A stretch of 64,000 nt of DNA from Actinomycetes bacterium (GCA_031398525.1 JANNNL010000018.1:1011-65010); one strand, 5' to 3'; counted from the stretch's first letter, positions 1-64,000 are shown. Notes: generated by a model not told the origin, from the letters alone. Translations and numbers: made by a program.

Positions 1-1
1 C

Positions 2-187
2 CGACCGATCCAACGCTGGGCCGGGGTGCCGCGCACCGAGCGCTACCGGGTGATCGACGGATCGCGAGTCGTCGTAGTCGTCGATCACGAGGTACCGGCG
101 GCGATTGTCGCCCACGTCAACGAGACCGGACGGGTGACATACATCGACCACGTGTACAACCCGTTGGTCACGCCTGTCGCCGGCTGA
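2..187 (+). CDS. 3' end of an upstream gene (partial, function unknown)
   Basis: Open frame from the window edge to TGA at 185-187 with GC-rich third positions. No recognisable motif. Confidence 0.3.
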   Translation, partial: RPIQRWAGVPRTERYRVIDGSRVVVVVDHEVPAAIVAHVNETGRVTYIDHVYNPLVTPVAG

Positions 188-205
188 GCGTCCTACCCTG
201 GGCGG

Positions 206-2509
206 GTGACCGCCGGCATCGATCCTGTCCTGTCCGCGCCACGACCGCGGTTCGCCGAGACCGACGCGGTCTCACTGGCGAGCGCAACATTCGGCGTCGC
301 CGCCGTATCGGCCCGAAACCTTGGGAGCGAACGCGACCAGGCCTTCCTGCTCGTCGGCAATGTTGGTGACCCGCTTGCTGTGATGAAGGTCTCGAATCCC
401 GCCGAGTCGACGGCGATGCTCGACATGGAAGCCCTGGTTGTTGCCCACATCGCCCGCGCCGATCCCGACCTTCCGGTGGCTCGGCCGTGGCCTGCGCCGG
501 GCGTGGAAACGACGGGTGCGGAGGGATTCCGGGTGAGGGCCGAGGGGTGTTGGGTGCGGATGTACGACGTGATGCCCGGCCATGGCCGCCGCGATCCGCT
601 GACGTTTGACGATGAGGTGCTGACCGCATGGGGAACGACTACCGCCCGACTGAGCCGGGCGACTCGGGGCTTCTTTCACCACGCCGGAGGTCGAGTGATG
701 CCGTGGGATGTGCAGCACGCGCTGACCGTTCGGCCGATGGTGCCATGCATCGCCGACCCGGACTGGCAGGCGACGGTGCACGGGGCGCTCGATCGCTACG
801 AGGCGGTGGTGTCGCCCGTGTGGTCGGCCCTGCGGGCGCAGATCGTCCACGGCGACCTGACGACCGACAATGCGTTGGTTGACAACGACGGCCGGGTGAC
901 CGGCATTGTCGATTTCGGCGACATGAGCCATTCCGCCTCGATCATCGACTTGGTCGCGACGTTGGACTCATTGGGCGCGGGCCGGTCGGGCGCGGAACTC
1001 TTGCGCGTTGCTCGCCTGATCATCGACGGCTACGAGCGTGTGCTGCCGCTGGAGTCTGTGGAACTGGCGATTCTCGGGGAGTTGTGGGCGGCACGGGCCG
1101 CGATCGGCGTGGCCATTTCGTCCTGGCGGGTCGAGCAGGGGTTGGAGGATGCGGCGTTCGCCGAGCGTTACAACCCGACCGCGATGGAGATGGTCGACAC
1201 CCTCGAGTCGGTTGGTTGGCGGCTCGGGCCGTCGCGCCCACCGAGGCGCGGCGCGCTCGTGGCGCGCCGGGAGGTGGCGTTCGGTCCAGGCATGGAGGCG
1301 TTGACCTACGACGAACCCATCGAGGTCGTGTCGGCCGAAGGGGTCTGGCTCACGGCGTCCGACGGGCGGCGGTATCTCGATATGTACAACAACGTGCCGT
1401 GCGTCGGCCACGCCCACCCGCGAGTCGTCGAGGCGATCGCCCGACAGGGTCGCGTGCTCAATACCAATCTGCGATACCTCCACCGGGACGCGATCGAACT
1501 GGCCGAGCGTCTCGCAGATCGATGCCCAGCCGAACTCGACACCGTCGTGTTTGTCAACTCGGGCTCCGAGGCCAACGATCTGGCATGGCGCATGGCGTGC
1601 GCCGTGACGGGTCGCAGCGGCGGGCTGTGCACGTCGTTTGCGTACCACGGCGTCACCGAGGCGGTCGCCGCATTCTCGCCCGAAACCTGGCCGAGCGGCT
1701 ATGAGCCGGGCCACATCGGGCGATGGGCCCCACCCGACGCGTTGCGCTCGGCTCATCTTGGACCGCAGGGTTTCACCGCCGCGATCGACCACCTGGCTGG
1801 TCGTGGTCACGGCTTGGCCGCAGTGATGCTCGACGGGGTCCTGCAGAGCGATGGTGTCCTCGATCCGGCGGCTGACTATGTCCAGGACATGGTACGTCGC
1901 ACTCACGCGGCCGGCGGGCTGTGGATTGCCGACGAGGTGCAGGGCGGCCACGGTCGTACCGGGCTCGGACTCTGGTCGTTCGAACGATTCGGTGTCACAC
2001 CCGACTTCGTTACCCTCGGCAAACCGATGGGCAATGGACATCCGGTTGCGGCGGTGATCACCCGCCGATCGACTGCGGCGGCATTCGGAGCTGCTCAGGG
2101 AACGTTCTTCTCAACGTTCGGTGGCAACCAGGTATCGATCGCTGCGGCGTCGGCGGTGCTCGATGTGCTCGATGACGAGCGCGTCATCGAGCGGACGGCA
2201 ATCGTTGGCGAACAGTTGCGAACCGCGCTTCACCGGGTGATGATCAATGATGATTGGGTGGGCGATGTGCGCGGCGTCGGGCTGGCGAACGCCGTCGAGA
2301 TCGTGACCGATCGGACGACGAACACCCCCGATCCGCACCAGGCCGAGACGTTCAAGAATGCGCTTCGTCGACACGGAGTGCTCGTCGGAACAACGGGCCC
2401 GGTGGGCAACGTGATCAAGATCCGACCACCATTGGCCTTCCATGCCGACCACCTCGTTCCGTTCATCGACGGCTGGGAAGCGGCGCGCTCATCGGTGCTC
2501 ATGGGCTGA
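206..2509 (+). CDS. Fusion protein: N-terminal aminoglycoside-phosphotransferase-like kinase domain plus C-terminal class III (PLP) aminotransferase/phospho-lyase-like domain
   Basis: 767-aa ORF. The N-terminal half has the APH-type HGDLTTDN and DFGD motifs. The C-terminal half has class III aminotransferase motifs ([31 protein letters not shown]). Confidence 0.85.
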
Positions 2510-2671
2510 CTACTCCCCGTCGACCAAGCCGACCTCACCCGGCAACCTACGAATGGCCGCCACGCGCGGAGGTCGAGGCGAAATCTTGTCGATTTGCAGA
2601 CCGACCTGAATACCTCAAATGGTGATCGAGCTGGCACAATGGGTGAGTTCGGCGAGAGAGATGGAAGTTGC

Positions 2672-3283
2672 ATGCGGCGGGTTGTCGGTGGAGTGGTGTT
2701 GGTGTTGGGTTCGATGGTCGCGGCAACGCCGGGGGCTGGGGCGGTGGGCGAGGACGAGACGTGGACGTCAAAAGCCGAAGCGGTGTTCACCACCTGTACG
2801 GCGTCGACGGCGGTGGGGGCGCACTGTGACGCCTGGACGGTGACGGCGACCAAGATCACCGACCCGGATGGCTCCAAGTCGATGTTGGTGGCGGCGCAGT
2901 TCGACATGACAAAAACCGCCACGGGTTTCACTCGAAAACTGAAGGGTTCCGGTTCCGCGCGCGCAACGGTCACCATCGACTCGAAGTTGGTCGCTGCATC
3001 GTCGAAGGCGACGATTTCGATGCTTGGGAACTGCACGGCTAGCGGGTGTACTCGTTCGAATCTCGCAGTCGAACTGAAGCTGGTCGGGACGGGCGCGGTG
3101 ATGGTCGATGGTGGTGTGGTGAGTAACCCCATCGGTACGTGCCGTTCCGACTTGTCGTGGGATTCCAAGAAGCGGGCCGCAACGGCGACTGGCAAAATCG
3201 GAGTTACGGCGATGACCGCAACGTCGGTGATTTCGGCCCCATTGATGTCGATCTATCACGAGGAGAACGAAGTCGTTTGCTGA
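2672..3283 (+). CDS. Secreted Cys-containing protein, unknown function (paralog A)
   Basis: Signal-peptide-like N-terminus (MRRVVGGVVLVLGSMVAATPGAGA). Shares the motifs FTTC..GAHC.AW, DSKL..AS and RAATATG with the next gene. Confidence 0.6.
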   Translation: MRRVVGGVVLVLGSMVAATPGAGAVGEDETWTSKAEAVFTTCTASTAVGAHCDAWTVTATKITDPDGSKSMLVAAQFDMTKTATGFTRKLKGSGSARATVTIDSKLVAASSKATISMLGNCTASGCTRSNLAVELKLVGTGAVMVDGGVVSNPIGTCRSDLSWDSKKRAATATGKIGVTAMTATSVISAPLMSIYHEENEVVC

Positions 3284-3441
3284 TGATCGACCAGCGTCTT
3301 CGGTCGATCTACTGACCGGCGACGCTGCCGTCCTCGGGTGGATCAAGCGTGGTTTCGCTACGACCGGGAACCAATCTGTCGTGCCGAACGTCACAACTGC
3401 ATTGCGGCGCTGGGTCGCAGTCAATTGATGAGGGGATTCAG

Positions 3442-4131
3442 ATGAAGCGAGCGATGTGGGCGACGGGTGTCGTGGCGGTGTCGGCGTTGGTGCCGATGGG
3501 AGCGGTGACGGCGGCTAGCAGTTCGTACAAGTACGAGCGGTCAAGTGCCGGCGCGAATGCGATCTTTACGACATGCTCGGGGGCACTCGTTCCCGGGGCT
3601 CATTGCGAAGCCTGGGTGGTCAACGCCGACAAGAGTACGGGTACCGACGGCAAGCAGTCCATGGTTTCGGTCACGATCTACGACGTTGAGATCCTCGATG
3701 GAGGCTTCAACCCTGTGTACCGAGGCTCGGGTAGCGCGGAGGGGTCGATCTCGGTCGACAGCAAGCTCGGCAAGGCCTCAGCCACGGCGACGGTCCCGGT
3801 CGTGGTCGATTGCACGGAGGACGGGTTCTGCACCGAGCAGTCTGTTGTGGTGTCGGCCCAATGGGTCGCGGCTGCCGGGTTGGTCAAGCATTCCGAAACG
3901 TCTGACGATGATGACGGCACGTGCAAGACGTCGCGCTCGTACAAATCGTTGAATCGGGCGGCGACCGCCACGGGCACGGTTGACGGCCCGAGCTACACCG
4001 CTACCAATGTGGTGCAGCCGCCGCAGATTTTCTCAACCCAGGAGTCGTACAAGGCGACTGGTTGCGACGGTCCGGTGTTCACCCCACAGTCGGCTCTCGA
4101 AGCCACGGTGCCGGTCTTCCAAGTCGGTTGA
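3442..4131 (+). CDS. Secreted Cys-containing protein, unknown function (paralog B)
   Basis: ATG at 3442 preceded by GAGGGGA. Signal peptide MKRAMWATGVVAVSALVPMGAVTAA. Same conserved motifs and Cys spacing as 2672-3283. Confidence 0.6.
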   Translation: MKRAMWATGVVAVSALVPMGAVTAASSSYKYERSSAGANAIFTTCSGALVPGAHCEAWVVNADKSTGTDGKQSMVSVTIYDVEILDGGFNPVYRGSGSAEGSISVDSKLGKASATATVPVVVDCTEDGFCTEQSVVVSAQWVAAAGLVKHSETSDDDDGTCKTSRSYKSLNRAATATGTVDGPSYTATNVVQPPQIFSTQESYKATGCDGPVFTPQSALEATVPVFQVG

Positions 4132-4196
4132 GGGTGAGAGCGGTCGAGGCGATCGTCGCTTCGACCGCTCCCGTCGTCCCCGATGCCGCTCGGTGT

Positions 4197-5495
4197 TCAG
4201 TCGATGAGGGCGAAGTCGTGGTCGGTGAGCCAGTGGCGGCCGACCGACTTCGGTCCGGCCCACCGGTCGACCAGGCGTTGACCGGTGGGATCATCGGCGG
4301 TGATCTGGCCGAAGTCCTCGGGGGTCGGGCCGATGCGGGCTGCGTGCTCGGCGAGTTTCGGGATGTCGAAGCCGTAGATCTCGGCGGCGGCCAGTCCGAT
4401 CATCCGACGGGTCTCGTCGATCGGAATGTCATGGAATGTGCGCTTCAGCCACTCCCGAGTGATCGGCCAGGTGCCCTCGGGGTGGGGGAAATCGTTGCCC
4501 CAGCAGATGTTGTCGATGCCAATCTCGTAGCGCATCCCGATTTCGCGGCGCTTGGTGTTCGAGGCCCCGATGAAGCAATTGCGGTCGATGTACTCCGACG
4601 GGGCCATCGACAGTCGGCCGGCGAACGGGTTGGCCCCCAACTTCTCGGTGCCCTTCTGCCCGAACCACAGGCGGTCCCAGAACCAGATCATCGACGGCAG
4701 CCACCAACAGCCGGCCTCGGTGACGCCGAAGCGCAGCCCAGGAAAGCGTTCGAACACTCCCGACCAGAGCATGAACCACATTGGCCGCGCCGGCCACCAC
4801 ACCACTTCTGAGACGTAGATTCCCAGGTGGTCGCCGAATTCTTCGCGGGGTGCGGGGCCCGAGTGGGTCGAAATCGGCAGTTGCAGTTCTTCACACAGCG
4901 CCCACACCGGGTCGTAGCGCTTGTCGTGATACGGCTCCTGCGACATCCACATCGCCGGGATCATCACGCCCCCCAAGCCGTCGGCCTTCGCCTTGCGGAT
5001 CTCGGCGAGGACGTCGTCGAGCGGGGCGGTGATCGGCACCAGCGCCATGCCGCGGCGGCGTTCGGGGCTCGATGCACAGAGTTCGGCCAGCCAGCGGTTG
5101 TGGGCTCGTGCCCCGGCCAGGCCCAACTCGGGGTCCATGTCGCCCGACATGCCGAGCCCGGCGCCGAACGGTACGCAGGTGCGGCTTTCCACTGCGTCGG
5201 CATCGGGAAACACCACCTCGCCGGCCACGCCGTCACCGTCGAGTTCCTGATCGCGCCGAGTTGCTTCCCAACCACCGCGCAACGCCTCTTCGTGGAGCTC
5301 GTACCACTTGGCGGCGAAGTCCTCGTTGCGCACCCCAAGTCGCGTGATCGCTTCGAGTTGGGCCTGTCGCTCGGTGAGGAAGTCGTCGAACTGCGGATGG
5401 AACCGTGACTCGAGGTAACCGCGGTATTCCTCGGTCGGCAGGCCCGCATGGCTATCGGCCGAGACGACGATGTACGGATCGTTGACGCTGCTCAT
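4197..5495 (-). CDS. Amidohydrolase-2 family metal-dependent hydrolase/decarboxylase-like protein
   Basis: 432-aa ORF with the N-terminal VVSADSHAG metal-binding motif and GNDFPHPEG near the C-terminus. Paralog of 20292-21534. Confidence 0.85.
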   Translation of the reverse strand: MSSVNDPYIVVSADSHAGLPTEEYRGYLESRFHPQFDDFLTERQAQLEAITRLGVRNEDFAAKWYELHEEALRGGWEATRRDQELDGDGVAGEVVFPDADAVESRTCVPFGAGLGMSGDMDPELGLAGARAHNRWLAELCASSPERRRGMALVPITAPLDDVLAEIRKAKADGLGGVMIPAMWMSQEPYHDKRYDPVWALCEELQLPISTHSGPAPREEFGDHLGIYVSEVVWWPARPMWFMLWSGVFERFPGLRFGVTEAGCWWLPSMIWFWDRLWFGQKGTEKLGANPFAGRLSMAPSEYIDRNCFIGASNTKRREIGMRYEIGIDNICWGNDFPHPEGTWPITREWLKRTFHDIPIDETRRMIGLAAAEIYGFDIPKLAEHAARIGPTPEDFGQITADDPTGQRLVDRWAGPKSVGRHWLTDHDFALID

Positions 5496-5529
5496 TCCCC
5501 GATTGTCGTCGGCGGCCGTGTCCCTTGTC

Positions 5530-6460
5530 CTACCGAGCGGCCCCAGCTTCCACCGGATCGGGCAAGCGGGCCGGTTCGGGACGGCTGGTGAGGATGGCTC
5601 CGACGATCACGATGGCCATGCCGACGATGGCGAGCGGATGGAGTTGTTCGTCGCGCACGGTAACGCCGAGCAGCAGTCCGACGATCGGGGTGAAGAAGAT
5701 GCCGATCATGCCGCGAACCGGGCCCGCGCGATGGAGGAGCAGCGAATACATCGCGAAGGCGACCCCGGTGCCGATGAAGCCGAGGACTGCCAGCGCCCCG
5801 ACGGCGCTCCAGGTGAAGTTGCTGTCGGGGATGCCAGCGATGCCGAACGGCAGCGACCACATCGCCCCGAACACCGTGATCCACAGCATGCTCGGCAACG
5901 CGCCGTAGGTGGCCTGCAAGGGTCGCGACGTGTTGGCCGCTATCGCGGTAACAGAGCAGCGCAGCGAGCAGCAGCACGATGCCGCCGCCGTCGGCCCCGG
6001 TGGCGCTGCCGACCGACGACAGCGAGATCATCGCGATTCCGGTCGCGCCGATCACTACGGCGAGGCACCGTCGGGCGCTCGGCACGGTGCGGGTGAATAG
6101 GGCGGTGACGATCGTGGTGACGACCGGCAATCCACCATTGATCATCCCGGTTATCGACGAACTGACGGTCCGTTCCGCTACCGGATAGAGCAGGAACGGG
6201 ATCGCCATCCAGATCAGCCCGGTGCAGATGAACCTCGGCAGATCGGCCCGTTGAATCCGTCGTCGAGCGGCCGGAAACAAGGCGAGTCCGATGGTGCCGA
6301 ACACACACCGGGCCAACGGCACAACGGGTGAAGTGACGTGGTCGATGGCGATGGCGATCCACAGGAACGAGCTGCCCCAGATGATCGCAACACCCACGGA
6401 CATCACCCACTCGGGCGGTCCGAAGGTCAGGTCTTGTTCGTTGATCGTCGCGGATGCCAC
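5530..6460 (-). pseudogene. EamA/DMT family transporter, reading frame broken once
   Basis: The N-terminal EamA half is in the frame of ORF 5492-6460, and the C-terminal half (ANTSRPLQATYGALPSMLW...) is in ORF 5530-5919. Hand translation shows that removing one G/C at 5947-5948 restores ...LLLAALLCYAIAANTSRPLQ.... Confidence 0.7.
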
Positions 6461-6532
6461 GGGGTCAGCATGACATCACCCCCGTTGAGCTGGCCGATCC
6501 ATTGCGATGCCCAGCCGGGTACTGTCTGTCCT

Positions 6533-6964
6533 ATGCCCAGCGACTTCATGCTCAAGACGATGAACACCGTGCACCGCACACTGCTGAAGGTCAGCTTCGG
6601 AAAGATTGGCTGGAACGCCGGAAGCATGCCGGTGCTGGAGCTGACCACGATCGGCCGCAAAAGTGGTCAGCCTCGATCGGTCATGCTCACTTCGCCGTTC
6701 CAGGAAGGCGACCGCCTCGTGATCGTGGCGTCGAAGGGTGGCGACGACACTCACCCGGCATGGTTCTTGAATCTGCGTGACAACCCGCAGGTCGAGGTGG
6801 TGTGGAAGGGCGGAACGAAGCGCCCGATGACCGCCCGAATCGCCACCGCCGACGAGCGGACCCGGATGTGGCCGCTCGTCACCGCCAAGTACAAAAACTA
6901 CGCTGGCTATCAGACCAAGACCAGTCGCGAGATTCCCCTCGTGTTGCTCGAACCCGTCGCCTGA
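6533..6964 (+). CDS. Deazaflavin (F420H2)-dependent nitroreductase family protein (Ddn/DUF385-like)
   Basis: Motifs GRKSGQPRSVML, ASKGGDDTHPAWFLNL and MWPLVTAKYKNYAGYQ are typical of PF04075. The in-frame ATG at 6533 fits the family length. Confidence 0.8.
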   Translation: MPSDFMLKTMNTVHRTLLKVSFGKIGWNAGSMPVLELTTIGRKSGQPRSVMLTSPFQEGDRLVIVASKGGDDTHPAWFLNLRDNPQVEVVWKGGTKRPMTARIATADERTRMWPLVTAKYKNYAGYQTKTSREIPLVLLEPVA

Positions 6965-6968
6965 GGTT

Positions 6969-7483
6969 CTATGGCCCGGTTCGATGCGTCGCGAGGAAGC
7001 CGATCAATGCACTGACGGTGGCGCTCAGACTGATCGGATCCGTCGCGACGTGGCTGACGCCGGGGATTTCGACGTACGTGCCGTCGGGACGGCCGCAGCA
7101 ACGTCTCGTAGACCGCGGGCCGGGAAAATTGGGTCGAGTTCGTTGGCAACGACGAGTTCCGGATGGCGGATCGCCAGGGTTTGGGTGATCAGCGCGCCGA
7201 GCGACACCCCGAGCACATGGGCCGGGCCGACCTCGGCCAACACGGCCCCGGCGTCGGCCATCGCCCAGACCGTCCGTGGCGGTGTCGGGCATGCCGCCCC
7301 GACCATGCCCCGGTTGTCGAACGTGACGACCCGATACCCCGCTTCGACGAGCGCCGTCGCACCCCGAGCAGCGGGCACATTGCCGCCGGTTGACCGTTCC
7401 GCAGACGAGCAAGACCGTGCCCTGCCCACCGTCTCCTGGGTGTCGTACATGCTCTCGATGCCGTTGGCGGTGAACTGTCCCAT
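6969..7483 (-). pseudogene. Alpha/beta hydrolase remnant (frameshifts plus internal deletion)
   Basis: Pieces lie in two frames: MGQFTANGIESMYDT / GGQGTVLLVCGTVN / GGNVPAARGATALVEAGYRVVTFDNRG...GVSLGA (nucleophile elbow) / DGTYVEIPGVSHV. The roughly 100 aa normally found between the GxSxG elbow and the C-terminal His region are missing. Confidence 0.6.
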
Positions 7484-7595
7484 ACCGACCCGTACTGCGA
7501 TTCGAGGTTGCTGAAAGTTGAGTCGGTCGCGTCGGACGGGTGCTCTTTGAACCATCTCCGCCAGCGGCGGTGTCCGAGGATGCGGGCAACCGTGG

Positions 7596-8705
7596 TTGGG
7601 TAGTGTCGCTCGGGTGGATGTGCGGCCATTCTCGATCGACGTTGAGGAGGCAGCGCTCGTCGACCTGCGGGCGCGGCTGGAACGAACGCGCTGGCCATCG
7701 GACGCGCCTGGCCCGGCCTGGGAGCAGGGGACCGATCTCGCCTGGTTGCGCAGCCTCTGTGCGTACTGGATGTCTGAGTTCGATTGGCGCTCTCACGAGC
7801 GTCGCTTGAACTCCTACCCTCAGTTCCTCGCTGAGGTCGACGGCACGATCGTTCACTTCGTCCATCTGCGGCGTGGTGGGACACCGTTGATTCTGACGCA
7901 TGGTTGGCCGAGTTCGTTTCTCGAGTACCTACCCCTTGCCGAGCGGCTGGAGAACTTCGATCTGGTCATTCCGTCGCTGCCCGGCTACGGGTTCAGCGAA
8001 CGCCCGCCGGTGAGCACCACCCGCGACGTCGCCCGGCGGTGGCACGTCCTCATGCAGGGGCTTGGTTACGAGCGGTACGGCGCATGCGGGACCGACTTCG
8101 GTGCCGCGGTCACGACGTACATGGCGCTCGATGACCCGGCGCGACTGCTCGGCATTCACCTCTCGAACCTCGACAACGCGCCGACCCCGACCTCACCGCT
8201 GACCGACGCCGAGTGCGCCTACCTCGCTTCGGTCACCGGCTGGGACCGCCGTGAACGCGGTTACAGCCTGATCCAAGGAACGCGCCCCCAAACGCTGGGC
8301 TACGGGCTGACCGACTCGCCCGCCGCACTCGCGGCGTGGATCCTTGAGAAATGGCGGCTGTGGGCCGACACTGGAGGTGAGCTCGATGCTCGGTTCGATC
8401 GCGACGACCTCCTCACTCTCGTCACGCTGTATTGGGTGACCTCAACAATCGGCACCTCGATTCGTGACTACATCGACAACCGCTCGCACGCAACCGCGAC
8501 ACTTCCTGCGGACGTACGAGTCTCGATCCCCACCGGGATTGCAAACTTTCACCACAGCTACGTCCACGAAGGCATCGTGCCGCGTGAGTGGGCAGAACGC
8601 ATGTACAACATCACGCGATTCGCCGACATGCCGTCGGGTGGACACTTCGCGCCGATCGAGGAACCCGACCTCCTCGCAGCAGAGATCGCTCTGTTCTTCA
8701 GCTGA
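7596..8705 (+). CDS. Epoxide hydrolase (microsomal EH-like, with EHN N-terminal domain)
   Basis: VRPFSIDV..LVDLRARLERTRWP, GTDLAWLRSLCAYW, LILTHGWPSSFLEY and the C-terminal GGHFAPIEEP are characteristic. Confidence 0.85.
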   Translation: MGSVARVDVRPFSIDVEEAALVDLRARLERTRWPSDAPGPAWEQGTDLAWLRSLCAYWMSEFDWRSHERRLNSYPQFLAEVDGTIVHFVHLRRGGTPLILTHGWPSSFLEYLPLAERLENFDLVIPSLPGYGFSERPPVSTTRDVARRWHVLMQGLGYERYGACGTDFGAAVTTYMALDDPARLLGIHLSNLDNAPTPTSPLTDAECAYLASVTGWDRRERGYSLIQGTRPQTLGYGLTDSPAALAAWILEKWRLWADTGGELDARFDRDDLLTLVTLYWVTSTIGTSIRDYIDNRSHATATLPADVRVSIPTGIANFHHSYVHEGIVPREWAERMYNITRFADMPSGGHFAPIEEPDLLAAEIALFFS

Positions 8706-9132
8706 CGACACGCGCCCAGGACCACCTCACTCTTCCCAACGCGTCCCGAGAAACGGCGAGCGGGCGGCACCCGTTCCACCTGAGACGGTCCTCGCTGTAG
8801 TCGACCCCCCGCCCCGAGAAGACGGTCGAGGCCCAAGTGATCACGAACCGCCGTCGCGGCAACCTCAAGTTTCGTCACGACAACGCCGCCGCATCCTGGC
8901 AGGCCACCAACCGACTGACGGGTGAGGGTTCGATCATCTCGGCTTTGTCCTCGCCGACATGCTCAGCGCGTGCGTCAGCCGGTTGGCGGCTACCGTGTCG
9001 CCCGACCGACCGGACAGACAAATGCGTGATGTTCGGATGCTGAACGAACTGTTGCGCTGATACTGACGGTGTGGGCCGGGCGCGTTCGCATACCGCTTCC
9101 GGGTTGAGGCTGTGCGTGAGAGACGCAGGCAC

Positions 9133-9945
9133 TCACTCTGGGACGGCGGTGACGAAGACGTGGAACTCGTCGAGTTCGGTCGGTGCGCCGCCGTGGTAGC
9201 CGCCCAGCACTCGCGTGTCGGTGAAGCCAACCGAGGCAAGCAGCGACACGATCTCGTTCGAGGAGTACACGTTGGCGACGAGGGCGTGGGTCTCGTGCGC
9301 GACGAGGTCGTCGCTCTGCCATTGCCACGCCTGCAATTCGCGGGTCACGGAACGCTCGACCACATCGACGGCGCTGATCCGGTGGCGCAGTGCGTAGTGG
9401 AAGCCGTCGGGCCCGAGTCGGCGTTCCTTGCTCGGTGGTGGTGTCTCGTCGGCCATTCGGGGTCGCCACAGTCGCCAGCGATCATCGTCGAACTCGCCGA
9501 CCTTATTGTCGAAGGCCAGCACGCCGCCGGGGAGCAGATGGGAGCGGAGGCGTCGCAGGCCTTCGGTGTCGTCGGCGCGGCTGCCGCCGAGCCCGAACGC
9601 GCCGCAGCTGACGATGGTGCGGTAGCGGCGAGGCAGATCGAGCCGGTGGGTTGGTTGCACGTACAGAACGGGCTCGCGGCCAGCGGTGCGGGCGGCGATC
9701 TGGCAGGCCTCGATCATGTCGGGAGACGCGTCGACGCCGTCTACGTCGAGCCCGTCGGCCACCCACGGTACGAGCAGCCGGCCGCTCCCGCAGCCGACGT
9801 CGAGTGCCGGCTGACCGGATTCGACGTATGACTGGAAGAACGCGATCTCGGGTCCGTCGAGGTTGAAGTTTGCCCACCAACGGGCAATCAGACCGTGGTG
9901 CCAGGTCGTCGCAGCGGTCGAATCGCTGGCGTGGTCGTCGGTCAT
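9133..9945 (-). CDS. Class I SAM-dependent methyltransferase
   Basis: SAM-binding motif I LDVGCGSGRLL. Start moved to ATG at 9945 (MTDDHASD...). Confidence 0.8.
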   Translation of the reverse strand: MTDDHASDSTAATTWHHGLIARWWANFNLDGPEIAFFQSYVESGQPALDVGCGSGRLLVPWVADGLDVDGVDASPDMIEACQIAARTAGREPVLYVQPTHRLDLPRRYRTIVSCGAFGLGGSRADDTEGLRRLRSHLLPGGVLAFDNKVGEFDDDRWRLWRPRMADETPPPSKERRLGPDGFHYALRHRISAVDVVERSVTRELQAWQWQSDDLVAHETHALVANVYSSNEIVSLLASVGFTDTRVLGGYHGGAPTELDEFHVFVTAVPE

Positions 9946-10091
9946 CGGTAACACGCTAGAACGACAGGTCTCGCCAGCATCGGTCAATTGCGCGTCTGTG
10001 CCAGCATTCCGGGAACCAGACCCGATGAGGACCCCGTGTGTTCTCGACCGCCACCCTGATGTCACTACCATCGAGCCCCAAAGGAGTTCGT

Positions 10092-10457
10092 ATGTCCCTC
10101 ACCCATAGAGCCGTCACGTTCGACTGCGCGGATGCCACCGTCGTGAGTCAGTTCTGGTCAGCCGTACTCGGTCGGCCCGTCGACACCGAGCCGATGCCAC
10201 CATCGCCGTTCTTCGCCTCGATCGGCCTCGGCGATTCGTCGCGGATTGCGTACATGTTCATTCAGGTGCCGGAGGCCAAGACGGTCAAGAACCGGGCGCA
10301 CCTCGACCTCGACACCGACGACGTCGCCACCGAAGTCGCACGAGTGGTCTCGCTCGGCGCGACGCACATCCACGACAAAGATGAGTTTGACATGCAATGG
10401 ACCACCCTGGCCGACCCTGAAGGCAACGAGTTCTGCATCGGCACCCCACACCACTGA
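10092..10457 (+). CDS. VOC/glyoxalase family protein
   Basis: AAGGAG RBS at 10081-10086. MSLTHRAVTFDCAD..FW..VLG and the C-terminal DPEGNEFCI are typical of the VOC fold. Confidence 0.8.
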   Translation: MSLTHRAVTFDCADATVVSQFWSAVLGRPVDTEPMPPSPFFASIGLGDSSRIAYMFIQVPEAKTVKNRAHLDLDTDDVATEVARVVSLGATHIHDKDEFDMQWTTLADPEGNEFCIGTPHH

Positions 10458-10700
10458 GCATCCGAACGGGTATCGAGCGCATACCGGCACGTCGCTCAAC
10501 ATGGCGTTGTCGAGCAGGTTGCGGATCATGCGGGCGAGCGCCGGGGCGGAGCCGACTACCCGCCCGGCGCAGACTTGGGAGAGGTCGATAAGCACATCGG
10601 CCGTTGGTCGGATTGCGGTGACTTCGCCGTGAACGCGCTCGTCGAGGTCGACTGCAACGGCCGGAACCGAGCCGGGTTCGGACGATGTCGCTACAGTCAT
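10458..10700 (-). pseudogene. Fragment of a sensor histidine kinase (HATPase_c N-box region only)
   Basis: About 70 aa reading ...VHGEVTAIRPTADVLIDLSQVCAGRVVGSAPALARMIRNLLDNA.... There are no upstream HisKA/TM regions and no downstream G-boxes. Confidence 0.4.
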
Positions 10701-11118
10701 GCGTCGTGATCGTGTCGTGAACGCCGACCAAGCATCGGGCAAGGTCAGTGCGTTTCTTGACGAGATGCGCCACTCACGCAGGTCCGAAATCGAACGCCTT
10801 CGTCAGGTGATTCTCGGGGCGGGTGTGGAGATCACGGAACAGGTGAAGTGGAATGCGCCGAGTTTCTGCTCAGGTGGCGATGATCGGGTGACCTTTCGAC
10901 TGCAGCCTGGCGACCGGGTCGAGTTGATCCTCCACCGCGGTGCAAAGAAGCGCGCTGACACTGCCGGGTTCATCTTCACTGACCCGACCGGGCTGGTGCG
11001 CTGGCTTGCGCCGGATCGTGGCGTTGTCGTCTTCGTCGATGCAGCGGACACCGAACGTAAGTTGGCCGACATCGTGAAGCTGGTCGAGGCATGGATCGAC
11101 GCCACCATCGGTCGGTGA
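10699..11118 (+). CDS. DUF1801 (YdhG-like) domain protein
   Basis: VSAFLDEM...EIERLRQVIL...EQVKWNAPSF pattern. Confidence 0.7.
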   Translation: MRRDRVVNADQASGKVSAFLDEMRHSRRSEIERLRQVILGAGVEITEQVKWNAPSFCSGGDDRVTFRLQPGDRVELILHRGAKKRADTAGFIFTDPTGLVRWLAPDRGVVVFVDAADTERKLADIVKLVEAWIDATIGR

Positions 11119-11424
11119 GCAAGGCCGAGACGGCCCCTCGCGTCGATCTGAATCCCACTGATATCGCCCGGCAACGCGGGTGTCCGGTGTGTTCGGGTGA
11201 CTCGCTGCTGCTGATCCGTGGCGCTGGTGAGCAGTTCGCCGGGGCAACGCCTTTGCGACCGTCAGGCCGGCGGCGTTGCGTAGCACTTGATTTAGTTGTT
11301 CTCAGTGGAGATCTCACCGGTAGTTGGCGTCGCCGAGCGGTCTTGCGGTCGGCTCAGAGCCGCGCCGAATTACTGGGGTGACAGACATCTGTTCAGCGTC
11401 GGTTGCGTCGGGTCACATGGAGGG

Positions 11425-12195
11425 CTACCAGGCCGAGGCTGTCGAGTTGGCTTCTCCCTCGGAACGGAACCGCGCTGACCATTCGACGTTGAGGTCGTCG
11501 GCCAACTTGGCGGTTCCTGGTTTGAGTACCTCTGAGCTGACAAGGTCGAGGTGATCCAGCACGCGAGCGAGTTGGCGGTGCGGGACGTCGGCGAGTTCCT
11601 CGTAGGTGACGACGAGTGGCGAGATGCCGTTCGCGGCGAACCATGAGCGCCAGCCGACTGCTTCATCGTGCAACATCCGCAACTCAGAGGCGATCGCGGA
11701 ACGGTCGTAGAGGGGTTTTTCGTGCGGCTTGGTGCGTTCACGCTCGGAGCCGTCTGCGTTGCGATGCCACAGGCCGCTCTGTTGTGCAATCACCAACGAG
11801 ACCGCCTCGGCAATCGTGTCATTCCTTGAGAGATGAACGTAGTGTTCAATCCCGAACGCGGTGCGGAGACGGACCCGGTCGCCGTGACTTTGCAGGAACA
11901 GCGGGGCGAGGCGGGTTGAGAACCCGGGCATGTCACGCCACATGATTCTCATGCCAAAGCAACCGGTCCCTGCGTCGCCGTGTCGACGAGCCGCCTCGAC
12001 GTAGGCCCGACCCCAACTTTGATCCGACGCCGTAACACCCCACACGTCGGAATACGCCGCGATGTCGGCAGGCCGAAACAGCGACTCCGGTGCACCTGCG
12101 AGCCCAGTTCGACGAAGAAGGTCGCACAGCATCGTCGAACCGCTCCGCGGCGAACAACAGAGCAAGTAGCCGTTCTCCACCGGCGCCGTAGGCAT
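11425..12195 (-). CDS. Stf0-type sulfotransferase
   Basis: The PAPS-binding N-terminus YLLCCSPRSGSTMLCDLLRRTG and overall length match the Stf0 family. Start set at ATG 12195. Confidence 0.75.
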   Translation of the reverse strand: MPTAPVENGYLLCCSPRSGSTMLCDLLRRTGLAGAPESLFRPADIAAYSDVWGVTASDQSWGRAYVEAARRHGDAGTGCFGMRIMWRDMPGFSTRLAPLFLQSHGDRVRLRTAFGIEHYVHLSRNDTIAEAVSLVIAQQSGLWHRNADGSERERTKPHEKPLYDRSAIASELRMLHDEAVGWRSWFAANGISPLVVTYEELADVPHRQLARVLDHLDLVSSEVLKPGTAKLADDLNVEWSARFRSEGEANSTASAW

Positions 12196-12620
12196 CACAA
12201 AATCGTATCGACCCGCCACCGAAGCTGTCGGAGAGCGACACCGGGCGTCCATGGGTAGGGTTCGTCGAGCGCCGACCTGTGAATCCCGAACGTTCATCGG
12301 TGGGCGTCATGGACGGGTGCGGTGGCGGGCGGCGGCCTTCAGTCGGCTTCGGGCATGATGCAGTGGTGCTGTCGAGCGCCCCACCGGGCGATTCGAGTGT
12401 TCTTGTGGAATCTTGTGATGGGTACCTCCGAGGCACCCGATCTCCGTTGACCCTCGCTGGCCGGATGGAATCGAAGCCGTGCGAGCGGTCATACAGGGTG
12501 GCCCGCCGAGCTCGTCGGCCGCGGGCTCCACCACGATGACAGCTGCGTCCTTGTTCAACACTCTGAGTCAACTATGCGATGATCTGAGCGGCCCTTTGGC
12601 GATTGCAACGGAGGTACGAC

Positions 12621-14015
12621 ATGTGGATGCGTCGAGGTGCGGCGGCGTTCGGGGTATTGGTCGCATGCCTTGCGTCAGTGCTGTCGCCATCATCAGCGGG
12701 CGCAGCACCCAACGGCTGCTCCAACGGCACGCCGGCATATGGTGTCGGGATCGCGATCAGCCCCGAGTTCGTGGGGACCGACGACCTCGCGATCGCCGCC
12801 TACCCCGGTGAGCAGGTCGACTATGACGTGACGGTCTTCCTACGGGTGGAGCCTGGTCAAGTCACCGTCTGCCCGATCCATGACGGCACCGTCACCGTGA
12901 CGCTCCCCAACGGCGCCGGTCCGTTCACGATCGTGACCGGCCTCACCCTCGGCATCGGGGAATCGATCACGTTGGCCAACGTGCCGGCTACGAAGTACAT
13001 CATCAACGAGGCTGACGTGGTTCCCGGAGGACTCCGGCGGGTCGAGGCGACTGCGGCGGTAGCGGCGACGAGCGACGGTCCCGACGACGGCCCTCAGGAC
13101 GACGCTCCGGTCACGGCGACCGCAGTTGCGCCGACCTTCCTCCTTGCGCCCTCCACCCAGCTGTCGATCACGCCCGATCGCACCGTCGTCCCGACCGGCG
13201 CGCCGGTCGTGTGGACGATCGTCGAGCGCAACGATACGCCTGCCGGATACTTCCCCGTCGGGCTCGACGCACCACGCGTCGAGCTGTCGACCGACGCTGG
13301 AGCGACGACCTTCGCCACGCTGACCGCCTCAAGCACTGGCATGACCGGCGACGACGGGAATGGCGTGCTGAACATGGGCGAAGCCTGGACCTGGACGGTG
13401 ACGACGAATCCAGTCCAGGACGTCACGGTCACAGCCACCGGCTTTGGTACCGGCCCACGAGGTCGGGTCATCACGTTCCCCGCCGATCCAGAAGAACGCG
13501 CCGCGGCCTCGGTCGACGTGATCGCTCCAAGCACTGTCGTGGGGATCAGTGCTGCTCCGGCGGCGGTGATTGTCGGGAGTCCGGTGACGTGGACGGTGAC
13601 TGAACGCAACGACGGCGACGTCCCGCTGACGACGCCGTTGGTGCGCCTCGACACTCGCGGCGGTGACAGTGGTGATCTGGCGACCTTGTCGGCGCCGCCG
13701 GCCAGCGGTGATGTGAACGCCGACGGTGTACTCGATCCGGGTGAGACGTGGGCGTGGACGCTCACCACGACCCCGACCGCGGGCGTCACTGTCACCGCCA
13801 CCGGTCATGGCATCGATCCACTTGGCCGCGACATCACGTTCCCGGCCGATCCCGACGAACGCGCTGCGGCATCGGTGAACGTCATCGTGACGACCCTTCT
13901 GCCGCCCACCGGAACACCTCGCACGACCTGGTCGGTCGCCACCGCTGGATTAGCCATGCTGCTCGGCGGTGCGGCGCTCCGATTCCTGTCCAGCGCGCGG
14001 TCCCGCCCCTCCTGA
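12621..14015 (+). CDS. LPXTG-anchored cell-surface protein with tandem ~120-aa repeats
   Basis: GGAGG RBS. Signal peptide MWMRRGAAAFGVLVACLASVLSPSSAGA. C-terminal LPPTG plus a hydrophobic stretch and an RSRPS tail. Confidence 0.8.
   Translation: MWMRRGAAAFGVLVACLASVLSPSSAGAAPNGCSNGTPAYGVGIAISPEFVGTDDLAIAAYPGEQVDYDVTVFLRVEPGQVTVCPIHDGTVTVTLPNGAGPFTIVTGLTLGIGESITLANVPATKYIINEADVVPGGLRRVEATAAVAATSDGPDDGPQDDAPVTATAVAPTFLLAPSTQLSITPDRTVVPTGAPVVWTIVERNDTPAGYFPVGLDAPRVELSTDAGATTFATLTASSTGMTGDDGNGVLNMGEAWTWTVTTNPVQDVTVTATGFGTGPRGRVITFPADPEERAAASVDVIAPSTVVGISAAPAAVIVGSPVTWTVTERNDGDVPLTTPLVRLDTRGGDSGDLATLSAPPASGDVNADGVLDPGETWAWTLTTTPTAGVTVTATGHGIDPLGRDITFPADPDERAAASVNVIVTTLLPPTGTPRTTWSVATAGLAMLLGGAALRFLSSARSRPS
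13149..13886 (+). repeat. Two tandem in-frame coding repeats inside the LPXTG protein
   Basis: Repeat A (13149-13523) and repeat B (13527-13886) share P.VW/TWT.VERND...GVL..GE.W.WT.TT.P...VTVTATG.G..P.GR.ITFPADP.ERAAASV.VI. Confidence 0.8.
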
Positions 14016-14019
14016 CCGG

Positions 14020-14391
14020 GGAATTCCCGACCGTTTGTCAAGAACCGGCGATCCAACTCGTGGACGTCGTCGCGCATGTCGGGTCCGACCTCGAATCCGT
14101 AGAAGCAGTCGAGCTCGGGGAGGACGTGCTTGTCGGCGCACACCGCTACGCAGGGTTCCACCGATGTCACCGATTCCCGCAGCGACGCGCGTCTGGTCAT
14201 GATCGACAGGATCGGATAGGTCACGGAATTCGGGATGCCGCCCAGTGTCAGGGCCTGACGGGCCACCTGGATCGCACGATACGACGAGGTCCACGAAGTC
14301 GCAACCGGCCGTGAACGCGGACATCGCGGCCGCCAATTCCGGGGGAGCCGTATCGAGGGGCGCATGCTCATCGCCGATGCGATACTGCTCA
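14020..14391 (-). pseudogene. Remnant of an unidentified gene, split over two frames
   Basis: Protein-like segments HAPLDTAPPELAAAMSAFTAGCDFVDLVVS and YRAIQVARQALTLGGIPNSVTYPILSIMTRRASLRESVTSVEPCVAVCADKHVLPELDCFYGFEVGPDMRDDVHELDRRFL lie in different frames. No family recognised. Confidence 0.25.
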
Positions 14392-14906
14392 CTCACCAGC
14401 GCCTCGCCGACTTTCCCGCAACGCGACCGCACTCGGCGAGCTTGCGTCGGTGGTAGACCCTTCCGGGGGTGGTCGTAGCGGATCTGGGTGATCGCAGCGA
14501 TGTGGATCGCTTTGTTCAGCCGCCGGTTCCCTGATGCGGCGATGTCGTCGATGTGTTCCAAGGCGATCTCGACGCGCATCGGGCCGGCGGGGTCGTCCAG
14601 TTTGAGGGCGGTGAGTAGGTCAAACGCCTGGTTCGCGGTTAACTGTTTCTTGGCGCCACCCACGATCAACTCGCGTAACAGACGATGGAGCTGGCAGGCG
14701 GCTTGGGTGCGAGCCCCGACGAGTTCATTGCGGTGATCCCACAACAACTTCATCGCCACACTCGTCGCTTCGGGTTGCACATGGCGCAGATGGCGGCTGT
14801 GGATCGCGGCGCGGGCGATCGCCACCGCGTCGGCGTTGTCGGTCTTGTTGCCGTGCCCGGTCGAATACACCCGCCGAACATCGTCAACGAACGTGACGCT
14901 CGACAT
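14392..14906 (-). mobile_element. IS110-family transposase remnant (5'-truncated, internally deleted, frameshifted)
   Basis: NKTDNADAVAIARAA (the KTD..DA motif), LL.DHRNELVGARTQAACQLHRLL and SGNRRLNKAIHIAAITQIRYDHP, then GRVYHRRKLAE only in another frame. The N-terminal catalytic region is absent. Confidence 0.6.
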
Positions 14907-15238
14907 CGGCGGATGGGATGGCCTCGATAGTCACCCGATATCACGGTCAGAGTCGGGCGGGTTCGTATCGAACGCGCCGCGCGAAGGAACGGCCCCATCG
15001 CAGGATCACCGGCTCGCCGCCGGAAACAAACGCGGATCCTGGCGAGTATCGACCGGGCATTCGGCTTCAATCCAGTTTCGCCGAGAGCACGCTGAGCAGT
15101 GTGGCGCTTTCACCCACTCCGGTCCATGAACTGATGCTTCTTTCGGTTGGTCAGGTCATCGTGTTTGTCTCCTCCCACCCGGGCCGCGGGCCGTCACTTG
15201 GTTGCTCCTGAAGTGTTGTGTCGCTGCTCGCGCGGCGA

Positions 15239-15270
15239 GGCCGGTTCCGACGACGTTGGCGGAACCGGCC
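15239..15270. terminator. Perfect 10-bp inverted repeat hairpin downstream of the lipoprotein gene
   Basis: GGCCGGTTCC - 12 nt - GGAACCGGCC, lying 32 nt beyond the stop of the minus-strand gene that ends at 15302. No T-tract. Confidence 0.5.
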
Positions 15271-15301
15271 CTGACCGGGGGATCTGTGAGGTGAGCTGGG
15301 G

Positions 15302-16252
15302 TTACTTGATGCTTTTGGCGTCAGCTCCCACGACGAACCAGACGCCGCCGGGAGCTTGACCGTTGATCTCGCCGGCTGCGGCGTCGCCGGCGAGGCGGTG
15401 CAGCGGCCACTTGCCGATCTTGAGCTGCTTGCCTTCGGGCGTATCGACGATGGTGATGAGCGCCGGGTCAATGCCTTCGCCGATCACCGGAGCATCGGAA
15501 ACCAGGGCCGGCGGCCAGGCCGTGGCGCATCCACCGGCGCAGGTGGGCACGCCGCCGTCACCGTCCTTGGTGAACAAGTAGAGCGTTAGCCCGTCGGCGT
15601 CGACCACGACTTGGCCGAGGTCGGTGTCGGCCAACTGGATCGACGGCGCGACGGCTACTGCGGCTACTTCAGTGGCCGCTGGAGCAGGCGTGGTGTCCGC
15701 TGGCGCGACGGGGGCGGCTCCCTCCGTGATCAGGCCACCGTCGATGCCGGCGACGAACCAGACACCACCGGATTTTTGGCCGTTCACGTCGCCGGCGGTG
15801 ACGTCGCCGGAGAAGAAGTACAACGGCGACTTGCCCGAGACGAGCTGGGTTGTGCCGTCATCGCGGGTGGTCGTGGCGAACACGCCGACGTCGAGGCCGG
15901 GCCCGACGGCGAACGACGGGTCGACCAGCACGGGAGGCCACTGTTCGGCGCATGTACCGATACAGGTGCTCTTGGCGTCGACGTCATTGGTGAAGCCGTA
16001 CATCGTCAGGCCATCGGCTCCGACGAGGATCTTGCCCAGGTCGGAGTTGCCGGCCTTGACGACCACGGCAGCGGTGGGAGCGACTGCCGGAGCCGCCGCA
16101 GCGACGGTCGTGGCCGGTGCCACCTGTGCGGCGGCCTCCACGGTGGTGGCCGGTGCCGCCGGTGCCGCTGGCGTGTCTGACTTCGCTTGGCCGCAGGCGG
16201 CAAGCAGAGAAGCGGCGACGACGACGGGAATCAGGGCGCGTGAGGTGAACAT
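15302..16252 (-). CDS. Lipoprotein with repeated PF03640-type (COG4315) secreted repeats
   Basis: Lipobox LLAAC after MFTSRALIPVVVAAS. Repeated DGLT.Y.F..D......C.G.CA..WPP motifs. Confidence 0.8.
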   Translation of the reverse strand: MFTSRALIPVVVAASLLAACGQAKSDTPAAPAAPATTVEAAAQVAPATTVAAAAPAVAPTAAVVVKAGNSDLGKILVGADGLTMYGFTNDVDAKSTCIGTCAEQWPPVLVDPSFAVGPGLDVGVFATTTRDDGTTQLVSGKSPLYFFSGDVTAGDVNGQKSGGVWFVAGIDGGLITEGAAPVAPADTTPAPAATEVAAVAVAPSIQLADTDLGQVVVDADGLTLYLFTKDGDGGVPTCAGGCATAWPPALVSDAPVIGEGIDPALITIVDTPEGKQLKIGKWPLHRLAGDAAAGEINGQAPGGVWFVVGADAKSIK

Positions 16253-16311
16253 GGTGGTTCCTTTCGGGGATTTGGGTGGTACTTGTGGTGAATGGGAGTG
16301 GGCGTCGTCGG

Positions 16312-16674
16312 CTACTGCACGACGAGTTCGCCCGTCATCGTCGGGTGCACGAAGCACACGAACGAGTAGGTGCCCGGCGCGGCCGGCGCAGTGAACGAGG
16401 CGGTCCCGCCGGGGTCGAGCCCGACGTCGAAGGCATCGCCCGACACGGTGTGCGGAGCACCGTCAAGATTGGTGACCTGGACCGTCGCTCCGGCGGCGAC
16501 GGGTGGGGAGGAGAAGGCAAAGCCCTCGATGGTGAGGACGGGAACACCGGTGGGAGCGGCCGAGCCGGTCGGTGGAGTGACGGTGGTCGTCGAGGGCTGA
16601 GAGAACAGCGCACCGGTGGTGACGGCGGCCGCCGCGGCGCAGATTCCGAGGGTGATGGTGAATCGCTTGATCAT
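16312..16674 (-). CDS. Cupredoxin-like (plastocyanin/azurin family) small secreted protein
   Basis: Signal sequence MIKRFTITLGICAAAAA. Candidate type-1 copper ligands lie in GAPHTV and the C-terminal FVCFVHPTMTG. Confidence 0.75.
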   Translation of the reverse strand: MIKRFTITLGICAAAAAVTTGALFSQPSTTTVTPPTGSAAPTGVPVLTIEGFAFSSPPVAAGATVQVTNLDGAPHTVSGDAFDVGLDPGGTASFTAPAAPGTYSFVCFVHPTMTGELVVQ

Positions 16675-16715
16675 GAGGATGGTCCTTTGGGGGCGGGCGG
16701 GTGGGCGGGTGGTGG

Positions 16716-17309
16716 TCAGAAGCCGGGGAAGCCGACGTTGGTGAAGAACCACAACGACGAGCTGAGCCACAGCCCAGTGAGCAGCGCAACGAGCAGGCCG
16801 CCGGCGACAGGAAGGGTCCAGCCGGGCACTCGCTGCGCTCGGAGCAGCATCATCTTGGTGGTGAAGGCTCCGTAGAAGGCGCAGCCGAACAGGCTGTGGA
16901 GCAGAGTGCGGGTTGTCGTGGTTTGGAAGCCGACGGCCCACAGGCAGTGGTAGGCGACCGGCAGGCTGACGAGGAATGCCGCGGTTCCCGTCCAGCGATG
17001 GGCGGGAGCAACCCACCTGCCGCGGATCGGCACCTTCCCCCACATCGCCAGTGCGCTGATCAGCTGGGCGATTGCCAGAACGAAGGCGATCGTGGTCAAC
17101 CACGCCTTGAGGGGCAGCATCCGCCGGACTTCGACGAACACCAGGTTCGGGACGCCGGTCGCGTTGTGTACCCGGCCGTACGCCCCCAGCGACACCGACA
17201 CCGCGGCGCCGACGGCGGCGGCGATCAACATCTTGCGGGTCGCGGCCGATGCGGTCTCGGTCGGCATCGTGGCTTGAGCGGTCATCGTGGGGTCCTCCTC
17301 GACGTTCAT
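16716..17309 (-). CDS. Polytopic membrane protein, unknown function
   Basis: 197-aa ORF with 4-5 hydrophobic segments and several conserved-looking His residues. It is the first gene of a co-directional trio with the cupredoxin and lipoprotein genes. Confidence 0.6.
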   Translation of the reverse strand: MNVEEDPTMTAQATMPTETASAATRKMLIAAAVGAAVSVSLGAYGRVHNATGVPNLVFVEVRRMLPLKAWLTTIAFVLAIAQLISALAMWGKVPIRGRWVAPAHRWTGTAAFLVSLPVAYHCLWAVGFQTTTTRTLLHSLFGCAFYGAFTTKMMLLRAQRVPGWTLPVAGGLLVALLTGLWLSSSLWFFTNVGFPGF

Positions 17310-17377
17310 GTCCAGGAGTACGGCGGACTCTTACAAACGGTTCACGCTCATTCGCGAAAGTTTTCCGCGACGGCCGG

Positions 17378-17887
17378 CTATTCGGTGCTGGGAAGTTTGG
17401 CGAGGTCGGAGATGACCTGAGCGATGGGGATGGCCGTCAGAGCCGAGGGCTGACAGCGGATCTTGCACGAACGACTTCCGCCGCCAACGATGATCGACGT
17501 CCGCTCCATCACCCGGCCGTCGATGTACAGCGGCAACTCGGTGGGTAGTCCGAACGCGGTGACGCCACCGATCAACATGCCGGTCAGATCACGGGTCTCG
17601 TCACCCGATGCAAAGCTGGCCTTCTTCACCCCGAGCAGCTTGCGCACGACTTTGTTGACGTCGAGACGGGTGGTGGCGAGCACGACGCAGGCGACGAACC
17701 ACGGCGGCTCGGTACGGCTCGACACGATGATCGTGTTCGCCGAATCCTCGGGGTCGACACCATAGAACTCGCAGAATCGCGCGGTGTCGGCCAACTCCGG
17801 ATCGCATGGCATCACCTCGTAGTCGACGCCCAACGCGGTGAGGTGGTCGATCACGGCCTGCTCGGCGGGTTCGGGTGTCGGAACCAT
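17378..17887 (-). CDS. YbaK/EbsC-type aminoacyl-tRNA editing (deacylase) domain protein
   Basis: Length and motifs (LTGMLIGGVTAFGLP, IIVGGG) fit the YbaK/ProX family. Confidence 0.7.
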   Translation of the reverse strand: MVPTPEPAEQAVIDHLTALGVDYEVMPCDPELADTARFCEFYGVDPEDSANTIIVSSRTEPPWFVACVVLATTRLDVNKVVRKLLGVKKASFASGDETRDLTGMLIGGVTAFGLPTELPLYIDGRVMERTSIIVGGGSRSCKIRCQPSALTAIPIAQVISDLAKLPSTE

Positions 17888-17964
17888 TGGGCGGACACTA
17901 CGCGACGTCGCCGGGAGCCCATACGATTGAGAATGTGTCGAGTCCTACCCGCCCTGTTGCTCGG

Positions 17965-18330
17965 ATGACGACGCGCCCCGACGGCGCGGGCTCGGGCGGC
18001 CGCGGGTCGGTCGGCTGGTGGTACGCCGGCATGATCCTTGACCTCGTCCATATGCCCCTCGTCATCGGCATGGTGATTTTTGGAGCGTCGATCTGGGCGG
18101 GCAAGGTCTATGTCACGGTTGTGACGGTGCTGGTCATCCTGCAGATCGGCCTGATGGGCTGTCCGGTGATGTTCCTCACCCGATGGATGAAGCGCAGGTA
18201 CGACCCGACTTACGACGGCCCATGGTCGGTCACGGTGTGGTTGTTTCACCGTTACGGCCGGCTGGTCGGCATCGGCATCTTCATCTTCTTGGTTGCCCTG
18301 GCGGCCGGCCTTCGAGTGTTGTTCTTCTAG
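17965..18330 (+). CDS. Small membrane protein (DUF2784-like)
   Basis: Three hydrophobic helices and a CPVMFLTRWMKRRYD motif. The start is uncertain (ORF opens at 17875). Confidence 0.55.
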   Translation: MTTRPDGAGSGGRGSVGWWYAGMILDLVHMPLVIGMVIFGASIWAGKVYVTVVTVLVILQIGLMGCPVMFLTRWMKRRYDPTYDGPWSVTVWLFHRYGRLVGIGIFIFLVALAAGLRVLFF

Positions 18331-18369
18331 GTACGGCGTCTCAACGTCGTCGAGGGCGGGCACCGTTGG

Positions 18370-19503
18370 CTACGAGACGTCGGTTCGCCCGACCCGACGG
18401 GCGACCTTGCTGCGGATCGCCATCTGTTCGGCAGCCAGAATCGCCGACGCGACGTTGGGTTCCGGTGGACACGACGCCGCGCCGATCGACGCCGACAGGA
18501 TCAGGCCGTCTGGAAGTCGGCAGTTCGCGATGTTGGCCTGCAATCGGGTGACGAGGTCGTGTGGGTTTTGCTGAGTGCTTCGTGACGAAATGAGCATCGC
18601 GAACTCGTCGCCGCCGAGGCGGGCGATGATGTCTCCGTGGCGGGACGCCCGCCGGAACTCATCGGCCATCGCTCGAATGAGGACGTCTCCGGCGCCGTGC
18701 CCGCGGGTGTCGTTCGTGTGCTTGAGATAGTCGAGGTCGGCGTACACCGCGCTGATTCGCTCCCCCGTCTCCTCCTGGCGGCTGGTGGCCTGGGCGACCG
18801 CCTCGTGCCACGCTCGACGATTGGCCAGGCCCGTTAACTCGTCGGCACGGGCCTCGTTGCGGGCGACGTGTGCTTGGAGGCCTAGGAACTCGGCCTCGTC
18901 GACGCGTTCTTGACGATCGCGAGCGAGTACGCCGATGAGGGCTACGGGCGCGACGACCAGCGCTGCAGACGTCAGCGCGGTGCCACCGCCAAGGGCCGCT
19001 CCCAGCCCGATTGGTGCCAGCAGGACATCGATGAGGAACGTCCACGCCAGGGGCCGCACGGAGGGCCGCAGGGGATTGCCAAATCCCCATTGCCGGGCGG
19101 CGACCACGCCGATGTCGCAGGCGAACTGGGCGGCCAGCGCGAGCAGGTACACCGGAAAACGCGATGCATCGGCCGGACCATGCCCGAACGCAGACAAGAC
19201 GAGCACCGGGCCGATGCAGTGCATGGCGGCACCGATGAACAGCGGCGACTTCTCGCCGGTCGGACGCCTGAGCACCAGCGACAGGTATTGCGATGCGATC
19301 ACCAGGATCGGGACGAGCGCCAGCGGAGCGGTGAACAACAAGACGACGAGGACGGGCTCCGTCGGCACCATGCTTCCGGGCTGCGAGGTGTACTCGATCC
19401 GGTAGGCGACTGCATGCAGAACGACCAGTAGCGCAATGGCAACGAGTACTCGGCCAGTTGGCCACGACCAATTGACAAGGATTGCGTTGCCCGCAGCGGC
19501 CAT
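18370..19503 (-). CDS. Membrane-anchored diguanylate cyclase (GGDEF domain)
   Basis: Multi-TM N-terminus, then DELTGLANRRAW...YADLDYLKHTNDTRGHGAGD...ARLGGDEFAML. Confidence 0.85.
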   Translation of the reverse strand: MAAAGNAILVNWSWPTGRVLVAIALLVVLHAVAYRIEYTSQPGSMVPTEPVLVVLLFTAPLALVPILVIASQYLSLVLRRPTGEKSPLFIGAAMHCIGPVLVLSAFGHGPADASRFPVYLLALAAQFACDIGVVAARQWGFGNPLRPSVRPLAWTFLIDVLLAPIGLGAALGGGTALTSAALVVAPVALIGVLARDRQERVDEAEFLGLQAHVARNEARADELTGLANRRAWHEAVAQATSRQEETGERISAVYADLDYLKHTNDTRGHGAGDVLIRAMADEFRRASRHGDIIARLGGDEFAMLISSRSTQQNPHDLVTRLQANIANCRLPDGLILSASIGAASCPPEPNVASAILAAEQMAIRSKVARRVGRTDVS

Positions 19504-19571
19504 GACGAAGACGGCGCTGAGCAGCCCCCCCCCGCAATACGTTCACCGTTGGCAGTGGCCATGCCTGCTGA

Positions 19572-20201
19572 TCACTTTGACTTGAACGGATCGACCATCA
19601 CGTCATCGACGGACCAGTTGGCGCGGGTCCCCGCGGACTGAAACGCAAGCGTCACGAACAGCTCACCGTTGATGTTGCGCACGTTGGGGAACTTCATCGG
19701 TTCCGAGGGGGTCCAGCCGTAGCCGTCGTTGGCGACTTCGTACGACTTTGCGTCGGTGCGCGTGCCGTCGGAGACGGTGACACGCACGATGAGCTTGGCA
19801 CCCTGCACGCCCGGGTGGCGGATGAACAATCGGAGCGAGTCCTCTCGCTCGGCAACGCAAAACGTCGCTGATGTGAGGGTTGCGCCGGGGTCGAGGCGAG
19901 CAGACAGGCGATCGAACCAGCCGTTGACCCGCCAAGGCTCGTTGTCCCACACCAGCGACGCACGGTTCGCAGCGGTCCAGCCTCGCGACCCGCCCTCGAA
20001 GTCGCCGTTGTTCACCAGGAAGTAGTCGTTGTAGTCTCCCCACTGCGAGAAGGCGGTCGACAATGAGCGCGCCGCGCACGGATCGACAGCCGCGCGAGCG
20101 TCGAGTGGGGCGGCTACTCCGACCGCGAGCATTGTGACGGCGATGACGGAGGAACCGACCCGAGCCTTGCAGGAGGAGCCCCGTCGGCGCGCTTCGGTCA
20201 A
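19572..20201 (-). CDS. Secreted protein with CBM/jelly-roll-like domain, unknown function
   Basis: Signal sequence. The NGDFEGGSRGW motif is typical of CBM4/9-like beta-sandwich domains. Confidence 0.55.
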   Translation of the reverse strand: MTEARRRGSSCKARVGSSVIAVTMLAVGVAAPLDARAAVDPCAARSLSTAFSQWGDYNDYFLVNNGDFEGGSRGWTAANRASLVWDNEPWRVNGWFDRLSARLDPGATLTSATFCVAEREDSLRLFIRHPGVQGAKLIVRVTVSDGTRTDAKSYEVANDGYGWTPSEPMKFPNVRNINGELFVTLAFQSAGTRANWSVDDVMVDPFKSK

Positions 20202-20291
20202 GATTCTCTACCCGACTGCCGCCTGAAGTGCTGATGCCTGCTCGTTGAGTGGTATATGTCTCGGGGGGATGCAGCAGAATGCGGTCGCCGG

Positions 20292-21534
20292 TTACTCAGA
20301 GCGGCAGTATCCCACGAAAGCTGGGCAACGTCCCGCCTCCGCTGGAACTTGGCCCGGTTCGAGGGGGATCGCCACTTCGTCGACGAGCGGACCGACGCGC
20401 TCGGCATGCGGTGCCAATGCGGCAAGATCGAAGCCGTACAGTGCGGCCGCATTCCCGGCCAGCATCTGGGTGACTTCGACGCGGTCGAATCCGCCGTAGG
20501 CCTGGCGGAGAGCTTCGGTGGAGAACGGGAAGCTGGCTTCCTTATGCGGGTAGTCACTGCCCCACATGATCCGGTCGACGCCGACGACCGTGCGCGCCGG
20601 CATCTCGGAACGGCGCATGAAGCTGGCGGCGACGTGGCACTGGCGGGCCCAGTACTCCGACGGGGTGAGGGAGAGGTTGGCCATCACCGGGCCGCCCCAG
20701 ATGTGCTCCTGCGAGCCGACGGCGTGACGCATCCGGTCGAAGAAATAGTCAAGGCGCGCCAGCTCATCGGGGCACCCAGGCCGTGCCCTGCTCAGTGAAC
20801 ACGAGTTGTAGCTTCGGGTGCCGTTCCAACGCGCCCGAGATCAGCAGGTGAGTGAGGGCCCGGTGCGAGAACCAGGTGACCTCCAACAGGAAGATCACCA
20901 CCGACTCGGGGGTGGTGCCCATCGGCGGGTTGGCGCTGCCCCCGTGGTGGTTGACGGGCATTTCCAACTCCTCGCACACGGCCCACAGCGGCTCGTAGTA
21001 CGACGAGTCGTGGAGTTGCGGCAAGAACGAACCGGGGGGAACGCCGGGCAGGAGCACGCCACCGAACAAGCCGTGGTCGCGCGCCCAGCGAACCTCGTCA
21101 ACCGCCGAATCGATGTCGTGGAGCAGAATCTGGGCGATACCGGCTCGGCGTCCGGGCGCGTCGGCGCAGAAGTCGGCCAGCCAGCGGTTATGCGCCTTCA
21201 ACCCGGCCCATCGCCGATTGAGATCACCGGAATCGGCCGATGGCGGCTGGGCCGTGAGCGACGACGACGGATAGAACGGTGGGATGGTGTTCGGGTAGAT
21301 CACCTCGGCGACGATGCCGTCGCTCTCCAAGTCCCTGAGCCGTCGCGCCGAGTCCCAGTTGCGGGCCCCGTCGTCGCCCTTCAGATCGTCATACGGGTTC
21401 ACGAACGTTGGTAACCAGGCGTCGAAGTCGTCGTGCCAGGCCCGTTCGAGGTACGGCCGATAGTCACCGATTGCTCCACCGCCGTGGCAGTCGGCCGAGA
21501 TCACCGTGTATCGCTCGTTCGAAGTCATCACCAT
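20292..21534 (-). pseudogene. Amidohydrolase-2 family protein, frame broken by a +1 in a G4 run
   Basis: ORF 20764-21534 (VISADCHGG...TEQGTAWVPR*) and ORF 20292-20732 (...RMRHAVGSQ...MWGSDYPHKE...) are the two halves of one protein. Removing one G at 20769-20772 gives ...AWVPDELARLDYFFDRMRH.... Confidence 0.75.
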
Positions 21535-21556
21535 AACCTCCTAGTCATCCCACTGC

Positions 21557-22726
21557 TCATTCCGGCTTTTCGGAGCCCACGACCCACATGGCAAAGAACT
21601 GCGAGCCACCACCATAGGCATGGCCCAAGGCCTTGCGGGCTCCGTCGATCTGGTGCTCGCCGGCCGTGCCCATCACCTGCATCGCGGCCTCGCCGAAGCG
21701 GATCGTGCCACTGGCTCCGATCGGGTTGGTCGACAACACCCCGCCCGAGCAGTTGACCGGCAGCTTGCCAACCATCTCCGTGTGGCCATCTTCCACCCAG
21801 CGCCAGCCGTCGCCCTTGGGGGCGAACCCGAGGTTTTCGAGCCACATCGGCTCGAACCAGGCGAACGGCACGTACATCTCGACGACGTCGATCTCCTCGG
21901 CCGGGTTCGTGATCCCCGCCTTGCGCCACAGGTCGGCGGCGCACATCTCTCCGGCGAGGGGGCTGATCGTCTCGCGTCCGGCGAACTGGGTCGGCTCCGA
22001 CCGCATCGCCGTCGCGTGCACCCATGCTTTCGGTCCGTTGTGGGCGTCGGCGGTCGCCTCGTCGGCGAGCACCATGGCGAAGGCCCCATCAGACGACGGG
22101 CAGGTCTCGACGAAGCGCACCGGGTCCCACAACATCGGGCTTTCCAACGCCTTCTCGAGGGTGAGGCCCTCGTCGTGCAGGTGGGCGTAGGGGTTCTTCA
22201 GCGCGTTGGCGCGGTCTTTGACGGCGACCGTGCAACCGATATGTCCAGGGGCCCCCGAACGTTTCATGTAGCCCCGGATGATCGGGGAGAAGTAGCCACC
22301 GGCGCCGGCGTGAACGGGCATGCCAAAGGGCATCGGCACCGACAACGCCCACATCGCCGAGCCGTCGGACTGCTTCTCCCAGCCGATGGTCAATACCCGT
22401 TGGTGCAGGCCGGCCATCACATGCTGGGCGGCGACGATTACCGTCGAGCCGCCGACTGAACCAGCGGTGTGGACGCGGAACAGCGGCTTGCCCTGGGCGG
22501 CGAGCGCGTCGGCCAGCCACAACTCGGGCATCATCACACCTTCGAGCATGTCGGGGGCCTTGCCGATGACGATCGCATCGATGTCGGCCATCGTCAGCTG
22601 GGCATCGTCCAATGCCCGGTCGACGGCCTCACGGACCAGGCCGGCGATCGAGACGTCGGCCCGGCACGATGTGTGCTTCGTCTGACCGGTACCAATGACA
22701 GCGCAGCGCTCGGCCATTTCAGTCAC
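21557..22726 (-). CDS. Thiolase-like (SCP-x/lipid-transfer-protein type) protein
   Basis: Thiolase-fold length and motifs (VIGTGQTK, IGWEKQS, NCSGGVLS.NPIGASG). The expected nucleophile Cys position reads HTAGSVGG. Confidence 0.8.
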   Translation of the reverse strand: MTEMAERCAVIGTGQTKHTSCRADVSIAGLVREAVDRALDDAQLTMADIDAIVIGKAPDMLEGVMMPELWLADALAAQGKPLFRVHTAGSVGGSTVIVAAQHVMAGLHQRVLTIGWEKQSDGSAMWALSVPMPFGMPVHAGAGGYFSPIIRGYMKRSGAPGHIGCTVAVKDRANALKNPYAHLHDEGLTLEKALESPMLWDPVRFVETCPSSDGAFAMVLADEATADAHNGPKAWVHATAMRSEPTQFAGRETISPLAGEMCAADLWRKAGITNPAEEIDVVEMYVPFAWFEPMWLENLGFAPKGDGWRWVEDGHTEMVGKLPVNCSGGVLSTNPIGASGTIRFGEAAMQVMGTAGEHQIDGARKALGHAYGGGSQFFAMWVVGSEKPE

Positions 22727-23774
22727 CCTCCATCACACACACGAGATTCTGTTGCAGCAGCGGACCCGACGACGCGTGCCCGAGCACCCGGTCGGCCGTG
22801 CCACCCATCACCCGGTTGGCCGCTTCCGCAATGCGCAACAGCCCGGCGGCCATCATCGGGTTGCCACACAGCGGGCCTCCCGACGGATTGACCGATGTGG
22901 CCGAGGGGTCGATACGCATCTCCCGATGCAAAATCAGCTCCTGATGCGTGAACGGGGCATGCAGTTCGGCCACATCGAGTTTGTCGTTGTGGGCTCCGGC
23001 GGCGTGCGCGGCAAGCCGAGCCGACGGTGCGCCCGTCAGGTCGCGAGCCCCGATGTTCTGCATGTCGATGCGGTGCTCGATGCCTCGAATCCACGCCGGA
23101 CGTTCGCACAACGAGCGGGCCAGATCGCCTCCGGCGATGACCATCGCCACCGAGTTGTCGGCGACCGGCGGGCAGTCGTGGGCCCGCAACGGATCGCTGA
23201 TGCGGGGCATGGCGAGCAGTTCGGCGATGGTGTGGTGCCCGGTGACCAGGGCATTCGAGTTGTTCGTGCCGTCACGGCGGGAGCGGGCGGCGATGGCGGC
23301 CATCTCGGACTCTGTGATGATGCCCCGTTCCAGCAGCACCCGCGCCTGCATAGCGGCGATCGAGCGCTCGTCGGGCCACAACGGCCCGACGACGTAGGGG
23401 TCGAGTTGTAGCGACATGATCCGGTTGATGTCGCCCGACGACGACTTGCCGTTGGCGAACACCACCGCCGAGTCGCAGTCGCCGAGTTGGATCTTGATCC
23501 ACGCCTCGTACAGCGCCCACGCCCCATCCATCTCGACGTGGCTCTCGACGATCGGCGGGAACGCCCCGATCGCGTCGACCGCCGAGACGAAACTGAACGG
23601 CTGGCCGACCATGTAGTCGCACGACCCATGGCACCAGAACCCGATGTCGCGCCGATCGAGCCCCGACGCAACGACGGCTGCGTCGATCACGGGCACCATC
23701 AGTTCGACCGACGTCTTGTTGGTGTCGACCTCCATCACCGACTGGCTGGTGGCGATGATCGCTACGTCTCGCAT
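22719..23774 (-). CDS. Thiolase-like protein, second subunit
   Basis: VNPSGGPLCGNPMMAAG C-terminal motif. Overlaps the downstream gene by 8 nt. Confidence 0.75.
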   Translation of the reverse strand: MRDVAIIATSQSVMEVDTNKTSVELMVPVIDAAVVASGLDRRDIGFWCHGSCDYMVGQPFSFVSAVDAIGAFPPIVESHVEMDGAWALYEAWIKIQLGDCDSAVVFANGKSSSGDINRIMSLQLDPYVVGPLWPDERSIAAMQARVLLERGIITESEMAAIAARSRRDGTNNSNALVTGHHTIAELLAMPRISDPLRAHDCPPVADNSVAMVIAGGDLARSLCERPAWIRGIEHRIDMQNIGARDLTGAPSARLAAHAAGAHNDKLDVAELHAPFTHQELILHREMRIDPSATSVNPSGGPLCGNPMMAAGLLRIAEAANRVMGGTADRVLGHASSGPLLQQNLVCVMEGD

Positions 23775-24277
23775 CAGCGATCACCCGCTTCGATGTCGAG
23801 ATCGGGCTCGCCGGTTGGACGGAAGTGATCGATATTCTCCAAGGTCGGCCCCCACTCGGCCCGGTCTTTCCAGACCGGTTCGACCCGCATGCCAATGCGT
23901 ACCTCGGCGGCATCGCACCCGAGCACCAGGTGACTGACCGACATGTCGGCATCATCGAGCTTGATATTCGCAGCGACATAGGGAATCGGGATCTTCTGGC
24001 CGAGGAACGGCACATTGACCACACAGAAGGTCGTGATGGTGCCGCGTGGCCCGACCTCCACTTCTTCGGCCAAGGCCCGAGCGCACTTCGGGCAGGTTCC
24101 GTTGCGTGGGGGGAAGTAGACGAGCGAGCACGACGGGCAGCGATTGCCGATCAACCGGCCTTCGAGGAGCCCGGCGAGATGTGACGACGAGTTCGGTCCG
24201 GCCGAGTAGCGGTAGCTGATCGTGATCGGGGTGCGGACCTTGAGGACCGGCCCGGGCTCCGCAAACGCCGCGCTCAT
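23774..24277 (-). CDS. DUF35 Zn-ribbon/OB-fold protein
   Basis: Rubredoxin-like CPSC...CPKC followed by an OB-fold region. 1-nt overlap with the next gene. Confidence 0.8.
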   Translation of the reverse strand: MSAAFAEPGPVLKVRTPITISYRYSAGPNSSSHLAGLLEGRLIGNRCPSCSLVYFPPRNGTCPKCARALAEEVEVGPRGTITTFCVVNVPFLGQKIPIPYVAANIKLDDADMSVSHLVLGCDAAEVRIGMRVEPVWKDRAEWGPTLENIDHFRPTGEPDLDIEAGDR

Positions 24278-24858
24278 GCCGCGTCGTCCAATTCGTCGTC
24301 GACGGGCATCTCGTCGACGATCGGCAATTCGTCGACCGGCAACTCGTCAACCGGTCTGGCTTCGACGGCGACCGGGTCGAAGCAGACAATGTCGGTGATC
24401 CCGGTGCCTCGCTCGGCCGCCCATCGCACCCGCACTCGCATCCCGGTTTCCATGTTGTCGGCCGAGCCAGCATCGACGGCATGGAGAAAACCGTGACCGG
24501 CACCGTCCAAACGGATCAAGGCCCAGGCAAACGGATGATCGAGCGGGTTGCCCTCGACCGGTGACGGCTGCCACGACCACGTCGTCACGGTCCCCTCGGA
24601 GCCGACGGTGACCCACTCGGTGCAGGCCGCCCCGGTGACCGGATCGAACTCGATGGGCGGTACATAGACCGCGCCATCCGCGCCGCGGGTGCCTTCGATC
24701 TGCCTATCGCGCAATCCGGTGAAGAACCGTCCATAGGTCGCACCGAGAGTGCGTCCATAGGGGTAGCTCAATACCAACGGGGCGGTGAAACAACCGTCGG
24801 CGGCGATGGTGTACTCGCTCGTCGCTCCAGCCATACCCCGAGGTTTACCAGATGACAT
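24274..24858 (-). CDS. DUF35-like OB-fold protein with degenerate Zn ribbon and acidic repeat tail
   Basis: OB-fold-like core with no CxxC pairs. C-terminal RPVDELPVDELPIVDEMPVDDELDDAA. ATGA overlap with the downstream gene. Confidence 0.65.
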   Translation of the reverse strand: MSSGKPRGMAGATSEYTIAADGCFTAPLVLSYPYGRTLGATYGRFFTGLRDRQIEGTRGADGAVYVPPIEFDPVTGAACTEWVTVGSEGTVTTWSWQPSPVEGNPLDHPFAWALIRLDGAGHGFLHAVDAGSADNMETGMRVRVRWAAERGTGITDIVCFDPVAVEARPVDELPVDELPIVDEMPVDDELDDAA

Positions 24859-24865
24859 GGTTCAC

Positions 24866-24894
24866 CTGACGACCCGTCAGATTTCTGCGGGGCC
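24866..24894. repeat. Left copy of a 29-bp perfect direct repeat flanking the R-M islet
   Basis: CTGACGACCCGTCAGATTTCTGCGGGGCC, identical to 33995-34023. Contains the palindrome CTGACG-ACC-CGTCAG. Confidence 0.95.
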
Positions 24895-24898
24895 AACG

Positions 24899-27800
24899 TC
24901 AGCCGAGCGGCCAGCGGTGGGTGATGTATTTCTGCTTCTCGGGATCATTGGCCGCGAATAGGTGGGTGAGGTTGTTGATGCGGGCGTAGAACATCGGCTT
25001 CTTGACCAGGTTCGTAGAGACCTTGCCTTCGGTGGTCTTCGACTTCACCTCGACCTTTACGGTCGCGTCGATGGGGAACGGACTGGGCTTCGCGTGGATT
25101 CGACAGACGTCCTCGCCGTCGACCGTCGAGATGGTCATGGTCAACGTGGCGACGGCGGCGGCACCGAGCGCTGCGATCAGTACCGAGTTGACCATCAGTT
25201 CGAACTGGTCGGTGTCGGACTTGCCTTCCTTGCGAACTCCGACGTAGTCGAGTTCGAGCCCGAAGACGCTGCCGTCATCGGCGACGCCGAGAAGCAGGGT
25301 GCCTCCGTCGTACGAGTTGAGGAACGCGGCGACGGTCTTCACCGCCGATGTCTCGACGAGTGGTGACTTCAGGCCGGTTGACGAATCGGTCCGGAACGTC
25401 GACTTGTACTCCAACCACTTGTCCTCGCCCCGTCCGATCAGCTCGCCGACCGGGCAATGCTCCTGGCGAGCAACCTTGGCCTTCGTCTGGATGAGCGGGC
25501 CAACGACATCAAGCAACGCGGCGGCGTAAACGTCGTCGCCAACGAACTTCTTGACGAACTCCGTGGCGTCGGTGGCCTGGTCGATGATCCCCTCTTGGAG
25601 CTGCGGCTTGAGCACAAGCTTGAACGCCGTGCTGTCATTCACTGCCGCGGCCTGCTGCAACGTCTCGTCGCCAGACAACTGATCGATCAGCACTCTGACC
25701 TGGTGATCCTTGGCGATATCACCGCCGAAACGGTCGTTGAGTTCCGCGATGATCTCGGACAGCGGAATCTCCTCGGGTGCCCGCTGCTTGCCGCCGAGAG
25801 TGCTCGGCGGCTCGACCATCCCGACATCGGGGTCGAGGGCGATCCGGCCCGCAAACGTGATCTCGGTCGCGAGATGGGTGAGGTCGACCTGGTCGCCGAT
25901 GTCGAGCGCCGACTCGGCGTCGCGTCGTAGGAACGGGGCCAGCGCCCGGCAGAACAGGTAGTCGCGTTCCAGCTTGACGTCCCCGAACTGGGCGATCTGC
26001 GACAGATACGAATAGGTGTTCACGAACCGCTTCAACGCGTCGCGGAACAACTCCCGCTCCTGTTCGTCGAGATCGTCGGCGAACCGGGACTTGGCCGGCT
26101 CCAACATCGGATGGATACGGCCCGAATCACTCGGGTCGTCGAGCAGCACCCGCACGAACGCTTCGGCTTCCTCGGCATACACGACCCCGAACTCGCTCAT
26201 CTGATGATGGGCGTCGTACATCAGGTTCGGATCGGTCGGCGGGCTGACCGTCTGCACGTACCACGGCGCGAACGACTTCCGGATGGACTCGGCGTCGTTG
26301 CGGAAATCGAGCACGAACGTCGAATCCTTGTCGGGGTGCCGCCGGTTCAACCGCGACAACGTCTGCACCGCCGCCAACCCCGACAGCGGCTTGTCGACGT
26401 ACATCGTGTGCAACTTCGGCTGATCAAACCCGGTCTGATACTTCTCGGCGACCACCAAGATCTGGTACTTGTCGGAGTCGAACTGCTTCGGGGTCTGCGA
26501 TTCGGGGAAGCCGTTGATCTTCGTCTCGGTCCACTCCCCGCTGTCGTCGCGCAACGAACCCGAGAAGGCGACGAGTACCCCGACGTCACCAATCCCGTTG
26601 TCGCGGCAGTACTTCTTCAACGCATCCCCGTACCGCAGCGCGTGCATCCGCGACGCCGTGACCACCATCGCTTTCGCCTGCCCGCCGACCTTCGAGGCGA
26701 CATGGGTGCGGAAGTGGTTGATGATGATGTCGGCCTTCTGGCCCAGGTTGTGCGGGTGGAGGTTGACGAACTTGGCGATGGCCACCTTTGCCTTGGCCGG
26801 GTCGTACTCCGGGTCGTCGCTGATCCGCTTCTCGATGTTCCAATATGTCTGATACGTCGTGTAGTTGGCCAGCACGTCGTGGACAAAGCCCTCCTCGATC
26901 GCTTGGCGCATCGAGTACAGATGGGACGCCTCGAACTTCCCCGTCATTGGGTTCTTCGCCCCGAACAACTCCAATGTCCGCGACTTCGGCGTCGCGGTGA
27001 ACGCGAAGAATGACAGGTTCTGTTGCCGACCCCGGGCGGCGATCTCGGCCGCCAACTTGTCCTGCACCGGGTCTGGAAGCTCGTCAATGTGCCCGATCTC
27101 GGCCGCCTCGGCCTGAGCGAGGGCCAACTCCTCGTCGCCTACCTTCGTGCCGAGCACCTTCTTCAGTTCCTTCGATGCCTCACCCGACTGCGACGAATGG
27201 GCCTCATCGGCGATCACCGCATACCGACGGTTCGGGAGTTCGGCGACCTTCGTCAACACGAACGGGAACTTCTGAATCGTGGTCACGATGATCCGTGCCT
27301 GCGAACCCGACAACGCGTCGGCCAACTGCTGGGAGTTGTCGTCGATCTTCTGGACGACACCGGCGACCTTCTCGAACTGGGCGACCGTGGCCTGTAGTTG
27401 CTTGTCGAGCACCACCCGGTCGGTGATCACGATCACCTTGTCGAACACCTTCACGTCGCCGTCGTGCAAGCTCGACAATCGGTGCGCCAACCAGGCAATC
27501 GTGTTCGACTTCCCCGACCCCGCCGAGTGCTGCACCAGATAGTTGGTGCCCACCCCGTCGGTAAGAACCCGCTGCTCAAGCTGTACAACAGCGTCCCACT
27601 GATGGAACCGTGGAAAGACGATGTCGCCGGTGCGCTTCAACCCCTTCTTCGTCGGCTCGACGTGGACGAACCGGGCGAGAATGTCGAGCCACGCGTCACG
27701 CGCCCACACCTGTTCCCACAGGTACGACGTGCGGAAACCTGCCGGGTTCGGCGGGTTTCCCGCACCGTTGCCGTCGCCACGGTTGAACGGCAGAAACCGG

Positions 27801-28444
27801 GTGTTCGTGCCATCGAGGCGGGTCGTCATCCACACCGACTCGGTGTCGAGCGCGAAGTGGACGACTGCCCGGCGCGACAAGGTCAGGTTCCTCTGGTCGC
27901 GGTCGGTCTGATACTGCCGCTTGGCGTGCTCCGCCGACTGACCCGTCAAGTGGGTCTTCAACTCCGCCGTCGCCACCGGTATGCCGTTGACGAACAGGCA
28001 CAGATCGAGCGTCTTGGTGCCCTTCGCCTCGTAGGGCAACTGGCGGGTGACCGTCAAGCGGTTGGCCCGGTACCGGGCTTCCGTCTCGGGATTCAATCCC
28101 CGAGCCGGCCGCAGGTACATCAACCGGACCGTCGTACCCAGGTAGTCGACGCCCGATCGCAGCACCTCGATGATGCCCCGATCGTCGAGCACCTTCGCCA
28201 CCCGCTCGGCGAATGCGCGCTGGGCCGCATCGGCATCACCGCCGTGGAGGATGACCAGCTTCGACCATTCGTCCGCCTGCGTGTCGCCGATGAATGCGAA
28301 GAGTTCGGCCGTGTCGAGCCCGAGCGTCGGACTGAAGTGCTTCACTCCCGACTGGGCACCGTTCTTGGCCAGCGCATACCCACCGGGCCCGACCAGCGAA
28401 GCAACAATGGCCGCCTCGAAGTCAGCCTCTTTCGGCCCGCTCAT
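24899..28444 (-). CDS. hsdR: Type I restriction enzyme R subunit (HsdR) with C-terminal AlbA_2/Schlafen-like domain
   Basis: 1181-aa intact ORF. HsdR_N region, SF2 helicase motifs (QHSAGSGKS, IADEAHSSQ, TGFDQP, QTLSRLNR) and a DUF3387-like region. The last ~185 aa read KWLEYKSTF...AAFLNSYDGGTLLLGVADDGSVFG. Confidence 0.9.
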   Translation of the reverse strand: MSGPKEADFEAAIVASLVGPGGYALAKNGAQSGVKHFSPTLGLDTAELFAFIGDTQADEWSKLVILHGGDADAAQRAFAERVAKVLDDRGIIEVLRSGVDYLGTTVRLMYLRPARGLNPETEARYRANRLTVTRQLPYEAKGTKTLDLCLFVNGIPVATAELKTHLTGQSAEHAKRQYQTDRDQRNLTLSRRAVVHFALDTESVWMTTRLDGTNTRFLPFNRGDGNGAGNPPNPAGFRTSYLWEQVWARDAWLDILARFVHVEPTKKGLKRTGDIVFPRFHQWDAVVQLEQRVLTDGVGTNYLVQHSAGSGKSNTIAWLAHRLSSLHDGDVKVFDKVIVITDRVVLDKQLQATVAQFEKVAGVVQKIDDNSQQLADALSGSQARIIVTTIQKFPFVLTKVAELPNRRYAVIADEAHSSQSGEASKELKKVLGTKVGDEELALAQAEAAEIGHIDELPDPVQDKLAAEIAARGRQQNLSFFAFTATPKSRTLELFGAKNPMTGKFEASHLYSMRQAIEEGFVHDVLANYTTYQTYWNIEKRISDDPEYDPAKAKVAIAKFVNLHPHNLGQKADIIINHFRTHVASKVGGQAKAMVVTASRMHALRYGDALKKYCRDNGIGDVGVLVAFSGSLRDDSGEWTETKINGFPESQTPKQFDSDKYQILVVAEKYQTGFDQPKLHTMYVDKPLSGLAAVQTLSRLNRRHPDKDSTFVLDFRNDAESIRKSFAPWYVQTVSPPTDPNLMYDAHHQMSEFGVVYAEEAEAFVRVLLDDPSDSGRIHPMLEPAKSRFADDLDEQERELFRDALKRFVNTYSYLSQIAQFGDVKLERDYLFCRALAPFLRRDAESALDIGDQVDLTHLATEITFAGRIALDPDVGMVEPPSTLGGKQRAPEEIPLSEIIAELNDRFGGDIAKDHQVRVLIDQLSGDETLQQAAAVNDSTAFKLVLKPQLQEGIIDQATDATEFVKKFVGDDVYAAALLDVVGPLIQTKAKVARQEHCPVGELIGRGEDKWLEYKSTFRTDSSTGLKSPLVETSAVKTVAAFLNSYDGGTLLLGVADDGSVFGLELDYVGVRKEGKSDTDQFELMVNSVLIAALGAAAVATLTMTISTVDGEDVCRIHAKPSPFPIDATVKVEVKSKTTEGKVSTNLVKKPMFYARINNLTHLFAANDPEKQKYITHRWPLG

Positions 28445-28744
28445 CGCCGAGACCCCTACGCCGTGAGTTCCTCGACGGTCGAACGCATCGTCATCACGGC
28501 CCGCGGAGTCACGGTCGGATAGTACAGCGGACGATTACGGACACCGGCGCAGTACCGGCGGTTTGCCGTTCGTGACACCCGCTCGGATGTTCTCGGTGCC
28601 TCACCGGCCGACGGATCGATACCGCATCTGGCGGGGTGGGTGGGCACGACTCGAATGGCAAAATCCAAATCCAGCGAAGCTTCTGACCTGGATACATTCC
28701 CCGATACGACTCACATTGGAGGTCGTTTCGTCAGATGCGTACGA

Positions 28745-29040
28745 TCAGCGAACTTCGCTGGGATTCGATCCGCCCGCAGACCTTCGTCCGAACATCCGCG
28801 CCGCAGTCTGTAGGCACTCGGCTGAATGGGTAGCGGCGGTCACCTGAGCGTTGGTGCTTTTGCGCGGAGCGGTCCGGCGCCGTTCCGAGTTGGTCGAGGG
28901 TTCCGAGATGACATGCAAGCTGTTCTCCACCTCGTCGACCAACACGACACCGCCGACAGCCTGTCTGATCGGCAGCAGCAGATTGACGGGCCGAAAATCC
29001 CGCGGCCACGACTGAGTCGAACCGCCAGGGGTCGGGGTCG
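28745..29040 (-). pseudogene. C-terminal remnant of an ABC-like AAA ATPase (AAA_21-like)
   Basis: The frame reads ...LLLLPIRQAVGGVVLVDEVENSLH...NAQVTAATHSAE.... This gives a Walker B/D-loop hhhhDE.E.sLH and an H-loop THS. No Walker A region is present upstream, where the HNH gene begins. Confidence 0.4.
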
Positions 29041-29126
29041 GCCGGCTCTCACGTCGCCGCCATGGAATCTCTGACTTTCACCCGGGAGTTGGCTGGTGCG
29101 TCGGGTGGCCGGTCGGTGACCGCAGG

Positions 29127-30443
29127 TTAGGCCGAGGCTTGGGCGGGGGGTGGTTCGGCGGGGGGTGGTTCGGTCAACTCGGTGCCGTCGGGTCGGTAGA
29201 CGTGCCAGTGGCCGGTGGTGTCGCGTCGGGTGGTGTAGCCGCGGTTTTTGGCTCGGTTGTGGCGGGGGCAGGCGGGTGCCCCGTTGACCGGCGCGCTGAT
29301 TCCGTTGGTTGACCAGGGTTGCAGGTGGTCGGCTTGGCATCGGCTGGTGGGCAGGTCGCATCCCGGCCACAAACATCGTTGGGCGTGCAGCATCACTGCT
29401 TGTCGGGCGGATCCGGTGAAGAGTCGTTGTCGGCGTCCGAGGTCGATGACGGTGCCGGACGAGTCGTAGACGACCCGCCGCACATGCCCGATCAAACTGG
29501 CGATCAGTATGTCGTCGGGGTGGAGCAGGGTGCCGTTGCCCGTTTCGCACCGCCGGGTGTACGGGTCGGTCGGTGCGGTGGCGGGTGCCGCGCCGGGGGA
29601 CCGGCGGACCAGTGGTGCGTCGGGGTCGGTCATCAGTTGGGCGAGGTGGTTTTCGTACGTTTGTTGGTCGACGACGATGTTGACGGTCGGTTCGGGTATG
29701 CGGGCGTCGATTGAGGCGCCGGCGGCGGCCCGGAAGATCGCGGCGATGGTGTCGAAGCGGCGTTGGGCGTCGGTACGACCAAGTTGTACGGCGGTTGGGT
29801 TGGGGCCGTGTTCGGTGACGGCGGCGTCCCAGTCGGTGAGGAATTCGGCGGTGCGGAACCGCTCGAAGATTTCGAGCATTTCGTTGGCGACCGCCGCGGT
29901 GCCGCCTTCGGCGCGTAGATGCAACCCGGCTTCGGACTCATGCAGCGACGCGTCACGCAGGTCGTGGTTGCGGGCGCGGTCTTTGTAGGCACCGTCGGGA
30001 TCGGCGAGCAGTTGCCAGCGTTGGACGCACAGTCTGAAGTCGGCGAACGGGAGCGTGGCGGCGTGGTGGAGCAGGGTGGGGGCGATGTCGGCGAGGTGGT
30101 CGCCGCATCGGGGGTTGCGACGCGCTTTGGCGAGTTCGGATGCTTGGGTGATACCGATTTGGCCGGTGTGGAGCATCTCACCGGACGCCGGGATTTCGTG
30201 GAGGAGTTGGCCGAGCCGGACCAGGTGGGATGCGTCGATGTCGGAACAATTCGTGTGGGCTTTCATCCACCCGCGGATCGACGCGTGACAGTCGATGCGA
30301 TGAACATTGTGCCGGGCGGCGAAGTTGACGAGCCCGGCGAGCTTGGCTTCGATCGCTCGGCGTTGCTGGTCGAGTTCCCGAAACGCGACAGCAAGTCCTC
30401 GGTGGTCATAGTCATTCAGCTCGTCCAGGAATTCTGCGAACAT
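29127..30443 (-). CDS. DUF222 domain HNH endonuclease (REP13E12-type actinobacterial family)
   Basis: DUF222 N-terminal region and a C-terminal HNH motif (CLWPGCDLP...CQADHLQPW...NGAPACPRHNRAKN). Start taken as ATG 30443 (the ORF opens at TTG 30479). Confidence 0.85.
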   Translation of the reverse strand: MFAEFLDELNDYDHRGLAVAFRELDQQRRAIEAKLAGLVNFAARHNVHRIDCHASIRGWMKAHTNCSDIDASHLVRLGQLLHEIPASGEMLHTGQIGITQASELAKARRNPRCGDHLADIAPTLLHHAATLPFADFRLCVQRWQLLADPDGAYKDRARNHDLRDASLHESEAGLHLRAEGGTAAVANEMLEIFERFRTAEFLTDWDAAVTEHGPNPTAVQLGRTDAQRRFDTIAAIFRAAAGASIDARIPEPTVNIVVDQQTYENHLAQLMTDPDAPLVRRSPGAAPATAPTDPYTRRCETGNGTLLHPDDILIASLIGHVRRVVYDSSGTVIDLGRRQRLFTGSARQAVMLHAQRCLWPGCDLPTSRCQADHLQPWSTNGISAPVNGAPACPRHNRAKNRGYTTRRDTTGHWHVYRPDGTELTEPPPAEPPPAQASA

Positions 30444-30556
30444 ATGTACGATTCTACGCCATCCCGACGCAGGAAACAAGCCTCTACCAGCACTTTAACA
30501 CAATTTCATGGGGCGTAGGTGGAGGTTCGCGATCACCGTTCAAGTGAGCAATGGAC

Positions 30557-31793
30557 TCACGCCGCCACGCCAGGAATCTCCAACTCACCTGTCACCGCAG
30601 CCGTGATCAAGGCTTGCCGTCGCTCGACGAGAAGGTTGATCTGCCTTCTCAACGCAGTGCCCATACTGCGTCGATACCCATCTGACCGGACCGCGAGTTG
30701 GTATCGTCGCTCCTGCTCGGCGGCTTCGAGAGCTGGAATTCGCATGCTCAGCAGGGTGGGTTCATTCACGTTGGCAAGCGTCGCTCTCGTGGACTGGCTA
30801 TCGAGCTGTTGTCGGTATAGACCAATCTGAAACAACTGTCCAAGAAACTCCGACGACAGGTGGGGACCAGTCCGGATCGCTATTGAGTCACTGCCACAGA
30901 GCCATCCGGCTGAGGCAGCCGAGACGACGGCTGCTCTCCCAACGTCGCCCTTGCGCCCCATTACGATGTCGCCCTCATCGAGTCGGTGGCGCGCCAGCCT
31001 CGATGCCACTTCTGCGGGCACCGTGATGTGATTCTCGGGAGAAAGTCGACCCTCCCTGATATGAGTGGGATTGATCAGCGGCACACCCCCCCTCGACGTA
31101 TTCGCTGGCCGCAAGAACGGTCCCGAACGGACCGGTCAGCACCGAGCCGCCGTACTGGCGAAGTGTCTTGCTTCGCCCAACCCGCCAGTCGCCGAGCGTT
31201 TCCAGCAACGATGCCTGATGCCACTCGTCGAGGAGTTCGATCATGCGGCGCTTCTTGGTGATGAGGGCGTCGATGCGTGCGGTCTCGGTGTCGAGGTAGT
31301 CCGCGATCGCACGCTGCTCCTCTGCTGGCGGCGTCGGTATTCCGAGGCGCTCGATTACCTCGGTCTTCAGCCCGTATCGGGTCACGCCGGTGGCACCGAC
31401 CTCAAGTTCGCGACGGACTCCCGTTGAACTCATAGCCCAGTACAGAAACCGCCCTTCTGCCACCGAGTGCCTCGGTCGAAGAATCGCTAGGTGATATCCA
31501 CATACAAGGTCCGGCGCCGTCGAGTCGACGAAGGCAGGTATTCCGATGTCGTTCGCAGTTTCAGAGTCCTTCGTGATGACTACATCGTTGGCTTGAAGTC
31601 GAAATCGGCGTACTTGCTCGGCGGTGGCGGTGGCACGCATGAGCGACGGAGACGGCGCGATTCGATCGCCGTAGTACACGTCGGTGTAGTTGCAGAGCTG
31701 CACTGGCAGGCCAACATCGTCGGACTTCTTGTCGACATTGCTCACGGCCACGGACGCCAGTCGCTTGAGCGGTTGCACCGGCCAGTAACTCAC
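30557..31793 (-). pseudogene. hsdS: Type I R-M specificity subunit (HsdS), frame broken at a C7/G7 tract
   Basis: TRD1 plus the central conserved region lie in ORF 30975-31793. TRD2 plus the C-terminal conserved helix (LLVERRQALITAAVTGEL) lie in ORF 30557-31114. The run of 7 C at 31086-31092 would be in frame with 6. Confidence 0.8.
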
Positions 31794-33846
31794 ACCGTGA
31801 CCTCGTTCAGCAGCGCTTGGATCTCAGCTTCGAGGGCCTTGATTTCGGCGTCGATTTCCTCGAGGGGTCTGGGTGGGACGTACATGTAGAAGTGGCGGGT
31901 GAGTGGGATTTCGTAACCGATCTTGGTCTTGCCGTAGTCGACCCAGGCGTCGGGGACGTAGGGCTTGACCTCGGTGTCGACGTAGTGATCAATGGCGGCG
32001 CGGTAGTCGGGGGTGTTGAGCCGTTTGGTCGGGTCGGTCTCGAAGGCGAGTCGCACGGCGGGCAGGGGGACGTTTTCGTTGTCGCGGACGTCGGGGTCGG
32101 GGAGGGGGTTTGCCCTTGGCGTCGGTCTGGGCGGGGGCGTCGGGGTCGCGGACGGCGAGGGCGTCGACGACGGCGTTCTCAATCGGCTTGGCGTGGGCGC
32201 CGAGATCTTTCAGTACCTGAGCGACACGTTTGCGGAGGTCGCTGCCGTCGGCTTGCCACTCGACTCCACGAAGGCCACTGACCGCGTCGAGCAGTGCCGT
32301 GCGGACTTCGTCGTCGAGTTTGGCGAGCTTCCTGTCGGCGGCAAGTACCGCCAGGGTGTCGTCGGTGACGGTGTAGCGCAGCCGCAGGGGGCGTTCGACG
32401 GTGATCCGCATGAACCCGAATGCTTCGTTGGGGAAGATTTTGGAGCGGTCGTTGTCCTCGAACTCGCCGTAGAGGCGGACGATGTCGGCGATCTGGTCGG
32501 CGGGGATCTGCTTGCGTTTCTCACCGAGACTTTTGCGCATCTTGGTGAACGACTGGCGCTCGTCGTTGAGCTGCACCTTGCCGCGCCGCTTCGACGACTT
32601 GCGGTTGGTGACGATCCAGAAGTAGGTCGAGATCCCGGTGTTGTAGAACAGATGGTCGGGCAGGGCGACGACCGCGTCGAGCCAGTCATGTTCGATGATC
32701 CAACGGCGGATCTCGCTCTCGCCCGACGCGGCCGCGCCGGTGAACAGTGGGGAGCCGTTGAAGACGATTGCCAGGCGGGAGCCACCCTCCTCGGGGCGTT
32801 TCATTTTCGAGATCATGTGTTGCAGGAACAAGAAGCTGCCGTCGTTGATCCTCGGCAACCCGGCCCCGAATCGGCCGGAGAAACCCTTGGCACCATGCTC
32901 GCCGCGGACCTCGTCCTCGACCTTCTTCCACTCCACCCCGAACGGCGGGTTGGCCAGCAGATAGTCGAACGTCGCCCCCTCGTGGCCGTCTTCCGAGAAC
33001 GAGTTCCCGAAGGCGACGTTGTCGGCGTTCTGGCCCTTCAACATCATGTCCGACCGGCAAATCGCGTACGACTCCGGGTTCAGCTCCTGCCCGTAGACCA
33101 CGAGCGTCGCCTTCGGGTTGAGCCTGCGGACATGGTCCTCGGCGACCGACAGCATCCCACCGGTGCCGCATGCCGGGTCGAAGATCGTCTTGGCGATCCC
33201 TGGGGTGGCCAGCATTTTGTCGTCCTCATCGAACAACAGGTCGACCATCAGGTCGACCATCAGGCGGATCACTTCACGCGGGGTGAAATGCTCACCCGCC
33301 GTCTCGTTGGAGAGTTCCGAGAAGCGCCGGATCAGTTCTTCGTAGAGGTAGCCCATCTCGATGTTCGAGACCACGTCGGGGTGCAGGTCGATCGAGGCGA
33401 ACTTCGACAGCACCTTGTACAGCAGGTTCGCCTTGTGCAGCTTGGCGATCAGGGTGCCCAGCTCGAACCGCTCCAGGATGTCACGCACCTGCGGTGAGAA
33501 GCCGGCGATGTACTGCGCCAGGTCGTCGGCGAGGTGCGCGGGGTCGGCGAGCACCGTGGTCAGGGTCGAAGGTCGAGATGTTCCACAGACCCTTTACATC
33601 CGAGTGCCGCTCCAGGAACGGGGCGAAGTTGTCGAACGAGTCCTTTACCCGGGCGTATTCGGCGAGCATTGACGCCTTGCGTGGCTCGAGCACGCAGTCG
33701 AAACGACGCAATACCGTCAACGGCAAGATCACCTTGCCGTACTCCGACTGCTTGTAGTCACCGCGCAGCAGGTCGGCAACGCTCCAGATGAAGGCGGCGT
33801 GGTTGTTGACCCGCTCGCTGTTTACGCCTGAGTCTGTAGCAGCCAT
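31790..33846 (-). pseudogene. hsdM: Type I R-M methyltransferase subunit (HsdM), frame broken twice
   Basis: HsdM_N segment ([34 protein letters not shown]), N6-MTase core (DPACGTGGML, NPPFG) and typical C-terminus (PDPDVRDNENVPLP...IGYEIPLTRHFY) lie in three frames. The breaks are at G3 (33563-33565) and G5 (32103-32107). The stop overlaps the hsdS GTG (GTGA). Confidence 0.85.
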
Positions 33847-33994
33847 GGCCCTCGTCGATCTCTCCGACGGCTCCACGGTCGGAGCCACTCTGCCGGGCAA
33901 GCGCCTGATCGTAGTGAGTCGACTTCGCGGCCGCCTATTGCCCGGGCGGAGTGGCCGGCTCAAATGAATCGCCTACCCAGCGACCTGCGCCGAT

Positions 33995-34023
33995 CTGACG
34001 ACCCGTCAGATTTCTGCGGGGCC
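33995..34023. repeat. Right copy of the 29-bp perfect direct repeat flanking the R-M islet
   Basis: Identical 29-mer to 24866-24894, same orientation, 19 nt upstream of the ATG at 34043. Confidence 0.95.
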
Positions 34024-34042
34024 TGCGTGCCATGCTTGCCGT

Positions 34043-35044
34043 ATGCCGATGCTCATTCTGCGTTACGACCTGCGACTTCCACCCGAGGGCACTACTCCCA
34101 CAGCGGTGACCGGAGCCGGTCAGTACGCAGCGATGCTCGAACAATGTCGCTGGGGCGACCGCCTCGCCGTCGACATGGTGGTCGTCTCGGAGCATCACGG
34201 GGCACCCGATTCGTTCATGTCGGCTCCGTTGACGATCGCCGCGGGCATCCTCGGGGCCACGTCGAAGGTCAACGTGAACGTCTCGGCGCTGCTGGCGATC
34301 ATGCACAACCCGATCCGTCTGGCCGAGGAACTCGCCGCCATCGACTTGATGTTCCCCGGTCGGCTCTCGGTGATCCTCGGCACGGGGTATCGCCAAGAGG
34401 AGTTCGACATGCTCGGGATCACCTTCAAGGAACGCAACGAGCTGCTCGAATTGTGCGTCAATACCATCCGCCAGGCGTGGACCGGCGAGTACTTCGAGTA
34501 CGAAGGTCGGCAAGTGCGCGTGACGCCCACACCCGCGACGCCCGGCGGGCCGATGATGATGCTCGGCGGTTCGTCGGAGCAGGCCGCCCGCCGCGCCGCT
34601 CGGCTGCGGTGCATCTTCACCTCGGCGATCGGCACGCCGTCACTCGGCGAGGCGTACTACGACGAATGCGCCAAGGTCGGCTTCCAGGGTTACGCGTCGT
34701 TGCCCCACGGCGCGGGGTTCATTCACGTCTCAATGGACCCCGAACGGGACTGGGAGCGCATCGCCCCCTACGCCTTCCACGAAGCTCGCACCTATGCGTC
34801 GTGGCAGCGCAAGGGCCAGTCCTCGTCCGTCACCGTCAAGAACGCCGAGACGATCGACGACCTCAAGGCCTCGGGGGTGTATCAGGTGCTCACCCCCGAT
34901 GAGTTCGTCGAGCAGTGGCAGACCGGCAGCCCGTTCGGTGGCATGGTGCTTCACCCGTTGATGGGCGGAATCCCACCCGAGCTGGCCTGGGAAAGCCTCG
35001 AACTGATGGAGCACGACGTCCTGCCCCGCATCAAACCCGCCTGA
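34043..35044 (+). CDS. LLM-class (luciferase-like) flavin/F420-dependent oxidoreductase
   Basis: 333-aa ORF with an LLM-type fold signature (VVVSEHHG, LGTGYRQEEF). Confidence 0.8.
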   Translation: MPMLILRYDLRLPPEGTTPTAVTGAGQYAAMLEQCRWGDRLAVDMVVVSEHHGAPDSFMSAPLTIAAGILGATSKVNVNVSALLAIMHNPIRLAEELAAIDLMFPGRLSVILGTGYRQEEFDMLGITFKERNELLELCVNTIRQAWTGEYFEYEGRQVRVTPTPATPGGPMMMLGGSSEQAARRAARLRCIFTSAIGTPSLGEAYYDECAKVGFQGYASLPHGAGFIHVSMDPERDWERIAPYAFHEARTYASWQRKGQSSSVTVKNAETIDDLKASGVYQVLTPDEFVEQWQTGSPFGGMVLHPLMGGIPPELAWESLELMEHDVLPRIKPA

Positions 35045-35167
35045 TCGGGCGGCGGGCTGCGGTCCAGCGATGGGCCGACTGGCACGGGTCCCTGCCGGTT
35101 GTGGATCGGTATCGTGCCGATTCAACGTGTGGTCAGGCAGTCGGCCCGGCCAACGGCGGAGGATGAG

Positions 35168-37138
35168 ATGTTCGGTCGGATTGCTGCCGTGAGTGCGGTG
35201 TTGGGTGGGTCTCTGTTCGCGGCTGCACCGGTTCACGCGGGAGTCGCGACTGCCGCGACCGGTCGGGTTTCGATGACCGAGTATCGCCGGGTGATCGATA
35301 CCCGGCCCGGCGGCTCCACGTTCAACGGCGCGTCGCCAAAGGGGCTCCAGCGAGACCTGCCGCTCCCGGCTGGGTCGGTCGCAGTGGTGACGCTCGTTGC
35401 CCAGGACGTCGTCGGTACCGCGGCCATCGGGCCATGCGTAGGGCCTGTGTCAGCCGATGCCGACTTCGTCTTCGAACCGAACGATGTGCTGACGCGACGG
35501 GTCAATATCGAGTCACTACCGGCGACGTGTTTGCGCTCTACCGTCGGCGTTCACGTCATCGTTGACGTTGTCGGCACTGTCGCGGCATCACCGACGGCCG
35601 GAGGGCTGCAGTATCACCCCGCTGCGACCGAGTTGGTCGTATTCAACGAATCGCAGACCACGGCCACGCCATCTGCGTCCTATCTGATTCCGCGACGCGG
35701 GGTTGGCCCGGACAACGGAGCGGTGGTCTATCGAATCGATGCAGTGGGCGACGGCGGCGCAGGATACTTGACGTTGTATGGCTGTGACCTCCCACAACCC
35801 AACCGTTCAGACCTGCTTGCCGCCCAAGACCTTCCCGCGTCGAACATCGCCTATGTGGAGACGGGGCACGAGGCGTGTCTGTTCATCAGCGGCCCGCTGA
35901 CCGTCACGGTGACCGCTCTCGGCTGGCTGGAGCCCGGCGGGACCGACCCCATGAGGCTGCCCCCAACGATCAAGTCCCGTCTGACGGCATTCAGCGCACC
36001 AGGTCTCGTGCCGATCGCACCCAAGCGAGTGCTCGACACTCGCCGGGGAATCGGTGCTCCGGCGGCGTTGCTGCGGGCCGGTGGCACCGTTGCGCTCGAT
36101 CTCAACGCGGTCACGACGATCGACACCACCAGCGTCGTGATGAACGTGACATCCACTGGGTCGACGGGGGATGGGTTCGTCACGGTGTTCCCGTGCGACG
36201 ATGGCCAACCAGTCGTCTCGAACCTCAATTTCGCCGTTGGCCAGGACATTCCGAATCTCGTCACCGTCAGCCTGGGGGTTTCAGCAAAGATCTGCTTCTT
36301 TGCGTCGGCACCGACTCATCTCATCGCTGATCTCGCCGGCACGTTCGAGTTCGACGCCGGTGCGCTTGGAACGGCGACGGCACCACAACGGATTCTCGAC
36401 ACGCGGCGCGGCGTCGGGGCTCCGGCGACCAAGAGCGAGGCAGAGCGGTCCCTGCGCCTTGTCGTCGCCGGACGCAACGGGATCCCGGCTTCGGGTGTGC
36501 AAGCGGTCACGATGAATGTGACGGTCACCGCGCCGGACGCAGGGGGATTTCTCACGGTGTATCCATGCGATCAGCCCGTGCCCGATGCGTCGAATCTCAA
36601 CTTCACAGCGGGGCAGGATGTACCAAACCTGGTGACCGTCAAGCTGGCCGCCGACGGCAGCGTGTGCCTGCGATCGAGTGCCCGTACCCACATCATCGCG
36701 GATGTTGCCATGTGGTTCGGAGCTGGCGGGACCGATGGGATGTACGACGTATCGCCGACGCGGGTCCTCGATACCCGTGCCCGTTTCGGTGCCCCGAAGG
36801 TTCGACCGGGTGTGGCAGGACCGCTGACGGTCAATTTCGGACCATTGGCCGACGGGCTCACCGACATCCATGCCATCGTGATGAACACGACGGTGACCCG
36901 TCCGAGCGCAGCGGGCTATCTGACGGCGTTTCCTTGCGATCAGCCGATGCCCGATGCGTCGAATCTCAACTTCACGGCCAATCAGGACGTGCCCAACCTC
37001 GTCGTGGTCAAGACGTCCGCTTCCGATGGCACGGTGTGCCTGGGAGCCTCGGTCCTCACCGACGTCATCGTCGATCTGGCCGGGTTCTTCTCGAGTAGCT
37101 CGCTTGAGTTCTGGGAGGAATATCTCGCCGGCGCGTAG
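35168..37138 (+). CDS. Secreted protein built from five copies of an uncharacterised ~115-aa 'LDTR' repeat module
   Basis: Signal peptide MFGRIAAVSAVLGGSLFAAAPVHA. There are three well-conserved C-terminal repeats and two degenerate N-terminal ones. Confidence 0.7.
   Translation: MFGRIAAVSAVLGGSLFAAAPVHAGVATAATGRVSMTEYRRVIDTRPGGSTFNGASPKGLQRDLPLPAGSVAVVTLVAQDVVGTAAIGPCVGPVSADADFVFEPNDVLTRRVNIESLPATCLRSTVGVHVIVDVVGTVAASPTAGGLQYHPAATELVVFNESQTTATPSASYLIPRRGVGPDNGAVVYRIDAVGDGGAGYLTLYGCDLPQPNRSDLLAAQDLPASNIAYVETGHEACLFISGPLTVTVTALGWLEPGGTDPMRLPPTIKSRLTAFSAPGLVPIAPKRVLDTRRGIGAPAALLRAGGTVALDLNAVTTIDTTSVVMNVTSTGSTGDGFVTVFPCDDGQPVVSNLNFAVGQDIPNLVTVSLGVSAKICFFASAPTHLIADLAGTFEFDAGALGTATAPQRILDTRRGVGAPATKSEAERSLRLVVAGRNGIPASGVQAVTMNVTVTAPDAGGFLTVYPCDQPVPDASNLNFTAGQDVPNLVTVKLAADGSVCLRSSARTHIIADVAMWFGAGGTDGMYDVSPTRVLDTRARFGAPKVRPGVAGPLTVNFGPLADGLTDIHAIVMNTTVTRPSAAGYLTAFPCDQPMPDASNLNFTANQDVPNLVVVKTSASDGTVCLGASVLTDVIVDLAGFFSSSSLEFWEEYLAGA
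36014..37093 (+). repeat. Three well-conserved tandem coding repeats (36014-36352, 36380-36721, 36752-37093)
   Basis: Each reads P.R(V/I)LDTR...GAP....V.MN.T.T.....G(F/Y)(V/L)T.(F/Y)PCD...P..SNLNF...QD(I/V)PNLV.V.......(I/V)C......T..I.D.AG.F. Confidence 0.8.
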
Positions 37139-37233
37139 GGCTTGGGCGAAGGCCACTACGCGAGAGGACTCCTGACAGGATGGGCGGGTGAGCCACCGCC
37201 GATCGACTACGCGCTCACCGGGCCGCTGATCGC

Positions 37234-38556
37234 ATGGGTCGTTTTATCCGTCATGAGCGGGATCGGCGGATTCTGCGGCTCGCGCTCCCGGCCCTGGGCA
37301 CGTTGGCCGTAGAACCGTTGTATGTGCTGGTCGACACGGCGATCGTCGGGCGCATCGGCACCGATGCGCTCGCCGGCTTGGGCATTGCCTCGACCGTCCT
37401 GCTGACGGTCAGCGTGGTCGTCGGGTTCATGGAGTACGGCGTCACCCCTGACGTCGCCTACGCCCACGGTCAGGGCGACGCCCACAAGGCCCGGGTCGCC
37501 GCCACCGATGCGTTGTGGCTGACGATGTTACTTGGCCTACCGACGTGCGCGGTCGTCGGGTTGGGGGCGCGGCCGATCGCCGCTGCGCTCGGCGGTACCG
37601 GCGCCGTGCTCGATGCGGCGACGACGTATCTGCGGATCAGCGCCCTCGGACTCCCGTTCGTGATGGTCGCCTATGTCGGTCACGGGGTGATGCGAGGCGT
37701 CAACAACCTGCGGCGTCCGCTGATCATCGTGTTGGTGGCCAACCTCATCAACCTGATCCTCGAAGTCGTCTTCGTGTGGTGGCTCGATCTCGGAATTGCC
37801 GGCTCGGCGTGGAGCACCGTCGTCGTTCAAGCGATGGCCGCGGGATTCTTCCTGGCAGTGCTCAAGCCGCACCTCACGCGGGTACGCCCGGCGTGGCTGC
37901 GCGTCAAACCTCTGCTCGTGACCGGCCTACATCTCGGTCTGCGCGGCATCGCCATGTTGGCTGTGTGGATTACGATCACCTCGGTTGCGGCCCGCACCGA
38001 CACCCCCACCCTGGCCGCGAACCAGATCGCGGCCCAATTGTTCATGTTCCTCGCCCTCGGACTCGATGCGTTGGCGATTCCGGCCCAATCGTTGGTTGCG
38101 GGGGCACAGGGGAACGGTGACACCGACGAGGCATTGGCGATCGGTTGGTCAAGTACCCGATTGTCGCTGTGGTGTGCGTGCGGGTTGGCCGTGGTGTTGG
38201 CCGCCACGTCTTCGGTCCTGCCCAGGCTGTTCACCAACGACGCCGCGGTGGTCGACCGGGCAACGGGGGCGCTGTTGATCTTGGCGGTCATGCAGTTCCC
38301 CGGGGCCATCGCCTTCGCCCTCGACGGGGCCTTGATCGGGGCGGAAGACGAGAAATACCTCGGCCGCGCCGCCGTGATGAACCTGTTGTCGTTCGCTCCG
38401 CTGGCGATTGCCACGCTGATCTGGCCTCGGTTGGGAATCATCGGTCTCTGGGGGGCGCAGTTCGTGTGGATGGTGACGCGTGCCGTCGTCAACTCCCGGC
38501 GGTGGTCAGGCCGGCGCTGGGTCCAGAACCGATCGACCCGGGCGATCGTGTCCTGA
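37234..38556 (+). CDS. MATE family efflux transporter
   Basis: 440 aa, about 12 TM segments. N-terminal RRILRLALPALGTLAVEPLYVLVDTAIVGR is typical of MATE/DinF proteins. Confidence 0.85.
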   Translation: MGRFIRHERDRRILRLALPALGTLAVEPLYVLVDTAIVGRIGTDALAGLGIASTVLLTVSVVVGFMEYGVTPDVAYAHGQGDAHKARVAATDALWLTMLLGLPTCAVVGLGARPIAAALGGTGAVLDAATTYLRISALGLPFVMVAYVGHGVMRGVNNLRRPLIIVLVANLINLILEVVFVWWLDLGIAGSAWSTVVVQAMAAGFFLAVLKPHLTRVRPAWLRVKPLLVTGLHLGLRGIAMLAVWITITSVAARTDTPTLAANQIAAQLFMFLALGLDALAIPAQSLVAGAQGNGDTDEALAIGWSSTRLSLWCACGLAVVLAATSSVLPRLFTNDAAVVDRATGALLILAVMQFPGAIAFALDGALIGAEDEKYLGRAAVMNLLSFAPLAIATLIWPRLGIIGLWGAQFVWMVTRAVVNSRRWSGRRWVQNRSTRAIVS

Positions 38557-38566
38557 GGGGCGGGGC

Positions 38567-39247
38567 CTACAGTGAGGCGAGGAGTTCGGGGAGTTCGCCG
38601 AGGTGGGTGATGCGGTGGACTCCGGCGGGTGAGTTGGTCCATGGGTCGCCGAAGATGTCGTGCCACACGGGGATCAGCCCGGCGTCGAGCGCGCCGAACA
38701 CATCGCTCTTGATCGAGTCGCCGACGTAGACGGTGCGGTCGGGGGCAACGCCGAGGTGGTTGCAGACGGTCATGAACGCTTCGGGATGCGGCTTGACCGT
38801 GGTATGGGGCGCGGCCAGGCACACCTCGAACCAGTCGTGGAGCCGGAGTCGCTCGGCCTCGGAATCGACCAGGTGATTGTTCGACAGCACCGCCATTCGG
38901 GTCTGGTCGAGCAGGGCGTCGAGCGTTGGAACGGTGGTGGGGAAGAAGCCCACCCACAACTCCTCGTCGAATCGCTTGGCCAGCCGGGCGACCTCGTCGG
39001 CCGACAACCAGTCCAGCACCGTCGGCCAGATGGTCTCTCTGCGGTGGTGAAGCGCCCAGGTATTGCGGTGCCAGACATGGGTGCCGTCGGGCGCCGTCAG
39101 CCAGAGTTCGCGGCGGCAATAGTCCAACAATGCATCCGCGCAACGTTCGTCAACCGTCTCGGCTAAACACGCCGAGACCGAGGAATACCAGTCGATCAGC
39201 GTGTCATCGAGATCGAAAACGACCGCGTCGAAGGAGGGGTGAGCCAA
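38567..39247 (-). CDS. HAD-superfamily hydrolase
   Basis: Motif I VVFDLDDTLIDW and motif IV YVGDSIKSDV. Confidence 0.8.
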   Translation of the reverse strand: MAHPSFDAVVFDLDDTLIDWYSSVSACLAETVDERCADALLDYCRRELWLTAPDGTHVWHRNTWALHHRRETIWPTVLDWLSADEVARLAKRFDEELWVGFFPTTVPTLDALLDQTRMAVLSNNHLVDSEAERLRLHDWFEVCLAAPHTTVKPHPEAFMTVCNHLGVAPDRTVYVGDSIKSDVFGALDAGLIPVWHDIFGDPWTNSPAGVHRITHLGELPELLASL

Positions 39248-39268
39248 AGGTACGAATCGATCAATCGG

Positions 39269-41233
39269 TTATTCGTGGATCACGACGCGGCTGCCCATCG
39301 GCATGTAGTTCTCGGCCCAAATCATGTCCATGGCACTGTTGGTCACCCGGATACAACCATGTGATGCCGGGTAGTTCGGCACGTTCGGGGCCCCGTGGAC
39401 CGCAACGCCGCCTACGACGAAACGGGGTCGATACAGCGTTCCCAGCGAACCTTCATAGCGAGGTTCGTCCGACACTCGGTACACCCGGTACGAGCCGGTC
39501 GGGGTGTAGGCGGTGCCGGACTCGCGGGCACCGGGGACCTTTTTGTTCGGCTCGTCGTAGGTGTAGTTACCGCCGGTCGAGACGTGAATCACCCACACGG
39601 TCTGGCCGCCGCGCACGATGTAGAGCACCTGGTGACCCTTGTCGACCTCGAGGTAGTCGCCGGCGCCCAAGCTCGGGCCCGGTACACACAACGAGGTGTT
39701 GATCCGCGACGCGGTGAGTTCGTCGATCTTCCCGGTGGTCGGTAGGTCGTTGAGGAATTGGAACGCCATCACCGACTGGGTGGTGGTGCTGCCGTAGTTG
39801 CCGTCGGAGCCGGCGTTCCAGTAGCCGAGGTCGCGTAGGCGTGTCTGGGCGTTGGCGACCGCCGATGGCGACGAGCCGATCGTGATGCCGGCCACCGGGT
39901 TGGGGGCGAACCCGACGCAACCCGCCGGGGTGGGGTTGACGTTCTGCGGGGCACCGAACGGCGACGCGGCGAGGGCTCCAACGTAGTAACCGGCGACATC
40001 GGCCAGCACATGACCGCCGCCTTCGAGGAAGACGTCGAAACCGCGAGCCGAGACGGGGACAGTGGCGTGATTGGGCAGCGTCTGGGCCGCCCGAGTGAGA
40101 TTGATGTTCGAGGTCGTCCGACTCTTGACGGCCGGGTCGTTGGCCCCGGCCGGGGTAACGCTGGCGTAGCCCGACTGGAGCGAATCGGTCACCGTCACGT
40201 TGAGCACAACGGCGGCGACATCGGCCCTGTTGATCGCCGGGTTGGTAGTGACGGGGACCTCGGCGTTCCAGTTGGGCAACAACATGCCGGCGACCCCACC
40301 GGGGCTGAGCAGTGCCCGTCGAGTATCGAGAAAGCGGGTAGGCGAGGCCAGCGGGACGAACAAGCCTGCGCCGTCGACCGGGGCGGCCGCACCCGTAAAC
40401 GTGCCGATGAGATCGACGATCAGCTGACCGCCGGTCTCGCCGTAGACGTTGAAGTTGCCGGTCGCATCGAGCGGGACAATGACCTGGTTGGCCGCAGTGT
40501 GCAGGTATCCACGCGAGTTCAGGTTCGACGCGTTCGGACGGGTTTGGCCCGCAGGAAACACCGTCCAATATCCAGCGGAGTTGGCAATTGTCGTGACGTT
40601 GAGCACTGCGGCGGAGGCTCCGGCTCCGTTGGGCACAGTCACCGTGCGGACTTCGTCGGCGGCGATCGCACCCGCTCCTGGGGAGCGGGTATCGAGGATG
40701 CGCTGCGGGCTCGCCAGCGGGACAAACCGTCCGGCCTTCGAAGTGGCTGCGGGGGCATAGTAGCCAAGGAAATCGACCAACAGGTTGCCGCCGGCGGAGC
40801 TGAAAATGTCGACGATGCCGCTGGCCCCAACCGGGACGGTGACGAGGTTGGGGATCGCCAAAGCGTCGCCGTCGAGCGCGGCCCGCTCGTCGATGTTCAG
40901 GTTTGATGCATCGGGAAGCCCCCCGTCGTGAGGAAAGACGGTCCAGTACCCAGGAGCGGAAGGTCCGAGTGCCGTGATGTTGAGCACCGCGGCTGTCACC
41001 CCACTGCCGGGGGCCGGTCGAGGAGCCGCTCCGGTCAAGGTCACCGACACCGTCTGGCCCTCGCCGATCGGCCCGGTCGTCCGCGTATCGAGCAGTCGTT
41101 CAGGGTTGGGGAGTGGCACATACGCTGCCGTCGTGATCGGGGCGGCACCGGCAGCGGTGGGGGCGAGGCTCATGGCCAGCCCCCCGCCGAGAGTGGCCGC
41201 GCTCAACAGCAGTCCGGTTAGACGAGCGCCCAT
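39269..41233 (-). CDS. Secreted L,D-transpeptidase with PG-binding domain and three N-terminal 'LDTR' repeats
   Basis: Signal peptide. Three repeats related to those of 35168-37138 (39980-41122). PG_binding_1-like AVANAQTRLRDLGYWNAGSDGNYGSTTTQSVMAFQ. YkuD catalytic motif SHGCIRV. Confidence 0.8.
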   Translation of the reverse strand: MGARLTGLLLSAATLGGGLAMSLAPTAAGAAPITTAAYVPLPNPERLLDTRTTGPIGEGQTVSVTLTGAAPRPAPGSGVTAAVLNITALGPSAPGYWTVFPHDGGLPDASNLNIDERAALDGDALAIPNLVTVPVGASGIVDIFSSAGGNLLVDFLGYYAPAATSKAGRFVPLASPQRILDTRSPGAGAIAADEVRTVTVPNGAGASAAVLNVTTIANSAGYWTVFPAGQTRPNASNLNSRGYLHTAANQVIVPLDATGNFNVYGETGGQLIVDLIGTFTGAAAPVDGAGLFVPLASPTRFLDTRRALLSPGGVAGMLLPNWNAEVPVTTNPAINRADVAAVVLNVTVTDSLQSGYASVTPAGANDPAVKSRTTSNINLTRAAQTLPNHATVPVSARGFDVFLEGGGHVLADVAGYYVGALAASPFGAPQNVNPTPAGCVGFAPNPVAGITIGSSPSAVANAQTRLRDLGYWNAGSDGNYGSTTTQSVMAFQFLNDLPTTGKIDELTASRINTSLCVPGPSLGAGDYLEVDKGHQVLYIVRGGQTVWVIHVSTGGNYTYDEPNKKVPGARESGTAYTPTGSYRVYRVSDEPRYEGSLGTLYRPRFVVGGVAVHGAPNVPNYPASHGCIRVTNSAMDMIWAENYMPMGSRVVIHE

Positions 41234-41294
41234 TGCTCACAGGTTAGCGATCCGATTCCGTCACATCGTGTGATTCAGCGCGAGACTCGATGTC

Positions 41295-42068
41295 ATGACC
41301 GATCAGCATCTCCTTGTCGAACGATCTGGTGCCATTGTGACCGTCACCCTCAATCGTCCGGAAAAGCGCAACACCCTGGCGATTGACGTGCTCCGCGGCC
41401 TGGGTCAGGTAATGCGCGAGATCGGCGAGGGCGACGCCCGCGGTGTGATTCTCGCCGCCAATGGACCGGTGTTCTCCGCGGGGCACAACTTCGCCGACCT
41501 GTATGACGTGCCGCTCAACGACGTCCGCAAGTTGTTCCAGGTGTGCACCGAGACGATGGACACGATCCAGTCGATCCCCCAGCCGGTCTGCGCCAAGGTG
41601 CATGCACTGGCGACGGCGGCCGGTTGTCAACTCGTTGCGACGTGTGATTTGGCGGTGGCCAGCGACCAAGCGAGCTTCGCGATTCCGGGCGGCAAGGGTG
41701 GACTGTTCTGCCACACCCCGCTCGTCGCCGTTGCCCGCAACGTCGGGCGCAAGCGGGCACTGGAGATGGCGATGACGGGGGATGCGATCGATGCCCAGAC
41801 CGCGGCCGACTGGGGCTTTGTCAATAAGGTCGTGCCTGCCGATGAACTCGACGCGGCGACCGACGACCTGATTCGCCGGGCCACCCGCGGCAGCGCGCTG
41901 TCCAAGGGGATGGGCAAGCAGTCGTTCTATTCCCAGATCGACCTCGACCAACCCAAGGCCTATGCGTACGCAATCGAGATCATGTCGGCCGGAGCCCGCA
42001 CCGAAGATGGACAGGAGGGCATAGCCTCGTTCCTCGAAAAGCGAAAGCCGGTATTCAAGAACCGATAG
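41295..42068 (+). CDS. Enoyl-CoA hydratase/isomerase (crotonase) family protein
   Basis: VTLNRPEKRNTL, FSAGHNF and ATAAGCQLVATCDL motifs. Confidence 0.85.
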   Translation: MTDQHLLVERSGAIVTVTLNRPEKRNTLAIDVLRGLGQVMREIGEGDARGVILAANGPVFSAGHNFADLYDVPLNDVRKLFQVCTETMDTIQSIPQPVCAKVHALATAAGCQLVATCDLAVASDQASFAIPGGKGGLFCHTPLVAVARNVGRKRALEMAMTGDAIDAQTAADWGFVNKVVPADELDAATDDLIRRATRGSALSKGMGKQSFYSQIDLDQPKAYAYAIEIMSAGARTEDGQEGIASFLEKRKPVFKNR

Positions 42069-42125
42069 GCAATTCCTAGCTGAGTCCAATGATCCGACGT
42101 AGCCGTCAGTACCGTAGGGACTCCC

Positions 42126-43181
42126 ATGAGTGTTCGTCGGCCGCGTCCCGGCTGTGCCGCCACCGCTGGGCTAGCCATCTGTGCGCTGGCCATCGCCGGG
42201 TGTGCATCGTCAACATCCTCCACGCCCCAGGTGACGCAATCCTGCGGTTCAGGAACGCCGGTTTCGGGGAGTCCGCTGCGGATCGTGACGACTGTGGCGC
42301 CGCTGACCTCGATTGTCGCCAATATCGCCGGTGGAACGAATGCCCAGGTCACCGGCATCGTCCCCGAGGGAACGAACTCCCATACGTTCGAACCACCCCC
42401 CTCGTCGGTGAAGGCGATTTCCGAGGCCGATGTGGTGTTCATCAATGGGTTGAAGCTTGAAGACCCCATCCGGCGCTTGGCGGCGGCGAACCTGGCGTCG
42501 ACGTCGGAGATCTGCGAACTTGCGACCACGGTGTTGCCCGAGTCGGAGTGGATCTACGACTTCTCCTTCCCTCGGAGCGGCGGTAAACCTAACCCTCATC
42601 TGTGGACGAATCCGCCGATGGCGAAACAGTTTGCCGAGGTAGTGCGCACGACTCTGACGACCCGCGATCCCGCGAACGCAACGACCTACACGGCGAACTA
42701 TGGGGCATTCGCCACGAAGATCGACGCCCTCGACCAGGCGGTGGCGACAGCATCGGATTCCATCGCTCCCGCTGACCGTCAACTGCTGACGTACCACGAT
42801 GCTTACGCGTACTTCGCACGCCAGTACGGCTGGACGGTCGTCGGGGCAATTCAGCCATCATCGTTCACCGAACCGTCACCCAAGGACATTGCCAAACTGA
42901 TCGAGCAGATCGACGATCTGAAGGTCAAGGTCGTCTTTGGTTCGGAAGTGTTTCCTTCTCCGGTGCTCGAGCAGATCGGAGCGGAAACCGATGCCGCGTA
43001 CGTCGACGTATTGCGCGACGACGATCTGCCCGGCGCGCCCGGTGAGCCCGAGCACTCGTGGCTCGGTTTGATGCGCTTCGATTTTGTCACCATGGTCGAC
43101 GCACTCGGCGGAGACTCCACCGGGCTCCGGGCCCTCGACGTTGCCGACGTGGTCACCGACTCGGCGGAGTACCCACAATGA
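42126..43181 (+). CDS. Metal ABC transporter substrate-binding lipoprotein (ZnuA/TroA family)
   Basis: Lipobox-like LAIAGC. The motifs NSHTFEPPP, NPHLW and YHDAYAYF are typical of cluster-9 SBPs. Confidence 0.85.
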   Translation: MSVRRPRPGCAATAGLAICALAIAGCASSTSSTPQVTQSCGSGTPVSGSPLRIVTTVAPLTSIVANIAGGTNAQVTGIVPEGTNSHTFEPPPSSVKAISEADVVFINGLKLEDPIRRLAAANLASTSEICELATTVLPESEWIYDFSFPRSGGKPNPHLWTNPPMAKQFAEVVRTTLTTRDPANATTYTANYGAFATKIDALDQAVATASDSIAPADRQLLTYHDAYAYFARQYGWTVVGAIQPSSFTEPSPKDIAKLIEQIDDLKVKVVFGSEVFPSPVLEQIGAETDAAYVDVLRDDDLPGAPGEPEHSWLGLMRFDFVTMVDALGGDSTGLRALDVADVVTDSAEYPQ

Positions 43182-43960
43182 TTGCGGAACCGCTGGCCAC
43201 CTTTCACCACGTCTCGTTGAGCTATGGCGGGCCGCCCGTGGTGCAACACGTCGATCTGCGGATCGCCCCCGGTGAGTTCCTCGGTGTGGTGGGGCCATCG
43301 GGGTCGGGAAAGACCACCCTGTTGAAGGCGTTGATCGGCCGGTTGACACCCACATTCGGCGTCGTCACCCTGCGACCCGGACTCCGTGTGGGCTATGTGC
43401 CGCAGGTCGAGACGGTCGATTGGAACTTCCCGGTGACGGTCGGCGAGGTCATCCTGATGACCCGTACGGCTCGGCGCTGGTCGCCCCGAGCGACGGCGGC
43501 CGAACGATCAGACGTCAACGATGTACTTGACCGACTCGGGTTGCACGGTCTGGGCAACCGGCATATTCGAGAGCTGTCGGGTGGGCAGCAGCAGCGCGTG
43601 TTCCTTGCTCGGGCGCTGCACCAACGTCCCGATCTATTGGTGCTCGACGAACCAACGTCGGGGGTCGATGTTCGCACCCGCCACGAGATTCTCCACCTCT
43701 TGGCCGATCTCAACGAGGAGGGCACCGGGATCGTTTTGACAACCCACGATCTCAACGGCTTGGCGGCCCATTTACCTCGGTTGGTGTGCTTCAACCGCAC
43801 GGTTGTGGCCGATGGAACCCCGCGGGAGGTGCTCCAGCCGTATGTGTTGGAGCGAACCTTCGGCGCTCCGATGGAGGTATTGGAGCACGGCGGAATGCCC
43901 ATCGTTCTCGACGGTGGCCTCGGGGACGTGGCGCGCCGACTGCGGAGCATCGCCTCGTGA
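43178..43960 (+). CDS. Metal ABC transporter ATP-binding protein
   Basis: Walker A GPSGSGKTT, signature LSGGQQQR and Walker B LLVLDEP. The ATG overlaps the upstream stop (ATGA). Confidence 0.85.
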   Translation: MIAEPLATFHHVSLSYGGPPVVQHVDLRIAPGEFLGVVGPSGSGKTTLLKALIGRLTPTFGVVTLRPGLRVGYVPQVETVDWNFPVTVGEVILMTRTARRWSPRATAAERSDVNDVLDRLGLHGLGNRHIRELSGGQQQRVFLARALHQRPDLLVLDEPTSGVDVRTRHEILHLLADLNEEGTGIVLTTHDLNGLAAHLPRLVCFNRTVVADGTPREVLQPYVLERTFGAPMEVLEHGGMPIVLDGGLGDVARRLRSIAS

Positions 43961-44814
43961 GCTGGATCAGTGAATTCTTCAAGCCGTTCGAATTCGCCTT
44001 TTTCCGCCACGGGCTGATCGTGTCGGTGCTCGCCGGGGCAGTGTGCGGTCTGATCGGCGTGTACGTCGTGCTGCGGTCGATGAGCTACATCGGACATGGT
44101 CTTTCTCATGCCGTTTTCGGTGGCGCCGCCGCCGCAGCCGTGATGAACATCAACTACTTCCTCGGCGCCGGGTTGTGGGGGATTGCATCGGGCCTGGTCA
44201 TTGGTCGGGTCGCTCGTCGGCGGATCATCGGTGCCGACGCGGCGATTGGGGTGGTCACCACGGCGTCGTTCGCCGTTGGGATCGTGCTGTTCAATCGTTT
44301 TGGTCAGGCTCGCCGCAGCCTCGACGCCGTGCTGTTCGGCGACATTCTGGGGGTGGAGCTGAGCGACGTCCTCGTTGTCTCGGGCGTGACACTGATGGTT
44401 GCGGCGATCGTCTGGTTCGGCTATCGCCGGTTGCTCTTCGCGACGTTCGATCCCGAGGTCGCCGATGTGTCGGGGGTCTCGGTCGCCCGAGTCGAAGCGC
44501 TACTGATGACGATGATGGCGCTCACCGTGCTGGTGACCATGCGGGTCATCGGGGTGCTGTTGATCTCGGCCCTGCTGGTGATCCCGGCCTCGACGGCGCG
44601 GATGATGACGAACTCGTTTGCTCGCATGCTGTGGCTGTCTCCGGCAATCGGGATGGTGGCGTGCATGATCGGGATGAACCTCAGCTACCACCTCGACACC
44701 TCGTCAGGGGCAACGATTATCCTGGTCAACGCGCTGTTTTTCGGTATGGCGTTCGTGGGATCGGGCGTCCGTGGCCGTCGCCGCGTAGGGGCGTTGGAAC
44801 ACGCTCACGCCTGA
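43957..44814 (+). CDS. Metal ABC transporter permease (ABC-3 family)
   Basis: The GTG overlaps the upstream stop (GTGA). Polytopic, with FEFAFFRHGL and GHGLSHAVFGG motifs. Confidence 0.85.
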   Translation: MSWISEFFKPFEFAFFRHGLIVSVLAGAVCGLIGVYVVLRSMSYIGHGLSHAVFGGAAAAAVMNINYFLGAGLWGIASGLVIGRVARRRIIGADAAIGVVTTASFAVGIVLFNRFGQARRSLDAVLFGDILGVELSDVLVVSGVTLMVAAIVWFGYRRLLFATFDPEVADVSGVSVARVEALLMTMMALTVLVTMRVIGVLLISALLVIPASTARMMTNSFARMLWLSPAIGMVACMIGMNLSYHLDTSSGATIILVNALFFGMAFVGSGVRGRRRVGALEHAHA

Positions 44815-44842
44815 GTTGCGCGACCAGGTTGTCGCCTGGAGT

Positions 44843-46090
44843 TCAGCCGGTGATTCCCCACACGGGTCCACCGCGGGTGTCTTTCAGCTCGATACCGCGT
44901 TCGGTCAAGCCGTCACGGATCTGATCCGACAGGTCGTAGCGCCCGTCGGCGCGCACTGTTGCACGCAGGGCAATGAGTTGCTCGATGAACGGGGCGACTG
45001 GCTCGCGGGGGTCGCGCAGCCCGCCAATCGCGGCATCGCCCAGCCGGCTGATCATCGACCGCAGCGTGGCCCGGGCGCGGTCGCCCTCATCGGATTGCAG
45101 CGTGTCGGCTGACCAGTTGGTGATCGCCTGCTCGAGTTCGAGGGCCGCCCGAGCTGCTCCGGCGGCATCTCCGCCGGTCATTGCGGCGGCGAAGGCGGCA
45201 TCCCACCGTTCGGCCTCGGCGCCAAGTGAGGCAAGCACCGCTGTGGCGACGGTCGCGATCGGTTCGGCGGCCGGTGGCGCGCCCGCAGCCGTCGTTCCTG
45301 GGCGGCGCAGCACGTCAATCGGCAGGACCGTGCCACTCGGGTACGTGGTCGAGTTACCCCGCACCCGCACGGTCAGGCGTCCGTTGCCGACCACGGTCGC
45401 CGTGTCGGCGTCGAGATCGAGGACCACCCCGGTGTGCTCGTCAACGCCTACGACGTGGGCATCATCGGGGAGTTCGGCCTCGAGCATCGCCAATCGGCGC
45501 TCGCCGAGATAGCAGAAGCGGGTGTCGTGGTGGCCGCCCTCGGCATTGTCGTAATGCGGAATAATCGCCACGTTGAGTCCGAGCGGGCCGAGCAAATCGA
45601 GCCCGTCGAGCCACGCCGGCTCCATACCGACCTTGTAGATCTCGTACACCGGCACCGTGAATCGGCCGAGCGTCAATGCCGCTGCTGACGCGAAGGTCAC
45701 ACCACCGCCCTTGGCGAGCTTCTCGGCCAGGATTCCGGGCACTGAGGAACCTGCCCACTGCCGCAGCGAGTAGGTCGGCGAGCCCGGCCCGGCGAATACG
45801 TAGTCGGCGGCGCGGAGCCGTTGAAGCCCCTGCTCACGAACCACCGGGTCGGCATCGCTCAACCGCAACAGGCCGGCGACGGAGATTGGCCGCTGGACGC
45901 TCTTGGAGAAGTATTCGACGGCCCGCTCGGCCAGCTCAGGAGCATTTTCCTGGAATCCGTACGGGGTGTCGAGCACCACCGCGGCGGTGCCCTTCCCACC
46001 CAGGCGATCGATCAGATCGCGGTGGACTTTCATCATCGTCGGGGCGGTCTCTCCCGATCCCATCAGGGTGAGCAGCCGGGGAAGCGTCAT
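44843..46090 (-). CDS. Peptidase S51/class-I glutamine-amidotransferase-like protein with helical C-terminal extension
   Basis: Start at ATG 46090 (MTLPRLLTLMGSGETAP...). The ORF track extends to 46375, but that region is low-complexity. Confidence 0.5.
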   Translation of the reverse strand: MTLPRLLTLMGSGETAPTMMKVHRDLIDRLGGKGTAAVVLDTPYGFQENAPELAERAVEYFSKSVQRPISVAGLLRLSDADPVVREQGLQRLRAADYVFAGPGSPTYSLRQWAGSSVPGILAEKLAKGGGVTFASAAALTLGRFTVPVYEIYKVGMEPAWLDGLDLLGPLGLNVAIIPHYDNAEGGHHDTRFCYLGERRLAMLEAELPDDAHVVGVDEHTGVVLDLDADTATVVGNGRLTVRVRGNSTTYPSGTVLPIDVLRRPGTTAAGAPPAAEPIATVATAVLASLGAEAERWDAAFAAAMTGGDAAGAARAALELEQAITNWSADTLQSDEGDRARATLRSMISRLGDAAIGGLRDPREPVAPFIEQLIALRATVRADGRYDLSDQIRDGLTERGIELKDTRGGPVWGITG

Positions 46091-47073
46091 GACTGGAATC
46101 CTTCTACGGCCCAATCGAGGAGGGCCGTGGCGAGTCGTTCGGGGAACTGGGCATGGAGATCGTGGTCGGCTGGGTCGAACCAGTCCACTCGTACTCGTGA
46201 TTGCGTGAGACCGGCGACTGCTTTGATCGCTCGGCGCTTGTCGTCGGTCCACGATGCGTCGTTGTTGGCCGCCGGGGCGAGGAGCAGCGGAACTCCGAGC
46301 GCGCCGTACCGCTGCGAGGGGCGGTGTTCCCACAACGCTCGCAGAATCTGCAGATGGCGCTCCAGGCTCAGCCACGGGCGGATGGTGCCGTCGGCGAGCA
46401 CGTCAAAGTTGGCCAGTGAACCTTGGATGCCGGTCTCGGGCCAGTCGGGATGCGCGGCACGGACCATCGCCTCCAGGCGGGTTGCCCGCAGACCGATGAG
46501 GGACGGCGGCCTGAGCAGACGCTCGCAGTCGGCCCACTCGGGGAACTTGTCGGCCAACTCGATGATCCCACCATCGATCGCGGCAACGGCACGAACGGCG
46601 TCGGGACGGCGAAGGGCCAGTTCGATGACCACGTTGCCGCCCCACGATTGGCCAACAACGACCGGCCGATCGAGCCCCTCGGCGGCGATGAGCAACGCCA
46701 AGTCATCGGTGACGGTGGCGAAGTCGTAGCCGTCGTCGGGGGTGTCGGAACGTCCGTGACCGCGCTGGTCGACGGCGATGGCATACCCGCCGTGGGCTGC
46801 GATGGCGGCCGCGCAGCCGTCCCACATCCGGGCATTCGAGGCGAGACCGTGAACGAACAGGAAGGGCGGCTCTGCTCCGGGTGACCCCCAGGTGATGATT
46901 CGTAACGACAGGTCGTTGCGAATCATCACCCGCCGAGTTGTCGTCAGTAGGGTCGTAGGTGTGAGGGTCTCAGTGGGGGTGACGAACTGATCCATGGACG
47001 CGAGTCTGGCGGGCATCCGGGCGGTTCGTGGTGCTTGATCGGTGGCTCGCTCGAAAAGTGCTGCCATGCTCAA
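46087..47073 (-). CDS. Alpha/beta hydrolase
   Basis: FLFVHGLASNARMW, nucleophile elbow GQSWGG and C-terminal DHDLHAQ. Start uncertain. The stop overlaps the downstream ATG (ATGA). Confidence 0.8.
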   Translation of the reverse strand: MSMAALFERATDQAPRTARMPARLASMDQFVTPTETLTPTTLLTTTRRVMIRNDLSLRIITWGSPGAEPPFLFVHGLASNARMWDGCAAAIAAHGGYAIAVDQRGHGRSDTPDDGYDFATVTDDLALLIAAEGLDRPVVVGQSWGGNVVIELALRRPDAVRAVAAIDGGIIELADKFPEWADCERLLRPPSLIGLRATRLEAMVRAAHPDWPETGIQGSLANFDVLADGTIRPWLSLERHLQILRALWEHRPSQRYGALGVPLLLAPAANNDASWTDDKRRAIKAVAGLTQSRVRVDWFDPADHDLHAQFPERLATALLDWAVEGFQS

Positions 47074-47078
47074 GGGTG

Positions 47079-47867
47079 ATGACCAGCACGAAACTCGCGG
47101 CCCTTGAGTCTCGCCTCGCCGAACTCGGTCGTGTGGTGGTGGCCTTCAGCGGCGGCGCAGACTCCGGCTTGCTGGCCTACGTCTCCCACCGAGTGCTCGG
47201 CGCCGCCAACGCCCACGCCGTGACGGCGATATCGCCGAGCCTGGCCGGTGATGAGGAGGCCGACTGCCGAGCGCTGGCCACCGAGTGGGGACTGCGCTGG
47301 ACGCCTGTCGCCACCGACGAAATGGCCCGGGCCGCCTACAGGGCCAACGACACCGACCGCTGCTACCACTGCAAGGCCGAGTTGATGGACGTGGTCGGGC
47401 CGCTGGCGCTCGCGGATGGCGCAACCGTCGTGCTCGGCGTGAACCTCGACGACCTTGGCGACCATCGCCCGGGGCAGGCCGCGGCGGCCGAGCGAGGCGC
47501 ACGGTTCCCGATGGTCGACGCGGGGTTGACGAAGGCCGACGTTCGGGCGCTCTCGGCCGAGTTGGGTCTGCGCACGTGGGACAAACCCGCCGCCGCATGC
47601 CTTGCCTCTCGCATCCCCTACGGCACCCCGGTGTCGTTCCGCACGCTCTCCGCCGTCGATCGCGCCGAATCGGCGCTGCGACGCTTGGGCTTGCGTCAGT
47701 TGCGGGTCCGCCATTACGACGAACTCGCTCGGATCGAAGTGGAACTTGACGACCTTGCGGCGGTGGTCGCCCGTCGCGCCGAGGTCGTCGATGCGGTGAA
47801 GTCGGCCGGCTACCGATACGTCACTCTCGATCTCGAGGGCTTCCGCAGCGGCAACCTCAACGGCTAA
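47079..47867 (+). CDS. PP-loop ATP pyrophosphatase, LarE-like sulfur transferase family
   Basis: PP-loop VVAFSGGADS, CYHCK motif and AACLASRIPYG motif. Confidence 0.7.
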   Translation: MTSTKLAALESRLAELGRVVVAFSGGADSGLLAYVSHRVLGAANAHAVTAISPSLAGDEEADCRALATEWGLRWTPVATDEMARAAYRANDTDRCYHCKAELMDVVGPLALADGATVVLGVNLDDLGDHRPGQAAAAERGARFPMVDAGLTKADVRALSAELGLRTWDKPAAACLASRIPYGTPVSFRTLSAVDRAESALRRLGLRQLRVRHYDELARIEVELDDLAAVVARRAEVVDAVKSAGYRYVTLDLEGFRSGNLNG

Positions 47868-48038
47868 CCGAATCCAGTCGAGTTCTGGTGGCGAATCGTG
47901 ACGCTTTGCGTCGCAGGCCGCAACCAAAGTGTGGCGGGTGTAGGTCACCCCGATGCCACTGCGGCTCCGCTGAATGACTAGCCGGTCTCCTGCGGGTCGG
48001 CTTCGTGGGGACTCCGCCACAAGTCGTACGGTACGAAC

Positions 48039-49088
48039 ATGAAGCTGAGCACGATGATCAACTACGCGGGCGGGTTTAAAGAAGCCGTCGACTGCGTTGT
48101 CGAGATGGAAAAGGCCGGACTCGATGTGGTGTGGATCGCCGAGGCATACAGCTTCGACGCGGTCAGCCAGGTCGGCTATCTCGCCGCCAAGACCGAGCGG
48201 GTCGAGATTGGCACCGGCATTCTCAACGTCTACTCGCGGACTGCCGCGTTGATGGCGATGACCGGGGCAGGCTGCGACTACGTCTCCGATGGCCGGTTCA
48301 TCCTCGGTCTCGGCGCTTCGGGCCCGCAGGTCGTCGAAGGGTTCCACGGCGTGCCCTATGAGAAGCCGATGGTCCGCATTCGCGAATACATCGAGGCCTG
48401 CCGCATGATCTGGAAGCGCGAGCCGTTCAACTACCAGGGCCAAACCGTGCAGGCCCCCCTGCCCGAGGGGCAGGGCACCGGGCTCGGCAAGCCGTTGAAG
48501 CTGATCAACCATCCCCAGCGGGCCGACATCCCGATCTGGTGGGCGAGCCTGATGGGCAAGAGCGTCACCCAAACCGCCCAGCACGCGGATGGCTGGCTGC
48601 CGATCTTCTTTGATCCCGAGAAGTATCACCAGGTGTGGGGTGATGAACTGAAGGCCGGTCTGGCCAAGCGCGATCCGGCGCTCGGGCAACTGCAGATCTC
48701 GGCCGGGGGCATGGTGGCGATCGACGAGTCGTTGACCGGCGAAGCTCAGGCGAAGATCCTCGACTTCTCCCGCCCGAATGTCGCCCTCTATGTCGGTGGC
48801 ATGGGCGCCCGCGACCAGAACTTCTACAACACGATCGCCCAGAAGTACGGCTACGTCTCAGAAGCGATCGAGATTCAGGATCTCTACCTGGCCGGTAAGA
48901 AGGATGAGGCGGCCAAGGCCGTTCCCGCCGAAATGCTGGAGAAGACCAACCTGGTCGGCCCCAAGGGATATGTCAAGGAACGGATCGCCGCTTACAAGGA
49001 AGCCGGCGTCACGGTGCTCTCCGTCAGTCCGGTCGGCCCGAACCCGGTGAAGACGATTGAGACGTTGCGAGAGTTGATCGACGGATGA
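48039..49088 (+). CDS. LLM-class F420-dependent oxidoreductase
   Basis: 349 aa with typical motifs (VWIAEAYSFDA, ILGLGASGPQVVEGFHG). Confidence 0.85.
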   Translation: MKLSTMINYAGGFKEAVDCVVEMEKAGLDVVWIAEAYSFDAVSQVGYLAAKTERVEIGTGILNVYSRTAALMAMTGAGCDYVSDGRFILGLGASGPQVVEGFHGVPYEKPMVRIREYIEACRMIWKREPFNYQGQTVQAPLPEGQGTGLGKPLKLINHPQRADIPIWWASLMGKSVTQTAQHADGWLPIFFDPEKYHQVWGDELKAGLAKRDPALGQLQISAGGMVAIDESLTGEAQAKILDFSRPNVALYVGGMGARDQNFYNTIAQKYGYVSEAIEIQDLYLAGKKDEAAKAVPAEMLEKTNLVGPKGYVKERIAAYKEAGVTVLSVSPVGPNPVKTIETLRELIDG

Positions 49089-49390
49089 TCGTGATCGCAG
49101 GTTCCATCCCGACTCGTGCAGACGCTCGCGAGGCGGCAATCGCCGCAGCGGTCGAGATGCAGACGGCCACGCTCGAAGAGCCAGGCTGCCAGCAGTACGT
49201 CTTCTCGTTCGACATCGCCGACCCGTGTTTGGTTCGGCTGTTCGAGGTGTGGGACGACCAGGAGTCGCTCGATCTGCACTTCACGATGCCGCATATGGCC
49301 GCGTTCCAGGCGAAGCTCGGCGACATCGTCGCCGGCGCCGGCGACTTCGGGCACTACACGGTGAGCGCCGCTCGCCCGCTGTTCGGCTGA
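49085..49390 (+). CDS. ABM-domain (antibiotic biosynthesis monooxygenase-like) protein
   Basis: 101 aa with EPGC..Y......D......FE.W.D...L..H pattern. 4-nt overlap with the upstream LLM gene. Confidence 0.7.
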   Translation: MIVIAGSIPTRADAREAAIAAAVEMQTATLEEPGCQQYVFSFDIADPCLVRLFEVWDDQESLDLHFTMPHMAAFQAKLGDIVAGAGDFGHYTVSAARPLFG

Positions 49391-49406
49391 CGGCGACCTC
49401 TCGTCG

Positions 49407-50240
49407 ATGGCCAACGTTCTGATCACCGGCTGTAGCTCGGGGTTCGGACTGCTCGCGGCCGTCACCTTTGCTCAGCAGGGCCACCGGGTGTTCGCCACGA
49501 TGCGAACTCCGGCGAAGTCCGGGGCGCTCGATGCGGCCGCGTTGGAGGCCGGGGTGAACATCGAGGTCGTGGTGCTCGACGTTCGCGACGCAACGTCAGT
49601 CGATGCGGCTTTCGCCGAGGTGGTCGAGCGGGCGGGGTCGATCGACATCGTCGTCAACAACGCCGGGATCGAGATGTTCGGCGCCGTCCACTTGGTCTCC
49701 GACGACGAAGCCGTGCGGCAGTTCGACACCAACGTGATCGGCGTGATCCGGGTCTGTCGCGCCGCAATCCCTTACATGAAGGCCCAGGGTGGCGGAGCGA
49801 TCGTCAATGTCGGCTCTGTCGCCGGCAAGGTCGGCACGCCCTACGGCGGGCTCTACGCGGCAAGTAAGCACGCGCTTGAGGCGTTGACCGAATCAATGCA
49901 CTTCGAACTCGCTCACCTCGGTATTCGGGTTCACGTCATCGAGCCCGGGCAATTCGCCACAGCTCTCGGTGAGAACTCGATTGTCGCCGCGGCTATGGTC
50001 GGGACAGACGAGTACGACCGCTGGCAGGCGTTCCGTCTCGCCCAGAAGAAGCTAGTCAGCGGCGAACCCGCCAACCCGCAACTCGTCGCTGACGCGATCT
50101 ACACCGCAGCCACTGCTGTTCCTCCGGCTCTGCGTCATCCCGTAGGTGCCGATGCGGAGTTGATCCTCAACACCAAGGCGGCAATGTCGTTCGAAGCCTT
50201 CGAATCGACCATGCGCACCGTCCTCGACTGGCACGACTGA
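49407..50240 (+). CDS. Short-chain dehydrogenase/reductase (SDR)
   Basis: TGCSSGFG cofactor motif, NNAG and catalytic YAASKHA. Confidence 0.9.
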   Translation: MANVLITGCSSGFGLLAAVTFAQQGHRVFATMRTPAKSGALDAAALEAGVNIEVVVLDVRDATSVDAAFAEVVERAGSIDIVVNNAGIEMFGAVHLVSDDEAVRQFDTNVIGVIRVCRAAIPYMKAQGGGAIVNVGSVAGKVGTPYGGLYAASKHALEALTESMHFELAHLGIRVHVIEPGQFATALGENSIVAAAMVGTDEYDRWQAFRLAQKKLVSGEPANPQLVADAIYTAATAVPPALRHPVGADAELILNTKAAMSFEAFESTMRTVLDWHD

Positions 50241-50318
50241 CCCATTCCGAGCGAGGTTTTGACGTTTCCATCGAGTCGGCCTCAGTGATGTCGTTAGATA
50301 TCTACGGAGGTGATTGTC

Positions 50319-50615
50319 ATGACCGACATCTTTCGTGAAGTTCCCGACCACGTAGTGGCGGCGATCGAGCTCAAGGCGCTACGGGTGGCTTTGTCGCGCA
50401 CCGAGTATCTCCGACGGACGTTGCTGCGGGAATCCAACGCCGACACCCAGCCAGTAACTTTGGCTTCAACGATCGTCGGGCGTCAGGCGATGCCGCCGAG
50501 CCACCACTGGCCGAGGATGACCGAGAGTGCCAGCAACGCGAGTGCGATGGCGAGGAAACGGACCGTCAACTCGACCCGGATGGGAGCCGGTTGCTTGAGG
50601 GCCGGTTCCAGCTGA
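50319..50615 (+). CDS. Small ribbon-helix-helix-like protein (possible orphan antitoxin/regulator); 3' extent doubtful
   Basis: Strong GGAGG RBS 8 nt upstream of ATG 50319. The N-terminus IFREVPDHVVAAIELKALRVALSRTEYLRRTLLRE resembles CopG/RHH. The ORF runs 133 nt into the convergent VWA gene. Confidence 0.35.
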   Translation: MTDIFREVPDHVVAAIELKALRVALSRTEYLRRTLLRESNADTQPVTLASTIVGRQAMPPSHHWPRMTESASNASAMARKRTVNSTRMGAGCLRAGSS

Positions 50616-51526
50616 GTCTCGATGTCGGTGTAGACGTTGGCCAAATCGCCGGCGGTCTCCGCCGCGTAGAACTTGCCGCCGGTCAGATCGGCCGCCTCGG
50701 TGAGTTCGTCGTAGGCGACCGGGACCGGCTCTTGGATGGGCCCCTCGTTGGGATCGTCGTAGGTGATTGTGCCATCGGGGGTGCCGAAGGCGATGCCGTA
50801 CACCGGAAGCCCAACCGCCGCCGCGGCTTGCGCCCCGACCGGGCCGGGGGTGAGCCCGGGCACCGTCTCGCCGTCGGTGAGAATGACGATCGCCGCGGGA
50901 GGGGCACCGTTGCCGAGCGGGTCGTTGTCTGCCGGCGCGTTCTCATCGGTGGTCGACTCGTCATTGGCCGATGGCGCGGAGTCGCGGAATTCGCCGACGA
51001 TGATGTCGGTGGTGGCGATGATCGCGTCGCCGATCGCCGTGCCCTCGCCGAGCTGCAGTCGGTCGACGCCGTCGATCACCTCGGTCCGGTTGAGCGTCGG
51101 GGGGACTCGCAGACGCACACTCTTCGAGAACGACACCAGCCCCACTTCGATCGACGGGTCGACCTGGCCGATAAAGCTCTTGGCCTGCTCCTTTGCGGCT
51201 TCGAAGCGGCTCGGGGGCACGTCGTCGGCCTGCATCGACAGCGAGACGTCGAGCACGACCATGATGATCGAGCGGTTCTCTCGCGGTCGCTCCTCGCGAT
51301 AGGGCTGGGCCAGGGCGAAGATACCGACGCCGAGCCCGACGAGCGTCAACGCTGACACCACCGGCCGTCGCCAACCGGCGCGCTTGGGCAGAATCGAGTC
51401 GAGTAAATCGACGTTGGTGAACTTGACGGCCCGCTGCTTGCGACGGGTCTGGGCCAGCACATACATGCCGATCATGGCGACGATTCCGAGCAGGAACCAC
51501 AGGCGTTCGGGGTGCAGGAACTTCAT
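50483..51526 (-). CDS. VWA domain protein with N- and C-terminal TM helices (BatA-like)
   Basis: MIDAS-containing VWA core (IIMVVLDVSLSM). Confidence 0.85.
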   Translation of the reverse strand: MKFLHPERLWFLLGIVAMIGMYVLAQTRRKQRAVKFTNVDLLDSILPKRAGWRRPVVSALTLVGLGVGIFALAQPYREERPRENRSIIMVVLDVSLSMQADDVPPSRFEAAKEQAKSFIGQVDPSIEVGLVSFSKSVRLRVPPTLNRTEVIDGVDRLQLGEGTAIGDAIIATTDIIVGEFRDSAPSANDESTTDENAPADNDPLGNGAPPAAIVILTDGETVPGLTPGPVGAQAAAAVGLPVYGIAFGTPDGTITYDDPNEGPIQEPVPVAYDELTEAADLTGGKFYAAETAGDLANVYTDIETQLEPALKQPAPIRVELTVRFLAIALALLALSVILGQWWLGGIA

Positions 51527-52485
51527 CGCGCGGCTCCGGATGCGGCTCGCGGTGCGCTGGGCTGACGCCGCCGCCGATGGACATAGCCGATCAGTTGGGC
51601 GAGCCAGTCGTCATCGGTACGCAGCTGCACATGCTGCGCCCCGGTCGCCAGCAACTCGGTACGAATTCGCTCGCGCTGCGCGGCGGCGGCCTCGGCGTAC
51701 CGCTGGCGGATTTTCTCGGTGATCTGCACCTCGCGGGTGCGACCCGTGGCCGGGTCGACAACGGTGAGTAGGCCGACGGCAGGAAGGTCGAGCTCACGTT
51801 GGTCGACGATCTCGATAGCAAGGACTTCATGGCGGGTGGCCAGCGTGCCGATGGCCGGCCGCCAACCCGTCGGATCGTCGATGAAGTCGCTGATCAGGCA
51901 CACAAAACCGCGTCGACGGGCTCGGCCGGCGACATCTCGGGCCAACTGTCCGAGATCGGTGCGACCCTGGCCATCGACGTTCGGGGCGGTGGCGATGGCC
52001 TGGAGTACCGAGCGCAGGTGATCACGCCCGGCCCGCGGCGGGAACGACCGGCTGTTTGGTCCGCCAGCGAGCACCGCCCCCACCTTGTTCTGCGAGCGGA
52101 CCGTGAGAAAGCCGACCGCCGCAGCCGCGCCCAAGGCAATCGAGCGTTTCTCGGCGACGGCCGTACCGAAGGCCATCGATGCCGATGTGTCGACCGCAAT
52201 CCACGCTTCGAGGTCGCGATCGGCGATCTGGTCGCGCACGTACAGTTCCCGCGTACGAGCGGTGACATTCCAGTCGATCCGACGCACATCGTCGCCGACG
52301 TTGTACGGGCGGCTTTCGCCCGGCTCGCTGCCGTGCCCGGGGGTGAGGCCCTGATGGTTGCCGTGGAGGATGCCGTCGAGCTTGCGGGTGATCGTCAGCT
52401 CCAATGACTTCAACGTCTGGGCCAGGGCCGTGTCGGGCGGCCCGGGCCAGGCCGGGATCGTCGTCGCGGTGACCGGGGTGTTCAA
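51523..52485 (-). CDS. DUF58 domain protein
   Basis: GSEPGESRPYNVGDDVRRIDWNVTAR is the DUF58 signature. 4-nt overlaps on both sides. Confidence 0.85.
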   Translation of the reverse strand: MNTPVTATTIPAWPGPPDTALAQTLKSLELTITRKLDGILHGNHQGLTPGHGSEPGESRPYNVGDDVRRIDWNVTARTRELYVRDQIADRDLEAWIAVDTSASMAFGTAVAEKRSIALGAAAAVGFLTVRSQNKVGAVLAGGPNSRSFPPRAGRDHLRSVLQAIATAPNVDGQGRTDLGQLARDVAGRARRRGFVCLISDFIDDPTGWRPAIGTLATRHEVLAIEIVDQRELDLPAVGLLTVVDPATGRTREVQITEKIRQRYAEAAAAQRERIRTELLATGAQHVQLRTDDDWLAQLIGYVHRRRRQPSAPRAASGAAR

Positions 52486-53516
52486 CGCGGACCACCGTGC
52501 GGGGGTGGCGGCGCCTGGAAGTTGGTCGCCTGGAACGTCGGAGTCTGCACCCAGGCGGCCGGGACCGTCGACAACAGCCGTTGCAGGACATGCTCGACGT
52601 TGACCTCGCGGGCCATGGCGTCATAGGTGAGCACCAGGCGATGGCGCAGTACCTCGGGGGCGATCTCGAACACATCCTGCGGGGTGGCATACGACCGACC
52701 GCGGATGAGCGCCAGCGCCTTGGCCCCGCGGATGAGGCCGAGTGAAGCGCGGGGGCTCGCCCCCATGGCCAGCATCGGGGCGATATCGTCAAGGTGATAG
52801 CCCGAGGGGTTGCGCGTCGCATGGACCAGGTCGACGGCGTAGCGGGTGACCGAGCGGTCGACGGTGATCGCGTCGGTGGCCGCCTGCATTGCCTGCAATC
52901 CGGTGAGCGTGATCACCTGGTCGGGCCGAGGTGCGCTGACCGCCATCCGGTCGAGAATGGTCAGCTCCTCCTCTTGGGAGGGGTAGCCGAGCTGCACTTT
53001 CATCAGGAACCGGTCGCGTTGAGCGTCGGGGAGCTGGTAGACACCCTCGGACTCGATCGGGTTCTGCGTCGCCATCACGATAAACGGGCGGGGAACCTTG
53101 TAGGTGGTGCCACCAATGGTCACCTGCTGCTCGGCCATTACTTCCAGCAGCGCCGACTGCACCTTGGCTGGGGCCCGGTTGATCTCGTCGGTGAGCAGGA
53201 AGTTGACGAAGATCGGCCCGAGTTCCACGTCGAACTTCTCCTGCGAACCCCGGTACACGCGGGTGCCGGTGATGTCGGACGGCAGGAGGTCGGGGGTGAA
53301 CTGGATACGGGCGAACGTGCCGCCGACCGTCTTGGCCAGTGTCTCGACCGCGAGGGTCTTGGCCAGGCCGGGAACACTTTCGAGCAGGCAGTGGCCACGG
53401 GCCAACAGGCACACGAGCATCCGCTCGATCGGCCGTTGTTGGCCGACGATCACCTTACGGATCTCGACGAGCAACCGCTCGACGGTGGCCGCCATTTGGG
53501 CGTCGCTCACACTCAC
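52482..53516 (-). CDS. MoxR-family AAA+ ATPase
   Basis: Walker A-like ESVPGLAKT, Walker B LLTDEINRA, and FIVMATQNP. Confidence 0.9.
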   Translation of the reverse strand: MSVSDAQMAATVERLLVEIRKVIVGQQRPIERMLVCLLARGHCLLESVPGLAKTLAVETLAKTVGGTFARIQFTPDLLPSDITGTRVYRGSQEKFDVELGPIFVNFLLTDEINRAPAKVQSALLEVMAEQQVTIGGTTYKVPRPFIVMATQNPIESEGVYQLPDAQRDRFLMKVQLGYPSQEEELTILDRMAVSAPRPDQVITLTGLQAMQAATDAITVDRSVTRYAVDLVHATRNPSGYHLDDIAPMLAMGASPRASLGLIRGAKALALIRGRSYATPQDVFEIAPEVLRHRLVLTYDAMAREVNVEHVLQRLLSTVPAAWVQTPTFQATNFQAPPPPHGGPR

Positions 53517-53651
53517 TCACTTTCATCGAGGCGGCGAAACCCCGAACCTTCACATTTGTTACTGGCCCCATCGAGGGAGCTCAAGTGAGACGCAGGCTAA
53601 CGAGGAATGTCGCGGCCCGCTCGGCGCGCCCGGGCGGTTCTGAACAGCTTC

Positions 53652-54917
53652 TTACCTGGCACTCGTGTCGGCCGTTGCGGCCATCGCTGCTGTTTCTTCG
53701 ACCCGTAGCGATCGTCGAACACCGCGGGTGGCGAGGAGATAGGCCGTCCCGGTGCCGATGGCGATCGCGCCGAAGACCAGAAAGGTGGGTCGAATTCCGA
53801 TTGCGTCGGCGAGGAGACCGCCGGTGCTTCCCGAGAGCCCGATGGTCAACGTGGCCAGGGCGAAGTCGCCGGCCAGAATGCGGCCCCGGATGGCGTCGGG
53901 GGCGCGAACCTGTAGGCCGTACGTCGACAACGTCCATTGCGAACCGCCGAAAAGGTGGGCACCGCAGACGAACACCGCAGCGACCGCCAGGTGGGGTGCG
54001 AATGACGCCGAGCCATAGGCGATTCCGGTGGCGATCCCGCCGATCGCGCAGACTTTCTGCACCCGGCTGAGGCGTCCGTCAGCGAACCGCATGGCGATCA
54101 CCGGTCCGATCGCCGCGCCGACGCCTCGAGCCGCGATCAGCAGGCCGGTCGCTCCATCACCGCCGTTCAACTCGTCGTGGGCGAACGCCGCGAGGAGCCC
54201 GACGAGGGCGGAGCTGCCCAGTGTGAACACCATTTTCGAGCTGAGAAAGGCGAGGATCACCGGGTCGCGTCGAGCGGCGGTCAATGCCTCGCCCATGTCG
54301 GCAATCGGGCGTATCGGGGGCCGACCGACGGTGGTGTCGCGAGACTGCATCGCAGTGCGAATCAACATCACCATGCCCGCCGCAACCAAGAATGAGATCG
54401 AATTGGCGACGAACGATGCGGTCCGCCCGAACAGCGCAGCGAACAGTCCGCCGAGTCCTGCCCCGACGGCAACCATCGCCCCCCACAACGACCCGAACAA
54501 CGTGCTGGCCAGCCGCATTTCGTCACGATTGCGGGCCAGGTTCGGTACCGCCGCCCCGGCCGCCGGCCCGGTGAACGCAGCGAGGGCCGAGATGCATAAC
54601 AGACAGACGTAGCCGATCCAGAGCCGATCGCCGGTCACCGTCAGGAGTCCGGCGGCGGCCGCTGCTTGGGCGAATGAGGTGACAATCAGGATCTTGCGGC
54701 GGTCGAAGCGGTCGGCCAGCGAACCGGCCAGCGGCGACATCAGGAAGCTCGGCAACGTGGTCGCTACCAGCACGAGCGAGACGAGCGCCTTCGAGTCGGA
54801 GTTTGCCTGAATCAGCCCGACGAAGGCGACGTAGGCGAACCAGTCACCGCAGTACGAGATGACCTGGGCGATGAACAGCCACCGCAGATCTCGGTTCGAC
54901 CGCAGCATCGCCCACAT
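53652..54917 (-). CDS. MFS transporter
   Basis: 421 aa, about 12 TM segments, with an MFS loop motif (GSLADRFDRRKIL). Confidence 0.85.
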   Translation of the reverse strand: MWAMLRSNRDLRWLFIAQVISYCGDWFAYVAFVGLIQANSDSKALVSLVLVATTLPSFLMSPLAGSLADRFDRRKILIVTSFAQAAAAAGLLTVTGDRLWIGYVCLLCISALAAFTGPAAGAAVPNLARNRDEMRLASTLFGSLWGAMVAVGAGLGGLFAALFGRTASFVANSISFLVAAGMVMLIRTAMQSRDTTVGRPPIRPIADMGEALTAARRDPVILAFLSSKMVFTLGSSALVGLLAAFAHDELNGGDGATGLLIAARGVGAAIGPVIAMRFADGRLSRVQKVCAIGGIATGIAYGSASFAPHLAVAAVFVCGAHLFGGSQWTLSTYGLQVRAPDAIRGRILAGDFALATLTIGLSGSTGGLLADAIGIRPTFLVFGAIAIGTGTAYLLATRGVRRSLRVEETAAMAATADTSAR

Positions 54918-54948
54918 CGGTCACCGGTCTACCGGCTGGCGCGCCCGA

Positions 54949-56382
54949 TTAGACGATCGGCGACCCGCGACGGGCGTGGCGGTCGAGGACAATCGAGAGA
55001 GCGGCGGTCACCCGCTCACCACAGGCGAGATCGAGGAACTCGTTGGGTCCGTGGGCGTTGGAGCCCGGCCCGAGCACCCCGGTGACCACGAACTGGGCAT
55101 CGGGAAACTGCTCGGCGAGCATTCCCATGAACGGAATCGAGCCGCCCTCGCCGAACGCCCGGGCCGGTCGGCCCCAGCCCGTCGTCGATGCCTCATCGAG
55201 GGCCTCGTCGAGCCACGGAGCGAAGCTCGGTGCGTTCCACCCTGGGGCCGCCTCCCGGCCGGTCAAGGTGACCTGGGCGCCATATGGCGGATCGGCCGTC
55301 AACCGGTCGGCGATTGCGGCGAGGGCCCGGTCGGGGTCACATCCCGGCGGAATGCGGAAGCTCAGCCGCAACGAGGTGAACGGCCGCAGCACATTGCCCG
55401 CTCGGTCCATCGGCGGGAACCCGTCGGCCCCGATCACGCTGAGGGTTGGCTTCCAGGTGCGGTTGAGTAGCTGCTCAGCCGGGTTGTCGGTCATTGGCTG
55501 CGCCCCGTCGACGAATGGGAAGTGGTGGGCGACCGGAGCAAATTCCGCGGCCGTCGCCTGTGCTTGGTCGATGCGATCGGGTGGAATCTCGACGTGGAGT
55601 TCGTCGACGAGGATCTCGCCGGTCACCGAATCCTCGACCCGATCCAGTAGTTGGCGGGCGATGCGGAAGCTCGACGGAACGATGCCGCTGGCGTCTCCGG
55701 AATGCACGCCCTCGGTGAGGATGCGCACGATGAGCACCCCGGCGACAATACCTCGCAACGACGTTGTCACCCAGAGGCGTTCGAAGTCGAGGGCACCAGA
55801 GTCGAGACACAGCACCAGGCTTGGGGTCCCGATCCGGTCGGCAAGGGCTTCGAGGTGGATCGGTAGATCGGGTGAACCTGACTCCTCGCTGGCTTCGATC
55901 ACCACCACACAGCGGACGTGCGAACCACCGGCGGCTTGCACCGCCTCGATCGCCGTCAGCGACGCAAACGCCGCGTAGCCGTCGTCGGCTCCACCGCGGC
56001 CGAAGAGCCGACCGTTCTCGATCACCGGGGTCCACGGGCCGAGCCCGTCGCGCCAACCACTCATTTCAGGCTGCTTGTCGATGTGGCCGTAGAGCAACAC
56101 CGTGTCGTCGTTCGAGCCATCGCCGAAGGCTGGGATCTCGATCAGGATCAGTGGTGTGCATCCGGCGATCTCGCAGACCTCGATCGTCATCCCGGCCACG
56201 GCCCGCGCCGCGCACCAGTCACGAACCAAGGCAACGGCGGCGGCCATGTGGCCGTGCGCTTCCCACTCGTCGTCGAAGGCGGCTGACACATTGGGGATGC
56301 GGATGTAGTCGGTCAAGGCCGGGATGATCGACTCGTTCCAGACCCGTTGGCTGTGGTTCAGGACTGACTCGGTAAAGCTCAC
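54949..56382 (-). CDS. M20-family metallopeptidase/dipeptidase
   Basis: LLYGHIDKQPE, GRGGADDGYA and EASEESGS motifs. Confidence 0.85.
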   Translation of the reverse strand: MSFTESVLNHSQRVWNESIIPALTDYIRIPNVSAAFDDEWEAHGHMAAAVALVRDWCAARAVAGMTIEVCEIAGCTPLILIEIPAFGDGSNDDTVLLYGHIDKQPEMSGWRDGLGPWTPVIENGRLFGRGGADDGYAAFASLTAIEAVQAAGGSHVRCVVVIEASEESGSPDLPIHLEALADRIGTPSLVLCLDSGALDFERLWVTTSLRGIVAGVLIVRILTEGVHSGDASGIVPSSFRIARQLLDRVEDSVTGEILVDELHVEIPPDRIDQAQATAAEFAPVAHHFPFVDGAQPMTDNPAEQLLNRTWKPTLSVIGADGFPPMDRAGNVLRPFTSLRLSFRIPPGCDPDRALAAIADRLTADPPYGAQVTLTGREAAPGWNAPSFAPWLDEALDEASTTGWGRPARAFGEGGSIPFMGMLAEQFPDAQFVVTGVLGPGSNAHGPNEFLDLACGERVTAALSIVLDRHARRGSPIV

Positions 56383-56447
56383 CTCCTCAGGGTAAGCAAC
56401 GGCCGATCGGAACCGTTGGTCGAAACCCGGCGCAATAGGCTCCGGCT

Positions 56448-57626
56448 ATGGGGACTTCTGACGGCTTGCAGTCAATCGATGGGGAGTTGCCCGAGGATGC
56501 CGAGCGGCACGCGAACAACCTGGAGCTCTTTGTCGACCTGGTGTTCATCTTTGCCGTCACCCAACTCGCAACATTGGCCAGCCACGACACCTCCGCAGCC
56601 GGGGTGGGGCGGGCCCTCCTGATTGCTGCGCTCGTCTGGTGGCAATGGTCGCAGTACACATGGGCCGGTTCCGCGGTCGACCTGCAACGAGGTCCGGTGA
56701 CCAGGGTCTTGGTGCTGTGTACCGTGCCTGCGACGTTGACCATGGCGGTGGCGATCCCTGACGCGTTCCACGGAACCGGCAAATGGTTCGCCGTGTCCTA
56801 CCTGGTTGTGCAGCTCCTCGTGCTCGGCATGCAAGGCGTCGAGGCGCTCCGCCATGAGTCGAGCCGGGGCGCGTTCGTCACCTACGCCTCGGTGGCATCG
56901 ATCGCTCCGGTTGCCGTTGTCGTCGGAGGTTTCCTTGCCGGGAACGCCAGGGTGTGGGTGTGGGTGGCGGCGGTCGCCCTCAACGTCACCGGGGCGATCC
57001 GGGCCGCGGCGGGTGAATGGTCGATCAATCCCGGCCATTTCGCCGAGCGACACTCCCTATTTGTGATCATCTCCCTTGGCGAAGCGCTGGTCGCGATCGG
57101 CGCAGCGGCGACCACAACGGGGTTGACCGGGCGGGTGATGGCCGGGCTGGTCGCTGCGTCGGCTCTCGCCTGCGTGCTGTGGTGGACCTATTTCGCGTAC
57201 ATCCCGAACGTGGTCGAAGATGAGTTGCGCCGCTCCGTCGGTGCCCAACGAGGCCGTAGGGGGCGGGACCTGTTCACATTCGGCCATTTTCCGATCGTCG
57301 GCGGCATCGTGTTGTTCGCCGTGGTCATGAAGCACATGGTGCCCGAACCGACGACGAGTCTGCCGACCGCCGATCGGGTGTTGCTGGCCCTTGGCATTGC
57401 GCTCGTCATCGGTGGTTACCTGCATATGCAATGGCGGATTGCCCATCACCTCGCCCGCGAGCGGCTGGCAGCCATCGCCCTTGTCGCGGGCTGGTGTGCG
57501 GTCGCCGCCGAGGTGGCTGGCGTTGTGGTGGTGTCCGTCGTGGCGGTGCTGGTCGCCGGGATGCAGGCGGTGACCTGGCGGCGGTTTCGTCGCAGTTCAT
57601 TGGCCCACATCACGACAAATCGCTGA
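56448..57626 (+). CDS. Low-temperature-requirement A (LtrA)-like membrane protein
   Basis: NLELFVDLVFIFAVTQL N-terminal signature. Polytopic. Confidence 0.75.
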   Translation: MGTSDGLQSIDGELPEDAERHANNLELFVDLVFIFAVTQLATLASHDTSAAGVGRALLIAALVWWQWSQYTWAGSAVDLQRGPVTRVLVLCTVPATLTMAVAIPDAFHGTGKWFAVSYLVVQLLVLGMQGVEALRHESSRGAFVTYASVASIAPVAVVVGGFLAGNARVWVWVAAVALNVTGAIRAAAGEWSINPGHFAERHSLFVIISLGEALVAIGAAATTTGLTGRVMAGLVAASALACVLWWTYFAYIPNVVEDELRRSVGAQRGRRGRDLFTFGHFPIVGGIVLFAVVMKHMVPEPTTSLPTADRVLLALGIALVIGGYLHMQWRIAHHLARERLAAIALVAGWCAVAAEVAGVVVVSVVAVLVAGMQAVTWRRFRRSSLAHITTNR

Positions 57627-57647
57627 ACTCCGCGAAACAGATCGCCG

Positions 57648-58169
57648 GTGGCGGGCGTGTATGAGAGCGTGGACATCGCCATGACCGGTGCAGACAGTGC
57701 GCACTCTCAACCCGACGCTGTGGCGTGGGCCGGTTCGGAGGTTGCCTATGCGACCGCCTACCGGTCGATGCTGCGTGTCGCCTACGCGTTGACCGGATCG
57801 TCGGCCGCCGCCGAAGACGTCGTGCACGACGTCTTCCTTGCCGCCGGCCCCCGGTTCGCCGAGCTACGCGATCCGGTGCCCTACCTGCATCGATCGGTCG
57901 TCAATCGGTGCAGGTCGCTGCACCGCCAAACCGAACGCCGCCGGCTCAAGCCCCTCGATCGTCCCGCCGACTCATATCTCGACCCGGGCATGATCGAGTT
58001 GCGCGAGGCGCTGCTGACGCTGCCACTGCGCCGTCGCAGCGCAATCGTGCTGCGCTACCTCTGCGATCTGTCAGACGACGAGATCGCTACTGCTTTGAAC
58101 TGTCGCCGAGCCACCGTCCGCACGCTGGTGCACCGTGGCCTGGCCGAACTCCGTGAGGTGATCAAGTGA
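57648..58169 (+). CDS. ECF-type RNA polymerase sigma factor
   Basis: Region 2 (AEDVVHDVFL...YLHRSVVNRC) and region 4 HTH (LSDDEIATALNCRRATVRTLVHRGL). Confidence 0.85.
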   Translation: MAGVYESVDIAMTGADSAHSQPDAVAWAGSEVAYATAYRSMLRVAYALTGSSAAAEDVVHDVFLAAGPRFAELRDPVPYLHRSVVNRCRSLHRQTERRRLKPLDRPADSYLDPGMIELREALLTLPLRRRSAIVLRYLCDLSDDEIATALNCRRATVRTLVHRGLAELREVIK

Positions 58170-60082
58170 GCGCAGCGAACACCGACCGAACTCCCGATGG
58201 CGATGGCGTCGAGCCGTTGCTTCGCCAGCGGTTGCAGCAACTCGCCGAATACGCCCCGAGCACGGTCGTCTATCCGGGTGAAGTGCGGCTCGCCTCGATC
58301 GCTCCGCCTCGGGCCAAGCGCCGGGCCTGGTTCCGTATCGGTGTCCCGCTCGTCGGCCTACTCGCCGCAGGCGGGGTGACCGCAATCGCCGCGACTGGGG
58401 AGAACACCGGTGGCGCTGTGACCCCGCAGGAGGCCGTTGAGCACCTGATGGCATCGGTCGAGGCCGAAGACGTGCTCGGCGCGCTCGACACCATGCTCCC
58501 CGAGGAGATCGCCGCGTTCCGGCACTCACTCGACGATGTGAAGTCGGAAGCGACCCGCGTCGGACTCCTCGACGAGAAGCTCTCGTTCTCCGGCGTGGCT
58601 GGACTAGACATCAAGGCCGAAGGTCTGCAGCTTGTCACCGAGGAACTTGGCGACAAGCTGGCGATCGTGCGGGCGACTGGCGGAACGATGACCACGTCGA
58701 TCGACCCAGCGACCTTCGCGTTCGGCCGGCCGCTGATGGACATCGTTGGCGATCAGCTCAAGCCGACCACCGCCGTCACCGACTTTGCTCGAGACTCCGT
58801 GTTCTTGGCGACAGTCGAGCGTGACGGCCGCTGGTACGTGAGCCTCACGTATTCGGCGGCCGAGGCGTTGCGCCGACAAAGCTCCGAGCCGCTCAACGTG
58901 CCACCGTCGCGCACCGACCCCGCTGAGGGGTTCGAGACGCCCGAGGCGGCCGCCGATGCCTTCTACCAGCGTCTGATCAATCTCGACCTGACCGGCATGA
59001 CCCGGCTGGTCGCTCCGGGTGAGGGCGACGCGTTCGCCCGCTATGCGCCGTTGTGGATTCCGGACGCAGATGCAGCGATTGACAGGGCTCGCGCCGAAGG
59101 CCTGACCCTGTCGATTGCCGGGTTGCGCACCGAGGCGACCGGATCCGGGTCGTCCCGGCGGGTTGATCCGGTGGAGTATCACATCAGCGGGACGACCCCG
59201 CCGACGTGGTTCAACTACGACTCCGGGATGCCCCCGTTCGATCCGGCACTGCCGACGATGGTCTTTGGGCCCAACGGCGAGACGTTCATCATCCCTGTCG
59301 ATGTCGCAATCCCCGAAACCACCGCCGGTCTCACTCCCGAGGAGTTCGACGGCTCATACCAGGTGAACTATCTGTCCACCGCTCCGAACGGGGTGATCGA
59401 ACGGCCAGTGCTCGCTGAGCCGGCTTCGGAGCCAACCGAGCCGTTGTCGTTCGCCATCGACTACACCGACGGATGTTCGCGATCGACGGGTCCAGCCGTG
59501 GACCAGTTGCTGGAATCAGGGTTTCCGAGCACCGACGGGACTCTCTCGTCGTGTGACACCGCTCAGCCGTTGGGAGTGTTTTCACTGATATTCCTCACCG
59601 GAGGCTTGGCCGCCATTGAGTTGCCACCCGTGGAGGTCGTCGAGTCCGCTGGTCGTTGGTATGTGTCGCCGATCGGGACGCTGATTGGCCAGGTCACTCG
59701 GTTGATTCGCCCGGGGGCCGACGGCGAGATCGGCATCGATAGCCCATTGGCTATCTACCTCTACCAGACGACCCGGCAGGGGATGGACGCGATGCTGGCG
59801 GCGATTCCGGCCGACCAACTCCCATCCGAGTGCTCGGCGATAGTCGAGTCGTCTTCGGGTTCGTACCAGCTACTGGAGAAGTTCGATGCCAAGCAGCTCA
59901 AGCCCTGCACCGGTGCGCTGGGCGGCGACTACGCATGGGCCGATGTGAGCGCCTCATCAGACGAGACAGCGCAGACGGTTTTCGTGACGACCGACGAGTC
60001 GGTCAGTGAAGTGGTCGCCGTCGAGGCGACGCCACCGGCCGCTCCGACCGAAGAACCGGCTTCGACGTTGGTCGAGGGCTGA
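58166..60082 (+). CDS. Single-pass membrane protein with large extracytoplasmic domain (putative anti-sigma factor)
   Basis: 4-nt overlap with the sigma gene. Short cytoplasmic N-terminus, one TM (WFRIGVPLVGLLAAGGVTAIAA) and an extracellular region of about 550 aa with no recognised family. Confidence 0.55.
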   Translation: MSAANTDRTPDGDGVEPLLRQRLQQLAEYAPSTVVYPGEVRLASIAPPRAKRRAWFRIGVPLVGLLAAGGVTAIAATGENTGGAVTPQEAVEHLMASVEAEDVLGALDTMLPEEIAAFRHSLDDVKSEATRVGLLDEKLSFSGVAGLDIKAEGLQLVTEELGDKLAIVRATGGTMTTSIDPATFAFGRPLMDIVGDQLKPTTAVTDFARDSVFLATVERDGRWYVSLTYSAAEALRRQSSEPLNVPPSRTDPAEGFETPEAAADAFYQRLINLDLTGMTRLVAPGEGDAFARYAPLWIPDADAAIDRARAEGLTLSIAGLRTEATGSGSSRRVDPVEYHISGTTPPTWFNYDSGMPPFDPALPTMVFGPNGETFIIPVDVAIPETTAGLTPEEFDGSYQVNYLSTAPNGVIERPVLAEPASEPTEPLSFAIDYTDGCSRSTGPAVDQLLESGFPSTDGTLSSCDTAQPLGVFSLIFLTGGLAAIELPPVEVVESAGRWYVSPIGTLIGQVTRLIRPGADGEIGIDSPLAIYLYQTTRQGMDAMLAAIPADQLPSECSAIVESSSGSYQLLEKFDAKQLKPCTGALGGDYAWADVSASSDETAQTVFVTTDESVSEVVAVEATPPAAPTEEPASTLVEG

Positions 60083-60132
60083 CGAACGAGGGAGAATGGG
60101 ACCTGCAACGACCCGATCGTGAAGGAGCCCGT

Positions 60133-61317
60133 ATGGCCGCCACAGACTCTCCTCGACGTACCGACGGTTGGTTGACGGCTGCCGATTGCCGTCTCGACGA
60201 GTTCATCGAGTTGGTCGAGACGCCGACTTCGCTCGCCGACTATCCACATGCCGTGGAGGTCGAACAGAACGTGGTGATCTACGACGCTTCGATGGTGGCG
60301 GGTCTTGCCGGAGACGACCGCCGATCGGTACAGGCCGAGTTGGTCGAGGTCTTCCTCAACGGGCCGGGCATCGCCGTGTTCAAGCGCGCATTTGCCGACC
60401 ATGACGTGATCGACGCGGCATCGGCGGTGTTCTGGACGATCATCGATGAACAACGGGCCTCGGGTACCGCGGCCGGCGACCACTTCGCCAAGCCTGGAGC
60501 GAACGATCGCATCTGGAACGCGCTCGAAAAGCTAGCGGTGCGCGACCCCCGGGCGTTCGTTGACTACTACGCCAACGACATCATCGCCCTGGTCTCGACC
60601 GCCTGGCTTGGCCCGGGCTATCAGGTCACCGCACAGGTCAACTGCGTCAACCCGGGCGGGGCAGCGCAGAGCCCGCATCGCGACTATCACGTCGGTTTCA
60701 TGACCGTCGACCGAGCGATGGAGTATCCGGCGCACGTGCACGGGCTGTCGCCGGTGCTGACGTTGCAGGGCGCGGTCGCCCACTGCGACATGCCCGTCGA
60801 GACCGGCCCGACGCTGTACCTGCCCCATTCCCAGAAGTACGCCCCCGGCTATCTGGCCTGGTGGCAGCCGGAATTCAAGGCGTACTTCGAGTCCCACTAT
60901 GTGCAGTTGCCCCTGGCCAAGGGCGACGTGGTGTTCTTCAATCCGGCGCTCTTTCATGCCGCCGGCGAGAACCGCACGACCGACGTTCGCCGACTTGGCA
61001 ACCTGCTGCAGGTTGGCTCGGCCTTCGGTCGTTCGATCGAGACGGTCGATCGCGAGACGATCGTCAACGCCATCTACCCGGCGCTCGCCGCCGCGGCACC
61101 GCGGCTGCCCGTCTGGGCGGTGGCCAATGTGGTTGCCGCCGGAGCCGAGGGGTACGCCTTCCCTACCGACCTTGATCGTGATCAACCGGTGGGTGGGCTC
61201 ACCCCACCGTCGATGAACGATCTCGTCGCCGACGCGCTACGCAATGGTTCGTCGCCCGAAGAGTTGGCGGTCGAACTTCGCGATCTCGCTATTCGCCGTC
61301 GCACATTCTTCGGTTGA
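60133..61317 (+). CDS. Phytanoyl-CoA dioxygenase (PhyH)-family Fe(II)/2-oxoglutarate oxygenase
   Basis: HRDYH (H-x-D facial triad candidate), distal FHAAGENRT and RR motifs. Confidence 0.7.
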   Translation: MAATDSPRRTDGWLTAADCRLDEFIELVETPTSLADYPHAVEVEQNVVIYDASMVAGLAGDDRRSVQAELVEVFLNGPGIAVFKRAFADHDVIDAASAVFWTIIDEQRASGTAAGDHFAKPGANDRIWNALEKLAVRDPRAFVDYYANDIIALVSTAWLGPGYQVTAQVNCVNPGGAAQSPHRDYHVGFMTVDRAMEYPAHVHGLSPVLTLQGAVAHCDMPVETGPTLYLPHSQKYAPGYLAWWQPEFKAYFESHYVQLPLAKGDVVFFNPALFHAAGENRTTDVRRLGNLLQVGSAFGRSIETVDRETIVNAIYPALAAAAPRLPVWAVANVVAAGAEGYAFPTDLDRDQPVGGLTPPSMNDLVADALRNGSSPEELAVELRDLAIRRRTFFG

Positions 61318-61350
61318 GGTCGCTCGCGACCAGCGGACGTACTGTTCGGC

Positions 61351-62616
61351 ATGGCCAAAGCATCGCCCTGGGATCAGCTCGTCGCCGGAGTCGAACTTCC
61401 GTTCCATCCTGATCTCATGGTTCCTGACCTCCACCAGGTCACCATCGACCTTCCGGACCCGTCGCCGATCGTCGACGTCGAGAAGGCTGCCCAGTACGCA
61501 GTCACGTCAACCTTCGCCGAGCATGTAACCCCGGGCATGACGGTCGCGGTTGGTGGTGGCAGTCGCGGCCTGACCAGCCGGGTCGAGTTGATGCGCGGGG
61601 CGATCAACGGCCTGCGGGAACTGGGGGCCGAGCCGTTCGTGGTTCCGGCAATGGGCAGCCACGGTGGAGCGACGGCCGAGGGGCAGCGCGAGATGCTCGA
61701 ACACCTCGGGATGACCGAGGAGGCGCTCGGAGCCGAGATCCGCGCCACAATGGAGACCGTCGTCGTCGCCCACACGCCGTCGGGCATGCCGCTCTACCTC
61801 GATCGTCACGCGGCGGGGGCGGACCGGATTTTGCCGGTCAATCGGATCAAGCCGCATACGTGTTTCAAAGGGCCGATTGAGTCGGGGGTGACCAAGATGG
61901 CCGTCGTCGGCTTCGGCAAGCAGCCGGGCGCGGCTCAGATTCACTCGTGTGGCCCGGTCGAGATGCGCGACCGGATCATCGACGGGATGACGGCGCTGAA
62001 GTCAACCGGACGGGTTCTTGGTGGCATCGGATCGATCGAATCGCCCGACGGCCGGGTCGCTCGGATCGAGGGTCTCACTGGGGCGCAGATGGGCACCGAC
62101 CACGAGATCGCCCTGATCGACTACGCCCGCGCGATGGTTCCCGCGCTGCCGTTCGGGACGATCGACGTGCTGATCATCGAGCAGATCGGTAAGGACATTT
62201 CGGGAACCTCGATGGACCCCAACGTCACCGGCCGATTCTGGGTGAACGGCCTGGCCGAGCCGGGCGTGGTCGACACGTCGACGATCGTGGTCCTCGGAAT
62301 GACCGAGGTCAGTGGTGGCAACGTGCTGGGCATTGGCTTGGCCGACTTCATCCCCTCGTCGCTGGCCCAGAAGATCGATTGGCAAAAGACCTACGTCAAC
62401 TGTTTCACGGCGGGCGCCGCTGGAGTTCGTCGCAGTCGTATGCCGATGGTGCTCCCCGACGAGCAGGCATGCATCAAAGCGGCGCTGAGCATGTGCGGCC
62501 GCGGCGTCACCGAACCCAAGCGAGTTGTCCGCATCCGCTCCACCCTCCACTTCAGCACCGCCTGGGTCAGCGACGCCATCCTCGCTGACCTCCCCTATCA
62601 CGTCCGTCCCATGTGA
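61351..62616 (+). CDS. LarA-like (DUF2088) domain protein
   Basis: AMGSHGG and NRIKPHTCFKGPIESGVTK resemble the LarA HR/EPH..G.sGG.K region. Assignment is tentative. Confidence 0.45.
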   Translation: MAKASPWDQLVAGVELPFHPDLMVPDLHQVTIDLPDPSPIVDVEKAAQYAVTSTFAEHVTPGMTVAVGGGSRGLTSRVELMRGAINGLRELGAEPFVVPAMGSHGGATAEGQREMLEHLGMTEEALGAEIRATMETVVVAHTPSGMPLYLDRHAAGADRILPVNRIKPHTCFKGPIESGVTKMAVVGFGKQPGAAQIHSCGPVEMRDRIIDGMTALKSTGRVLGGIGSIESPDGRVARIEGLTGAQMGTDHEIALIDYARAMVPALPFGTIDVLIIEQIGKDISGTSMDPNVTGRFWVNGLAEPGVVDTSTIVVLGMTEVSGGNVLGIGLADFIPSSLAQKIDWQKTYVNCFTAGAAGVRRSRMPMVLPDEQACIKAALSMCGRGVTEPKRVVRIRSTLHFSTAWVSDAILADLPYHVRPM

Positions 62617-62656
62617 TCACAGCCGCCGACGGCGCCTCAGGTCCGAAGATTCAGCG

Positions 62657-63058
62657 ATGAGTCTCGGAATCGGCATCGAAGGATGCCGCGGTGCTACTCG
62701 ACAACCCGCGTGTACCGTGCTGGAGGTGAGCATCGAGCCGGTGAATGTGGAGATCGAGCGCGACCGGGCGATGACGGTGACGTTCGATGACGGCGTCGTC
62801 TGCGTGTTCCCGGTCGAGGAACTCCGCAAGGCGTGTCCGTGTGCGACGTGCCGGTCGTTTCGTGACCGCGGCCAGGAGCCCTGGCCTCGCCCGGGCGGGG
62901 CGACGACCATCGCCGTGCGAGATGCCGAGTTCTCTGGGGCCTGGGGTATCTCGATCGAATGGACCGACGGTCACGCCACCGGGATCTATCCCTGGGAATC
63001 GCTTCGCCGCTGGCACGACGGCGTGAACTCACCGTTCTACGACGAGTCGGCCGGCTGA
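62657..63058 (+). CDS. DUF971 domain protein
   Basis: Pattern MTVTFDDGVVCVFPVEELRKACPCATC ... GISIEWTDGHATGIYPWESLR. Confidence 0.7.
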   Translation: MSLGIGIEGCRGATRQPACTVLEVSIEPVNVEIERDRAMTVTFDDGVVCVFPVEELRKACPCATCRSFRDRGQEPWPRPGGATTIAVRDAEFSGAWGISIEWTDGHATGIYPWESLRRWHDGVNSPFYDESAG

Positions 63059-63369
63059 CGCTTTGGTCCTGAGATCTCGTGTTCGCATCGTCGCGGCGGG
63101 ATCCGCGGCCGGTGGCGGTCAATCGTCGATCGCTCAGGTGGGAGACCAATCCGTCGCGACTCGGCAGGTTCCGCCGGTTACAACGACCGTCGGACTAGGT
63201 TCGGTCGAAAAGTGGGCAGAGCTGGACCGCTCAACCGCTATCAGTTGAACCGCAAGTTTGCGCCGTTCGTTGATGAAACCGACGGCGTGACGAAGCCGGG
63301 TGAAAGGCGGGCTACGGTTTCGATGGGGGAGTTCCGTCGAACACTGGAGGCTTAATGTCTTTGTCACGT

Positions 63370-64000
63370 ATGCGCTTCGGCATCTTTATGGCGCCGTTTC
63401 ATCCGGCCGGGGAGAACCCCACGCTGCTGATCGATCAGGATCTCGACCTGGTCGAGCACCTTGATCGGCTCGGCTACGACGAGGCGTGGATCGGGGAGCA
63501 TCACTCCGCCGGCAGCGAGGTGATCGCCTCACCCGAGATCTTCATCGCCGCCGCATCGCAGCGCACCCGCACGATCAAGTTGGCCACCGGCGTCACCAGC
63601 GCCAGCTATCACAACCCGCTGTGGGTGGCCGAACGTGCCGTCCAACTCGACCACCTTACCCGGGGCCGGTTCATTCTCGGGCTCGGCCCGGGGGCACTGC
63701 CGAGCGACGCGGCAATGATCGGTCTCGACATGCCCCAGACCCGCGAGTTGCTCGATGACGCCGTCGACATCATCGTGCGCCTGATGACCAGCGAAGACCC
63801 GGTGACGTTCAAGAACGATCGCTGGGATCTACGCGACGCCCGCCTCCACCTGCGGCCCTACACCCATCCTCATCCGGAAATGGCGATTGCCGCGGTCGCC
63901 TCGCCTGCGGGACCGCGGATCGCCGGACGCTACGGCATGGGCCTGTTGTCGATCGGTGCGACGACCGCGGCCGGTTTCGATGTGCTCGGGCTGCACTGGG
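63370..64000 (+). CDS. LLM-class flavin-dependent oxidoreductase (5' part; runs off the window)
   Basis: MRFGIFMAPFH...AWIGEHHS...LGLGPGAL. No stop before the window end, so it is absent from the ORF track. Confidence 0.8.
   Translation, partial: MRFGIFMAPFHPAGENPTLLIDQDLDLVEHLDRLGYDEAWIGEHHSAGSEVIASPEIFIAAASQRTRTIKLATGVTSASYHNPLWVAERAVQLDHLTRGRFILGLGPGALPSDAAMIGLDMPQTRELLDDAVDIIVRLMTSEDPVTFKNDRWDLRDARLHLRPYTHPHPEMAIAAVASPAGPRIAGRYGMGLLSIGATTAAGFDVLGLHW

Follow-up and report, generated by a model that had tools for sequence, protein, structure and literature searches.

Units of R-M genes were reportedly found inserted with long target duplication by Nobusato et al. in 2000, and we know of no biochemical mechanism for this type of duplication. 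Transposons such as IS1630 (19-26 bp) also leave direct duplications of target DNA around the insert. In the analysis of Furuta et al. (2010), R-M units were inserted with long target duplication without the need for an integrase, a transposase or terminal repeats in the unit (PMC2853133). These include a type I hsdM-S-R unit of H. influenzae, which contains a regulator and an ATP-binding protein and is flanked by a unique 46-bp duplication, and an actinobacterial case from Clavibacter (PMC2853133). A threshold of >30 bp was used to separate long target duplication from site-specific recombination (PMC2853133). Two other systems are relevant here: CIMEs, which are cis-mobilizable, att-flanked islands that have lost their integrase (PMC5704250), and the REP13E12 / DUF222-HNH repeat family of mycobacteria (Gordon et al. 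1999, as cited in PMC10589994).

The islet characterized here lies in a 64-kb window (the whole stretch of DNA that was analyzed) and shares several properties with the units of Furuta et al. Homologs of R and M genes are found in one insert of 9,100 bp (<20 kb) that lacks an integrase, a transposase and terminal inverted repeats. Both flanking repeats align to one sequence, present once, where two relatives (L001 and L170) have the empty site, and the repeat is unique (here within the window) and not tRNA-like, no tRNA or Rfam RNA being present in the 64 kb. As in the H. influenzae unit, accessory genes, including the possible remnant of one for an ATP-binding protein, are located within the hsd operon. 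The differences are that the target is a transcription-factor-type palindrome within a divergent promoter, that the R-M genes are already frameshifted, that another relative (L081) has a different islet at the same junction and that the duplication, at 29 bp, is 1-2 bp short of the >30-bp threshold of Furuta et al. 2010, which counts against this assignment. The threshold serves as an operational filter and does not mark a mechanistic boundary. The islet is a fresh example of a known way in which R-M defence genes move rather than an element of a new kind, and would extend this poorly understood form of mobility of R-M genes to a lineage of uncultured actinobacteria. Transposon insertions likewise duplicate their target directly, but the islet has neither transposase nor inverted terminal repeats and 29 bp exceeds the reported range.

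Table 1. Features of the islet and its flanks (window coordinates)
Feature	Coordinates	Strand	Evidence
DUF35/OB-fold gene (ChsH2-like), first gene of DUF35-DUF35-thiolase-like operon	24274..24834	-	Pfam; L001 ortholog
Left 29-bp copy (15-bp operator-like palindrome 24866-24880, then 14-nt fast-evolving spacer)	24866..24894	+	Exact match; aligns to single site in L001, L170
Inserted islet, 9,100 bp	24895..33994		Missing from orthologous site of L001, L170
hsdR fused at C-terminus to AlbA_2/Schlafen domain	24899..28444	-	Intact ORF, 1181 aa
Non-coding remnant with Walker-B-like peptide VVLVDEVENSLH	28445..29126	-	Translation
DUF222-HNH gene plus about 65 bp conserved upstream promoter	29127..30510	-	Pfam DUF222 plus HNH
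hsdS, both target-recognition halves	30557..31793	-	Pfam Methylase_S; three-frame translation
hsdM	31790..33846	-	Pfam HsdM_N and N6_Mtase in different ORFs; translations
Right 29-bp copy (palindrome 33995-34009)	33995..34023	+	LLM start codon 19 nt downstream
LLM, luciferase-like monooxygenase	34043..35044	+	Pfam Bac_luciferase

Flanking repeats and empty sites

The 29-mer CTGACGACCCGTCAGATTTCTGCGGGGCC has two exact matches in the window, both on the + strand and both at the positions reported in the initial annotation (Table 1). No third copy is found in the window, even if 3 mismatches are allowed, and the chance expectation is 0 in 100 shuffles. No other exact direct repeat in the 64 kb is as long (the runner-up is 17 bp), and similarity beyond the 29 bp is weak (34 nt at 94%). 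Searches of metagenome contigs with the 29-mer and of viral contigs with a 21-mer sub-pattern each gave 0 matches; in the window and the metagenome collections, the 29-mer is not a dispersed repeat. Both junctions are confirmed by independent Logan assemblies from run SRR20217203: contig L084 covers the left junction (22179-27458) and contig L085 the right junction (33730-35072), each with 100% identity to the window.

In L001 and L170, the DUF35 and LLM genes are separated by a single copy of the repeat region, and blastn synteny with the window stops exactly at the repeat. The gap between the divergent genes is 79 bp in both relatives and has the same 31+29+19 geometry as the window when its two copies are collapsed into one. 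The interval between the copies is a real insertion into the divergent control region between the DUF35 operon and LLM, and this insertion cost the host no base. An empty site of this arrangement had been predicted from the collapsed copies; relatives with such a site do exist, while the predicted gap of 55 bp has to be corrected to 79 bp. The DUF35 start codon was also misplaced: it is located at 24834 (MAGATSEY) and not at 24858, so the left copy is 31 nt away from it rather than 7 nt. This start is kept in L001, and a database protein of 186 aa (P0121) is an exact match. The 19-nt distance between the right copy and the LLM start codon had been given correctly and is conserved in L001 and L170. 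LLM orthologs are 83% identical (aa) in L001, 89% identical (nt) in L081 and 88% identical (nt) in L170. No direct repeats were found at other indels between the window and L001.

The left copy is duplicated host sequence. Over the 14-nt tail of the repeat, L081 and L170 depart from the window at 3-5 of 14 positions and L001 cannot be aligned, while the two copies in the window are identical; a lineage-specific tail shared by both copies fits the copying of the recipient's own sequence. The geometry is base-perfect, two relatives have the empty site and both junctions were re-assembled, which makes this locus a very clean natural example of a defence operon entering a compact divergent promoter without disabling either neighbour.

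Gene content and decay of the islet

The islet carries the genes listed in the initial annotation: hsdR-AlbA_2, an ATPase remnant, DUF222-HNH, hsdS and hsdM. The hsdR product has HSDR_N, SWI2_SNF2/ResIII, T1R_D3-like and SLFN_AlbA_2 domains (Pfam) and is called as REase_I by PADLOC; its stop codon is 4 nt from the left repeat. The same hsdR-AlbA_2 fusion is present in L086-L092 and L098. Metagenome relatives of HsdR are at most 66% identical, and no second copy of the islet in another context was found through them. In plasmid and phage collections, only distant type I R-M operons (65-70% nt identity) were identified, on actinobacterial plasmids. The non-coding remnant is possibly the relic of an AAA_21-type ATPase gene, the match to this family being weak (E = 0.032, below the family cut-off). 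The DUF222-HNH ORF (29127-30443) is part of a conserved unit (29154-30510) with identical homology boundaries in L081, L166-L168 and L169, all of which are different genomic contexts. DUF222-HNH is a discrete cassette nested in the R-M operon.

Only one of the three R-M genes has an intact frame, while a functional type I system was taken to require intact hsdM, hsdS and hsdR. There is one frameshift in hsdS (near 31100) and there are two in hsdM (near 33565 and near 32150), giving three frameshifts in 3.3 kb of R-M genes versus a single one across about 17 kb of syntenic core genes. The islet has probably lost its activity, both as an R-M system and as a mobile unit. About 150 bp of the region upstream of hsdM extends to the right repeat. 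No integrase or transposase domain was detected in the islet by domain searches, as previously noted, and its ends have no terminal inverted repeats. No recombinase was found elsewhere in the window among the ORFs scanned, a set that leaves out about 20 ORFs beyond the islet and its near flanks. A compositional difference from the flanks, which had been proposed as a check, is seen only in part: overall GC is lower in the islet because of second codon positions, but GC3 (0.85-0.86) equals that of the flanks. The islet was therefore dropped as a compositional anomaly.

The palindrome as a candidate operator

The repeat starts with a 15-bp 6-3-6 palindrome (CTGACG-N3-CGTCAG). This motif has 13 perfect copies in 1.29 Mb, compared to about 0.15 expected. 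Many actinobacteria have it in DUF35-type loci, 20-50 nt upstream of genes. It is a conserved operator-like motif upstream of DUF35-type operons; for the DUF35/thiolase-type regulon, this motif is a by-product of the present analysis. Around the DUF222 cassettes of other contexts, no palindrome was found.

A different islet at the same junction in L081

L081, whose LLM is 98% identical (aa) to that of the window, carries a smaller islet consisting of an AlbA_2 fragment, the DUF222-HNH cassette and 119 bp of unrelated DNA. This islet meets the repeat at exactly the same nucleotide as the right junction of the window, as seen in one 2.9-kb short-read contig that covers the right junction side and 132 nt of AlbA_2. 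Two segments specific to L081, queried as 169 bp and 120 bp, resemble neither the window nor any other locus. In the window and L081, the element ends beside the repeat are unrelated in sequence, and the junctions of the DUF222 cassette also differ.

Third-position divergence between the window and L081 is 5/44 for the AlbA_2 fragment, 97/331 for LLM and 124/427 for DUF222. AlbA_2 is less diverged than the other two (P = 0.004), which hints that islet DNA moved between the two lineages after their split. DUF222 is as diverged as LLM (dS 0.51 vs 0.59; third positions 0.29 for both). The repeat tail diverges between lineages by about 0.29 per site, and 0/14 differences between the window copies has a P of about 0.008 for an event as old as the split; the window repeats look younger than the window/L081 split (P about 0.01). 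A genuine site-specific re-use of the junction in L081 would suggest that defence islets can integrate by a route that is recombinase-independent or trans-acting.

Mode of insertion

Our leading explanation, in which belief and doubt are evenly balanced, is a single insertion of a type I R-M operon into the 79-bp gap with long target duplication, as in the class of Furuta et al. 2010. The inserted unit would have been self-contained, with a promoter of its own ahead of hsdM and hsdS and the stop codon of hsdR-AlbA_2 at its other end. Insertion would have duplicated 29 bp of the host target (the operator-like palindrome plus 14 nt), presumably through two-strand breaks staggered by 29 nt and subsequent fill-in, although an equivalent replicative event could have had the same outcome. 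The event may have survived since the duplication provided both divergent promoters with an operator, at about 40 nt from the respective start codon. Decay has followed, with frameshifts in hsdM and hsdS and reduction of an ATPase gene to a remnant. The insert is operon-tight: as it extends from 4 nt after the hsdR stop to about 150 nt upstream of hsdM, there is no space for a recombinase gene. An islet at the identical junction in L081 is unexpected for a random, one-off insertion unless L081 is a remodelled descendant; in that case the two window copies should differ, and none of the 14 tail positions does.

Alternatively, the islet may be a decayed, att-bounded element resembling a CIME, an explanation that we regard as possible but rather unlikely. 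The 29-bp repeat, or part of it, would be the att core, with attL and attR kept and the recombination genes lost, and movement would depend on a recombinase in trans or on Campbell-type recombination of a one-site excised circle. Like CIMEs, an established concept (PMC5704250), the islet is a direct-repeat-bounded island without recombination genes, its repeats equal the putative attB of empty genomes and its site appears to be re-used by the different islet variant of L081. The perfect repeats, despite the fast-evolving tail, and the low AlbA_2 divergence also fit. Furthermore, the related type I R-M islets of L100 and L101 lie between repeats (43 bp and 23 bp, respectively) of the tRNA-Gly 3' end and look like tRNA-Gly CIMEs; they have no integrase-sized ORF, and no integrase domain was found in five ORFs of at least 150 aa in L100 or in two small accessory ORFs in L101. 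Unlike CIMEs, however, the islet does not occupy a tRNA or other conserved gene end and contains no recombinase gene or integrase remnant, nor was a recombinase found among the window ORFs scanned. The 4 nt between the left repeat and the hsdR stop give no room for arm sites, the element ends differ from those of L081 and there is no internal third att copy of the type that tandem accretion would leave. The failure to find the 29-mer in metagenome collections or the 21-mer in viral collections means that no intact relative with the same att specificity was detected. An attP in the element would also need to match exactly a 14-nt host spacer that is lineage-specific and fast-evolving, and the palindrome probably has an independent, operator-like role in the host. 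The L081 support comes from the single short-read contig and AlbA_2 fragment described above.

We consider two other explanations of the islet improbable, to a similar degree. In one, the insertion preceded the window/L081 split, the copies were kept identical by gene conversion or promoter selection and L081 descends from that event with heavy deletion. The LLM-like divergence of DUF222, the fully host-like GC3 and the excess of frameshifts, which suggests time for decay, are consistent with such an age. On the other hand, 29 bp would be a very short tract for conversion that depends on RecA, and selection is unlikely to keep 14/14 positions of a tail that varies among relatives. The DUF222 cassettes have different junctions and may therefore be independent insertions that do not date the islet, and the L081 segments beside the junctions are unlike the window islet. 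In the other, a recombinase-less family of defence islets would repeatedly and precisely target the CTGACG-N3-CGTCAG operator palindrome in a divergent promoter, duplicating the operator and so leaving both flanking operons under regulation. Transfer from one lineage to another might involve a palindrome-acting host enzyme in trans or short-homology Campbell recombination of a circle. Such targeting would account for the identical L081 junction, the perfect repeats and the low AlbA_2 divergence.

A homing-like insertion, driven by cutting by the DUF222-HNH nuclease at or near the palindrome (CTGACGACCCGTCAG site), is very improbable. DUF222-HNH is the only nuclease gene of the islet besides hsdR, is a discrete cassette in at least four contexts and lies 119 bp from the palindrome in L081. 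Nevertheless, in the window it is 4.3 kb and 3.5 kb away from the islet ends, the contexts in L166-L169 have neither palindrome nor flanking repeats, 29-bp duplications are not a normal homing outcome and DUF222-HNH has no PADLOC match. We rejected this candidate on these grounds. Scarcely credible at all is a dispersed family of REP-like hairpins with the islet lying between two members by chance or through recombination, a possibility raised in the initial annotation and suggested by the 6-3-6 palindrome. Only two copies occur in 64 kb, a relaxed window search at 2 mismatches gave 5 matches versus 7.5 expected (chance level), there are no metagenome or viral matches and relatives have one copy at the orthologous site. 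In other genomes, the palindrome is found at promoter positions, with differing 3-nt spacers and flanks. The proposal is effectively refuted by the lack of dispersal, the single-copy relatives and the promoter placement.

The nested cassette is similar to REP13E12 in that it combines DUF222 and HNH in about 1.35 kb with fixed boundaries in unrelated contexts. It differs in being a passenger inside the islet and not a bounding repeat, and no link to the 29-mer was found. This DUF222-HNH cassette is possibly a selfish passenger.

The 29-bp repeat and the islet junctions

The islet, a type I restriction-modification (R-M) cluster of 9,100 bp, lies between two exact copies of the 29-mer CTGACGACCCGTCAGATTTCTGCGGGGCC, which consists of the 15-bp palindrome CTGACG-N3-CGTCAG and a 14-nt tail. 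The 29-mer is the longest exact direct repeat of the window (the runner-up is 17 bp), and weak similarity continues for five further bases, extending it to 34 nt at 94%. No third copy was found in the 64-kb window with up to 3 mismatches allowed, and none is expected by chance. Two independently assembled Logan contigs, both from run SRR20217203, match the window at 100% identity over bp 22179-27458 (L084, spanning the left junction) and bp 33730-35072 (L085, spanning the right junction). Because both junctions are reproduced at 100% identity, they are real, and the pair of exact copies reported in the initial annotation is confirmed.

Positions of the islet features and of the loci compared with them (window positions unless a locus is named; islet genes in minus-strand reading order, right to left)
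Feature	Position	Strand	Remarks
29-mer, left copy	24866-24894	+
29-mer, right copy	33995-34023	+
Region upstream of hsdM	right end of islet		about 150 bp
hsdM	33846-31790	-	HsdM_N and N6_Mtase in different frames
hsdS	31793-30557	-	both recognition halves present
DUF222-HNH gene	30443-29127	-
Non-coding stretch	between DUF222-HNH gene and hsdR		680 bp, with Walker-B-like relic
hsdR	28444-24899	-	intact, 1181 aa, C-terminal AlbA_2/Schlafen domain
Junction of circularised islet			prediction: ...CTGCGCCGAT + 29-mer + AACGTCAGCCGAG...
L081 islet, first from boundary			119 bp of unrelated sequence
L081 islet, second	L081 302-1649		DUF222-HNH cassette, 86% identical to that of the window
L081 islet, third			169 bp without window match: about 112 bp intergenic plus divergent 3' tail of the DUF222 gene
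L081 islet, fourth	L081 1-132		5'-truncated AlbA_2 fragment, 90% identical to window 25247-25378
DUF222-HNH cassette, window islet	29154-30510
DUF222-HNH cassette, conserved chromosomal locus	L166 9937-11265; L167 4430-5765; L168		ABC-type ATPase beside acetyltransferase and LLM
DUF222-HNH cassette, separate locus	L169 1232-2571
Palindrome examples	L003 3168, 9956; L017 3262, 9925, 14150; L022 3569, 8829; L070 1215
hsdM-S-R operons	L100 1694-11145; L101 6608-13773		type I, related to that of the islet; L101 also with PIN-domain gene

Gene content of the islet

The hsdR stop codon is 4 nt away from the left repeat. An HsdR protein that ends in an AlbA_2/Schlafen domain is also encoded in L086-L092 and L098, with 49-66% identity along the whole protein; since the fusion recurs in these distant relatives, it is an established architecture and no local accident. 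The hsdM gene carries two frameshifts (at a "gaccctg" run near bp 33565 and near bp 32150) and hsdS one (near bp 31100). These three frameshifts in 3.3 kb compare with just one across syntenic core genes totalling about 17 kb, and the frameshifts appear to be specific to the R-M genes. The single core-gene frameshift, near bp 20772, splits an Amidohydro_2 gene (20292-21534) that is intact in the related loci L001, L082 and L170. The label "ATPase remnant" for the Walker-B-like relic is weakly supported, as its AAA_21 match is weak (E = 0.032).

As initially annotated, the islet contains no detectable integrase or transposase domain, and it leaves no room for such a gene. No terminal inverted repeats were found at the islet and no tRNA, tmRNA or Rfam RNA in the window. 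The overall GC content of the islet is slightly below that of the flanks, with the deficit at second codon positions, while GC3 is 0.86 in hsdR and 0.85 in hsdM, as high as in the flanking genes (0.84-0.86). In composition, therefore, the islet is not foreign, and the anomaly that had been expected is absent.

Empty sites in related genomes

In L001 (MAG MFD04651.bin.1.136, the closest species-representative genome to this uncultured actinobacterium), the ortholog of the luciferase-like monooxygenase (LLM) gene (83% aa identity) directly adjoins the DUF35 ortholog, and blastn aligns both window copies to one single site with synteny held on either side. L170, a closer relative (LLM 88% nt identity, same 90% protein cluster), likewise has one copy only, CTGACGACCCGTCAG-ATATCCCCGAGGGC. 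The LLM cluster also includes P0361, P0362, P0367 and P0368, encoded on contigs of 8-30 kb. The proposed insertion into a divergent promoter gap is borne out by these two sites, each of which has the collapsed, single-copy arrangement that was predicted for relatives. The geometry of the gap needed correction: based on the conserved N-terminus MAGATSEY and on database protein P0121 (186 aa), DUF35 starts at bp 24834 and not at bp 24858, so that the left copy lies 31 nt rather than 7 nt from the start codon and the collapsed gap is 79 bp (31 + 29 + 19) rather than 55 bp. This is exactly the L001 gap, and the L170 geometry agrees. The insertion cost 0 host bases and duplicated 29.

The neighbouring DUF35/thiolase-like operon (21529-24814) is itself variable, as it is entirely missing in L170, L082 and L083; all that L170 (9827-9895) retains of it is roughly the initial 20 bases of DUF35, next to the operator-like site.

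An operator-like palindrome within the repeat

At the L001 and L170 empty sites the 15-bp palindrome is kept and the next 14 nt are not. Among 80 fetched DUF35 loci (1.29 Mb), the perfect palindrome was seen 13 times versus about 0.15 expected from base composition, and allowing ≤1 mismatch gave 22 versus 6.5 in shuffles. In these DUF35/thiolase-type loci (L001-L080), which come from Acidimicrobiia and other actinobacteria, most palindromes precede a gene start by 20-50 nt, frequently in the gap of a divergent gene pair and frequently immediately before the DUF35 gene. Judging from this distribution, CTGACG-N3-CGTCAG is probably an operator of some regulator. Each of the two start codons in the window is about 40 nt away from the centre of the palindrome, and we infer a putative shared operator of both divergent promoters. 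Duplication would leave each promoter with an operator of its own, and this would account for the survival of an insertion in such a short control region.

A different islet at the same junction

The 2.9-kb Logan contig L081 (SRR22012406) encodes an LLM that shares 98% aa and 89% nt identity with that of the window. The repeat variant CTGACGACCCGTCAGATTTCTCGGAGGCC directly precedes this gene and, at the identical boundary nucleotide, gives way on its left to different DNA. From this junction and its content, the site in a sister lineage is occupied by a smaller, partly related islet. The 14-nt tail shows 3, 5 and 4 differences among the window, L081 and L170, or about 0.29 per site, which is the rate at LLM third codon positions (97/331). 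In contrast, the two window copies have 0/14 tail differences (P about 0.008 for copies dating back to the lineage split), and the AlbA_2 fragment differs at 5/44 third positions (P = 0.004 versus the LLM rate). These two small-sample statistics argue that the window duplication is younger than the window/L081 split. The low AlbA_2 divergence, over 132 nt only, also hints that the lineages exchanged islet DNA more recently.

In four unrelated genomic contexts, the DUF222-HNH homology has identical end points (window 29154 and 30505-30510). The cassette is a 1.35-kb unit (77-86% nt identity) made up of the gene and a conserved stretch of about 65 bp upstream of it that includes a TAGAAT box, and it behaves as a mobile unit like the mycobacterial REP13E12/DUF222/HNH repeat family (PMC10589994). 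Its junctions are not common to the window and L081, where the cassettes may be independent insertions.

Mechanism of insertion

Furuta, Abe and Kobayashi (PMC2853133) defined a class of R-M "insertion with long target duplication". It is characterised by an insert of <20 kb that carries R and M genes but no further genes for mobility, by flanking repeats that both match a single sequence of the unoccupied locus and occur nowhere else in the genome, and by a duplication above an operational cut-off (>30 bp). In their type I case from H. influenzae the duplication measures 46 bp, and the operon likewise contains accessory genes, one of them for an ATP-binding protein. The anatomy of our islet matches this class except that the repeat, at 29 bp, falls short of the >30-bp cut-off. 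We give this explanation an even chance of being correct. A further point in its favour, against an att site borne by the element, is that the 14-nt tail varies from lineage to lineage but does not differ between the two copies. The main rival, a decayed att-bounded, CIME-like island (PMC5704250), draws on the re-use of the junction in L081, on the tail and AlbA_2 statistics and on the related hsd operons that L100 and L101 carry between tRNA-Gly repeats (43 bp and 23 bp). We consider it unlikely; against it speak the lack of a recombinase remnant in the islet, the distance of just 4 nt between the repeat and hsdR, the unconserved element ends, and the absence of the 29-mer from the rest of the window and from metagenome contigs.

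The DUF222 genes of the window and L081 are as diverged as LLM (dS 0.51 versus 0.59), which would count against a young duplication unless the cassettes are independent insertions; an ancient event with repeats homogenised since is improbable. Insertion driven by the HNH protein is more improbable still: no palindrome or flanking repeat was found beside the cassette in its other contexts, and we treat it as a passenger and not the maker of the 29-bp repeat. Equally slight is the probability of a REP-like repeat, a reading of the initial annotation that proved wrong, since searches of the window and of metagenome and viral collections give no support for a dispersed family and the palindrome occupies promoter positions in DUF35 loci. 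The islet is a well-documented further case of an already known kind; mildly new are the duplication of a conserved operator-like site and the possible re-use of the same junction in a sister lineage.

Other loci

The direct repeats of L100 and L101 correspond to the 3' end of tRNA-Gly(GCC). These loci contain no ORF of integrase size, an integrase domain was found in none of the ORFs scanned, and they look like integrase-less, att-flanked R-M islets. In the window, a 2.2-kb segment directly downstream of LLM (35055-37245) is absent in L001, L082 and L170; no flanking direct repeats were found, and its 679-aa ORF (35099-37138) has no Pfam or PADLOC match. Nothing at the syntenic position of L001 corresponds to an 11.9-kb region of the window (5516-17395), although part of this region (15223-17348) occurs in L170; no integrase or flanking repeats were found there, and it encodes an F420H2 quinone reductase, epoxide hydrolase, methyltransferase, Stf0 sulfotransferase and other metabolic proteins. 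Unrelated to the islet, L140 carries a large CRISPR-like array (13319-19400) beside a distant hsdR homolog, with a repeat that contains GTCTAAATGCCCGCGAGGGCATTT and a period of about 72-74 bp.
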